From the NCBI GenBank assembly GCA_964106645.2, contig OZ067046.1: a stretch of DNA of 64,000 bases. The stretch is one strand, 5' to 3'. Position 1 is the first letter of the stretch, and each line of letters opens with the position of its first letter. Below, one piece after another: positions 1 through 64,000 of the stretch. The notes under the pieces were generated by a model, which was not told where the DNA came from, ran no database searches, and was given only the letters and a program-made list of their open reading frames with translations. A program made the translations under genes and the position numbers. The DNA comes from Podarcis pityusensis. Lineage: Eukaryota.

Positions 1-1932
1 TTTAAGTCCACCCTTTCACATTTGATTATCCTTCTCTGACAGACTGGAACATAAATATTTAATTAATGCCATGTGACAGGTTGGCATCAAAATAATGAAA
101 AATCAGCAGGTTGCTATGGATACATTATAGAAGTGATTAATTAACCATTTGCAACTTCAAGGGAGTTTTTCAGGAAATAATGAACACCCAAGTGAAGTTG
201 TTGTATTCATCTGTTAATCCTACTGGGTTATTTACGTACCTCTCTTCAATACATATTTAATCGTAAAAATATATTTTGAAGAGGGTGATGGTTGAATATG
301 TGTATTTTTCAACAGAAAGCAACTCTGCTAAATTCAAGTTGTAACAAAAGATTGGAGAATGTTAAATGGAACAAAGCATGACAAGTACAATGCTGGATTT
401 AATGCAGGGCAGAGCGGTGTGTGTTTGGAAGAGAATTCTAGGCTTGCTATAGCCAAGCTATGATTCCTGGCTAAGGTCACCTGTGCTTCTTATTAATCCT
501 ATCCCATACTGAATATTACAATGGTGTCACCAGTAGTGGTACTGCTAGGGCAGAGGACAGGGAGGCAAACAGTAGGTGGAAGCAGAGTTTTGTCAGCATC
601 TTCCTCCTTGCTAAGTTCTACAAAGGTAAACCTAGACCAATGAGGAATCTGACAGCCAGGTCCGCCCTTGGACTGGTTGTGCATAAGGAAGCAGGCTAGC
701 TCAGACTGAGGTTGGTGGGGCAGTGTCCCATTTGCCCTCATGGAGAAGTTTCCATTGCCTGTCACATCCCACAGAGTAAAGTTGCCTTGGTTGTTCTTTT
801 GTGTTATGGCCCTTTTAAAAAAAACAAGCAAACCGAAGCTTTATTGGGTTTGCTTTAGAATACATGCAATGTGATGTTAACTGGAGATTATTCTACTCTT
901 CTTAAAAGAGTGGCCAGTTTGAACTGACTCTGAGCTGTTTTGTAATGTCTAATATTAATCTGCACATGCCAAACCAATTTATACAGATATGTGGATTAGA
1001 TGAGATCAAAGTCCTGCCCATCTGGAGGTTGCAATTTTGCTTATGGTTTTAGCTGTGTGTTACGTGCAATTTCTCTATCTGGTTTTCATATAAAAAGGTT
1101 TTTGCTCCCAGATTTCTCAAGGTATGAGCGATATAAGCTGCCAGCGAGTCTGCTTGAATTATCTGTTTGATATTAGGATGGTTTCAAAATGAGCAACTAA
1201 TTTCCATATAAAAATGGAACACATGTATGGGCTCTCCTAGGCTGCTACCTTCACCCGAGTGTGAATACCTGGTACAATGTATGGAGAAGGCTGAAGAAGA
1301 GATGCTGAGTCATGTACATTCATCTAGAACCTTAGAGCTGACTTAGAGCTCCTGGAACTAGAACTCATATTCTGTGCTTCAGTTTATGGGGCTTACCAGT
1401 GGCTTCTAGAATTTTCTATAGCATGATCCAGTGCAGTGTGCTAGTGCAGTGCACTACAGTGCACTTGTAGTATTTTAAGAGTGCTCCCAGCGAACCTTTA
1501 AGCTGTTTTTAGAATTCATGTACATTTAAAAGAGACAGCTTGGGGGATTGGCATGAAAGTTGCCTGTTGGGAAAGTTGCTGAAGAAATAGTCTGTCTTTA
1601 TTGGCAGCTCATGTGAGAATTTTAAAAGTGATATTGGAGTTCACTGCGGATAAGGGAATATTTAAAACAACCCATTTAATTTATGAATCACTCTTCACGA
1701 AACATCCCAGAGTGATGAATCATAAAAACATCATAAAGCATCAATAAAAAAAATGAAAACAATTTCAGATCCAGTACACATGCATATACATAATATCCAT
1801 TGAAAGGCTTAGTTGTGCCTCAGAAACTGCAGTGAAGCATGTGCTATTTAATTTGGAATAGTACATTATCAAGGGGTTTCTAGTTATCTCAGTTGCCTTC
1901 CTCATTGCCTATGTTTGTTGCTTTTCCCACAG

Positions 1933-2111
1933 GGAGAGAGGCACAGCGAAGCACACCCCATTTTCTGGACTGGGACTTATCCCTGTTTACTGGAGTGATG
2001 TACATTGCCATGGCGATGAAGAAAACATCTTACTTTGTGAAAAAAGTGTCTGGCAGGATGGAATGTGTCCTCAAAATATGGCAGCTGCTGTTGCATGTGG
2101 CTTTTCCCATG
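1933..2111 (+). CDS. PRSS12: Neurotrypsin exon (probably exon 3), C-terminal half of SRCR domain 1
   Basis: Acceptor cccacAG, donor GTaaaa. Translates ERGTAKHTPFSGLGLIPVYWSDVHCHGDEENILLCEKSVWQDGMCPQNMAAAVACGFSH, matching neurotrypsin SRCR1. This frame is not in the ORF track. Confidence 0.92.
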
Positions 2112-4665
2112 GTAAAATACAAGTACACATACATAATTTCGTTTTGCGTTATGTAAACAGCATAGTTATCTTCAGAGACAATTTAGTTTAAAATAGCCTT
2201 GTTGAGAACAGTTGGTGGTAAAGTAGTTAAGGGTGTGCTAAATAATGGCGTCATTATTCTCCTCCAAGTCGTATTTAATTGAGGCCTAAATACCTTTTGA
2301 ACTAGCTGGAATTATTCCACAATGGAGATTTTGAAGTCAGTATCACAGCATTAATGCAGAAGGTTTTGTATTCAGGGATTACGATGATAGTTTCAAGGAC
2401 TCCTTTCTCTGTTCTTTGGTCCTTGATGGTTTTCACTAGCCTTTTAAGGGACTCTTCAGAGGAAGGATGGACATGTTGATAACAACATTTCCTTCTGGGG
2501 TTTTCTGGCAAGGCCAGTGATGGGCAGGGCCAGAGTGGGCAGGACTGGACTCTACAGTGACTAGGTCCAGAGGCTAATGTTGGTGGCCCACTGCCTTCTC
2601 TTTCTCTCTGTCTCCCTTTTGGTTGTACCTTCCACCACTTTTCCTCCTCCTTTTACCACCCACATGAAATTGGTCTGAGAACCACATAAGATTGGGCTGA
2701 GGACTGTCTGTGTCCCTATGGCTGCAGTTTGACCACCTGTGGCCTATGTAATGATTGCCCACTATCTTCTTGTCTGAGTCCTTCTACCTAAAGGTGTGTT
2801 GTGGTGTTTCAGGGCACTTGCCTGCACTCTTGACTGTGTAATACAATGGGTAAATATTTGTGAGCTTCCTTAATACCTTTGAAGTTCTCTGAGCATCGCT
2901 AAAGCAAAGACAAAATTAAGCTGACCGGCACAATTCATTCTCTCTTGAGATCTAGACAAAAGCAGTTCAAAGCAGAACCCTTAAAGGTGCCCAAGAATCA
3001 AACCCCAAAGCCTGTAAAAAAAATAGGGGATTCCACATGGCACACAGCACTATTCATCAATGGAAGGTGGAACACTTATGAGGCTCACATTCCTGCTTGC
3101 AAGATGACATCATGTCTCCCTGAACAGCTGCCTGCACCTCCTTGGGAAGGCATGCCTCACCCTTTGAGAATGATGCCTCCAGAATACATTGTGTGCATAT
3201 ATACGCTTGTCTAGGCCAAAAATACTTGCTGGTGTTGCAATTTGTCACCTTCTGAAAAAGTGCATTCTGTACTTTTTTCTCTTTCCAAATGAAGCATCAT
3301 GATTGATGATATTCAAACCATTCTGTTCCTCAGCGAGTTTGTCCAGCTAGAGGAGTGTACAGTACTGACATCCTTAATTATGTTACTGTATAGGAACTGC
3401 ACAGATATGCAGAATTTTTTTAGGGCTGCTTTATTCTTTATCAGACCATCATACAAAGAGCCTCTGTGGCATCTTTTTCCAGCCTCCAGTATATTTATAT
3501 ACAGGAACAAAAATGTAATGCAGAAAATGATTGTTTCCTAAGGTACTGTATAGGGAAAAGAGAGCTCGCTGAGTACAGTGAATTGAAAAAGTCATGTGAG
3601 CAGGGCTAGTCTGGGCTATGCTTAGAATTCTGCAGGTTAGTTCTTGCAACTACTTTACCTATGAGCAATCCTAACATTTCCTTAGCTACAAGCAGGCCTT
3701 GTAATCCCATGGAGAAACAAGTTACAAAATGGGCTGTATGCATATATAGCCAGCAACTATTTCCACAGGTCAGGAGCTCTTTTTCTAGTTACTGTCACCA
3801 TGTGGATTGCTTCAGCTGTATAAATGCACCTTTTGGTGTACATGGACATTGCTCTGTGTGAGTGTGTGCCAAATCATAGATTGTGGCTGCCTGCATGGCT
3901 CTGAACACAGCAGTGTTGCAAACCGAAGTAACAACTCTCTCGAGTAAGACACAGTTGTATGCAATCTTGTCATTTGGCTTGTGCAATAGAACTTCCCCTT
4001 TCCTATAGCCCCCAATATACTCTCAGAATCTGCTCTTGAGGGCTGGAGGACTCTCCCATTAAGTTCTTGGGAATGCACAGACAGAAGAGAGGAAGGGGAA
4101 GGCCTGCTGTGCAACCAGAACCTGGCTTTTGCAGCACTGGATAAAACTATGTTTTTAAATGAAACCCCAAATTTTAATCATCAAATAATGCAGAAGACTG
4201 AGGATAATACACATGATCCAAAGTAACAGAATGTACATATGGAAGACCCTGGTTAATTTGTTGCAAACAGAGAAGGAAGCACAAGGGCTTCATGCTTTCA
4301 ATACTTCCAAATTTCCATTTTGACCATCACAGAGAAGGTGTGATTCAGTGATAACCATTGTTGAGAATGCTTTGCAGAGGCAACTGGCCAGTCCCTGTTT
4401 GAAACTTAAGTTCCTTTATTGTTATTCAGTTATAAGAAAGGATCACTACTGATGGGGTTTCCTTCACATCTGTCGAGTTTAGGAGGTGTGGAATTCTTAG
4501 TTTCTGTTTCTGCAGTTGAAATTTCTGCTTTAGAGCTGCAGGAATTATTAACACTCCAGGCATGCTGTTGCGTTACGCTGTTAGTGATCTGAAATGAGCC
4601 ACAATATTACTAGGTTGTGTCTGTTCAAATTACAAAGCCTTTGCTGTCCATTTGGTAGCAGCTGA

Positions 4666-4926
<261 letters not shown>

Positions 4927-6450
4927 TGAGATGCAAAAGCAAAGTCAAATGCCTGCACCATGGTTTGAAATGGATCTGATACTTAGGACGGCTGAACAAG
5001 CAGCACCACTTGAGCCAAAATAGAGTCTCTTGACCACCTCAGGGTGTAACTAAACGTTGCTGATAATGTGTAGACTCTAAGCTATCTCATGTTTTGTTCT
5101 CCTTCTCTTCCATGCAACTTGTAGGGATAGTCCGTGTGTGGTGTGGTGCCACAGATGTCACTTGCAGGATCATCCTTGCCATCATTAAGTGCAGTAGCCC
5201 AGTGTGGCTTATTTGCATGACAATTCTCAGATTTGTTCCGCCATGAATTTCATGTTGACTGTAGGTTGTATATTGGAAGTAATCAGGGGAATTCACACAT
5301 GAGGATAGATTTGAACTCATGCCTGAGAGCTGCACAGGGAGCAGCCCCCTTGTGCTCAATAGAGCTTCTGAGGCCATTTTCTAAACACTGCCCTCCACTT
5401 CTGATGTTCAGCATGTTGCTCCTGATATTGGGAATCTTTGGTTTCCAGTATGGAGTGAGGACTGCATCTGTGTTGACGAAAAGAGAGACAAAGGTTCATG
5501 CACTTGCAGCATCACTCTTTTGAGCCCAGCCCAAATATACAGTTAGTGTGCCACAGTTTGTTGGTAATTTGTAATTTCAAACACATGCCACATGCTAAAG
5601 TAGAATCACATTTACCTTACTTTGAGGTTGACTAGCTTGCCTCTGTCCCATGAGTTTAGTAAATTATAGTTGCCATTAAATATTCCCTATCCACATGCTT
5701 TTATGGGAGCCTAAGGACTAGTGAGCTCAAGAAGAAAAAGCAAGATGCCTTAGCAGGTAGGCTCATCATTCCTAGACTGAAATTTACCATGAGAGGAAAT
5801 ATATACTGGCTGGGGATGGATGGGCTAGGAAGAAACGCCAAGCTGTGTATATATGTATATCGTCTCAGTTAATCCAGCTGGAAATGTTCTGCAAATTATA
5901 AAATAAAGCCTCTTGGCAATGACCTTCCTATCCTCTCACAGCTTTCACTTGGCATAACTGTGCAATAAAACCCACCAGGATTAGTTTGCCAGTGACAAGA
6001 AGAGAACACTGCTCATCTAATTAAATACTTTCTGTATGCTAACCCCTCCCCATTATAGCATATGGATTTCCAGCCTGTGAGGCACTGCATAAGTATATTT
6101 TCAGCAGAGCATGTAGAATATCCAGAGTTAGTCATACTCAGAATGCACCTATTGTAACGAGTGGAGATTAAGTCCTTTTTGTATCATTGGGTCTCCTCCG
6201 ACTTAGTTGGACATCATCACACATCTTTGATATATTTTTTCTTCATTCCACTGATATAATGATTATTTAAATGAAATGTTTTTGAAATGTTGGTGTTACA
6301 TTGTGGTTTTGATCTGCATTGTTTTACCGTTTTGATTCTTTTTAAGAAATGTAAGCTGCTTTGGGCACACATTTTAATGTGCATGGAAAAGTGAGATATA
6401 AATTACAAATGAAAAGGGATGCAGTGCAATGTAAGTCCCCAGGACACGAC

Positions 6451-6454
<4 letters not shown>

Positions 6455-6496
<42 letters not shown>
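6455..6496 (+). repeat. (CAA)14 microsatellite
   Basis: Perfect trinucleotide run preceded by GGACACGACTAAA. Confidence 0.95.
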
Positions 6497-7775
6497 ACCA
6501 CTGGCATTAGTGGTGGCTTTCTTCCTACTGCAAATAGGAGTTTGGGGGGAGCAATTTTCAGCAAGACCACAGCAGGGGAGGAAAAGTTCCCCTTTCTGTT
6601 TGCTGCAGTATCACCCCCGGTAGCTGCCAGCTGCATTTTTTAAAATAAAAAAATGCATATTTAGTATGTCTTAATGTCTAGTTTGGCCTTTTGTTTCATA
6701 TTTTCTGGCAGGTGGCAAAAGGATGATATGTTTTACTCAGTGATTCATAAACTCTGCAGGTGTGACATTGAGGGTTGTTTCCTTGATGACCAAAAGAGGC
6801 AACCCCCCCCCCCCAAAAAAAAACCCCTGTTGAGGAAACAGTCTGATGTATTTGCTTTAAATTGTAAGAAACAAGAGCCTTTCTTCCAAAACCAGAATCT
6901 ATTGTCCTTATATTAATTTCTCTTTGTAAATCACTGTGAGACATTTTAAGTTTTTATTATTGATGTGTTGTTACAACAGGAAGCACATTCTTTCTTGCTG
7001 AATTATCTAATTTATCTCTGTTTTGCTGATCCTGTTCCCTTAATCTAGCACCAGCCCTTGTGTCTGCCAGGTCCTCTGAGTTTACGATACTCACTTTTGA
7101 TAATCTCAACCTGCTTTAGGCTGTGGGCGAAGGAGACGGCCAGATGTCTTATAAACAGATTGAAAAACCGCAGGATATTTTTATGAGTCATGAAGGACAT
7201 TAAGATAGAAGTTTTTGGGAAAGTAATCTAAAAAGAAACCATGGTGTGCAAAGCACTGTTATGTTTAAGGCTGGATTTTTCAACTATAGATGTCGTAAAT
7301 GAGTGTCTGGTGTTTTATATGCAGAATGAACTTTGCTTTGTACTCTCCCTGTTTTCTTTACACATGACCATGTTCTTCCTGCTTTTTTTAGGGTATATCT
7401 CCTTTATTGTCTATTAGCTGTTTGTTTCATTTGGGGGGGGGGGAATGCGAAAATAGTCTTATTTTTGTCTTCTCCATACAATTGACTAAACTAAAGAAGA
7501 ACATGGGGTGGAATATTTATTTTGGTTCTGTTATGACAGAACTGCTCTAATTTCCTGATAAAAATGTACACATTTAATTGGCAATGCAAAATCTATCAAA
7601 GGGTTCTTTAGGAAATAAGCATCTTAAGTAGCCACTCTGTTCACCTACTTGGATCAATATTGCTTTGGATTGTAGTATGTGTACCAAAGCAATACAAACC
7701 ATTTCAGCAGCTAATTTAGAGGCACTTTCTGACCATTTGCCATCATTGATTCTCTGTTTGTTCATGTTTGTGCAG

Positions 7776-7954
7776 GGGGGTTGCCAAGGCATGGAGCCAG
7801 GCTTATTTTGGAGAAGGCTCAGGTCCTGTGCTGTTGGATGAAGTGCGTTGTACAGGAAATGAGCTGTCTATAGAACAGTGTCTAAAGAGTTCCTGGCAAG
7901 AACACAACTGTGGCCACAAAGAAGATGCAGGAGTTTCCTGCACACCTCTAGCAG
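7776..7954 (+). CDS. PRSS12: Neurotrypsin exon, SRCR2 C-half
   Basis: tgcAG acceptor, GTaggc donor; GVAKAWSQAYFGEGSGPVLLDEVRCTGNELSIEQC...HNCGHKEDAGVSC. Confidence 0.95.
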
Positions 7955-8280
7955 GTAGGCAGCAAAGGCTGCTGAAGTCTTAGAAGTCTATAGATTTTAA
8001 ATCAAGATGGAATGAAGCCATGGGACGTGGGGCCAAGTCAGGGTGACATTTCAATGTATATAGTACAATCATTTTGGGATTAAATTATGAAGTTGGATAA
8101 AAGCAACAATGGGAAATGTGCCAGTATTAGGGCTCTCTCCCCTTTTACTTTTTCATAAAACCTTGCAAATTACTAGTGTCTAGCTGTTTAATGAATCTGT
8201 TTCAGCACATTTTATAGCACAGATTCTTTCCCTCGAAGTTGCCTCTTAAACACTACTGGCTCTTATTTTTAATGCTACAG

Positions 8281-8422
8281 ATGGTGCCATCAGACTGGCA
8301 GGTGGGAAAGTCAGTCATGAGGGACGACTGGAGGTGCTTTACAACGGACAGTGGGGCACCATCTGCGATGATGGGTGGACTGAACTGAACACACATGTGG
8401 TTTGCCGCCAGCTGGGCTTTAA
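8281..8422 (+). CDS. PRSS12: Neurotrypsin exon, SRCR3 N-half
   Basis: ctacAG acceptor, GTaagg donor; [46 protein letters not shown]. Too short for the ORF track. Confidence 0.95.
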
Positions 8423-9381
8423 GTAAGGTCCATTTATGTGAGGAGGTTAATTACTTTGCAGATCACTGCTGATAATTTTCTCCAAAATGCTATTGTTCAG
8501 AATTTCACAGGTGCCCAGTTAACTTCACTGTTATGTCCTAATCAGGAGTACATTTATCAGCAGTAAAACATTATTGAAAAAATTCAACTAGGATTTAAAG
8601 AAAAATGGTTAGATTAAGAATCTTAATTATCTTATTTTTGTCAAAAAAAATAAACCCATTTCTTAGTTGTCTTTGGTTTGGGAAGGGGGTGCACTTTATC
8701 AATTGAATCAGTTTGCTACCAGTCTCTAGTTCAGCAATCCATGTCTGAAAACAGTCCTACTGGAACAAATGTTTAAATTGCCAACAGAGCAGGCAGGTGC
8801 CAATTTTTAAAATGGGAATTGAGATAATCTGGGCTGGTGCAGACATAGCACTGAGCAGTGCTGTGGTATTGTACACTCCTTCCAACAAATCTAACTTTTG
8901 TAGTGTGTGTATTTCAAAGTTTTATTTGCTGTATTAAGAAGGAACTCAGGAACGTTGTTGTTGACTTAAATCTGATTAGTCCTGGGAGGGAGGAAGAATT
9001 CACACCCCAGAAGGAAAGAACATGGAAAGTGTATGTACAAGGCAAAGTGGTCAGCAGGATTATATCTATAGCAGCCTTTAGTGTCAGAGGATGGAATAGA
9101 ATTCTGCATATTGTGTCAAATGAGTGGTTAAATGCTCTGCTGAATCAGGGTCTTTAAAAAGTAAAACATCCATGGATTTCTAGCAACAAGATTTATTTAA
9201 AGGTGGTGGACACTGGACAATGTTACTCAAAATAAAATGGATGCTAATTGAAGTTGAACTTAATTGTGCTGTGTGCACTGGAACTGTTATTACATGAAAT
9301 ATTATTGTTTGTTTTTTATGTTGTTCATATGTTCAATACCTCACTCACATTACAAGTGCCAATCTATTTATGTGCAAACAG

Positions 9382-9578
9382 GAATGGGAAAAGTGTCTCA
9401 GAACACTACCCAGAAGAGAACATTGGACCCATCTGGCTGGATGACGTCAGCTGCTCAGGAAAGGAGTCTGCAATCCTCCAGTGTTCAAAGAGGGAATGGG
9501 GAAAGCATGATTGCAGCCACAAAGAGGATGTTGGGATAAGTTGCTATAGAGATAACGACAGCCACAGAGCCTCACTGG
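9382..9578 (+). CDS. PRSS12: Neurotrypsin exon, SRCR3 C-half
   Basis: aacAG acceptor, GTaagc donor; [40 protein letters not shown]. Confidence 0.94.
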
Positions 9579-10969
9579 GTAAGCTCCTCTCTGTAGATGC
9601 AAGCTTGGATACAGAGAACCAAGGGACCCCAAAGGTGCTTTAGTTTTGTGGTTCTTGAGCACCAGTCCATCATGCCACATAGCAAACCTTTTTGGGAAAC
9701 TGAGGCTGCTTCTGATATGGCACAGGGATGTGCTGTTTACAGGCAAAAAGTCTGAACTTTTGCTGGGCATATGGAAGCCAGTGAGTAGCCCTTTGAATCT
9801 TGGCCACATTCTAGCTAGAAGAAGATACAAAGCAGCTTTCAAGATTGGAAACAGAGAATAGTTATACTGAGTATCCATTTAAAAAAGTTAAATCTGTTAA
9901 ATTTAGAAAGGCAAGGAAGGAGAGAGCTGCAAGAGCAATACAGAGCAATGTCTACCTAGTACAGGACCAGGCTATTTGTCATGTAAATGGAGGACATTTT
10001 TAATCTGGTTACCATAGGCTTGTTCTGAAGCAGCTGAGTACTGGAGTAGCTGAGTTTTTAATTTCACAGAGAACTAGAGTATTTTTCTAGTGAAGCACAT
10101 GCACAGCCCTTGGTATGGTTGTAATGGTGAACTCCACATACTCAAGTGTGACATATAAATAGGCATGTGAATAAATCCTCCCCATAGGTATGAGTTTTCG
10201 GACAACTTGCAGATTGAAAAATTGTAACGTGAGAAGTGTCTGGGAAGGAGCTATAGTTATTCCAAAGAACAAGGAGCTGAGATCTTTTTTCTGCCAAGGG
10301 TCAGTCTTCTACGCAATGCATGCTATTGATGGACAGGGCCAGATCCATGGAGTTTGCAGAATTGCATAGCTCTTGTGCACTCTCTCTGCCAGCCCATTCA
10401 CCACTCTCTTTGCCACCCCTGCAATAGAGAGCAGAGCAAATGATTGGCAAGCAGAAGGTCCTAGGTTGAAACCTTGGCATTTCCAGTTAAAGCATAATGG
10501 ATAGCCTGACTAGGAAAGACCCCATACCTGAGGCCTTGGATGCTGTCTATCACAAGAGACAGTACTGGGCAAATATGGACCAATGAAGAGAACTTCATAT
10601 GTATAATATAGCTCAACAGCCAGCTATAGGTGTTTAAAGAACCTTGACTACCCAACCCGCAAGAATGGAAATGATTGATCTCATTTATCACCCCAGTTTA
10701 TGAGGAGGGAAAATATAGGTTTCACCCTATGTTGGGAAATGGTAAACAGAGTCAAAGAACAGCATTTCAATGAGAAGTAAACATAGTAATGAAGATTAGA
10801 CAGCTTATAAGGAATTTATTTAAGAATTGCATCATGTCTTTCAACTTAACAAAGAGCTCTATTAAGTATATCTTGGTACCATACCAACTTTATAACTTGA
10901 GGCATACTGTTAAACAAATTATAGTGTTTACAGCATTATTGAACTAGAGTTTCTTTTCATCTTGCATGC

Positions 10970-11029
10970 TTTGCTAAATGAATTTCCAGTCATATTATTT
11001 TTGCTAAATGAATTTCCAGTCATATTATT
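10970..11029. repeat. 30-bp tandem duplication
   Basis: tttgctaaatgaatttccagtcatattatt x2. Confidence 0.92.
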
Positions 11030-12203
11030 ACTCTTTCCCTCATCTCTTTTCATTGCTGTTCTTTTACACTTCTTAATATTCCAGAGCTTTTATTACACCA
11101 GCAGTATAATGTAAATAGTATTTCTGCGTGGGTGAGACAATGAGAATGGGAACACTTAAACCCCGAATAGCTGGGGTTCATATCATAGTGGCCATTCACG
11201 TAGACACTAAGTGAACATCTGTGCTGCTCTGTTCATGAAACTATGGAACTTAACCTGAGCTGGAAAGGGCCCAATATGGTTAAATACTGCCAGATGGTAA
11301 AATTCCCTTTGGGTACCTGAAAATTGTATTAATTTAACAGTTGTGAATGAAACTTCCAAGTAGTAACAAGCTGGTTGAGAATAAAATCTGCTCCATTTTA
11401 CAGCTAATATCCTGTGTTGCTGCCCAGGTAATATGAGTAAAGTCTGAACTGAAATTATGTTCTTGTAGAGTAAGCATTTCTGGATGATGACAAAAATGAG
11501 GTGAAAATTTTGACATTTTGGATGTAGTCACTGATGTTGCATAGTAAATTTGAAAGAGGTTAGGCGAGGCTCCTACAGAAGAACCACTGATATAAACAAA
11601 TGTTACAGTAATTAGATTATTAACTATTTTCATATCTATTGTAATATATTTGGAGGGAATGAATCTCATTAACAGTTTCTGAAGTTTAAGAAAGACTTAA
11701 AAAATTGTAGAGTTGGAAAAATCCGACAATGCAGCTAGATAAAAATAAGCATCAAGACTTGATTTTTGCAAATATTCTTAAGAACCTAAGAATTGCTTTG
11801 CTGGATCAGACAGAGGGCAAAACATAAATGCCTGGCATGCAAGCTGCATCTGGATCCCCCCCCCCCCCCGTAATTAGTTATGGCACAGGAACACAATTGC
11901 CAGCAGGAGGTTTCCCTTCCTTCTCAGCAACATTGGAATGAAAATCTACCCCCACACCCCAGTGCAGCTTTGATGCTTGAAAAGCCTTCCATTGACATCA
12001 ACAGCCGCATGGTAGGATGGCTGTTTTCTTCCTGATTGCAGCCAGGGAGGGAAGGAATAAACCTTCTGCCTCCACATGCTGGTCACAATTGGGCCTCCCC
12101 CAGGGTTGGCCCTCCAATGAGGCCTGGTGAGGCTGCTGCCTCAGATGGCAGGATCCCATGGACATTAGATCTTGATGTAGAGTTTTGTTCACGCCTAGCC
12201 TAC

Positions 12204-12464
12204 CATAGAATCATAGAGTTGGAAGGGCCATCGAGTCCAACCCCCTGCCAAGCAGGAAACACCATCAGAGCACTCCTGACATATGGTTGTCAAGCCTCTG
12301 CTTAAAGACCTCCAAAGAAGGAGACTCCACCACACTCCTTGGCAGCAAATTCCACTGTCGAACAGCTCTTACTGTCAGGAAGTTCTTCCTAATGTTTAGG
12401 TGGAATCTTCTTTCTTGTAGTTTGGATCCATTGCTCCATGTCCGCTTCTCTGGAGCAGCAGAAA
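12204..12464 (-). mobile_element. CR1 3' fragment, same subfamily as 61358-62472
   Basis: Nearly identical to ~62194-62462 in reverse; tail CATAGAATCATAGAG. Confidence 0.92.
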
Positions 12465-14360
12465 TACCCATGAGGCCAGGTGATGCATCTGCCTCAGGTG
12501 GCAGGGTCCACTGGGGCAGCTGAGCCCAAGGTCAATATTTCTTCCCCTTTTGTTCCTCATGTAGATCTTCCCTTGCCCCTTCGTCATGGGTGTGGGAAAT
12601 GACATTTTTGGGTCTGCCACAGGTGCCCAAATGTCTTGGACCAGCCCTGGCTACTTGTAATTGGTTAAACCAGAAAACCCAGATAGGTAGCTTGCAAGCT
12701 ATACTTTTAGCATAATGTGCATTTTGGCCCTAGGAGAGGACCCATCTAGTTCAACAATCCATTTCCAAACAAAGTGCCAGCAAGCCCGGCCTTTCATCCG
12801 TGGGATTTATCACGTGTAGACGACGTGCAGGGTTGCTTCCAAATGAGTCATTTTAATGTGCCAAGGAAGTGCTATTAATGGATCCTTTCTTGTGTTGAAG
12901 CTGTTGTGTGACTTTTTCACCCTGTAGTCACTTTAGAACTTCAACCACGATCACTGCACTGTGGCCAAGTGTAGTTAGAGCTGTGAGCTGGGTGTGCAAT
13001 GATGCAGAATGAGTTCCAGTCAGTCTGGATATACTCAGCCTGCATATGTTAAAATATATATAATAAATTCAAAGGCAAGGATAATGTGACATTTGCTATG
13101 TTTGATTTCAATATGTGAGCAATTGTTAGTTTCATCTGTTCTTTCATCTGTTAATGCTCTGTTGTGCATTAGGAAAATGTAATTTGAGCTGTTGTGCAAC
13201 AATAATACATTATTAATAGCAGAAGACCTTTCTATGACACTGGCTGCTAAACTCTTGAGGAAACGTAAGGTTAGAAGAAAATGTATTGATTGCATTTATG
13301 AGTTCATCGAGTAATGATGATCAGCCTTTGGCTGTAAAGGCCTTTGGGAATTGGCAGTCTGCCATACCGTTCTTCAGAGAAGATTAAAGTGTAACTGAGC
13401 CAGTCAAGGTTTTCAATTCCCTCTCACCCAAGAAATGTTTGGTAGTGCTACAGAAAAGCTTCAAACAGGGGAGTGTCCTAGATATGTGCCAGGAAACAAA
13501 CTACAAAACAAAGCAACTATACCCGATCACAGAACTGAAAGGGGTTTGATTAGAGCAATTATAATGTGCATCTTCAACTAGGCTCTGCCATATACACCAG
13601 CCTTCCCCAACCAGATGACCAGCCAATATTTTGGACACAACTCCCATCCCATATGCTGGCACTGGGTTGGGGGAGGGTGATTTAGACTGTGCATAGCTGA
13701 CTGTATGTTTGAGTAGCCACCCCCATTAAAAACAGCAGCTCATATAGCATGTTAAAAAGCCCTAGAATTCCAAGCAGGAGGTTGTAGCATAAACTTCTGG
13801 CTGACATTCTTTCTTTGTCCATGAAAGAGAGGAATCAAGCTGTGATCCACACCTGCCACCTGAAATGCACAGTCTAGCAACATATTATTATGAATTTGGG
13901 GGTGCAAGACAGCATAAAGTCCGGATCAAGCTAGTATCAGGATTTAATTACATTCTCCACTGATACAGGATTCTTTAAACTGGACACCTGTAATCACTGT
14001 ACTTTTGCTTGCATCCGTGTCAAAATATGGTGCAGGAATATTTTTGCAAGAAAGTTAGCTTCCTGTGTTATATTTCTAAATCCTTCACAGACTCTTTAGT
14101 AACATTTTCTCCCATTCAGCCTGGGACCTCTAAATTTGGAAAAGTGGAATAGATTTGGGAATCAGCAGACTGAGAATATGTTCTTGTGGATACCAGAGAG
14201 GAAATTCATTTCACATTAGATTTGCTGAACAAGTTGGCATTGATGTCATACAAGTTACAAGACTAAAATGCTTTCATCACTGGTGTACAAACTTGGAATG
14301 CTTGAACTTGAGCCCCAGTTGACAACTTTCCTTCAATGTGATGAAAATTAGCTAGGGTAA

Positions 14361-14552
<192 letters not shown>

Positions 14553-16366
14553 TAAGAGAAATTATTTAATAGTCCTTAAATACTTTATCTGGTTTCCATA
14601 CATTATTGTCTATAGATTGTGCAAGTTCATAGAATTAAATGTTGGGCCCCTCCAGACTGGCGTTTATTGTGGTGTGGGTGTATTTGGCAACATGTTACTG
14701 ACACAATGATAGTACATTGGTAGTAGATTTGTTCTGCTTTATTAGTTATTTTGTGATGCTTCCCCAGTTCTAACACATTCTTGCTGTTTAGAGGGGCTGA
14801 AGCACAACAAAATTGGATTAAAACGACAACTAAGAACACTCATGGCATGAAAATTTGTGGGATTTCAGCAGCAAGCTGCAGGATTTGCACTGATTAGAAA
14901 TGGAACTAGATTCAAGTAGTATTGAAAGCAGGGTCACATATGGTCACCCCAATTGCAACATGAGCACAAATCATTATGCAATGAAAAGTATATCTGGAGG
15001 GGACCATTGACCATTTAATGTGCAATTATTAATCTTATTTTTTTATTTATTTAATATGACACCCTTCATCACAGTTAGTTGGATCACAATTAAATCTCAT
15101 TGAAATCAAATGCTAATATCACCCCCATTTATTTTAGTGGGCATAAAGCATGACTAATTTAGTATTGCTGCAATCCATGGTTTTTATTTAATTCTATAAC
15201 ACCATTATTAGTAAGCTGCACTCAGCTCTGGTGAGTTATCTGGGGTGGGGCTGTTTCTTTGAGCAACAGACCTCACTTGAAATATGACATATTTCAACTT
15301 GCCTTTAAAACTCCATTCAGTTTCAAGACAGGACTTTACATTGTGTTATAAAATAAAGCAACCTTCCTGAAGAGGTTAAAATACTTTTCATGCTGGAGCT
15401 GCCAAGTTGCTTTTCTCCAGCACGATATAAACAGATTTTCGAAACTTGCCAAGAGTATCAGTGTAACAGGCTTCATATGAAAGAAGCATAATGTAGTTTA
15501 TATGTTGCTCATGTGCCGCTCATTAGATTGATTCAATGCCTTCTGGTGCTTGATCACAAACTGTAGCAACATTTATGGGGCATTGCCAAACAACAAAAGA
15601 TGACAAGTTTAGTAGCATGCATGACAACACCAGAAGGCATTGCTAGTAATTTTGCCTGAAACCACAGGAAAAATGACCAGCAGATGTAGTACAATTTGCA
15701 TTGTTATTTTCATCATGGCGAGCAGACCAAGTTGCCCCCATGTATCACTCAGAGAAGGAGCTGCAAGGAATATGCTTCCCTTTCCCTGCAAGGAAGTATA
15801 CTGTGTTCCAACTGGTAGTTGTCCAGGGACTTCAAAGATTAAGGGAAGCATGTTTCTATGTCTATCACCAGCCAAGGCACTCTGGACTACTGAGATGCTG
15901 CCTCCCCTGCTTTCCTGCCCCATCCATTAGCTACTTCAGTGCCTGCTTTCCTTTCACCTCCTAATTCCCTTTCCCTTTCCATTAAAAAATTAAAAATCTT
16001 TTTGTATCATGGCAATAAATTGTGAGCCTGCAGGCAAGGACTGCCTTGTCTTTTAACATATATATACTGAACTTCTAAAATCCTAAAAAGCATAACAACA
16101 CAGTTGTCTCTACCTTTTTTTTCTGATTTGGACATAGCTATAATGCAAGAGTATGGTCACAGGATGCATGACAGAAACTTTGAACAAGCTTGAAGTGTGA
16201 TTTAGCAGGAAAATTACATTTTGCTGTTCAAGGTACAGCACTCCCCTAAGTCCTGTGTGTCAGTCAAACTGCACATTATGTTGGACATGTAGCCTGCAGC
16301 TGCATATGCAATTTTTCTTGGTCAAAAGTAAGTGTGGAGGCCCAGGTCTAGATCAGAAGCAAGGTG

Positions 16367-16547
16367 CATGTGGAGGGGAGGTTTAATCCTCCCTTTCACC
16401 CGCTGAAACTTCTACCTGCACCTGGCCCCCAGCCCAGCCCAGCAGTTACTGATAGTAAAACACCTCCCATTCATGCCCATGGGGACTTCTTTACTATCAG
16501 TAACAGTTGTGTGCAGAGGAAGGAGGATTAAACCTCCCCTCCCCATG
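16367..16547. repeat. Long nested inverted repeat (palindromic MITE-like element)
   Basis: Perfect 21-bp arms 16372-16392 / 16522-16542 and perfect 15-bp inner arms 16445-16459 / 16490-16504. Confidence 0.8.
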
Positions 16548-16597
16548 GTAACTTTTGAGTAATTTTTTCTTACTCAAAATAACTGCAGGCTACATAC

Positions 16598-16952
16598 CGT
16601 GGGTGGCGCTGTGGGTTAAACCACAGAGCCTAGGACTTGCCGATCAGAAGGTCGGCGGTTCGAATCCCCGTGACGGGGTGAGCTCCCGTTGCTCGGTCCC
16701 TCCTGCCAACCTAGACGTTCGAAAGCACCTCAAAAGTGCAAGTAGATAAATAGGTACTGCTCCGGAGGGAAGGTAAACGGCGTTTCCGTGCGCTGCTCTG
16801 GTTCCCCAGAAGCGGCTTCGTCATGCTGGTCACATGACGCAGAAGCTGTACGCTGGCTCTCTCGGCCAATAAAGTGAGATGAGCGCCACAACCCCAGAGT
16901 CGGCCACGACTGGACCTAATGGTCAGGGGTCCCTTTACCTTTACCTTTACCT
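16598..16952 (+). mobile_element. Sauria SINE
   Basis: tRNA-like head (GGTGGCGCTGTGGG...GGTTCGAATCC), (ACCTTT)n tail, 7-bp TSD tacatac (16591-16597 / 16953-16959). Confidence 0.88.
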
Positions 16953-18789
16953 TACATACTAGACAGCAGCGTGCAGACTACATACTAAACCTCTGGTAGC
17001 GGCAATGGGAGGATAATCACATAGCGGATCTAATAAAAGAAAAAAAGTTGCATTAAAACAAATGCCTTTCAAAATACCCTAAAAACATAATTTCAACCTA
17101 TATTTATGTCATTGCTTACATAATTTTCTGGTTTGTTTTCTTGGCACAATCTGCTGGTTGGAGTCTTATCAGCTATTCAGCAATTTCGTGTCATTTGCCA
17201 TGTATGCAGCTCATTTGCCCTCATTTTTATCTCATACTAGAGTCCATAATGAACACCCTGAATTTCTCTTACATCATCCTAACGGTTAGTAAAGTTCAGT
17301 GAGTTTGTGTTGCAGGATATCCCTATTAGGTTTTGTGCCATTTTGATTTACACTGCTCAGGAAAGGAATTTGCCTTGTGTTATCTTGTCTTTCCCATAGG
17401 ACCATATTTAATACATGATGAAGACTTTTCCTCCCTTTGTTTACACATTCTAAGTTATGCTGTGGGAAGTAATATTTCTTGCAAGGGAAAAGAGAGGAGT
17501 TTCCTTCTATTTCCACACATTTTTCTTGAATGTCCAGCTTAGCAAATATATTCCTTACTTTCACAGCTAGTGTTCAGTGTGATCACCCCCAATTTCCAGC
17601 TGTTTCTAGTTCAGAAGAACTGGGCCAGATGCCTCCAGTCATCATCAACATATGATAAACAAAACAGGCAGGGTTTAAGTTTGATGCAATCAGTTGCTGT
17701 TAGCTGAATTTCTTAAGTGTGGTAGAAAGCTTGAGTAACTGAGTGCTTAAATACTCAGGAAAATTGGGCAGCGGGGCCACAACAGAGATGCGTTGCACTG
17801 TTGGTAGCAAATATTAGATTTTAATACAAAGAGCCAGAGAATTGCAGAAGAAGCAAAAGACTGGATAGAAATTCTTGTGCCTCAATACAAGCTGATATAG
17901 TTTCCCCCAGGAATGCTGTGCATGGGATTGTACATGGCTTATATCTCATGGGTGGGATTCAGGGTTTTTATTCTGCTCACTTTTTATTCAGGGTGCCTGA
18001 GGAGAGTGCCATTTGTTCTATTCTACAAATCTCTCTGGTGGTCAGCATTCAGTACCACCAGAGAATCAGTTGAGAAGCATGACTGGTTTATGTGGAGGTT
18101 ATAGGACAGGTTATATGACTTCCTAGTTAATCCCACACTTTCTAGTGCATTTCCCCATTGGTTTCCTTAACACAAAGTGTGGGCTTGTTGCACCAATGTG
18201 TGCCAGAGTCCTTTAAGCCACTTTAATTGAGCAAACTTAAATGTTGCAGTATGCAATGGAATCCCTCCCACAAAAGAGTGCAAGTCTGGCGGGGACCTAA
18301 GCTAAACATCTGATGACAATCCTGTTTTCATGTGAACACTGAAACATAGGACTGGTGTAGCTTCAAAACTGGCTTTCTTAAATTCAGTTGAGAGACAGAT
18401 TGTGTATTGCCATGAAATGCTGAAAAGTCCAAAATGCTACTGTTCATGCCACATTTTATTAAATACAATAATGGAAAAAAGCTTGCCCAGCTTTGAGGAA
18501 ATGTGTATATAATAAATCCATTCTCTTTTTAAATTCCACTATATATCACTTATGTGGTCTAGGAGCTTCAACATTTCCCAAGAAAAACAATCTAAAGCAA
18601 ACAAATTCCTCACCTTACTTATGGTGGCTCAGATATAAATCACAGCTATGTAAGGAAAACCTAGAGGGTCTTGAGGTTTCTTTAAATACCTCAGATTTAC
18701 ACTTGTGCCACTTAAACTGAAGAAATTAACTTATTTGGTAAAAATCCAGAGAACATGTCAGCATGTATAAATACTTACAGTACATTTAA

Positions 18790-18881
18790 TGAATGAACCA
18801 CACAATCCTACTTGCAGAAGCCAGAAATGGAACCTGGGACCTTTCACATGCAAAATATGCACTACAGCTAAGCTACAGCCC
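18790..18881 (-). mobile_element. Old tRNA-derived SINE head fragment
   Basis: - strand GGGCTGTAGCTTAG...GGTCCCAGGTTCCATTTCTGGC. Related degenerate copies at ~25952-26027 (+), ~10447-10586 (+) and ~54650-54760 (+). Confidence 0.55.
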
Positions 18882-21645
18882 TTCTCAAATGCATGGCTGC
18901 CATGAAAATTAGCAGCTCTGTGTCTCCTGACCCCCTTCCCCTCCATGGCTATTGCATCTAATCCATGCCTCCGTAAGTTAGACAGATGACTACTGTGGAC
19001 AGAATCTCTTCTGCACTGGCACCAAGACTGTGTACCTTCCTTTTTAGGCATATTTGCCTGCTGCCATTATTATCAGAAGGCTAAACCTGTTCTATTCATC
19101 TGACTCACTGATAGACTTAATATTGATTTTCTTATCGTTGCTGTGAGTCTTTTACATTTTATGTTTTTCTGATGTTTTGTTTTTCTTTCCCTGCTGTTTG
19201 GTTTTTCTGTTTCATATGTTCTCAAGTTGTTAGATTTGTTTTATAGTTGGTATTTATATTGTTGTATCTGTTGTTCATAAGTTGGCTTGAGAATCAAAAT
19301 AGTGGAAAGCTGAGGTATAAATATTTTAGTCAAATAGAATTTACTTGTGTTCAGATGTCATGACACTTGGTGTCCCCACCAACCTCTGCTGTTGGCAGCC
19401 AATGACATGCTGCAGGCATGAGCAATTGCTGAATGCCAAGACATGCATAAGTTCTACTAGACAATGCAAAGGTTGAGAGTGGTGATTAGACCATGTGGAG
19501 GAGCTTGACGCATGGCCACCATGCATTCACATGAATCATTTGTCTTTGCTATTCAAGCCCCAAACCCTCTTGATCATGTAGAACTAACTGTGTGGCTCGG
19601 TATTGTGTTCTTTGGCATTAGATTGTTTTTTTGGAAGAATACTGAAATTTGTAGATTGCATCAGTGGAATGGAAAAGAAACATTGGTTGCATGCATGATT
19701 GCCAAAGTTTGGTAGACTTTCTAAATATTAAGATGATGATGTTCCATAAAAAATAAATCCAAGTAACTGGACTGAAAAAGCTTATAGATTTGGCTATCTT
19801 CCTAAACCTCAGTTAATATTTTACACCTGTACATTAGTGAGCTTGCTGTAGTCGCAGATTAATATTTATAGTGGGAAAATGTAACATAAAATGTAGTAAG
19901 TACTTTTGAAATCATAAAAATGTCAGCCAATGAAAACATGACCAAGACATAGCAGCAATGGAAAGAACATGCATGTGTTAAATAAACAAGGTTATAAAGT
20001 AAACATTATAGCACAAAAAGCACTCCTTTGGTGCTTTAAATTACATCGCCCTCTTATATGTGATGGGGGAATACCTGTGTATAATTTGGGCATGTGGTGG
20101 AAATTTATTCTAATACCAAATGTTCTTTATATGTCCATTGAGAACTCTTTATTTTGAATGTAGTGTTGCTCTCTAAAACTATTGCAATCTGCATCATGTT
20201 ATACTTTAGCCACCAAACAGTATCTAACAGAGAGGGGCCTCTATCTAGATTAAAATCAGAGTGAAGCCTGCAATCCTGTATATATTTACTTGGTACTATG
20301 TCTCACTGAAGTCATAAAAGCATGAATAGGAGTTGTTCAGCTCAAACATGTCTGTCCATGGTTTGCTTTGAGATGCCTTATATGGTAGCCCAGCAAATAC
20401 AGCTGGGGCTTATGAAGAAATCCATGTTACGTAGGAGTCTATCTTGAGATAACATTGCACAGGAAGCTCTAATAACAAGGCCTCTTGTTCTAGCATGAAA
20501 TGCCCCCAGGTTTTCAGAGTAAAAGAAATCACTTTTCTTTATTAAGCAAGAGCCAATGTTGTTGAACATTGCTGTGTTTCTGGAGATGCTCCACAGGATG
20601 CCGTATTAAGCAATTTGTAGTTATCTGGATTTACTCAACGGCCATATATGATGGTCATTAGCATGAAAAATAAATATGGAAGGGCTCTGAGTCGCTTTGG
20701 TTTATGATATATATGCAATAATAAGTTGTATTTAAGGATAGATTAAGCAATGGCTGTTCAATATGAACTAATTTCCTTATGGTACCCAAGGAAATTGAGT
20801 TGTTAAATATCCTTGGATGGATCTTGAAAAGAAGTGCTTAACTTTGGATCCCAGCAGTAGATGTAACTTTAAAAAGGTCTCCTGCACTTTGTCACTGTCT
20901 GGCAGACTTAGCTCATATATGGGGAAAAACAGCTGTCAGGGAGTTGAACATTCCTTGCAATATCTGCAATCTATATAATTGTTCATGTGTGAAGGGGGGT
21001 GAGAGAGAACTTGGAACAAGAAGAGGCATGTAGTTTGTGGCTAACGAGTTAAACAAATAATCTTAGGTCCATTTTGTGAAGATGAATGGATAGCGCTGCT
21101 TAAGGTCATTGTTCTTTGGGTTTCCTTGCTATACATGTGCAACTCATACAAATTCAAATTTCTAGGCTCTTTCATTCTTTGTTATGGACCATTGGGGTTT
21201 TGCATTTGTTTTATTGGACTTTTGATTATCTATTTGTCCCTTTTCACAAATAAGTTTTAAAGTGACTTGCAACAAAAGTAACATTCAGAAATGTAATACA
21301 TAGCAAACTTATCAATTAATACAGTACATCTAACTAAAAGGGTTCATCCACAATAGTCAATTGTATATCTTGCCCCATCCCAAAAAAGGAGGGACTGCTA
21401 AACTAGCCCCCGAAATTGCAACAGTATTGTTGGCCAAATGCCTGGGAGAATAAAAATGTTTTCCCCTGGAGCCAAAAAGACAACAATGTTGATGCTAGGT
21501 GAGCATCTTTGGGGAAAGTGTCCTACGAGCAGGGACTACTGAAAAAACACCATTCTCCTTTGCTACCCAAGCCTCTCCAAAGGCCTCAGCTTAGTAGTAT
21601 TTTTATCTGTATTGTTGTTTTTAGTGTTGAACTGATCCAATTGAC

Positions 21646-21893
21646 CAGGTGTGCTAACTCTAGGGGGATGAGGTATCTTCACCCCCCTCAATATTTGTTG
21701 GAAGGGGGCTGGTCCCCTCAATGTTGAGGGGGCAGACGAGGTTGAGCATGGAGCCAAGTGCAGCACACCTTCAGTGACTGGCTCCCCCTTAGTGCTCGGT
21801 CTCCTCCAGACATTGCGATGACATGACATGACCTCACACATTCGCAATGCACGTTCGGGCCCTGTCAATATTGGGGGCATCTTGGTGTCTCTG
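21646..21893. mobile_element. hAT-type MITE (degenerate)
   Basis: 8-bp TSD caattga(c/t) (21638-21645 / 21894-21901), CAG...CTG termini, GC-rich interior. Confidence 0.65.
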
Positions 21894-23557
21894 CAATTGA
21901 TTAAACTGTACAAAAGAGTTGCCTCTAATGTTAGTTGTACTAGAATATACCCATTTAAATTTTTGCAGAACACGACTAACTTAGGTCTATTAATTTCATT
22001 GGGCCTACTCTTAGCAAAACTTAGTTGGATACAACCAATATCTTCATGTCCCAGGAACTGGTGAAAATTTCATCTTATAAAACTTTTTAATGGAGTGCAC
22101 TGGATTTTTGTTTTCATAGAGGGTATTTTAAGCATGCTTCAAACCATCAAGGCATATACTGTGGCACAATCCTATTTAACCTTTATACGAAACTGCCAGA
22201 AGCTGTCATCCAGAGTTTTGGGGATAAAGTATGTTGACCAACCCAGCTCCCTCTTGCCATTCCAGCAGAATCAGGAGAGGCTGTTTGTTTAAGGTGTTGG
22301 ACTGATACGTGGAATCAGTAATAGGCTGGATGAAGGTCAGTAAACTTAATATGAATCCTGACAAGGAGACACTGCAGATTGGTGGCTCTGGGCAGCAGGC
22401 AAGCTACTTGCTCTGGAGGGGGTAGCACTCCCTCCCCCCCAAAAAAGAGCAGGTGTGTAATTGATTCCAACTTATACAGGTGCAGAGGGAATGATTTTTA
22501 CTCTGTAGGTCATACAGTTCATAATTTTAAGAGTTGATATAAGCCAATGTATTAATTATGACTAAAGTAATACTTTGGCTTATATTAATTTCATAAGGAC
22601 TAAGCAAAATGGCATCTGCCCTTGAAAGGAACTTTTTTTTTATAAGCAGTGCTGTCTGCGATTGTATATTTTTGGGGGATGGGAGGTAGCTTTCACCCAT
22701 AAAAACTGCTTGCATGATTTGCCTAATAATTTGCAAAAGTCAGCAAGTCAGAACGGATGTCTCCCTTACCTACAGTAGGGTTGAATTTATCAGCCTCTTG
22801 AACACTAAAAAAGGACATCTGCAATGCACATTTAGATGCTGAGATTGAGAACTCTCCATAGAACTGTGTGTTTTATTCACTTAGATAATGTGGACATCCT
22901 AAGAGAACACTATGATTGCAGCCTGGTTTCCTGTACAGTAAGTGCCTTATACTAAGGTTTATAGCCAATCTAGGATTGGCAGGGACAGCAAAAACATTTT
23001 ATAGTATATTTCCCCAACTTCAAATTATGCTGCGTTATTCCTGGCTGAGAAACAGTGAAACTGTAAGAATGAAATAATTTTAATCCTGGAGTATTCATTT
23101 CTTTCTGATTATACAAGTTGGTTGGAAGTGGGTTTAATAATGTTGGCAGATGACGCAAGTCTTTGTAAAAGACACATGATGAAGCTTGCAGTGACCGATG
23201 AGTACACAATAAATTTGATTTATAATTGCTCTCTGGGAAAGCAGTGTCTCATATTATATCATATTATATTATATATAATATTATATATTATAAATGTAGA
23301 CTTGATATTACAGTATATGATACCCAAACATGGTTTAAGAAGCAGCTGAACATGAAAATGTTAGATGTTGACCAAAGGAACAGCATAACGGGCTGGATCC
23401 AGACATGACTCCCATCAGAAGTGAGGAGGTAACTTTTGTTGATTTTAGACTAGTGTGGGAATGGTGCAAAAGTTGACTTCTCACACTTTGCCACTGGATC
23501 CATGGACAGAAGGAGCTGTTCAGTTTGCAGAAGCTGAAGTATAGCTACTTGGATGAT

Positions 23558-23807
23558 AAGAAGAAGAAGAAGAGTTTGGATTTGATATCCCGCCTTTCAC
23601 TCCCCTTCAGGAGTCTCAAAGCGGCTAACATTCTCCTTTCCCTTCCTCCCCCACAACAAACACTCTGTGGGGTGAGTGGGGCTGAGAGACTTCAAAGAAG
23701 TGTGACTGGCCCAAGGTCACCCAGCAGCTGCATGTGGAGGAGCGGAGACGCAAACCCGGTTTCCCAGATTACGAGACTACCGCTCTTAACCACTACACCA
23801 CACTGAC
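23558..23807 (-). mobile_element. tRNA-derived SINE, Squam3-like
   Basis: - strand head CAGTGTGGTGTAGTGGTTAAGAGC, about 250 bp, (CTT)n tail; second near-identical copy at 59202-59439. Confidence 0.8.
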
Positions 23808-25373
23808 ATAAAATATGTCTTCTTGTCAGATACCTGTGACCTAGCTCCTACAAGCAACAGATGAAATGGGAAATCTGTTTTTCAACTGTAGCGTTGCAAA
23901 CTGCAGATAGGGATTGGCATGTCTGAAAAGGAAAAAAAAGTCCCTGCATATAGAAAACTGGATGTCAGAAAGAAGGGTTCTCAACCAACTTTCTTCCTGG
24001 CATATTAAATTTCTACACACAGGGGATGTTTCATTTGGAGGAGCATTTAAACCTCTTGCAAGCTGAAGTAGTATGCCTCAAACATACGTTTATCATCTAA
24101 TCGGCTGCTTGTGGCGACTGGTGTTGCTTGTGTCAGTACAAAATTAAATGGGCTTTTGTTGGGGCCCTGTATACTGCTTATTAATTATTTGATGTGCAAT
24201 ATTAATGATTTATTTCAGAGTGCCTTATTTGTAGTCAAGGTTTGCAGCAAAATGTAGCATAAGGATTCTTCCCTGTCTGAACTAGTTTAGCTTCCTAGAA
24301 GATTCACACTATAAAATACATTATTTTTAACTCACACAGCTGCTGATTTTATGCAAAGATTAAATGGATTAAGGAAAATACATAGCTTGTAGATCCCAAT
24401 ATGTTGCAGTTGAACCAGTTTATGTTGGATAACATTATGATGTATGAATACTGCATAGTACTGTGCAAGGATATGCGATGCTTTATGAAACAGTCCTAAG
24501 ATCTGTTGGGCTAACAAAAAAGAAGAAGAAAAGTGCAAGATCACCAACTGCAATATTGTATTGACAATGAGCTGTTAATGCAGGTGGATATGTTGACCCA
24601 TTTCACACATCATGATAAACTGTAGTTAATGCTTAGTGTAAATGCCCAAGAGGCTCTCTTCACAACACTTCTCTAGCCAGTAAGAGCAACATAGCATGAT
24701 TCCTGACTTAAGTGTTATGGCCAAACTAGGGATCATGGTTTGTTGTGTTCAAACAATTAATAAGCAAAGAACAAACCTTGGTGTAACAAAATATGATCTC
24801 TGGTTTGGATGCAATGCTAAGTGGGGAATTGTGGTTTGTTGGACCTGCTGGATAAGAGGAGAGGTGCAAAGTGGGGGCCTCTTGTGCATTTATGGTAAAC
24901 TATTACTGTATTGGCCTGAATATAACCCTCACCTTTTCCCCAAATTCTGACCATGAAAAGTGACTTTTATGATATCGCTGCTGAAACAGACATATGGTAG
25001 AACGGAATGGGTGTGAGTGCCTGCAGAATTTTAAGTGAGTGGCTTATATTCGGGTGCCACTTATATTCAGGCCAATACGGCAACTATGGTTTACCATTAC
25101 TGCTACTGTCATGACCATAGCTGCTGTTTTTCTCAGTGTAGATGGATTTCAAGGAGTAGTTGGACTGGACATCCTGTTGTGGTGTGGTTTGATCTGAACT
25201 GAACTGTTGCTATTAATTTTCAAAACCATTGATATGCCTACTAATTACAGATGTTTATCTTTTCCTATAGCAGGCAATATTAAAGATGGAAGATAATTTC
25301 TATTGAACCTCAATTCTATTGTTCCTGTAGTATCTTAATTAAAAAGTCACCTTTAAAATTTTCCTGTTTCTAG

Positions 25374-25579
25374 AGGTTCTGCACGAGCAAGGACCATGGC
25401 ATATTTTGGAGAAGGAAAGGGCCCCATCCATGTGGACAATGTGAAATGTACAGGAAATGAAAGATCTCTTGCTGACTGCATTAAACAGGATATTGGCAGA
25501 CACAATTGTCGTCATAGTGAAGATGCGGGGGTGATCTGTGACTACCTTAGCAAGAAGACACCTGCAAACAGTAATAAAG
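25374..25579 (+). CDS. PRSS12: Neurotrypsin exon, SRCR4 C-half
   Basis: ttctAG acceptor, GTgaag donor; GSARARTMAYFGEGKGPIHVDNVKCTGNERSLADCIKQDIGRHNCRHSEDAGVICDY. Confidence 0.95.
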
Positions 25580-25791
25580 GTGAAGTGGGTATTATATTGA
25601 TTTCTTCAGTGCTTGCTGGAAGGAGGAAAAAATATATTGATGTGGATTGTGTGTTTCTTTTTAATAAAAAAGATACAGAAGTAGTGGGTCAGCCCTAGTA
25701 ATGCCATACAGAAAACAAGCCAACACTTGAAATAGTGCTCTGCTGTTTCCTGATGGGAGACTCTAATGTCTATGATTTCATTCCTGCATAG

Positions 25792-25870
25792 ATTCTCTTT
25801 CTTCTGTGTGTGGTTTGAGGTTACTGCATCGTCGGCAGAAGCGGATCATTGGAGGGAAAAATTCTTTAAG
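25792..25870 (+). CDS. PRSS12: Neurotrypsin exon with zymogen activation site
   Basis: catAG acceptor, GTaaat donor; SLSSVCGLRLLHRRQKR|IIGGKNSL, a proprotein-convertase site followed by IIGG. Confidence 0.95.
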
Positions 25871-26240
25871 GTAAATGGAGCAATTTTTAAAAAATGATAC
25901 TTGGGCAAAAAGCTATTAGCTTGGATTCAAAGAACCAGAGTGTGAAAAGGCGAGGGCCTTAGCTCAGTCATAGGGCACACACCTTGCTTGCAGGTGGTCC
26001 CAGGCTCATTTCTTGTCATTTCCAGGTGAGATGCAGGGACAATCTTGTTTGCAACAAAACATGTAACTCAAGAAGAGCTAGTTTTATTGGTTTACAATAG
26101 GAGAAAAGACTGCCGCTTGCCGAATAATTTATAAATGTAATCTTAATTCAGAATATCACTTAACAAGTCTCATCAGTTCATGTCGCCGAACAGATTTTGC
26201 AGCTCCTGCAGGGGACAGAGGTAAGCTGCAGAACTACTGA

Positions 26241-26516
<276 letters not shown>

Positions 26517-28513
26517 TAGTATAGGAAGGAGACCAGTGCAAGGAAGACAAAGACCCTACTGACAGTTAATTTTGAGATTCAGCCAAGAGCACTGCATGTC
26601 CAGCCATTCCAGGCCAGTGCAGAAACATTAATTGGGTCCTTCAGTCAGGATTTGAATTTGCTCAGCAGCAACCCAGTGAGACAGAGTAAAGCATGACCAG
26701 TGATCAAAACCAGGCTCAGTATTGTAGCTTAAATGAATCAATAGTAAATGAATAAATACTTTTATTAGTGTTACAATGCTTCACTTAAGGCATATAGAAA
26801 ATGTCATTTTGAAAATTGCAGAAAATTAACTATCAGCAGTGAAATACAGTAGGAAATAATCCATAATAATGACACAATTCATCATAATTTAATTAGTTCA
26901 TAAACTAACAGTTGTATTTACAAATCAAGCAACCAGTTACATAGCGCAACAGAACCGCCAGGTTCTCAAGGTACTAAGCATTTTTAAATAAAGTTGATCA
27001 TTGCCAGTCCAGGACAGTAAGTTTATATATTGTGCCTTTCAACTGGGCAAAAGCTTGTGACTGGCTGACTCAGTTACAAAGTCCATGGTAAGTTCAAGCA
27101 ACTGATGAGTGGGCAGCCCTGTGGAGGATGGTGGAGCTCAGCATCCTGCCTTCTAAACAGATCCTGTTCTCAATCTGATTTAGATTTTGAAATTCCCTTA
27201 ACAGTCAACAACATTGGGGTTAAAAAAAGAGTAATTGTTTTCTTGCTTCTAGTGCATATAAAGCTACCTTGTAGGTAACAAACGTTTCTGATCCTCTGAA
27301 ATGGCCATCTGATCCCGTCCACACCCACTCCCTGTCCAAATTCAGAGGATCAGAAATAAAGTGGAAGTTGATGTAGTAGTTTAAAATAACTTAAGCATAG
27401 ATCATAGAATATGTGTGAAGTGGATCTACTGTACAAGCATGATATGTAGTCTAGATATCTTAAAAGCTTCGTTATAGTACAGCATCATTCAAACTTGACT
27501 GAGATGAATAGAACTTCCTCTTAAAATGATGAAAAGTTACTAAATATGCAGAGTAAAGAGAGACAAATTTAACAGCAAGTTTCTCTAGCTGCATTGCATT
27601 TCTGCCTTTGGGACCCACTTGAGAAAGCTGAGACTGTGGTGCAAGGGCTGAGCCAGTCGCAAAATGTTGGCAGATGGAGGCAAAGTTTGGCATAATCAGC
27701 TAGCAAGCACTGACACAATTTTCTACCAATATCAAATTCATCTTTGGAAATTGTTAAGTTTCTTTCCCACAGCGTTTTTATTTGTAGCAATGAGTTCCAT
27801 AGCTCAGCTCTTGCAACTTCCTGTAGGGCAATTGTGTGTTTCACAGTGATGGTTATTATCAGTCTGTCAGTGACTACTTAATACAAGAAGTCCTCAGAGG
27901 AGGCTGTATGCATGCATACAGTGGTGCTTATGTTTACAATAGTCTAAAGAGGGCTGTAAAAATTGGCTAAGGGACTGGTAACTTCAGCCAAATTGTTATC
28001 CTCTTAGTATATAATCTCACCCGCTGAAGAGGTGATGTGGGGAGTGGAATTCGGCAGGGAACCTAATCCTTTTCCTGTATCAGGATGCTTTTTAAACTCC
28101 ATTTATACATCTGCTCTGTGAATAATCTGCCGCATGGTAGAGCAAGTACACATAAAACGCTCTGCAGCCTTTATTTTTCGGCTTTCTTCCTAAACCAGCG
28201 CGAGTTCACCGCAAAAGAACAACTGTGCTATCTCTTATTTCCCAGCCTACACATCCTGTGCCGTTTCAGGACATTGCATTGACAGAAAGCACCTTAGCTA
28301 GGCCAGATACTGAAAAAGAACTACAACAGATTTCCAGCACTGAGGAGCTCATGTAGGACCCATACTCTGGAGTTTCGAAATTCTGCAGCACTTAGGTCAC
28401 ACAATATTATTTGCATATTCTCACACAAGCATACACACAAATGTCTCCTAATCTGTCCTAGTCATTTGTCACCCAAAATCTGCCAAATTATACAAAATGT
28501 AATCTGTTCTATA

Positions 28514-28730
28514 CAGCAGTGTAGCTAGCCGCTAGGGCAGATGTAAGCCGCACGATGCCTTTTCGGGCAGCGCAGAGCTTGCAATGCAGTCTGCCCACTG
28601 CCTCTCCATCAGCTGTTTCGGGCAGTGCAGAGACATGTGGCTCGGGCACACTGCAGGCCCCGTGGTAAGTGCAACCCCCCACGGTGTGGCGCCCACTGTG
28701 CCTTGCCCCGCCCCCCCAGCTATGCCTCTG
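28514..28730. mobile_element. hAT-type MITE
   Basis: Perfect 8-bp TSD gttctata (28506-28513 / 28731-28738); imperfect CAG..TAGCT TIRs; GC-rich interior. Confidence 0.8.
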
Positions 28731-28895
28731 GTTCTATATATCTGTATCCGAAAGGCTGCCTCTATTTTACAGATTTTTCCAAACTGCAAATGGTAAATAT
28801 ACCTTTGCTTTATGGGAAACGATAGCCTAGTGGGGAATTTTTTATTGACTAGTGCAGGAAACAAAATCGGTTTACTTGTCCACATATAGGCAATT

Positions 28896-29248
28896 TCAGA
28901 GGGACGCTGGTGGCACTGTGGGTTAAACCACAGAGCCTAGGACTTGCTGATCAGGTCGGCGGTTTGAATCCCCACGACAGGGTGAGCTCCCGTTTCTCGG
29001 TCCCTGCTCCTGCCAACCTAGCTGTTCGAAAGCACGTCAAAGTGCAAGTAGATAAATAGGTACTGCTCTGGCGGCAAGGTAAATGGTGTTTGCGTGCGCT
29101 GCTCTGGTTCGCCAGAAGTGGCTTAGTCATGCTGGCCGCATGACCCGGAAGCTGTACGCCAGCTCCCTCGGCCAATAAAGCGAGATGAGCGCCGCAACCC
29201 CAGAGTCTGCCACGACTGGACCTAATGGTCAGGGGTCCCTTTACCTTT
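28896..29248 (+). mobile_element. Sauria SINE
   Basis: Same family; 12-bp TSD atataggcaatt (28884-28895 / 29249-29260). Confidence 0.88.
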
Positions 29249-30734
29249 ATATAGGCAATTGCAATGAGAGCTTTTTGCTGCATCATTAAGTACTGAAGTT
29301 TAATTCAGCTCTTCTTGTATTCATTACTGTGAACAACTATCCTTCATTCTTCAAAGAAGATTGAAGCAAAGCCACAAGCATTGCCAGAAGGGAGACAAGC
29401 CACCTCTTTGCTGTGGGTGTCAGAACAGATCATTTGTGATTGAGTTGTGACATTAAGTCAAAGTATTCTATTGATTTCTCTCATTCAGATGGTAGAGTTC
29501 CTACAAGTAAATTAATGTCAAGATTCTAGGCTGACAGGTCACTGGAAAACACATTTCCATAGTATTTGAAGCTTATTCACACCACTATTGGCATGAAATT
29601 ATTTCTTAAATTGTAACAGCCAGCGCAGAAACCTGAAATATACGATACCAATTAATACTTAGCTTATCATTCTCAAAATTGTCGTTCTTATGTGAAAAAA
29701 TAATTTTAGAACACCTTTCTAAATAGTGGGAGAGAACACTGAGAGTATCAGAAGTTAGAAATTTCATTGCAAATGAACTTAGGAAATGTGTTTTCCCTCC
29801 CTTCATATTATATATCAGGAATACAAATCTCAAACTGGAAAATCAATTGTATTGGGGCAGCAATGCTATTTTTACCTTTAGCTCAGCTGCTTAGATTAAG
29901 TCACAAGGACTCCCATGAATGATAGCCACAATTTAGATTTATGCGAGTATGCTGTGTGAAGGATTTTTATCTTTCTGAAATATCAATGATTCTACAAGTC
30001 CTTGCTGCCCTTCACACCATCCTGTGAGAAAACTGTATTTATGAACCTTTTTTTAAAGGTGTCAACATAATTTTTGAATCTCCTTTTTTCTTAAAAAAAG
30101 CATGCCTTTGTTTCAACTCATAAGATAAATCCTGAAAACAATCTTCATTGACCAGTTAGGAAAATGACACTATTTTTCCTATGGGAAAAATGTGTTCATG
30201 TTTTTTTTTTTTTTTTAAATAGTATAATTAAAATACAATTTGTGGGGAGTGGGTGTTCATGATAACAAGGGTCAATCTTTCCATATTGCACTTTTTATTA
30301 TTTAACATCAGCTGCATTTTTCCATTTGAATTTCCAGACAAAGGAAATACAGGGGATTTGCAAGAGAACTATACAAAATATTAGTGTTGGAAAGGGGTTT
30401 TCTGTCATGTGCCCCCGTTGTTCTTTTCCTCAGTGCTAGATGTCATCCAAAACATGCAAACTCTTTAAACCACATACAATGATGTATTTATTATTGGAGT
30501 TCTTAATCCTGTAAAACGGTTTTCTTTAGTCAAAACAGACTGGACTGATTAAATAAATTGACCGTAGTTGACCAGGCCTCTGTGTTTACAGTAGCTGAAA
30601 CTACTACTAAATTGTAGAGGCGCTTTTTGGTGGGGCGGGGATTTTACAAAAACCTTGAATCTTTAATGAAACTTTCCCAGTGTCTTACCAGAGAAGATCA
30701 GTCCAAAGGTGATAGCTTATTTTCTTCTTCTTAG

Positions 30735-31015
30735 ATATGGCAATAATACTCGGAGCTATGTGGTGCGTGTTGGAGACTACCACACATTAGTGCCCGAGGA
30801 GTACGAGGAAGAAATTGGAGTACAAGAGATTGTGCAACACAAAGAATATAGGCCTGATAGCAGTGATTATGACATTGCGTTGGTGAGGCTGCAAGGACCC
30901 GAAGAGCAGTGCGCTCGCTTTAGCACCCATGTCTTGCCTGCTTGTTTGCCACTCAGACGAGAGAGGCCACAGAAAACTGCTCCCAATTGTTACATCACTG
31001 GATGGGGTGACACAG
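30735..31015 (+). CDS. PRSS12: Neurotrypsin protease-domain exon with catalytic Asp
   Basis: cttAG acceptor, GTaagg donor; YGNNTRSYVVRVGDYHTLVPEE...DYDIALVRL...CYITGWGDT. Confidence 0.96.
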
Positions 31016-31381
31016 GTAAGGATTGTTTTTACATCACAAAATAATTTTTTCCTTACTATGGTCAAGTGGACTTCTTGTCATAACTCACCTACGGGATGAG
31101 ATAAAAAAATTAAAATTTTAGATTTAAACTTAAGTTTTGATCATTCAACAAGTGTACAAAATATGAAGAAAACTGGATGACACGAGGTAAAAAAAGTTGG
31201 ATCACTTGATATGGAATGACCCAGCTAGTAAAAGCTTTTCAGACAGGTCTGCCTGGATTTTTGCTTGTAATACCAACTTTTGTTGTTGCTTAGATATGGC
31301 AGGTGCTAATTTTTCTATTCTAATGGTGCTCAATGTGTTGCAGTGGATTGTCTAAAATTGTTATGCTGTATCCCACCTTGG

Positions 31382-31733
31382 GGGATGCGGGTGGCGCTGT
31401 GGGTTAAACCACAGAGCCTAGGACTTGCCGATCAGAAGGTCGGCGGTTCGAATCCCCGCGACGGGGTGAGCTCCCGTTGCTCAGTCTCTGCTCCTGCCAA
31501 CCTAGCAGTTCAAAAGCACGTCAAAGTGCAAGTAGATAAATAGGTACCGCTCCTGTGGGAAGATAAATGGCGTTTCCGTGCACTGCTCTGGTTCGCCAGA
31601 ATTGGCTTAGTCATGGTGGCCACATGACCCGGAAGCTGTACACTGGCTGCCTCGGCCAATAAAGTGAGATGAGCACCGCAACCCCAGTCGGTCACGACTG
31701 GACCTAATGGTCAGGGGTCCCTTTACCTTTACC
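31382..31733 (+). mobile_element. Sauria SINE
   Basis: Same family; 13-bp TSD with one mismatch, tatc(c/t)caccttgg (31369-31381 / 31734-31746). Confidence 0.88.
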
Positions 31734-32155
31734 TATCTCACCTTGGCAACTTCTGGTTTAACAGAATTGTTTGCACAAGTCTCAGAGTCAAGTATTCCTG
31801 CACAGAATTTTAAAATACTGCAAAAAGTTGCCTTCTATTGCTAGTGAGGTGGCTTGGGAGAGATAAATGAAAGGTATGGGTTCCATTGCATCCACATACT
31901 TTATTATTATAGTTTTTGTCCATTTTTTCCTATAGAAAGATGGCCGGAAATAACCTAATATATACTGTAGTTTTGTGGTATCTCCCTCCAAAAAAACCAT
32001 TGTCAATTACAAAGACCCTACTAAGTGTGAAAACAATGCTACATGGCAATTGACTGGCGTAGAAATAACATGTCTGGAGGGAATGCAGAAGACTGCAATA
32101 ATTCTAACACACATTTCACATTCAGTATGTCAAAGCCTATATTTTTCTACCACAG

Positions 32156-32463
32156 GAAGAGCTTACTCAAGAACATTGCAACAAGCTGCCATCCCTCTGC
32201 TTCCTAAAAGAATCTGTGAAGAACGCTATCGGACAAGGTTCACAGGAAGGATGCTCTGTGCTGGTAGCCTCCAAGAGCAGAAGCGTGTGGACAGCTGCCA
32301 GGGAGACAGTGGTGGGCCGCTCATGTGTGAACGCCCTGGAGAAAGTTGGGTTGTATATGGGGTGACCTCCTGGGGTTATGGCTGTGGAGTCAAAGACTCT
32401 CCAGGTGTCTATACCAAAGTTTCCTCCTTTGTACCTTGGATAAGAAGTGTGACCAAACTATGA
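32156..32463 (+). CDS. PRSS12: Neurotrypsin last coding exon with catalytic Ser and stop
   Basis: cacAG acceptor; RAYSRTLQQAAIPLLP...DSCQGDSGGPLMCE...PWIRSVTKL then TGA at 32461-32463. Confidence 0.97.
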
Positions 32464-34080
32464 CCATGCTCGCGTCACTGACCACTAACAGCACAGTCAG
32501 TACAAAGCTGTACACATTTTTCTGTGTATGCTTATTTTGTTGGATAAGATGGTAGTTCATCTTAAAGTAATGTTGACTTACATTGAAACACGGGGGGGAA
32601 GTAATACTTATTGTGTCCCCCTCATCCATGAAATCCCCAACGAATAGCACATTTAAATAATTGCACAAATAGTTCTCGATATACATATGAACATGACCTG
32701 TCCTATTTAAATGTGTAAAGTGGTAAAAGATCAATGCGCAATATCCATATAAAAGATTTTATGAGAATACACTTTTTAGGCAGAGTAAAATAAAGCTTCA
32801 CTAATTTACACTCATCACACTGGCTTGTAATATATATAGCAGACAGGCCCAACTTTTTGTACTCATTTGTAAGAGCTTTTCTTTTTGCCTTTCTGCAAGG
32901 CTTCAGACACACTAGATTGTGCTTACTACTAGCTTTCCATTAGATTTACATGACCTAGAACTAAGGCTTTCTTTTCAGACAACAAATCCTTCCATGATCC
33001 CTTTGCATGAGGCTATAGAAAAGATTTCATGACTCAAACCATTATGTAGCACCCAGAATGGACTTTAAAAATACAAAGAATCAATTTTACTTCAACCCGA
33101 GTTTCAAGTTTAATTATAAAATAGGAAACTGCATTATTTATGAACTGTAAGACTCTATAACCATTTGTTTGTTCCAATTGAATTTTCAAAAATGTTTTTA
33201 AAGATATAGCAATAACCGTGTCAAGAGGGTGATAGGTAGTTCCCAATCAACTGGTTATATACCGTACCTGTGAGATTGGTGTCTTTCCTTCACAAAATTC
33301 CTAATTGCAATGTGTCGGCCTTTGGGTGCTTCCTAGTTATGATAGGTGTGCATTTATGTACTCAGTGATGTTTCTACATGTATGGGTATGTTTTGTTGCA
33401 TTTTTTACCTAATACCTCAGCATCGTTTGAAAAGCACATGGGTTTGAAAAGAACCCAGATGACTGGTTTATATGGGAAGAATGTCAATGCAATAAATATA
33501 AAAATCCCCAAGAAAAACATTTGGCCCCATATGGCAAAGTATACAAATGTGGCAAAGAGCTACGCCTAACTTAAACATAAATTTTGTGCTCTATATGGAT
33601 ACTTCTCCATTTATATAGCTTTCTGTAACTTTCCACTTGGTACTTGATTTTATGTTAGGCAGCCTTCACCCTTATGAAACAAAGCATTCTTTAATGAAAT
33701 GTAAACTGCTAAATTGTTTTTAATAAACAATAGCCAGCTAAGTACAGGGGCTGGGATAGGTCTTCTAAAAGTATGTTGGACATCCAAGGTGCTAGGCTAT
33801 TTTTCCCTTTTCAAAACTATGTTGTATTAGTTAAATCATTTTTACTAGAAATGTGATTTGAAAACTTCCCGAGTTCAACATTTTGTTTTAAACTTGGCTG
33901 ACCTTACTTATCAAGCAATTTCAGTATGTCTAAGCATTTAGCAGTACAGTACAATCAAAAACTTATCTAGAAAGTATGGTTTTCAATCTTATTGAAGTCT
34001 TTGTCACAATTTTATATTTTGATCAAAGCCGTAAAACGTAACTTGCACAATAAAACCTGTCATTTATTGAAGTCTTTGTT
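32464..34080 (+). other. PRSS12: PRSS12 3' UTR (3' end inferred)
   Basis: AT-rich sequence after the stop. AATAAA at 32789, 33491, 33722 and 34049; the last is followed by a GT/T-rich stretch (34072-34080). Confidence 0.55.
34049..34068. terminator. Face-to-face polyadenylation signals: AATAAA on + (34049-34054) and AATAAA on - (34063-34068)
   Basis: The sequence reads aataaa-acctgtca-tttatt. Confidence 0.6.
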
Positions 34081-34632
34081 ATAAGCTTAAAGTGAAAATT
34101 TCACTTTTAAGATATATATCTCAACGTGCACCTACATTTGTTTTAAGTGTCAAGTAGGCAAAAATCTCAAACATGCCTGTTGTGTTTGTCCTAGGAACAA
34201 GTAGCTAACTGTGGCCATCATTTTTCTGTACGTCCATTTGAAATCTCATTAACCTTTTGTCCTTTTGTTTAATGCTTTTGATACAGCTCTTCTAATCTTC
34301 CCCACCCAAATAAGGGAAGTCACCTATCAAACAAAAAACGAAACCTTTCATAGGCTATTCTGTAATTTGTAAGGTTTTCACTTGGACACATGCAAAGATG
34401 CACGTGCTTGCTTCATCTTTTAGTGCTTTTCCAAGTCACAACAGTATTTGTAGAAGACTGAAGCTTTCAAAGTAATTTTAATTAAAACACAAGGTATGTG
34501 TACTGTGATTCTATCCCTTTAAAGGGACCCAAGTATGTACAAGGTTGCAATTAACTTAAGGAAATGCAAGAGCTGCTATCAGGGCAAATCACAGATATCA
34601 AAGCCCACTTTTAATTTATGTAGCCCATAGTA

Positions 34633-34817
34633 CAGTGGTACCTCGGGTTAAGAACTTAATTCGTTCTGGAGTTCTGTTCTGAACCTGAAGCACCACTTTA
34701 GCTAATGGGGCCTCCTGCTGCCGCACGATTTCTGTAAGCAAAGTTCTTAACCCAAGGTAATATTCCTGGGTTAGTGGAGTCTGTTACCAGAAGCGTATGT
34801 AACCCGAGGTACCACTG
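34633..34817. mobile_element. Tc1/mariner (Tigger-like) MITE
   Basis: 18-bp perfect TIR CAGTGGTACCTCGGGTTA, TA duplication on both sides. Confidence 0.9.
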
Positions 34818-36551
34818 TATCTTGTGCTAACATTTCCCCATTTCAACACCCCCCCCCCCTTGTGGACAAACTGAAATGTATCTAACCTGTATGTAAATTA
34901 CGGGCAATCCATTTCAGCTCACAAGCCAGATTTGTCTTTCACTTTTAGCTGCCTGGAGGTCACCTGCTCCATCAAAAATACTCCATCCTTACTTGATGTT
35001 ATGCCTAGAACTCTTTCAAAACACTAGTGTGATGTTATCTCTCCTTTCATTCAAATTAACACTCCAAACTCTGTTTCTACAGGGCAGGCAACATGGTGCC
35101 CTCCAAATATTACTCCAACATTCACCCCTGTCCATGCTGGCTAAGGCAGAGGGAAGATCCACTCCCCCTTCTTTTATCATGTTAAATTTTAAATGGTAAA
35201 ATTATTTGGGGGAAAAGGTCAAATGACAAATTGTGCATGACAGATTACAGAGTACATGAGGTGAGGCCCCTGTCCCAAGGAAGGAGACAGATAAAAGGAG
35301 AAAACATTCAACTATTTGTAGGCTCTGTTACACTATTGCACAGGAATGGTTTTTTTCAAATGACTTCAATGAAAAGTGCCTTTGAGATTCCTATTTTGTA
35401 AAGCACCACACACACTGATGCATTTGCAACACCTACTACTGTGATCAGCCAGGTTAAAACCAAGCAACTAAATTGGGAAAACAGTAAAAAATTGCAAACC
35501 ATTTTAATTTTAATGTATCAAAACCACAACATAAGGCAATATATACACATAAAAATACAAACTGAGGAGGCACTTTCCTCAATTTACTCCACAGCAGTTA
35601 AAGTGCCTTTACAAAGCAAACAAATCTTATACATTAATTTCAATTATTTAAACTGTATTCACTTGTAATATTTACAGCTTATAATAGCTTTGTTTCAGGC
35701 ACTAAAGTTATTTATGTTTTCATTGCTGTAACACTGTTGAGAACAAAAATTTCATGACTACCCTGTTAACACACACTTTTAGCAGAAGCATGTGCCACTT
35801 CCACTGCCCATCTTCAAACTCAAGAGTAGCAAGCACATATATCCTGCAAAAAGAAAAAAAGGATGCTAAGTTTTACAGCCCATCAAGATTTTATCGCAAC
35901 TCATTTTTAAAGATGAAGGAAATTATTAAGTTAGATTGTTTATGTATAGAAGTAATTTAGTGCAATCAAGTTGTATTTAAATATTTTTCCGCAAATAGCA
36001 CTGCGAAAGACTAAGCAGCTGGTCAAATGCCACACTCCCAAGGATACTAATTAAAGATGTCATGCATGCCTTCTTAGTTATCAGCTCTAATTTCAAAAGC
36101 ACTTTCACAGAATGTGCTAGTTTTGAAGAGGGCTTTTGAAGTAACATTGGAAGATGACCTTGAGACTCGCTTGTAAGAGAATTCCAATTTAAAACCCAAA
36201 GCCAGTGCAGTTAGAAGAGGAAGGAGGCTCCCCAACAGAAGCTTAACTGCCGAAAACGGCAAGTTCAAGGAGGCTCAATACGACCGCTTTTTAGGCCACA
36301 AGGTCACCCCCAAGCAAGGCCCTTTAGTAAGGAGTGCGCAGCTGACTCTTACCCAATATTACCATTGAAACTTTCAGCACTTTGCAATAATTACCAAAAA
36401 AACTTACTCTCACAACTGTGGGTAGCTTCAAAGCAAGCCACATTTGTACATTGACAAGGGGTTGATGGGGCAACTTCCTTTATGAAGGCGACCTCCCCTC
36501 CCTCCCCATTCCAGGCGACGATCCCTCAGCGCGGCGCCTCTACCGAAGGAA

Positions 36552-36686
36552 CGCTGTTACTTGCCCTAGTCAGAGTCTCGCCCCAATTAAATGGTGCGAG
36601 CTATGCCAAGGAGCAAGGTGACCGTTTGCTCTACCATGAATAGGAAGGGAGGCTGCCACGCTGGCAGGTCCCATGGAAGCATGGAG
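36552..36686 (-). ncRNA. SNORA24: Box H/ACA snoRNA SNORA24 (ACA24)
   Basis: - strand reads CTCCATGCTTCCATGGGACCTGCCAGCGTGGCAGCCTCCCTTCCTATTCATGGT-AGAGCA(H box)-AACGGTCACCTTGCTCCTTGGCATAGCTCGCACCATTTAATTGGGGCGAGACTCTGACTAGGGCAAGTA-ACA-GCG. Two hairpins, ACA 3 nt from the end, and close similarity to mammalian SNORA24 as I recall it. Confidence 0.93.
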
Positions 36687-37181
36687 TTGGTCCCCGCCCC
36701 CACTCTTTACCCGGCAGTCCCAGCGAGCGCACGAGGCGCGCGTTACTCGGCATTTGAAAACGACGCCGGAGCGCAAGAAGGCGGCCCTCAGCGCCTCAGG
36801 ATTCCCTTCCGAAGTAAAGTAAGTTGTCCTACCTGTAGGCCCGCTTGGCTCTTCCTGTTCGGCGTCGCTAGGACTCCCCCCGCCCTCCCCCTCCCGAAAC
36901 AACAGCCTCCTTTTAAGCACTGCGACAGTTGCGGCGCATGCGCGCTAGATGCCCTTCGCTCTCCTGAAGCATCTTACGCTCCGAGACGAAGGGACGCTTC
37001 TCCTGCGAAAAGCACGCTCTGGTTACAGGCGCGTACTCAGGAGAAACACGGGAAAATAACCATCCCCTGTATTTCTCTTCCCTTTCCCCACCCTCGCCTA
37101 GGCCTAGGCCCAGGCCCAGGCCCAGGCCCACCCTTCCTCTTCTTCCAACTAAAGCCCAACCGTCGCCTCCAGAACGCCTTC

Positions 37182-37219
37182 GAAAAGGAAGAGGCGCGCG
37201 CCTCGCGAGCGCTTTTATA
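37182..37219 (-). promoter_or_regulatory. TATA box plus TCT/5'TOP initiator
   Basis: - strand: TATAAAA (37219-37213), then GC-rich spacer, then CTCTTCCTTTTC (37193-37182). TATA sits about 26-28 nt upstream of the likely start C. Confidence 0.82.
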
Positions 37220-39695
37220 ATGGGGAGGAGGCCACGCCCACTTCTCGGGCTGGAGGGCCGGGCCTGTTGAGCCGTTGGTGCGAGGCGCGCGTGCGCACCG
37301 TCTCCCGCTTTCGGTTGGGCGAGGTTTCAGTCTCTCAAGTGCGCTTCACGGAAGTCTGTACCTTGCAAGCAAGCGGGGCCTCCGCCTGCGACACAGTGTA
37401 AATTGGCAGACTAGTCGTACTTGCATTGAGCTCTCTGAAACCACATGAATAAACTTAGTGGGGCTGAGGCCAGGCGCCTCCACTTCCACAGAAGGTAGGC
37501 TAGTTTATGGGGGAGCTGCTGTTAACCTACACAGCAGTCGTTATCGCGAAAGCAACATGTAAATGGGTTGTACGTGTAACGCAGCTGGTGGGCAGCCGCC
37601 TGTTAGTGGTTCTGAATTGATGTGGAACAAATCGCGAAGTTACCTGTGAATTGATTCCTTTACAGAAGAGTTCTTACTGGTTTCCAAAGTAGTTCCCAGT
37701 AACGAATCGGAGACAGAGAACGTACGGTATTCATTTTACTGTGCAGCGAATTAAGCAAAACACATCGGGCCCCGTGAACCCGTTTCTGGGGTGGGGTAGG
37801 AAAACCATGATCACTTTGTGTGATGTAATATGTGAAATAGTCTGGCACTAGAGAAATTCGTGTCATCAAACGCATCGTAGTCAAGAGAAACATTAAGAAA
37901 CGGCAGCGATCCTTTCGGTCTACTGTATACATTTAAACAAATGAACAATGATTGGTGGATGCTCCTGTGCTTTTCATTCAATCTGCCGTACTCGGAAAAC
38001 CATACGTAGTAGGAAATAAATTTGGCCACTGGATGGTGCTTTTGCTTCATAGCCTTGACCAAATTTTGAGGGGAAAGTTTTACATATTTAAATAATGCAG
38101 TTACTTTTATGTATTAACTGCCTGTAATTATGTATATATTCCATATATGGGATGCAGTAATCAATAATTACATTTTTTTTGCTAGTCGCAACTTGCACCA
38201 AACCTGCTGCCCCAGCCTCCAGCAAGGGCATTCCAGAATGGGCATCGCTGCTTGAAGGAGAGAGTTGCTAGTTGGGCATCCCTGCTTGAAAGTGCCCTGA
38301 GCACCTTTATGCAGGAACATCCAACATCCTCCCTTGCCAGAGGGAAGGAAAATAGCAGTTTGGGTGCAAGTGAGTAGAGAGTCCCTGTTTGAAGTGGGCC
38401 TTCAGGTAGGGAAGTCCAACAGGCACATTCTGCTTGCCCGCCTTTACTGTACTGAGGAGCAGCAGGAAAGGATTGCCAGTTGAGTCCTATGAGGTTAAGA
38501 CTCTCCAGGTGCCTTTTGGCTGTGCAACTGCCAAACATCTTCCAACTTTCCTTGCATTTGAGGAGATGTTGAGGATCTCTGTCTACCTCTGCAGCTTCAG
38601 ATTTGGAAGGTTTAGCACCTGACTGTGCTCTTCAGAGGGAGGTACTATAGTCATTAGCTGGGAGTTGGGCTAGATGATGCTTCAATTCTTCCAACTCTAT
38701 AGTTATGATTCTATGATTCATCAAGATGAGCAGAATTATTGAAAATAGTGATGCCTTTTATTACTACAAAAATGTTCCATCTTTGCAAATCAGTTGTTGA
38801 GACTGATGGTGTCATTAGTATACAAATCAAATTTATATGTCTTCCCCCAAAAATTTTGAGCAGTTTGCGTATTCCCCAAAGGCAAAGAGAGACTTGATGC
38901 ACATATATGCTTTCTAGAATGTTGGGTTGTGACCCAAGTGCTTTAATAACAGGACTGATCATTATTGTTTGTAGAGGCTTTCTGAAAAGTTGATGAGCAG
39001 TAGGGATGGTTTCAGTTTCTGCTTTCATTCCAATTGATACTGGAAGCATTTCACTGTAACCAGAATTTTAAAGCTTTGTCCTGTACTTGTAGTCACATTA
39101 AGTGCTGCTGCAGACAAGCTATAATCTCTGGAGTTACACATATAATGTAGATGGTTTTAGCTATTGTTGTTTGTCTCTACTTAAAGCCAAACAGTTTATT
39201 CAAGTTTTTATTTTTTGCTTTTAGAATAAATTGAAGTGAATTCATTAGGATTTCTTAGCCCACTTGGATGTTCCAAGGGATACTCCATAGGCTCTGGTAT
39301 TAATAGTGTTGAAGATTTAGACACAAATTGACTATTGTGACACAAATTTAGAACAAGGAGTATATTGTCATGTATATCTCAAGTTGTTCCTGTTCTTCAC
39401 TTCATATGTAATAAGCTGCCAGTCAGCTGTAACTGAGGGTTAAGTGCAACTTTTTTTCTGCAGTGTGAGAGGATGCTTAACAGGACATTGTGCTGCCTGA
39501 CACAGAGCCATTGCTGCTTCCCCGTGAGCCTCACTTCTGCACAGATCACTTCTTCCTTTCATCCAAGGCTCTCCAGCGACTTCTGCTGACAGTATGCTGC
39601 TCTCTCTTTTCTTCCCAACCCTACACTGCATATAACACCAATGTCTCAAAACAAATGTAACTGAAGAACCTGAAGAAAGAGACAATGCATGTGCT

Positions 39696-39948
39696 CCCCC
39701 CCCTTTATTTTTTATTTTTTTTAAAAAAAATTTATTAAGGATTTTCTTGTTTTACAGAAGTAAGTGTAATGCCTTGTATTTTTTTTTACATGTAACATTT
39801 TTACAAATCTGTTTCATTTGTTGAGGCATTAGGGGGAGAAGAAAAAGAAAGAAAAAAGAAAGGGGGGATGGAGAGAGGGAAGATGGATGGGGGTGGCGTC
39901 GGGTGTGGTGTTTGACACCAAACTCTACATACATTAAACATAATAGAA
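39696..39948 (-). mobile_element. Short polyadenylated retro-insertion (L1-type 3' end)
   Basis: 14-bp TSD acaatgcatgtgct (39682-39695 / 39949-39962); - strand AATAAA (39736-39731) followed by an A-rich tail. Confidence 0.7.
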
Positions 39949-40692
39949 ACAATGCATGTGCTTTTGAAAGCGAGGGGAAATTATTGTTTTTTTAAAGAAG
40001 AAAAGGAGTGTGTAGCAGCCCCCAATATTTAAAGAGCCCCCACCCCATTACATCATTAGAACCAGAACATAAACCTATGAAACTAGGAAAGAGCAAAAAA
40101 TATCAATGTTTGGTCCAGATCCTAGGTATTGCACCCTCACTAAATGAGACTTATGGCCTCAAATTCTCTTTATCTTATATGCTGCTTTACTACAACAAGG
40201 ACGACTAGACTACTGATCCTAAACTGTATAGTTAGTTGCCCAACCACCCGCTCCAGAACCCACTGCTCTCAACTGACTCTCAACTGCCTCACATTCAAAC
40301 TCCCTTTCAAACCATCATCCAATCATCACTCACCACCAGAATTCCAAAATCTCTCTTCCCCCTCCTTAATATTCCCATAATAATTCTGATACAATTACCT
40401 TAATAACTCTATTACATTCAATATTTTATCCATGCTGCTCCCTATAACCATACTGTTAGAAGCACTTGAGCTTCCCATTCCTGGCTTTCTAGAAAATGGG
40501 GGTGAGCAAACTGCAGGTTCTCCATCCCTGTTCTAAAAAGCAGATGTCTTCCCCCCAAATGATCCTGGGAATTGTAGTTTGTTAGGGGTTCTGGGGATTG
40601 TAGGTCTGTGAGAGGGAAGCCACAATGGCACAAATCATTTCAGGGGAAGTCATGTGCTTTAAAGGCACATTGGATGCTCTTTAAAACATAGT

Positions 40693-40900
40693 ATCATAGA
40701 ATTGTAGAGTTGGAAGGGATTGCGAGGGTCATCTAGTCCAACCCCCTGCAATGAAGGAATCTCAACTAGATGATCCATGGCCAATGGCCATCCAAGTGCT
40801 GCTTAAAAACCTCCAAGGAAGGCGAGTCACTGCTTCAGGCCCTAAGGGCCTCTGAAGCAGGAGAAAACAAGCTTGCTCCATCCTCCATGTCACAGCCCTT
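40693..40900 (-). mobile_element. Older CR1 3' fragment
   Basis: atcatagaattgtagagttggaaggg...tctagtccaaccccctgc tail motif. Further short CR1 tails at ~38660-38718 (+) and ~41076-41130 (+). Confidence 0.7.
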
Positions 40901-42624
40901 TAGACTTTAGTTATTGAAAGGGCTGTATGGTGTGGATCTCATATCAGTGTTATGAGAGTGTAAGCAACACATTTCTCTCTCCCCTTTCTCCACCCCATGC
41001 AGAATTGCAATGGTAACCAGAAGGCTGGAGTTTGGAGCCCAGCCAGGACTGGCTGTGGACAGGATCCTTGCATTGCCGGGAGTTAGACTAGATAACCCTT
41101 GGATTCCCTTCCAACCCTGCCATTCTATGACTATATCAAGCAGCTAAAGGAACAAAAAGATGCTTCTGAAACATAGGAACACTCTCCCCACAGGTGGCTT
41201 CCAGCAAGAGCTTGCATCTTCCTTGGGAGAGAGGCCAGAACAAAAGGGGGAAAGGCTTAGAGTTCAGGTAGGTGGAAATGCCAATTGAGTGCCCTATACT
41301 ATAGGAATGCTTCCTTCCCGTGTCCCCCACCCTCATGCACCAGACTGGTGCTAGCATGGCTGGAAGCCAGGCGCCTGCTGATTCCTCCATTTTCTTTGCA
41401 GGGAGGGAGCTTTCCCCCAACATATACTTTGTTCTGGCCAAATCCATGGAGAGACGTGACGACCTTCAGGTACTGGGGCAGAGGGAAGGAAGGGGTCCTT
41501 GTGAAACACGTTTGGGGAATCTGTGGCTTCCAGCAAGTGCTTTTCAGAAGCATTGCTCCCTCTAGCACAGGAGGCTGAGCATAGCCATCACGGCTAGTTG
41601 CCTTTGATAGGCCTCTCCTCCATGCAATTGTCTAGCCCTCTTTAAAGCCATCCCATCCAATATGCTCTTGTGGTGCATCGGTTTCTCCTATGCTTCCTTG
41701 CTCCTGCATGGAGATGACTATCGTGAGATCCTTTGGTTAACCTCTATCTGGGCTGGAAAATATTAAAGAATCAGAGGACTGGTGAGCTTCCCTTGAAGCA
41801 CAACTGATCAAAGGCAGGCAGATCTGTTAGCATCTTGATAAAGATGTTCAGACGACAAAGGATGCTATCATACCCTGCAAGCGTCTCAGAAAAAGCTCCC
41901 AAGCTGATGGAGAAGAGAGCAGTTAAGTGGTCAGTGGGGCTCCAGGTTGCCGTTTCTGGATCCCACCACAGCTTCCAAGTTGCCAAAGAAAGCAATGTCA
42001 CAACAGTTTTTTCCTCGCACTTCCTCACCATGATCCCACGTGGGGCCTTCTCAGACATATGCTGTGTCTGAACCAGCAGATCCCACCAAACCAAGTAATC
42101 GAGGATCCAGTCAGAAAAGGAGTGTGTGCGGTCATACCAGAAATAAGCCAAATAAACAGGTACTAGAAGTCACCCCAGAACTGGCCCTACTGAACACCTT
42201 CCGAGATAACAATGCCCACTCACACTAGAAAGAGCTCATAACCAACTGACAGCATTTGGTTCAATATGACTAACTTAACCCGACAACCCCCCTCATCCAC
42301 CCACAAACAAATCCCACTGCAGCCAGCCAAAGACGATCAACCACACCCTAGGCCACCCCAACCTCTCTCACCACCAAGGAAACATAAGAAACGAATAGAA
42401 AGAGAATTTCTGCAAGTGACGCTGACAGAAAAACCCCAAGCATACACTAAATAAAAGAACTTAAGCTTTGCCACCCAAGTACCTCTCTCCCCGCCCCCCC
42501 CGAGGGAGGTCCCAAGATTGGAATGTTGGCCCAAAAGAGTAGCAGCGACATTGGCAAATGCTATTTAAGGTTAAATAGTAGTACGTTGTTACAGTTTTAA
42601 CGACTTACTACTCCTTAAGCAGTA

Positions 42625-42851
42625 CAGTGGTACCTCGGGTTAAGAACTTAATTCATTTTGGAGGTCTGTTCTTAACCTGAAACTGTTCTTAACCTGAGGT
42701 ACCACTTTAGCTAATGGGGCCTCCTGCTACCGCCGCACCGCCAGAGGACGATTTCTGTTCTCATCCTAAAGCAAAGTTCTTAACCAAAAGGAACTATTTC
42801 TGGGTTAGTGGAGTCTGTAACTTGAAGCATCTGTAACCCGAGGTACCACTG
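42625..42851. mobile_element. Tc1/mariner (Tigger-like) MITE, same family
   Basis: Same TIR and TA TSD; longer internal sequence than the 34633 copy. Confidence 0.9.
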
Positions 42852-43650
42852 TATTTGCCATGGCAGAATAATGCCTCATACTAAGGAACAGCCTTCCTCA
42901 GAGTGGAAAATTTAGGGTGGGGGTGCCACTGGAGAGTTCCCATTATTTGACTTAAGGATTTTGTTCCATTGTACTGAAATAATATAAAAACCTGAACTGC
43001 CACACAGATTGTGGGTGAGAATCCCAAACACCAATACTTCAACAAAGATCCGTGGAAATCAGGAATTTGTATGGGAATTGCATGAATGTCTTTACTTATG
43101 ACTTAATACAATTTGAGCAGGGCTTTTTTGATGCCAAGGAGAGACATAAATAATAATATAAAGAAGGAAGTTAAGAGCAGAGGCTATTAAGATAGACAAA
43201 ATGTACACAGGCTACATGATTTTGCATGAAAGACCCAGGCTGTGGAGATCAAGTAGTAGTAGATCTTCTGTGATATGGACTGCTTCTTTCTGCATGTAAA
43301 TATCAGTAATAGATGGTGCAAATAATTGCTGGACTGGATACATCCATGTGGCTTTGCTCATTTAACCATCCAGAGGTGGCAGTTCTTCATAGGTACACAT
43401 AGTTTTATAGGGTTGGAAACTAGTTTTGAGCAGTTTGCCTGTCGAAACATTCATCTGTATTACCTGGCCTACCCTGAGCAATAGTGGATGGGGTCTTTCC
43501 CAGTATTGTGACCTCAGGCCAAAAGCAGATGTTTTTGGAATATAAGCTAAACCAACAGCCAATGAAATGGAGTGGGGGCAAGCTATAACTTGCAGCGTTA
43601 TCACGTTTGATTTTACTGGGGAGGTGTTTTCAGCAGCGTCACACAAGTTA

Positions 43651-43888
43651 AAGTGGTACCTTGGTTCTCAAATGGCTTAGTTGTCAAACAGACGGCTCCC
43701 GAATGCCGCAAACCCAGAAGTAAGGTTCCGGTTTGCCAACGTTTTTGGAAGCTGAACGTCCAACGCGGCTTCCGCTAGAGTGCAGGAAGCTTCTGCAGCC
43801 AATCGGAAGCCACACCTTGTTTTTGAACAGTTTCGGGAGTCGAACGGACTCCTGGAATGGATTAAGTTTGAGAACCAAGGTACCACTG
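43651..43888. mobile_element. Tc1/mariner (Tigger-like) MITE, related family
   Basis: TIR (C/A)AGTGGTACCTTGGTTCTCAAA, TA TSD, CpG-rich interior. Confidence 0.88.
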
Positions 43889-44339
43889 TATTTCTTTTAA
43901 GTGGAAATGGAGCCTTCTACATGCATTCTGCTACTGAGCTATGGCGCTTTCCTGTGCTGTGCTGTCAAAAACTAAATTGTTTGGAAAACACCAGGCTGTT
44001 CTCCCTCTCACTTTTAATAGTGTTAAAATGCTGGGCTTTCTTCAGTATGGTATATCACTGTTCTAAGTAACTTTTATTGACTTCTGTATTGCTTCCCTTT
44101 ACTGTAATACTATGGATGTGTAACTGTAGCACACTTGAAAAATTCTGCCATCAAAGATAGTAAAATGACAAGGCAGTAAAACAAAGAGCCCCTCAGAATA
44201 ATGTTATTAACATAGAAACAGCAGGCAACTTCAAAAAAAAAAAAAATCTCTCCGAGGCAGCTGTTTCTATAGTACGTTGTAACTTGATGTCAAACAGTAA
44301 AAGAAACTGCATTAGAATAAAGTCACTACAATGTGGAGA

Positions 44340-47238
44340 GGCTGTTTTTTATCAGAGTTTATTGTTGCACAGCAGAAATCATGCCACTATCAGAATAATG
44401 TCTAGTTTTATTTTCTTTTAAAAAATTTGAGAAAAACATTTCCAGCAATTTTCATTCAATGTGAATGAGAAGAATATTACATCTATAAACACTGAAATAC
44501 CTATTTTATTCTTCCTGAGGAAGCTTCACATTTTCCAGCAATAATAAGGATAATCTATACAATATATTTTGAAGATTAGTTCCACTCCTCATTTTCTCAT
44601 GTGTAGTACTGGGCAAATACTGCAGCAGAACCATGTGTAACTGCATGGGTTGCTTGGTTTACTTCATTGTTTGTTTCCCTTTTTGTGTGTGTACCTTTAA
44701 TAATGATGTCCTGTAAATAATCACACTGTTGTTGTTTTTACTGACACAGCTGTTTCAGATAGCCAACTTTCAAAGTCACTTCCATGAGTTTTCACAAGAA
44801 CTATGTTAAAGTAAATATGTAAAGATTTTATGCTGGAATTTATTCTGGCATTTGTTTGTGCAGTCATTTAAACTAGTGGGAGGTATAAAATGCCTACCTG
44901 AATTTTTGGATTTTTCACAGTGCAGTCCTATACATGTGTACTCAAAAGTAGCTCTATTGAGACTTACAGGTAAGTGGGTATAGGATTGCAGCCTAAAACC
45001 AGTACTTTGCTTCAGAAGATTGGTTGTGGTTAGCAAACTATCTTTCAAGGACACTTGCCTGCCACTAAAGATCTTTCTTTGAGTAATGCCAAGCTTCTAT
45101 TTATCAAGCAAAAGTTTGAAAACCAGTAGATTGGAGGAACCTATTATAGCTTTGTATGACAGGATAAGGAAGAAAGAAAGCACTCTTTTGCAGAGAATCG
45201 TTCACAAATGGAAAGGATACTGCATACATGTGGTTGTTCAAGTACAATTGTATATTTGTTCATAAAATGGTAATGACAGAGATAAAGTTTGAGCTCTTGT
45301 TATTTCTATATTGAATAAAGGGGCCATTTGCACTCAGTTTATTGCTTTACTTAACAAAAAGGTAAGGAGTAGGACTAATGGCTTAAAAGATTTCCTTATT
45401 AATGTAGTGCTTCCTAAATTGGGGGCTCCAAGCACATTTAAGCATGTGAGCAGCTTTCCATTAAAATAATGGGGACTGAACAGTGCTTAACCTTGGCTGG
45501 GTGATGCTACATCCAGTAAACGGTAATGAAAATAATGGTGCATAATTACTGTCTTATATCTAATATTTTGATATATTTGGTTAGAGATCTAGCCATTTAG
45601 TTTTAAAGCACCCTGAGCCAAATATCAATACAGTAAACTTGGTTCATAATATTGTCTAGCTTTGCTACACATTTAGTCATTATAGTGTTGTAAAATATTA
45701 ATTATCAGAGCTACATGCTTTCAGAAATTTCATCATCGGTTTTTAAAGTTAACTGTGTTCATAATTTTTTTAGGCCAGCAGCATAATGTTCATTCCTTAA
45801 AAAATAATTTTGATTAATTTGTTGTATTAACTTAACTGCAGATATTCCCTCCAAATGTCTTTCCATAGCTTGTGAATCTGTTCATTTTGAAAATACTAAA
45901 GAAATGCATAATATAGTACCTAAGAAATCCAAAGCATGTAGAACACGTAATAATGTAAATAAAGCAAATCAGATATGAGTATGCTACTTGCCACTTTCTC
46001 TGTCTGATGTAGGACTAGTGAATTAGTGGAATCTTTTCCAATTTTAGGCAGGAGGAGGGGAAGTTGGGATGGGAAATCAGCTTAGCTAGTGGCAAAAGGC
46101 TGACTAAAAAAAGGATATGAATTTTTTAAAAACAACACAATTATTTTCTCTGACATGATTTTTTACTCCTGTGAACCTGAAAAATTATTTTACAAGTTTG
46201 GATTTAATTATTTTGGAATTCTTTGCTTCAACAATGTAAGGGTTTTTGTTTGTGGTATTCAAGCGAAACAATCAAAGCCTTGCAAATTATGCCTAAGTAT
46301 TTTTCCTGCAGTGGCCGAAGACCCCGATGCAGTAAAAGGTGACTAGAATGTGTAAGACTGTGATTTGGGAGAATCTTCTGTACTTCGGGAAAATCTTAAA
46401 TATCTTAAATATCCCTGGTTGGACATGCACATCTGATGCTGATCTACAAGCAGAGCATCTGCAGCACTTCTTCCATCAGTCATCTGTTCAGGAAGGGACA
46501 GGTTCCACAATGCTGCAGCAAGTCCCAGTTCAGTGAATTGAGGGGAAAGATTTCAGCCAGCCAACTCAAATACATATCATTTCTTTGAATACTATGATGC
46601 ATTCCCCACCTATGTTGTATTTCTAAACGACATAAACTGACTTTTAAAAAAACCTAGTTCAGTGCTTTGAATCAGATTGCAAAGGGGGAATACACCTGGC
46701 ATTTTGTGCTACGTATTTTCTCATTTTAAAAAAGACACAGCATTGTAATCAAACAATAAGAAACCTCAGCAGGCAGACAGTGGGTTACAAAACTGACATG
46801 AGACACAATATTCGTAAACTGATATGAATATAATATATAAAATTGTAAATATTTATTTTGATTTTGGACAGTTGTATATTGTTGTTTTTAAACCTAGGCC
46901 AGTTGCTTTTTATTTCCACCTTTGCACAGCAAGTTATAGGCACAACCCACTAGAAGTTCTCTTGTGCCAGCCCCAATGAAATAAGTGGGAGCTGGCCCAT
47001 ATGACCTTCCCTATGAAATCTCCATGAAACCAGAAATAGTAATGAAATGCCATGCACTTCCAGAGACACAAGTGCACACACTTTCACAGTCCACTTGCCA
47101 GCATACGGCACAAGCCTCACATTTTTGTTTTCTTGAAGAGACAGATTTCCCAACAGCTTTCTTGTAGCTACTAGAGACTTTAGGTCTGATTATACTTGAA
47201 GTGAAGAAGAGCTCTCTCTAGAAGCATTTCCCCCAATG
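44340..47238 (-). other. NDST3: NDST3 long 3' UTR (3' end inferred)
   Basis: About 2.9 kb of AT-rich, repeat-poor sequence after the stop. - strand AATAAA at 44412-44407 and 44363-44358. Confidence 0.45.
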
Positions 47239-47358
47239 CTATCTCACTTTTTGTAGCTCCTGTCTCAGCCATGATGGAAGGGGTTGTCCCAATTTGTGTA
47301 GAAGCTTTGAGAGTTCCACATTGTGATCTCTGTAGTAGCTTGACAGAAAAACCCTGCA
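47239..47358 (-). CDS. NDST3: NDST3 last coding exon
   Basis: cctcAG acceptor; [39 protein letters not shown] then TAG. Confidence 0.93.
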
Positions 47359-49730
47359 CTGAGGGATACAAAAACCAACATTTTATTTGGGGAAATACTA
47401 CAGTGTATATAGTATTTTGTCTTCCAATTTACTTTATCTTGATCTGAACTCAATCCATTTTTTTTATTTTTATTTTTTTTGTAAATCACATTTGGAACTA
47501 AGTATCAGCAATTGAATTACTTAAGGCACAGACAATTTAACCCATCTAATGACACTACACAGAAAAATGTTTCCTGCACACACAGCTTCCATTTCCAGCA
47601 GTTGGAGCTGCACTTGCAGAACCTTTTTCAAAAGTTTAAGGCAGTATTAGAGTCTCTGAGAAGGAGTCCTAAGGGCTACAGGATTTGTTATCAAAGAGAT
47701 TCAATGCTCCCATGCCTTCTCTGTGAGACTACAATAGTGCTCTAATCCTAGCGAGTCCTCCTCTTTCCACAACAACCTCTCAGGATGGGACAAACTGCTG
47801 GTCCTGGAGCTAGACAGGTGGTAGGTAACCTGTGGTCCTTCAGATGCCACTGGACTACGATTCTCAAGCCCCTGCCTATTGCCATGTTGGCTGTGGCTGT
47901 GGGAGTTAGAGTCTAAAGGTTGGGGGAACCCCCAGAACAGATTTATGGAGCTTGGGGGAGAAGAGAGGGAGAGGAAGTTCTGTTGTGCTGCCAGAAGTAC
48001 AAATGAAACTACTTCGTTGGATACTGCCCCAACAATATTTGGAGGGGCACATATCCATTTTAGAGGATAACATATTTGTACTATGAGTGCAATCTTAATC
48101 CTGCATTACCTTTCCCCCACTTTTCCTGATTGTGACTGTAGGGTGGTTCAAGACTAACTCACATTTAATGAGCTTGAGTATGCACCTGATAGAGGAAAAA
48201 TAATTTTAACGTGTGATAGTATACTTCACTTATCCTGGATCATTTTAGTAGTCCTAAAGCAGGAGTAGCTGAGTAATGCTGTCCAGATGTCATTGACTAC
48301 AGTAACAGCCCCAGTTGTTATGGCCAAAGGTAAAGGATGATGGGAACTGTAATTCACCAACATATGGGGTGTGGAGGGGTACTATATTGGCTTCCTGTCC
48401 TAAGCAATCACAAATCTTTTGTCCACATCACTAGGTTAAATAGTAGTAATGGATCTAGCTTGATTGGCTAGACCGTAATCTAGTTTTAGAGTATTGGAAC
48501 AATTTCAGTGTCTTTCCTGAATTTGTAGAGCCATTCTACTTAGTCAATAAAATATCCATGTGATATTGTGTAAGATATTCTCTACATGGTAGTGAGCTTT
48601 ATTGTAAAACCATGTTTGTGAATAAAAACTAAAAGTCTCCCACTCCTCTCTGATCACACTTTAATCATTTATGAATAAATGTGAACATTTATCCAATTAT
48701 TTGTAAATATACCACATAAAAGATCTTTCAATGCATCAATTTCTTAAGGGCTGCAGCATACCATATTGATAGGGATCTGATCTGGGGTGAAGAGTGCTTT
48801 AGGGGAATGGCTGCCCTATCAAGGAGAAATCAGACAGAATTGCCACTGACATTGGTTGTAACTTTAAGAACTGTAATTTTAAGAACTTGTGACTGAGCTT
48901 GTTTACCCCTCTTCCCTCTCATTCCTTTCCCCCCTGATGTGCCATGTCTTTTTAGATTGTGAGCCTGAGGATAGGGACCGTCTTAGAACCAATTTTTGTA
49001 AGCTGCTTTCAGAGTCTTTTTGGCTAAAGGGGAAAGTATAAATGCTGTAACTAAATAAACATTCTTCATTTTTTCCAACAACCTGCAAGACTGAGATCTG
49101 AAATATGAGGTAGTTTTACAGAATCATTTAGGATGATTTATGTGGAGGAGTTACCCCTAATGTTGTATCTATGATGTTAAGCCAAGCATTTAATGAGCAA
49201 ATTTTCCCCTGTGCCTTGTGTCTGTGTTTGTGACCCTGAGGTCCTTATCCTCTGCCCCTTCCTGGTGCTTGAATCCTAAAGTCCAACCAAGGCTCCACCT
49301 CATGCATATAAGTGTTCATATCTTCATTTGAGAAACAGGAATTGTGCACCTGAGATAAAGAGGATCCCTAACAAATTTAGGAATAAATTAACTAAATTCA
49401 GGATAAATTTAATTAACATTCTGGTCCTTTTCAAGTAACACAAAAATCTGAATAATCAAGACATTGCATATGACAATAGCTTTTGTGTGCTTTTGCTGAG
49501 AAACTTAGTTCTAAATAAAAATATGCAAATTTTTACAACAATCCATATGGATGAATTGCAAATGAAGTAAATGGCATACTGGGTACATTACAATTCAACC
49601 TAAGTTGTTAAGTCCCATTCATCTTAAGGGAAGAGTTAAGTATAAACTTAAGGTTTCTTTCACTGAAATCACTCTGAAGTATGTTATGTTTGGCTGGATC
49701 TTATCCACAGCACAACTGATAAGAGTTTAC

Positions 49731-49833
49731 CTCAGAATCCATTGGAGGGTACTTTCTGCCTTTGCTCTTCCCAAGACATTTTGTTTTTCCTTCTTCTAAG
49801 AGTTGACACCAGAAGCCCTTGTGTGAGTCAAAC
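49731..49833 (-). CDS. NDST3: NDST3 exon, sulfotransferase domain
   Basis: tttcAG acceptor, GTaaac donor; [34 protein letters not shown]. Confidence 0.94.
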
Positions 49834-50555
49834 CTGAAACATATAATGCCTTTAGATACAATGAATAACATCATTCTGCGTGTGGGGGAAAAAAGTGAAA
49901 TACAAGCCATATTGCATTGTTGCCTTTTCTCCATAAACTGAGAGCTAGTTCATATGATGACCTCTAAATGAAGCATTATTAATGGACTCATCCACTGCCA
50001 CCACATGCTGATGAAGCACTTCCTTGCTGCTCCCTCAAAGAAAGGTGACACCACTGAGCACTCATCATCTTTTACATGGAAGAAGGAACAATAATGGTAA
50101 CATGTCCATTAGTTTCTTGGACTTCAATAAAATTTCATGAGGTGCAGTCTTTCAAATATGGTGCTGTGTGATCTCCTGCAAATGCATTATGGGATTTCTT
50201 TTTGTGTGTGAAAAAGGACAGTTTACCTGTCAAAAGATGCGTTACAGGAATATTCAAACAGAACTATTGTATTTGCGGCTTGGGTAACCAACTGCATGGA
50301 TTCCATAGCCATAGCTGAGGTTAATGTGCACCAGTTCTCAGAAACATGAATATCATTTGTTCTGTTTCATTGTTTCTACCTATCCTTCTTTAGAATACTG
50401 AGCCCCATTAACATCTCTAGTGTGGGAGTCATTACAATGTTCTTCCTTCACAGACTATGAGAGTAACATAGGAAATTCCAGGTTCAATGTGAGGAGCCCA
50501 TGTGATGGCTCCCCCTGTGCCATCCATGCCCGTTTTCTGGGAGGGACAATGTTTG

Positions 50556-50790
50556 CATGAATATAAGAAGAGTCTTGCTAGATTAGATCAAAAGCTTGTC
50601 TAATGCAATGTTCTGTTCTCACAGTGGCCAGCCAAATGCTTATGGGAAGCCATCAAGCAGGACATGAATGCAATAGCGCTCCAGAACTGGTTTTCAGAGA
50701 CATACTGCATATGATACCCGAAGTAACATAAGGCCATTATGACTAGTAGTTAATTAATAGCATCTGCCATGAATTTGTTTAGTTCTTTTA
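50556..50790 (-). mobile_element. Degenerate CR1-type 3' fragment
   Basis: Resembles the cataagaa...ctggatcaga...tgttctcacagtggcca motif; a related piece lies at ~41555-41655. Confidence 0.5.
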
Positions 50791-51691
50791 AAAAGTCGAC
50801 TGTTTTCACTACCCCAAGGCACGGGGTGAATTATTATGGCACAGTAGTGCACAATAGAGAGGCACTATGTCATACTCTGGACTTCATATGTGACACACTT
50901 GTCCAAAATATTGGGTGCTGGTGGTTTAAGCAAAGATTAATATTCACCAGCTTATATAAACTGCATGGAAAAAGAAAAGAAGACATTCAAGGTTAAATAA
51001 ATTCAGAGTGTACTTTTATGAGAGCTGTATCAGATCATTTAAGTGAACAAGTAACCCTAAATAGAAATCTTTTAACAAATCATTGTTCGCAAACAAGAGT
51101 AGACAGGAAAGAAAAGCATGCGCTGGAATTAGATGCAGATGGGAATAATTCACAGCATCCAGGTCAAGCAGTACGGTGTAAAAGGGGCTGAAAGCTCAAT
51201 AGAATTACTCTAGGGGTGAATTTGATCCATTATGTCTTTACAATGCACTTGACTTTATCTCATGGAAGATAAAGTCGGGGTTTTTTGCCACATACTCAAC
51301 AAAAAAAAGAACAGCACAATTGACTAAGAGGCGTTAAATAGAGAACTGTCTGGGAATGAACACTATTCTTTTTTGAGAGCTTCTTATGAAAACAGACAAT
51401 GGGATTTCATACAAAAGAGCAGACTAAGGTTATCAATCTCATTTTAAGGGCAAGTGAATAAATGTTTGAATCAAAATGGTTTGTGTACATGACTATTTAT
51501 TATATACACAGTGGGTCCTGTATCCCTGACACTGGCATTGTTGTGCCTTTCTAATCAAATAAAAAGAAAAGCAGCTTCTGTCCTTGCTGCTTATGGATAG
51601 TGAATCTTCTGCTGCTGAGCAAAGAGGTGGAAAGGCGTTCCACTTATCCATTCAAAAGCAGAACCAATTTATAGAGAACAGTCCTTGTTTT

Positions 51692-51737
51692 TTCTGTCTG
51701 GTGTCTTGACTGTTCTGTCTGGTGTCTTGACTGTTCT
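51692..51737. repeat. 21-bp tandem duplication
   Basis: ttctgtctggtgtcttgactg x2. Confidence 0.9.
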
Positions 51738-52314
51738 AAAGTGGTTCACCATATGCATGTTTACAGTAAGATTTACAGAAATAATTTTCTTCCCAGTGGT
51801 TGTGTACAGCGAACAGGATTATTGTGAATTAGCTGGGTTGTTCCCACCTCCACTCCCGAAAGGAAATCGTGATGTCATAAGGTCATGTATGAGTACATAT
51901 TTATGCATGGGAATTAAATGGGGGGGAGGCTTTTAAAAACCCGCATATTTCTAAAATTAGAAACAGTGAGCTGGTTCGGATGATCATGTCTTGACTTAAT
52001 AAGACAATTTGTTTTGTGAGCCAGCTTTCTGCCTGTATATGCTGACCCTTTGCATGGGTTGTAAATAAAACAAATTAAAGCAAATTAAAAAGGCTCAAAT
52101 AAACCACAACTTCTTGTTTCTTCTGAACCAGGAAGTTTGGAACAAGCCAGAATTCTAAAACAACTTGGTATTTAGCAAGCCACCAGGTATCAGTAAGTAG
52201 CAAGTGCACAGAATTCCACGCTGGTGAGTTAGTGAGAGACAGGCTGGATTTCTCCATTTCTTCTATGCCAGCTAATAAAAATGCTTTCTGCCAACTGTGT
52301 TGACAGGTTGGCAT

Positions 52315-52388
52315 TCATATACTTCATATACTTCATATACTTTCATATACTTCATATACCTCCATATACTTTCATATACCTCCATATT
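52315..52388. repeat. ~9-bp minisatellite (TTCATATAC)n
   Basis: About 8 imperfect copies. Confidence 0.88.
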
Positions 52389-52764
52389 TCATGGAGGAGG
52401 AGGCTTTCCCTCTATGGCTAGCATGAAATCAGTCCACTAGCCCCTTAGTAGGCTAGCAAAAACAACAACATGTGAGCTAGTTTATTTACAAGGCTGTCTT
52501 CAATGGTTTGAAGCTGAGTCAAACTTGCTCAAAAGGTGGCAACCAGTTGCTCCCCAGTTCAAACAAAATGGGAAGCTATGGTTACTTATGGACTTCCTAC
52601 TTTGATTACAACTTATGTGAAGAGACTGTGTGCATAGGAAAAATGCTTACTCATATCTTGGCTTGTTAATCTGAGATACTATTGTCTGAACTGGCTCCTT
52701 ATTGCAGTTCTTACTTTTATCATACTATGCAAACTGTGTTAAATAAATCAATGAATTAACTCAC

Positions 52765-52874
52765 GTTAGGGCTTCTGAGTAATTATAATGAGGAGTAACT
52801 CCCAGAAACTTCTGCACTTCGTCCATCACGATAGCTGGATCATTTCTCAGCTGCTGTCCATCAATAATTAGTAA
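52765..52874 (-). CDS. NDST3: NDST3 exon
   Basis: poly-C AG acceptor, GTgagt donor; [36 protein letters not shown]. Confidence 0.93.
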
Positions 52875-53759
52875 CTGGGGGGGGGGGGTAGAAAAGTCAA
52901 CTGTGAATACTGTATTTAAAATTCATTATATGTCAGACTTCAAACATTTTTTCACATACGCAAAGCTCAGTCTTTAAGAGGAACTGAGGTGCCCCGGGGA
53001 TCAGTAATAAATCCATTCATATTTATCACCACTTTTAATGATCTAGGAGTGAGGTAAATGGCTCACTAATTAAATCTGAAATGATATTAAATTGGAAGCT
53101 GCTTGGAATACTAGTGATGGTAGAGAAATAAAGATCTTGACCCAGATTAATTAGAACTATGGTTTGCCCTGAAAAATGCTATCAAATGTAGCTTTGAAAA
53201 CAAAAGCAAGATATAAAACATATTTATATCTTCTTTTTCTTAATATCATTCAGTCTGGTGACAGTTAAATTCAGAAGCAGAACAGGAAACAGTTTTTTGG
53301 GTGTGTGCCATTCTTTAATTGCTTGTTATCCTCTTGGACTACTATGAATGAGCAAGGGGCTCTAGGAGGTAAAGCAGCTGAGTTATTTTTAAGTTGATTG
53401 ACCATGTGAGCCACTTACCCTGCGAATCTGGCAGCATCTTAGCAGGAAACCGCAAAACAACAGCAACGAAGAGATTGACAGTGACTTATCACATGAAACC
53501 TCATTTAGCAGGCCCTGCCTGTCACTACTACGGTCATAGTGGGACTTAAGATAGGACAGAAAGTGAAAGAACCTTAAAATAAGAAAAAAATATTGCGGTA
53601 CATCATTCCAATGAATGCATGGGTTGTACTATTCTTCTAACTTTTAGGGAAGAAGCCCCTGGGTATTTTGCGGCTCAGACAGTTGCCAAAATGATTTTGA
53701 AACAGCCTACCATGAAGATCAACATTTCACAAGGTAGTAGAGAGGGAGTAAATATTTAC

Positions 53760-53930
53760 CTGATAAGGTGGAAAGTAAGTTAGCCATCTTTCTATATGGG
53801 TAGCATACCATCCAGGTACTAGACATTTCTTTTGAAGAGCCTTAAGCTCTGCTGAAGCATGATGTCCAGCGCTGATCACTTGATAGAAGGTAAACTTTAG
53901 AGCTGCAGGGTCTTTGTGTGATCGCTGGTG
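53760..53930 (-). CDS. NDST3: NDST3 exon
   Basis: ctccAG acceptor, GTaaat donor; [57 protein letters not shown]. Confidence 0.93.
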
Positions 53931-55152
53931 CTGGAGGGAAAAATGTTGAAGTAATGCAAATGGAAAGCAGAATGGCCAGCTTCTACTCTTAAAAGGATAC
54001 TTCTTTAATTTTAACTGCTTGACAATGCTAAATTGTGAATTTTATAGAAACTGGACAGATGAAATATATGATAAACTAATTCCAGTAAGGATACATTGTT
54101 GATTACTTTGGGTAAAACACTAATAGGGTATGCACAGAATAATCAATATAATTTTTGTTGTTAATTAACTGCCCCTCACTTTAATTTCCCATGTAAAAGT
54201 GGGAAGAAGCTAACACTAACATCTTTCCTTGATTGCTTTTAGATCTAACCCATTTGATGAGCTACTTTGTTGAGAAATGACCATATTTGGATTCTAGGAG
54301 GGTACAATTAGTCCTTTACCCAGGGACTTGAATATAGGTTTAGCAGTAGTAATGTTATTCTTATTAATGATAAAAATAAAATATTTTAAAAACACCATCT
54401 CAGCAATGAGAAACAGTGTGTAGTATGACTATACCAGTGACTGCCTATGCCAATGACAGTCAGATAACTCTGTTCCTTGGACTATTATTGTTAATAAGCT
54501 TAGCAGCTAGAAAACTTGAGCAGTTATCTATACAATTAGTAATAAGGCAATAGAAGCTTGAGGGACAGACAGGCCAGAGACATCCATTGACTCTTGTAGG
54601 ACACATCAAATCTTCAGCTGAAGCAGTCTGTTGCTGCTTGTCACACCACACCAAAGCTCAGTCCCTGGAATCTTCAAGTAGGATTAGTAAAGGCACTGTT
54701 CTGAGACCCTGAAGAGCTAGATGGACCAATAATCTGACTTAATACAAGGCAGCTTTCTAAATTTCTAGGACAGTATTGAATTCTATAAGAAACTAGCTAT
54801 AAGGGAAAATAATATCATAATAGAAAAGTATACTATAATAAACTTATGAGAATTAAAGGAATGGATCACCAGTCTTTACCAGCAGTCCAATCCAAACCAA
54901 ACCAAACCTATAGATTAAGAAATGATGCTGAAATCTTAATCCCATTTACCTAGGAATAAACACACTGAAATAAATGGGGCTTATTTATGAGTAGTCATAC
55001 CTAGGATTGTGTGGTGACTTGTTAAGAAAGGCTTAATTCAAATAATGCTTTGTCCTTCAAAATAAAATAGAGGTGCATATGCTAAAACAAGCAACCCAAA
55101 ATTCTTTATCATATATTAATCTAGAACCTGAATTAATTCTTAAATCTTCTAC

Positions 55153-55327
55153 CTGATACCAGGAGTATGCTCGATCTGATGGATCAATGAGAATGGTGAT
55201 GATTTTTGCCTTGGGAATCAAAGAAGCTGCTCGTTTTGGGGCTTCTTCAGAATGGAAATAGTTAGCACTCTTCTCAAAAAGGAAGTCTGTAGTAATGTTT
55301 GAAGGTGCAGGAAAGAATTCCATATAC
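55153..55327 (-). CDS. NDST3: NDST3 exon with 3'-phosphate binding motif
   Basis: ctgtAG acceptor, GTagaa donor; [24 protein letters not shown]...[14 protein letters not shown]. Confidence 0.94.
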
Positions 55328-57361
55328 CTACAGAAAAAGAATATGTTCCTTAGAACAGTTTAGAAGTTGCAAGCATTATGCAGAAAGGAACTTATTTTGA
55401 GCATGAGCACATTAAAAAAATTCAAAGACAAGCTTTATCTGTTATATTTTGTAATATGTTAAACCAATCCTAGGTGTCATTGTCAAATAGAAGTAACCAA
55501 ATGTTTGCTCTTGTCTGCTAAACGGTATTTCCTAATTAGATAAATGAGAAGTTTAGAAACTTTCCAACCACACACACCTGGAATCACATTTTATCGAGGT
55601 TTTGGAGCAGGAACATTTGTTGACGTGATCTGGCCAGAAGCTGCAGCCATTCTGTCAGTGGCCTTTGATTCAGGCTTTTGTGGTAGAAAAACAAGACTGC
55701 TATGAGTTCTGACATCTCACAAACCTAGTTAGAGTGAAAAGCATATACAACTGCCTGTGAATCAATACAACTACCTTCCATGTCTGCTTTCAGCTCTGTG
55801 AGCATATTGATTCACAGACAATGCTATATGTTGTCCCTATAACTAGCCTTGCTAAATGTTAGAGTCCATGAAGACAGTCTGTCCAGGGAAACAACATTTG
55901 AGAAATTTCAACATTTTGTTTCCTTTTCCCCAGTAATGTATCTTATTTTCTCCTTAACACTGTACAATACTATCAACAGAAGTGCTTCATGGAGGCTGTT
56001 CTTAGTTGTTGCAGTTCATATGATGATCAGATTTACAAAAATGGAAGAATCTGAACAAACTGTGTGTGACAAACTGTGTGTGAGTCAGTCAGCAGCAAGC
56101 ATTTTAGTTGACTAACCAAATAAACATGTGATATTTATTAACCACAAACCACCTGTTGGACTTAATAATAAAAATCTGTTGCAAAAATAAAACCAATATG
56201 GCATTTGTCATTCTAAGAAAGTAGACTACTCTTATAGAATCAGCATCAATGTGTGAGAACAGAGTTCCATGAGAAAACCTGCTAGAGTGGATCTTTTCTG
56301 GGATTGGTCCATCAGGCAAAATATCCTGATGCAAGACTGGGGCCCTCTCTTCAAGGATTATTTTCTCACTACTCTCTACATGGTATCAATAAACCTTCCC
56401 TCACTGTTAACATTATGGGTAATTAGAACATTATGGTTAAGTAGAATAATATTAATATATTAGAACAGAATGGAATAATATAATGTTATGGTTAAGTAGA
56501 AGACAGTGGACACAATCCAAGAGGAAGTTCATTTATGCCAAGAAAATGACTACTTTTGCAGAGAACCCATTCATTTTAATGAGACGTGAACATGAAGATG
56601 TCCTACAGGATTTCCCTCTTGCACATGTGAGGAGTAAAACACAAAGACGTCTAAAATTACTGCTAAACTGGCTATTCCCCATCTTGCTGTTTAATGCTGT
56701 GCCTGAAGCTGGAGGTAAAAGGAAGTCAGATGGTTTCAAAGAGGGAGAAAAGTGGAATGGTTAAGCCAGACTCAACTATGTTCCCCTAAAAATATGTGGG
56801 ATGGTTATAGATCCTCCTGAAAATATGTGGGCTGGCATTCCACTACATTTTGTGTACTGTTTTAGTCATATGCAGCAGCATGTTTAGGAAGATCAGCTTT
56901 TATGAAAGTGAACAGAAACCTCTAAAGAGACATGTAAGAAACACAGCAGTGGTTCTTTTTAAATTGCTACTTGCTACCTTAGTAAAGAATAGAATGTTGT
57001 GGTTTATATTGTCTTTTAGGTAGACTCAGAATTGTAGCTGCTAGATAATACTCCATTTCCATTCAAGACACAATTACATAACGTGACAAATTGTAATTAA
57101 ACTTCTCTTTCTTTGTATAATCAGAAGTATCTAATTGTTTGAAATATACCAGTATTTTCCAATAGCTGTGGTAAAATAAGGGAAGAAATCACAGATGGCA
57201 TTTCTTGTATTTGTTATTGATGCTACATTATTTGCACACACTTAATTTTTAGAATAGTAAAAGTTATTTTAGTCTGCATAAACAACCTCACATTGGTAAT
57301 GCCATTTTTGTATTGTGCACAGTATAGAATTTTTGAGATTTATACTAGTAACCCATCTTAC

Positions 57362-57485
57362 CAATCAATCCCCCTGTGGTAGTTATTTCTATTAAAGAAC
57401 TGTACCTCCTCAAAGGTTTTGGGGCTGGGGGAGTTACTAATGATGGATGGATGCATAATCAGGAACAAATACAAAGCTGTTGTAC
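57362..57485 (-). CDS. NDST3: NDST3 exon
   Basis: tttcAG acceptor, GTaaga donor; [40 protein letters not shown]. Confidence 0.94.
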
Positions 57486-58356
57486 CTGAAAAGAGAATAA
57501 AATCCAAGAGCTGAGACAAGACAGGACATTCTATCAACTGGATCCTAATTTTATACAACATTTGTATTTTGTGATAATCATCCTCAATTATACCAGCAAT
57601 GAACTTTTAAAAACATGTATAAAATGCATGCGAAACTTTCTTCAATGAACAAAAAGTACTTGTCTTTAAAAAGTTTTCTTGGATCAATGCTGAATTGAAA
57701 TTTATTTAAGTAGTAGCTGTATACTGAGAACACCTGAGATTTCATTCACCTGAGATTGCAGAAGATGCACTACTTTATTGTTTTATTTAAATTTATATAC
57801 CACTTTTCCATTAAAAAATCTGCTCAAAGTAGCTCACAATAGAACAAAAATGCAAATCAATAAATCATTACAATAGGAATCAAATATGAAATAAATTCAA
57901 AACATAACATGACAATCCAGCAAATAACTCAGTTTGATTATATTAACATTGTAACACTTTAGAGTCATCATAAAACAAACTCAATTGTTGAAACATCAAT
58001 TAATAACAAATACAGTAAATGTTCAAATACAGCTGAATGCCAACAATAAAAATAAAGGAAAGCAAATGTCCCTGCTCAAACTAAACAAGTATAAAAATAT
58101 TGGTGTATGCTGGTATTTGGGTTATGTGTGGAAGAACACAACTCTAAATAAATATTTTTTGTTTAATACAATCACTTATAATTTAACAGCCATTTTGGAG
58201 TAGACAGTTGTAATGTTGGGGCAGGGTCTATGAATCAAACAGAACAGCCTTGTGCTCTGTTGGTTCATAGAAGCTGCAGTGTAGATAAGCCTGAGTTCAT
58301 CATTGTTGCTCCTAGCTAATATTTTCTTCTACCAAGCCAATTCAATAAGCCCTTAC

Positions 58357-58453
58357 CAGTTTTCTGGGGTCCAATAACCAGGAATTTTGGTAACCGATCA
58401 CAGGTTTTTTCTTTTGACCAGATATCTCTGTGTCGCTTGTCATCACAAGGATT
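58357..58453 (-). CDS. NDST3: NDST3 exon with PAPS 5'-phosphosulfate-binding loop
   Basis: cttAG acceptor, GTaagg donor; [32 protein letters not shown](G). Confidence 0.94.
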
Positions 58454-58924
58454 CTAAGTTAAGGAAAAAGCAATCTTTCATCATCATCATCATCATTATT
58501 ATTGCTACTAGTCAACAGTAGCTAAATTGTCTAGTTTACATATTATGCTGCAAGATAAATTTAAATTTCTAAACATTAAAATTAATTTTTAACTTTATTT
58601 TTTGAATGATGAATATAAAATAAGTATTGCTGCTAGGAATCACATTTCCTTATTATAATCTAATAGCACAATCCTATGCAATCAGCACTGAGTGCAAAGA
58701 GGCTTATTCCTAAGTAATTGTGTATAGGACTGCAGCCTTAATTTATGTTTATCTAGTATCAATGCTAAAATAGTTTATATTTATTCTATTCATAATATCT
58801 GGTACCACCATGTGGGCCATTTTTGGCAAGTGGATGGGGACACCCACTTGTCAATAACCTGACATCACAGGATGATTCAAACTTCAACATAAGGATTTAG
58901 GCAAACATAAGGCATCATTCCCCG

Positions 58925-59203
58925 ACATGGATCACTGCCTTGTCGCGGCGAAGGGGCTTGAATAACTCCAAGAAGCTCTGAGCTATGCCGTGTAGGGCCA
59001 CCCAAGACGGACAGGTCATAGCCAAGAGTTTAGACTAAATGTGATCCACCTGGAGAAGGAACTGGCAAACCACTCCAGTATTTTGCCAAGAAAACTCCAT
59101 GGACATAAAAAGGAGAAGCTTTGAGAAGAAAGTGAGAGTTTCCAAGGCATGCTCTGGTTCATGGGGTCACGGAGAGTCGAAGACGACTAAGACTAAACAA
59201 CAA
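58925..59203 (+). mobile_element. Short internally deleted RTE/BovB-derived element (5' UTR segment fused to 3' tail)
   Basis: ATGGATCACTGCCTTGTCG...GGCAAACCACTCCAGTATT (BovB-like 5' part) followed by CATGGGGTCACGGAGAGTCGAAGACGACTAA...AACAACAA (BovB-like tail). Confidence 0.65.
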
Positions 59204-59439
59204 GAGTTTGGATTTGATATCCCGCTTTATCACTACCCTAAGGAGTCTCAAAGCGGCTAACATTCTCCTTTCCCTTCTTCCCTCACAACAAACACTCTGT
59301 GAGGTGAGTGGGGCTGAGAGACTTCAGAGAAGTGTGACTAGCCCAAGGTCACCCAGCAGCTGCATGTGGAGGAGTGGAGACGCGAACCCAGTTCACCAGA
59401 TTACAAGTCTACCACTCTTAACCACTACACTACACTGGC
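59202..59439 (-). mobile_element. tRNA-derived SINE, Squam3-like
   Basis: Close match to the 23558-23807 copy. Confidence 0.8.
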
Positions 59440-59804
59440 ACCATTGGATTACAAAGGGGAGAAAAATCTCCAAATTATATATGTTGCTAGGTTGTGTAAA
59501 ATACTTTGCTTTTATATGGTTTTTAAGAAGCAGAGGTATAGAAAGGGGGGGGGGAGTAATGATAAAAGTGATACTGATTTTATAACATTCGGTTAGCAAT
59601 CAAAAGCTTTGCTTAGTTAGATTCAGATTAGTAATCTGACATTAAGGGTAGAAAGCAGTTTTATGTATGTGGTGTATGATTTTTATGCTGCATGTTCAAT
59701 CCCTGAGATCTACAGGTAGGGCTGAAAAAGACTATCTGACTGCACAGAAGATTAAGCAATCTGTCTGCTCTATCCCTTATAGCATGTTTCTTTTGCAATC
59801 TTAC

Positions 59805-59987
59805 CTGCCAAAGAGGGTCCTTTTGCTCTGGGAAGAGTTCAAAGTACTTGTGAGCCAACTGAATTGGAGGTAGTGTCTGCAGCTTCAGGTTAGTCCAACT
59901 CTGAACAAAATTAGCCAGATTGACAAAGGTGTACAAACCCAAGCGGTCATTCCCATAGTTAGACAAGTGAGTCATGAAGATGCTGAT
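59805..59987 (-). CDS. NDST3: NDST3 exon, end of N-deacetylase domain
   Basis: ttacAG acceptor, GTaaga donor; [61 protein letters not shown]. Confidence 0.94.
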
Positions 59988-60675
59988 CTGTAAAACAAAA
60001 CACATTTTTCTTACGGTATCACTAGATGGCAGTGAAGTTCCAGGGAAGATAACATCCATGCTATTTGTCCTTAATGCTCTGGCTACGCATGCTCTTATTG
60101 ACAGGCGTATCCTATGCTCTGCTGTGGTGGTAAGACAGCACAGTAAAGCACATTGGGCTCCCAGGGCTGGTATGACATGGCTAGTTTCTATGCAGCATGC
60201 AGTTAGTAGTGCATCAGTGAAATGATGCTACATCAGCTGCAGTGATAAACTAAGTAAAAAAGAATTTTGGAAGCATTGGGAAGACTTGTTCTCTACCACT
60301 ATAGACTTTGAATCAGTTATAATAAGACCCAATTTTTGGCCAGCAAATGTGCTTGGCAAATGAACAGCTGTTCAATTATTATTATCTAAATATTTTATTA
60401 AATGGACTGTATAAATAATATCCCTCCCGCCCAAAATTTTCATACAGGAAACGGAACAAAAATAATAATCATGTATATTGTTATTAGATGCATATAAAAT
60501 AAAGTTCCTCCAGATGGCTTAAAAGGTCTGTGGTTCCTTTCCCCCTGGTTGGAGTCTAATGTTGTGTGTGTGTTTCCCCCCAAGAGTGCAGTATTTCAAA
60601 CATTTCTATGCCAAGCAGGTAAGTCTAGATCTTCCAAAGATTTCCATCTCTGAACTACAGATTGCTGTGTAGTGA

Positions 60676-60781
60676 TCAACAAATAAGGTAGCAATCCCTT
60701 ACATGGTAACAGAATTCCCTGCAAATTCAACAAATAAGGTAGCAATCCCTTACATGGTAACAGAATTCCCTGCAAATTCAA
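60676..60781. repeat. 51-bp perfect tandem duplication
   Basis: tcaacaaataaggtagcaatcccttacatggtaacagaattccctgcaaat x2. Confidence 0.93.
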
Positions 60782-61357
60782 GTTATATATAAGGTGCATA
60801 CAATATCTAATAGTTCCCCATGAGCTGCTACTTTCCCTGCTATACAGCCCCTGGAAACAAATACAATACCATTGGTTACACTTCCCTAGAAAAGATCTGA
60901 ATGTCGTTAAAAACAACTGTCTGAATCAGAAGGGATTAGTCAACCCAAAACTTGTGATTACGAAAGCCATGCATTCCTCTCCAAAGGCATGGGCTCTTGT
61001 CTCTGACCTCACCTCTAAAAGAAGGCGTGAGACCAGAGACAATCCCACACTCCCTTTCACAGCTCTCAACTTGGAGCTGGTGAAAAGGGTGGGGATTTCA
61101 TGCAAAGCAAAAACGAAGCCCTTGTCCCACCTTTCACTCAGAGCTGGAAAGGGAGAGTCTGGAGCTATGTTGTGTTTCTATACTTGCTGGGTTGTTGAAG
61201 TATCTGGCAGGTGAGAGCAAAGATGCTACACCTGTGTACCCCTACCCTGAGGCAGAATCAAACCCCAAATTGCATGCTTTCCTTCAACTTTGGGGATGGA
61301 TCCACTATTATTTGGAATAGAAAGACCAGATAGTCTTTCTATTCCATGATATTCTTG

Positions 61358-62472
61358 CCTCATGATATTCTTGTAAAGAAGCTGGTAAAATGTGGTGTTG
61401 ACTATGCTACCACTCAGTGGATTTGTAACTGGCTGACTGACCGAACCCAAAGGGTGCTCATCAATGGTTCCTTTTCATCCTGGAGAAGAGTGACTAGTGG
61501 GGTGCCACAAGGTTCTGTCTTGGGCCCGGTCTTATTCAACATCTTTATCAACGACTTGGATGATGGACTCAAGGGCATCCTGATCAAATTTGCAGATGAC
61601 ACCAAATTGGGAGGGGTGGCTAACACCCCAGAGGACAGGATCACACTTCAAAACGACCTTGACAGATTAGAGAACTGGGCCAAAACAAACAAGATGAATT
61701 TTAACAGGGAGAAATGTAAAGTATTGCACTTGGGCAAAAAAAATGAGAGGCACAAATACAAGATGGGGGACACCTGGCTTGAGAGCAGTACATGTGAAAA
61801 GGATCTAGGAGTCTTGGTTGACCACAAACTTGACATGAGCCAACAGTGTGACGCGGCAGCTAAAAAAGCCAATGCAATTCTGGGCTGCATCAATAGGAGT
61901 ATAGCATCTAGATCAAGGGAAGTAATAGTGCCACTGTATTCTGCTCTGGTCAGACCTCACCTGGAGTACTGTGTCCAGTTCTGGGCACCACAGTTCAAGA
62001 AGGACATTGACAAACTGGAACGTGTCCAGAGGAGGGCAACCAAAATGGTCAAAGGCCTGGAAACGATGCCTTATGAGGAACGGCTAAGAGAGCTGGGCAT
62101 GTTTAGCCTGGAGAAGAGGAGGTTAAGGGGTGATATGATAGCCATGTTCAAATATATAAAAGGATGTCACATAGAGGAGGGAGAAAGGTTGTTTTCTGCT
62201 GCTCCAGAGAAGCGGACACGGAGCAATGGATCCAAACTACAAGAAAGAAGATTCTACCTAAACATTAGGAAGAACTTCCTGACAGTAAGAGCTGTTCGAC
62301 AGTGGAATTTGCTGCCAAGGAGTGTGGTGGAGTCTCCTTCTTTGGAGGTCTTTAAGCAGAGGCTTGACAACCATATGTCAGGAGTGCTCTGATGGTGTTT
62401 CCTGCTTGGCAGGGGGTTGGACTCGATGGCCCTTGTGGTCTCTTCCAACTCTATGATTCTATGATTCTATGA
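61358..62472 (+). mobile_element. 5'-truncated CR1 LINE with uninterrupted ORF2 C-terminus (reverse transcriptase)
   Basis: 348-aa ORF with [10 protein letters not shown] and FADD motifs; 3' UTR ending in (ATTCTATG)n; antisense within an NDST3 intron. Confidence 0.95.
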
Positions 62473-64000
62473 CTTGGTGTAAGGCAGCTTCCTGTGTTTC
62501 TATGGATCATGTTAGCAGTCCTCCCTACCCCACACCTCCAGGATTGGGAGTCCAGGGCTCATCACCCTCTCCAGAAAGCGATTGAACACATGCCACTGCA
62601 AATAAAAACTGTGGAGCCCTGCTAATCAGGACAACTAAAGTACATACATTAAAGAGAAAGCATTGTATTTCAAACAATATTGTATTTTTGTATTCACAAT
62701 ACCAAATGCAGTATTTTTCTACAAAAGCTGCCCAACTAGCAAACACAATGCTGAACTGCCTAGCCTTGCTTACATGGGAAGCAGCTTGAATATCTTGTTA
62801 AAAGGCCAATTAATTGTAGGAATGACTGGATGTGCTAGAAATTGAAATACAGTCTAATATTATAAGACATTTCCTCTGGCTCAATCTGAGATAAGGTATT
62901 TCTTTGCATGACAGGAAGAAGGTATGATATTATTTAAACCTTTTCCTCACCCGCAAAATCAAGGTTTAGAGAAGGAAAGTTGGATTTGCAGCTTTCAGGT
63001 TGCAATGCATTTTAAAATGTACCTTCTATGCACTCCATTTCCACCCAAAGCTCTGCAATTCTATTTCTGTGCTGCTTCTTTAGCAGAATTTGCAACAAGC
63101 ATCATTTCACAGAGAATTTGTTTAATGAGTGTCACCTTGTGACACTGCCTGGCTTGTGACTAAAGCCCGGGGCTTCATTTTTTGTTATTCTCAAAGCATG
63201 AAGAGATACAAAGAGATATAATTCATAGAACACAATCCCCCTTATAAAGCTAGAATGGTAAAAAAAATGTATTTTCAAAAGATGGCTGTGTTCCCTTCAG
63301 GCAAGGAATAATGTATTTTTTGGCCACATGTATAACCTTTTCAAATTTCTTTTATTATTTTTAGTGCTGAAGCCAGAAGTAGTCTAGAAACTGGACTGTT
63401 ACTTTCAACAAAGATATAATTGGAAGGTTTCCCCACAAAAGGTAAGCTTGATTTTTCAGCAGCTTCTTTTTCCTCCTACACCTGTGCTGACCTCTGACAT
63501 TTATAATGTCAGTTCACCTCCCGGCAATTCTTTACCTGCCAACAACTTTAACACTGCACTGAAAGAGGGGGAAAGAGAGAGAACTTGAAAAGGTTAGTAG
63601 TTCAGGGAAAATATGTATTATTCTTTCCCTGAAGCAAATCTCACTATAATCCTAAGAATGTTATGGTGTGGAGGGTTTTTACTCTTTTTCCTTTTTTTTT
63701 TTAAAAAAGTGGACTAAATAGATCATAATAAATCATTTTCAAAAAGAAGATGCTTTGCCAGGGAAGAGAAAAAAATTAAACATGGACCTCAAATTCAGTT
63801 TTAATTCCACTCTGCCTCTGCATTACAAAATGGTCAACATATTTGCAAGAAAAGAGACATGATAAAATGTTAGTTTCAGCTCATAGTGTTAAATCTAGGT
63901 TTCCTTGGCTGTTTTAAAATATGTTTATTATATGTTTACACAACTGTTAGAAGGGATTCCAAAACCTGCTTGTCATGTTTTTATGTTCTACTCAGGAAAG

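Follow-up and report, generated by a model that had tools for sequence, protein, structure and literature searches.

The 64,000-nucleotide stretch analysed here (the window) carries this genome's SNORA24 gene, situated in a spliced intron of a non-coding host transcript that is likely orthologous to SNHG8. From there it probably acts as an H/ACA guide for pseudouridylation of 18S rRNA at U818 and, less certainly, at U568 (we give this reading a probability of about 0.9). The coordinates of the gene, its host and the surrounding features are collected in Table 1.

Table 1. Features of the SNORA24 locus, its flanks and the related cluster on contig C2
Feature	Position	Strand	Evidence or remark
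Box H/ACA snoRNA SNORA24, 135 nt by Rfam match	36552..36686	-	RF00399 full-length, 71.9 bits
H box AGAGCA (ANANNA)	36627..36632	-	14 nt after start of pocket-1 3' arm
ACA box	36555..36557	-	3 nt from 3' end
5' hairpin pocket (pocket 1), arms 36678-36673 and 36646-36641	36641..36678	-	pairs around own 18S U818 (human U863)
3' hairpin pocket (pocket 2), arms 36609-36603 and 36571-36568	36568..36609	-	7+4 pairs around own 18S U568 (human U609)
TATA box TATAAAA	37213..37219	-	sequence; about 31 nt before likely host RNA start
Predicted host exon 1, beginning with C and a pyrimidine run (5'-TOP-like)	37132..37188	-	adapter-like read ends; donor 37131 by sequence alone
Upstream part of the host, comprising predicted intron 1 (37131-37003) and exon 2 to donor 36832	36833..37131	-	intron 1 kept in contigs and processed copies
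GT-AG host intron, 989 nt, holding the snoRNA	35844..36832	-	reads and contigs from related species show joint 35842-36832 (ends CT..AC)
Host last exon	35492..35843	-	ATTAAA hexamers 35514-35503; RNA-like contigs end at 35492-35495
PRSS12/neurotrypsin-like protease exons (SRCR repeats and trypsin domain)	1862..32460	+	flanking gene, tail to tail with host
NDST 3' exons (NDST3 by position)	49704..55359	-	upstream of host, facing PRSS12; piece at 49704 by motif match only, no Pfam hit
352-aa frame with reverse-transcriptase domain	61334-62389	+	Pfam RVT_1, E 1.1e-17
Tandem cluster of zinc-finger arrays and host fragments	C2:110381666-110871783		each fragment on its array's strand, 0.8-6.1 kb behind

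Identity, architecture and copy number of the snoRNA

A search of the window with Rfam returned a single hit at gathering level, at 36552-36686 on the minus strand, which spans the SNORA24 model RF00399 from end to end (positions 1-131 of 131; E 3.8e-11) and scores far above its gathering threshold of 40 bits. A sequence-only reading had named this element SNORA24 and proposed a search with the Rfam model as the check; both the name and the expectation of a significant match are borne out, and the element is a genuine SNORA24 orthologue, belonging to a family already known and already named by Rfam.

The RNA has the hairpin-hinge-hairpin-tail layout of a box H/ACA snoRNA, with an H box of the form ANANNA and an ACA close to the end, and the AGAGCA box, the terminal ACA and the four pocket arms all lie where they had first been placed. 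The 14-nt distance from the start of each 3' arm to its H or ACA box likewise holds for both pockets. Published rules put the target uridine 14-16 nt from the H or ACA box (PMC8522698) and ask for bipartite pairing of at least 8 bp (PMC6049503); here the spacing is 14 nt in both pockets, which form 12 and 11 pairs with this genome's own 18S rRNA. The folding energy of the RNA has a z-score of -1.82, with 8 of 200 shuffled sequences equally stable, so that folding by itself gives modest-to-weak support to the assignment. The snoRNA begins with a region that contains two CCATG pentamers (36676-36672 and 36684-36680, minus strand), and the 3' strand of the lower stem could therefore pair with the pocket-1 arm instead. 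The minimum-energy fold of the whole molecule adopts this pairing, which closes pocket 1, and was set aside; the centroid structure and the isolated hairpin keep this pocket open.

Searching the own genome (1.515 Gb in 336 contigs) gave one SNORA24 match. Scoring covered 44 of the roughly 123,800 candidates from the first look, so that a single copy is likely rather than proven.

The host transcript and its genomic setting

The snoRNA lies on the sense strand of the host intron, 146 nt from the donor and 708 nt from the acceptor. Sequencing evidence for the host came from 8 of 24 runs, all of them from related species. The GT-AG joint around the snoRNA is crossed by 62, 5, 2 and 0 reads in runs X20, X24, X23 and X22, respectively, and it is also found in contigs of all four further runs. 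One of these, contig 1 of X1 (an RNA run by our guess), joins 35524-35842 to 36832-37160 and differs in only five letters, for which reason we assign it to the host itself. Within the own genome, 16 processed copies carry the identical joint. A shorter intron that the sequence would allow, from a GT near 36710 to an AG near 36540, was rejected, as no read or contig of these runs has such a joint.

The likely start of the host RNA is marked in X20, a run from a related species, by reads with adapter-like loose ends, 62 at 37187 and 18 at 37188, which we take to be adapter-derived. Another 16 reads of this run have adapter-like loose ends at 36885, a possible second start inside exon 2. The joint of exon 1 is not visible, because read alignment was blocked there by a short run of GGGCCT units in tandem (37085-37142, minus strand), lying just within the predicted intron 1. 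The observed-to-expected CpG ratio is 0.92 in the host island against 0.23 for the window, and the snoRNA lies downstream of the island. With or without its first intron, the predicted transcript contains no ATG-initiated open reading frame longer than 23 codons. A protein-coding reading of the 209-aa frame at 36591-37217 on the plus strand was discarded: it has no Pfam hit and runs antisense in the GC-rich island.

Taken together, RNA from related species and the processed copies describe a spliced non-coding transcript with SNORA24 in a sense intron, as in hosts of the SNHG8 type. By analogy with established H/ACA biology, the host RNA would be made from the TATA/5'-TOP promoter in the CpG island and then spliced, and SNORA24 from its intron would serve as an H/ACA guide for pseudouridylation of 18S U818 and, less certainly, U568.

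Human SNHG8 is presumably situated between NDST3 and PRSS12. The two genes stand in facing arrangement in vertebrates (PMC4359090), human SNORA24 is hosted by SNHG8 (PMC6776443), and a single list of 4q genes names human SNORA24, SNHG8, NDST3 and PRSS12 together. Given that an ORF-less TATA/5'-TOP transcript with a SNORA24 intron lies here between a PRSS12-like and an NDST-like gene, the host is likely the SNHG8 orthologue. Elsewhere in the window, we take the frame with the RVT_1 domain to be the 3' end of a CR1-type LINE, and the repeats to be CR1, BovB and Sauria SINE elements.

Pocket 1 pairs perfectly with the U863-equivalent site

The own genome holds 13 full-length 18S matches, and of six that were retrieved five were identical while the sixth differed by one base. 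The 18S segments that the sequence-only reading had proposed are present in this rRNA, and its assignment of the pockets to human U863 (pocket 1) and U609 (pocket 2) agrees with the contexts of the SCARLET oligonucleotides (PMC6776443) and with the aligned 18S sequences of the PMC6984369 supplement. One position that is C in birds and mammals is U in the own 18S, resembling lizard, frog and zebrafish, in which it is U or Psi. Taken with the genome size and with the reverse-transcriptase frame and repeats named above, this would suggest a squamate.

Both pockets were scored under 36 register and gap settings against 18S, 5.8S and 28S rRNA, with 2000 shuffles per pocket. Across all settings, the top-scoring rRNA site for each pocket was its own target. 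Among these shuffles, the observed score was reached 9 times for pocket 1 (64 times by pair count alone) and 75 times for pocket 2 (215 times by pair count alone).

Pocket 1 forms 6+6 Watson-Crick pairs flanking U818, as expected of the SNORA24 5' pocket, and is predicted to be open, at an opening cost of 0.17 kcal/mol; in comparison with the Rfam consensus, used as a proxy for human SNORA24, its 5' arm is wholly Watson-Crick. The supplement of PMC6984369 lists Psi863 for whiptail lizard, chicken, mouse, amphibians including frogs, and zebrafish. Knock-down of Snora24 in mouse lowers both Psi609 and Psi863 (PMC6776443). SNORA19, the other predicted guide, failed to modify an 863/866 substrate in yeast. 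The own genome has two SNORA19 matches (110.7 and 99.7 bits), which form a pair at C5:53034354-53036830 with 2.3 kb between the copies. Because pocket 1 is open and perfectly paired, the whiptail lizard has Psi863 and SNORA19 failed in yeast, guidance of the U863-equivalent site is well supported by inference, and we regard pseudouridylation of U818 under the guidance of SNORA24 as highly probable.

These results bear also on whether the copy could be a SNORA24 pseudogene, decayed or retroposed, whose RNA is not processed, which we consider extremely improbable. Its score does lie well under those of the two SNORA19 matches, obtained with a different model, and the mature 135-nt RNA was unobserved in libraries of long read pairs that could not have shown one, with no accumulation of read ends listed either. 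Nevertheless, it is the sole match in the genome among the candidates scored, it occupies a spliced intron in sense orientation at the conserved position, and it retains both boxes, their spacing and a perfect pocket 1, while lizard 18S carries a Psi863 for which the literature examined reports no other working guide.

Pocket 2 pairs with the U609-equivalent site in a weaker form

The pairing first proposed for pocket 2, 4+6 pairs with one G-U, was recovered at U568 with arms at 36608-36603 and 36571-36568, and can be extended by a second G-U to 4+7, that is, 11 pairs. The pocket thus agrees with the SNORA24 3' pocket, in a form weaker than pocket 1, and has pairs on both sides of the unpaired UG. 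Its 3' arm has four contiguous pairs followed by an A-A mismatch, against seven pairs in the Rfam consensus. On the other hand, where the consensus has a G-A mismatch adjoining the target, this pocket has a G-U, and its arms retain the letters GACU and UGGCA though the upper stem is altered. The pocket-2 strands are predicted to be paired with each other in the free RNA, at a cost of 4.85 kcal/mol to open, or 3.77 kcal/mol with the two differences listed for relatives; one difference in related species, at 36612, replaces a G-U of the lower stem of hairpin 2 by a G-C. Since the Rfam consensus structure also draws these strands paired, their predicted closure is no peculiarity of this species and was downgraded as an argument.

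What places the second target in doubt is that the one lizard measured in print is without Psi609: in the supplement of PMC6984369, Psi at the U609 equivalent was undetected in four amphibians and in the whiptail Aspidoscelis neomexicana, and found in mammals and birds. This comparison rests on whiptail rRNA rather than on a whiptail SNORA24 sequence, and as none of the 10 mentions of SNORA24 in that supplement describes a lizard guide, the negative may reflect a loss specific to whiptails. Our literature search on SNORA24 in lizards and on Psi609 in reptile 18S found nothing in main texts, the lizard datum itself standing in a supplement, and a scan of metagenome contigs for SNORA24 copies of other vertebrates returned none.

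These observations can be read in two ways. SNORA24 may be a one-target guide here, in which pocket 1 makes Psi863 while an eroded pocket 2 pairs on paper and is inactive at the U609 site, a reading to which we grant somewhat less than even odds. The unmodified whiptail uridine, the shortened 3' arm with its adjoining mismatch and the predicted self-pairing of the strands would all agree with it, and there is precedent for guides that pair well and are inactive on endogenous rRNA (PMC8522698). Against it, the 11 pairs left, which include both pairs beside the unpaired dinucleotide, are above the minimum of eight (PMC6049503), and the consensus mismatch next to the target is replaced by a G-U in a pocket that retains the arm letters given above. 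Further, expression of human SNORA24 in frog cells leads to Psi at the 609 equivalent even though the pairing is non-canonical (PMC8522698).

The evidence for Psi at U568 is therefore split, and we lean slightly towards its presence. The earlier claim that both guide functions are kept is well supported for U863, with its perfect open pocket and the Psi863 of the whiptail lizard; guidance of U609 is not established, given the whiptail result and the four-pair 3' arm. A redirection of pocket 2 to a different rRNA uridine, of the kind known from the Xenopus copies of SNORA24, which pair 18S-105 or 18S-1607 (PMC6984369 supplement; PMC8522698), appears very unlikely, as U568, with a score of 25, was unbeaten across the 36 settings on all three rRNAs, the next sites reaching at most 22.

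Processed copies of the host accompany a zinc-finger gene cluster

Because a spliced joint was present in a DNA-like run, X15, the own genome was searched for copies of the host. For the host upstream part and for the last exon, 19 of the 20 matches listed in each case lie on contig C2, between 110.39 and 110.87 Mb, the remaining one being the host itself. A motif scan of 580 kb of C2 shows 21 C2H2 zinc-finger arrays (at least three fingers each) and 22 host-like clusters. A host-like fragment lies behind every one of the 21 arrays, at up to 4 kb downstream in 16 cases and at 5.0-6.1 kb in four; the remaining array, the only one on the minus strand, has a minus-strand host copy about 1 kb beyond it. 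One host-like cluster is without a zinc-finger array of its own.

The exact exon-exon joint is present in 16 of the 22 fragments, which retain the predicted first intron, so that the C2 copies independently record the splice sites of the host intron. The snoRNA intron itself had no hits in the 580 kb, and the possibility of a second SNORA24 within the copies was dismissed, with no SNORA24 match in any of the 19 loci. The copies are about 68-72% identical to the host over the upstream part and about 91% identical over 70 nt of the last exon. Among aligned positions, 173 of 613 host CpG sites are changed in the copies, against 451 of 3344 other positions. Most simply, a host RNA that had been spliced in part would have retroposed once, to a place behind an ancestral gene for a zinc-finger protein, and tandem duplication would have followed.

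Many reads from related species are 90-95% alike to the host and have a loose end at 35776, and are explained by processed copies of this type; such copies appear to be transcribed in related species. Three C2 units (L011:2670-2716, L014:2721-2776 and L015:2683-2738) repeat about 50 nt of the last exon roughly 830 nt beyond its first occurrence, as would be expected if a duplication flanked an inserted element. The zinc-finger units are separated by frames that, on visual inspection of their first residues, resemble retroviruses and LTR retrotransposons (for instance C2:110648418-110651623, and across L030-L049). A literature search on lizard zinc-finger genes and retrocopies of snoRNA hosts, judged by titles and the beginnings of abstracts, brought up nothing on such host fragments. 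The processed fragments behind the 21 arrays can mislead the quantification of the host by RNA-seq.

Comparison with known systems and significance

Vertebrate lncRNAs of the SNHG family that host snoRNAs form a class with 5'-TOP starts. The present host resembles them in its CpG-island TATA promoter, its start with C and a pyrimidine run, its splicing and its lack of any frame longer than 23 codons; unlike them, it has had spliced fragments copied 22 times into a zinc-finger cluster. The snoRNA shares with human and mouse SNORA24 (ACA24), the guide for Psi609 and Psi863 within SNHG8, the full-length family, the boxes, the target sites and an intronic location in a non-coding host. In comparison with the Rfam consensus, standing in for the human RNA, it differs in the shortened pocket-2 3' arm described above and in a hinge that is 5 nt longer. 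In Xenopus tropicalis, the 5' pocket of SNORA24a/b is also assigned to the U863 equivalent, 18S-U825 (PMC6984369 supplement), and both copies are without the 609 pocket, whereas here one copy pairs with the 609 site.

As an annotation alone, a SNORA24 gene that Rfam already names matters little, and the finding is mostly ordinary. The value of the locus lies in a discrepancy that can be tested cheaply, since the guide pairs with the U609 site and yet the mark is unreported in the one lizard measured. The state of Psi609 in this species would tell whether squamates vary among themselves or whether a pocket that abides by the rules can be silent. We tentatively entertain, as a proposal that is rather more likely wrong than right, that squamates are losing Psi609 of the decoding centre by decay of a single guide pocket, this reptile's sole SNORA24 still forming 11 pairs at the U609 site in accord with textbook rules and being inactive there because the 3' arm shrank from seven pairs to four. 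Psi609 belongs to helix 18, close to the decoding centre, and SNORA24 loss has been associated with altered decoding, and with liver cancer in both mouse and human (PMC6776443). If the proposal were true, pocket 2 would be a natural intermediate between the active pocket of birds and mammals and the absent pocket of frogs, and would lend itself readily to testing which properties allow an H/ACA pocket to act on real rRNA.
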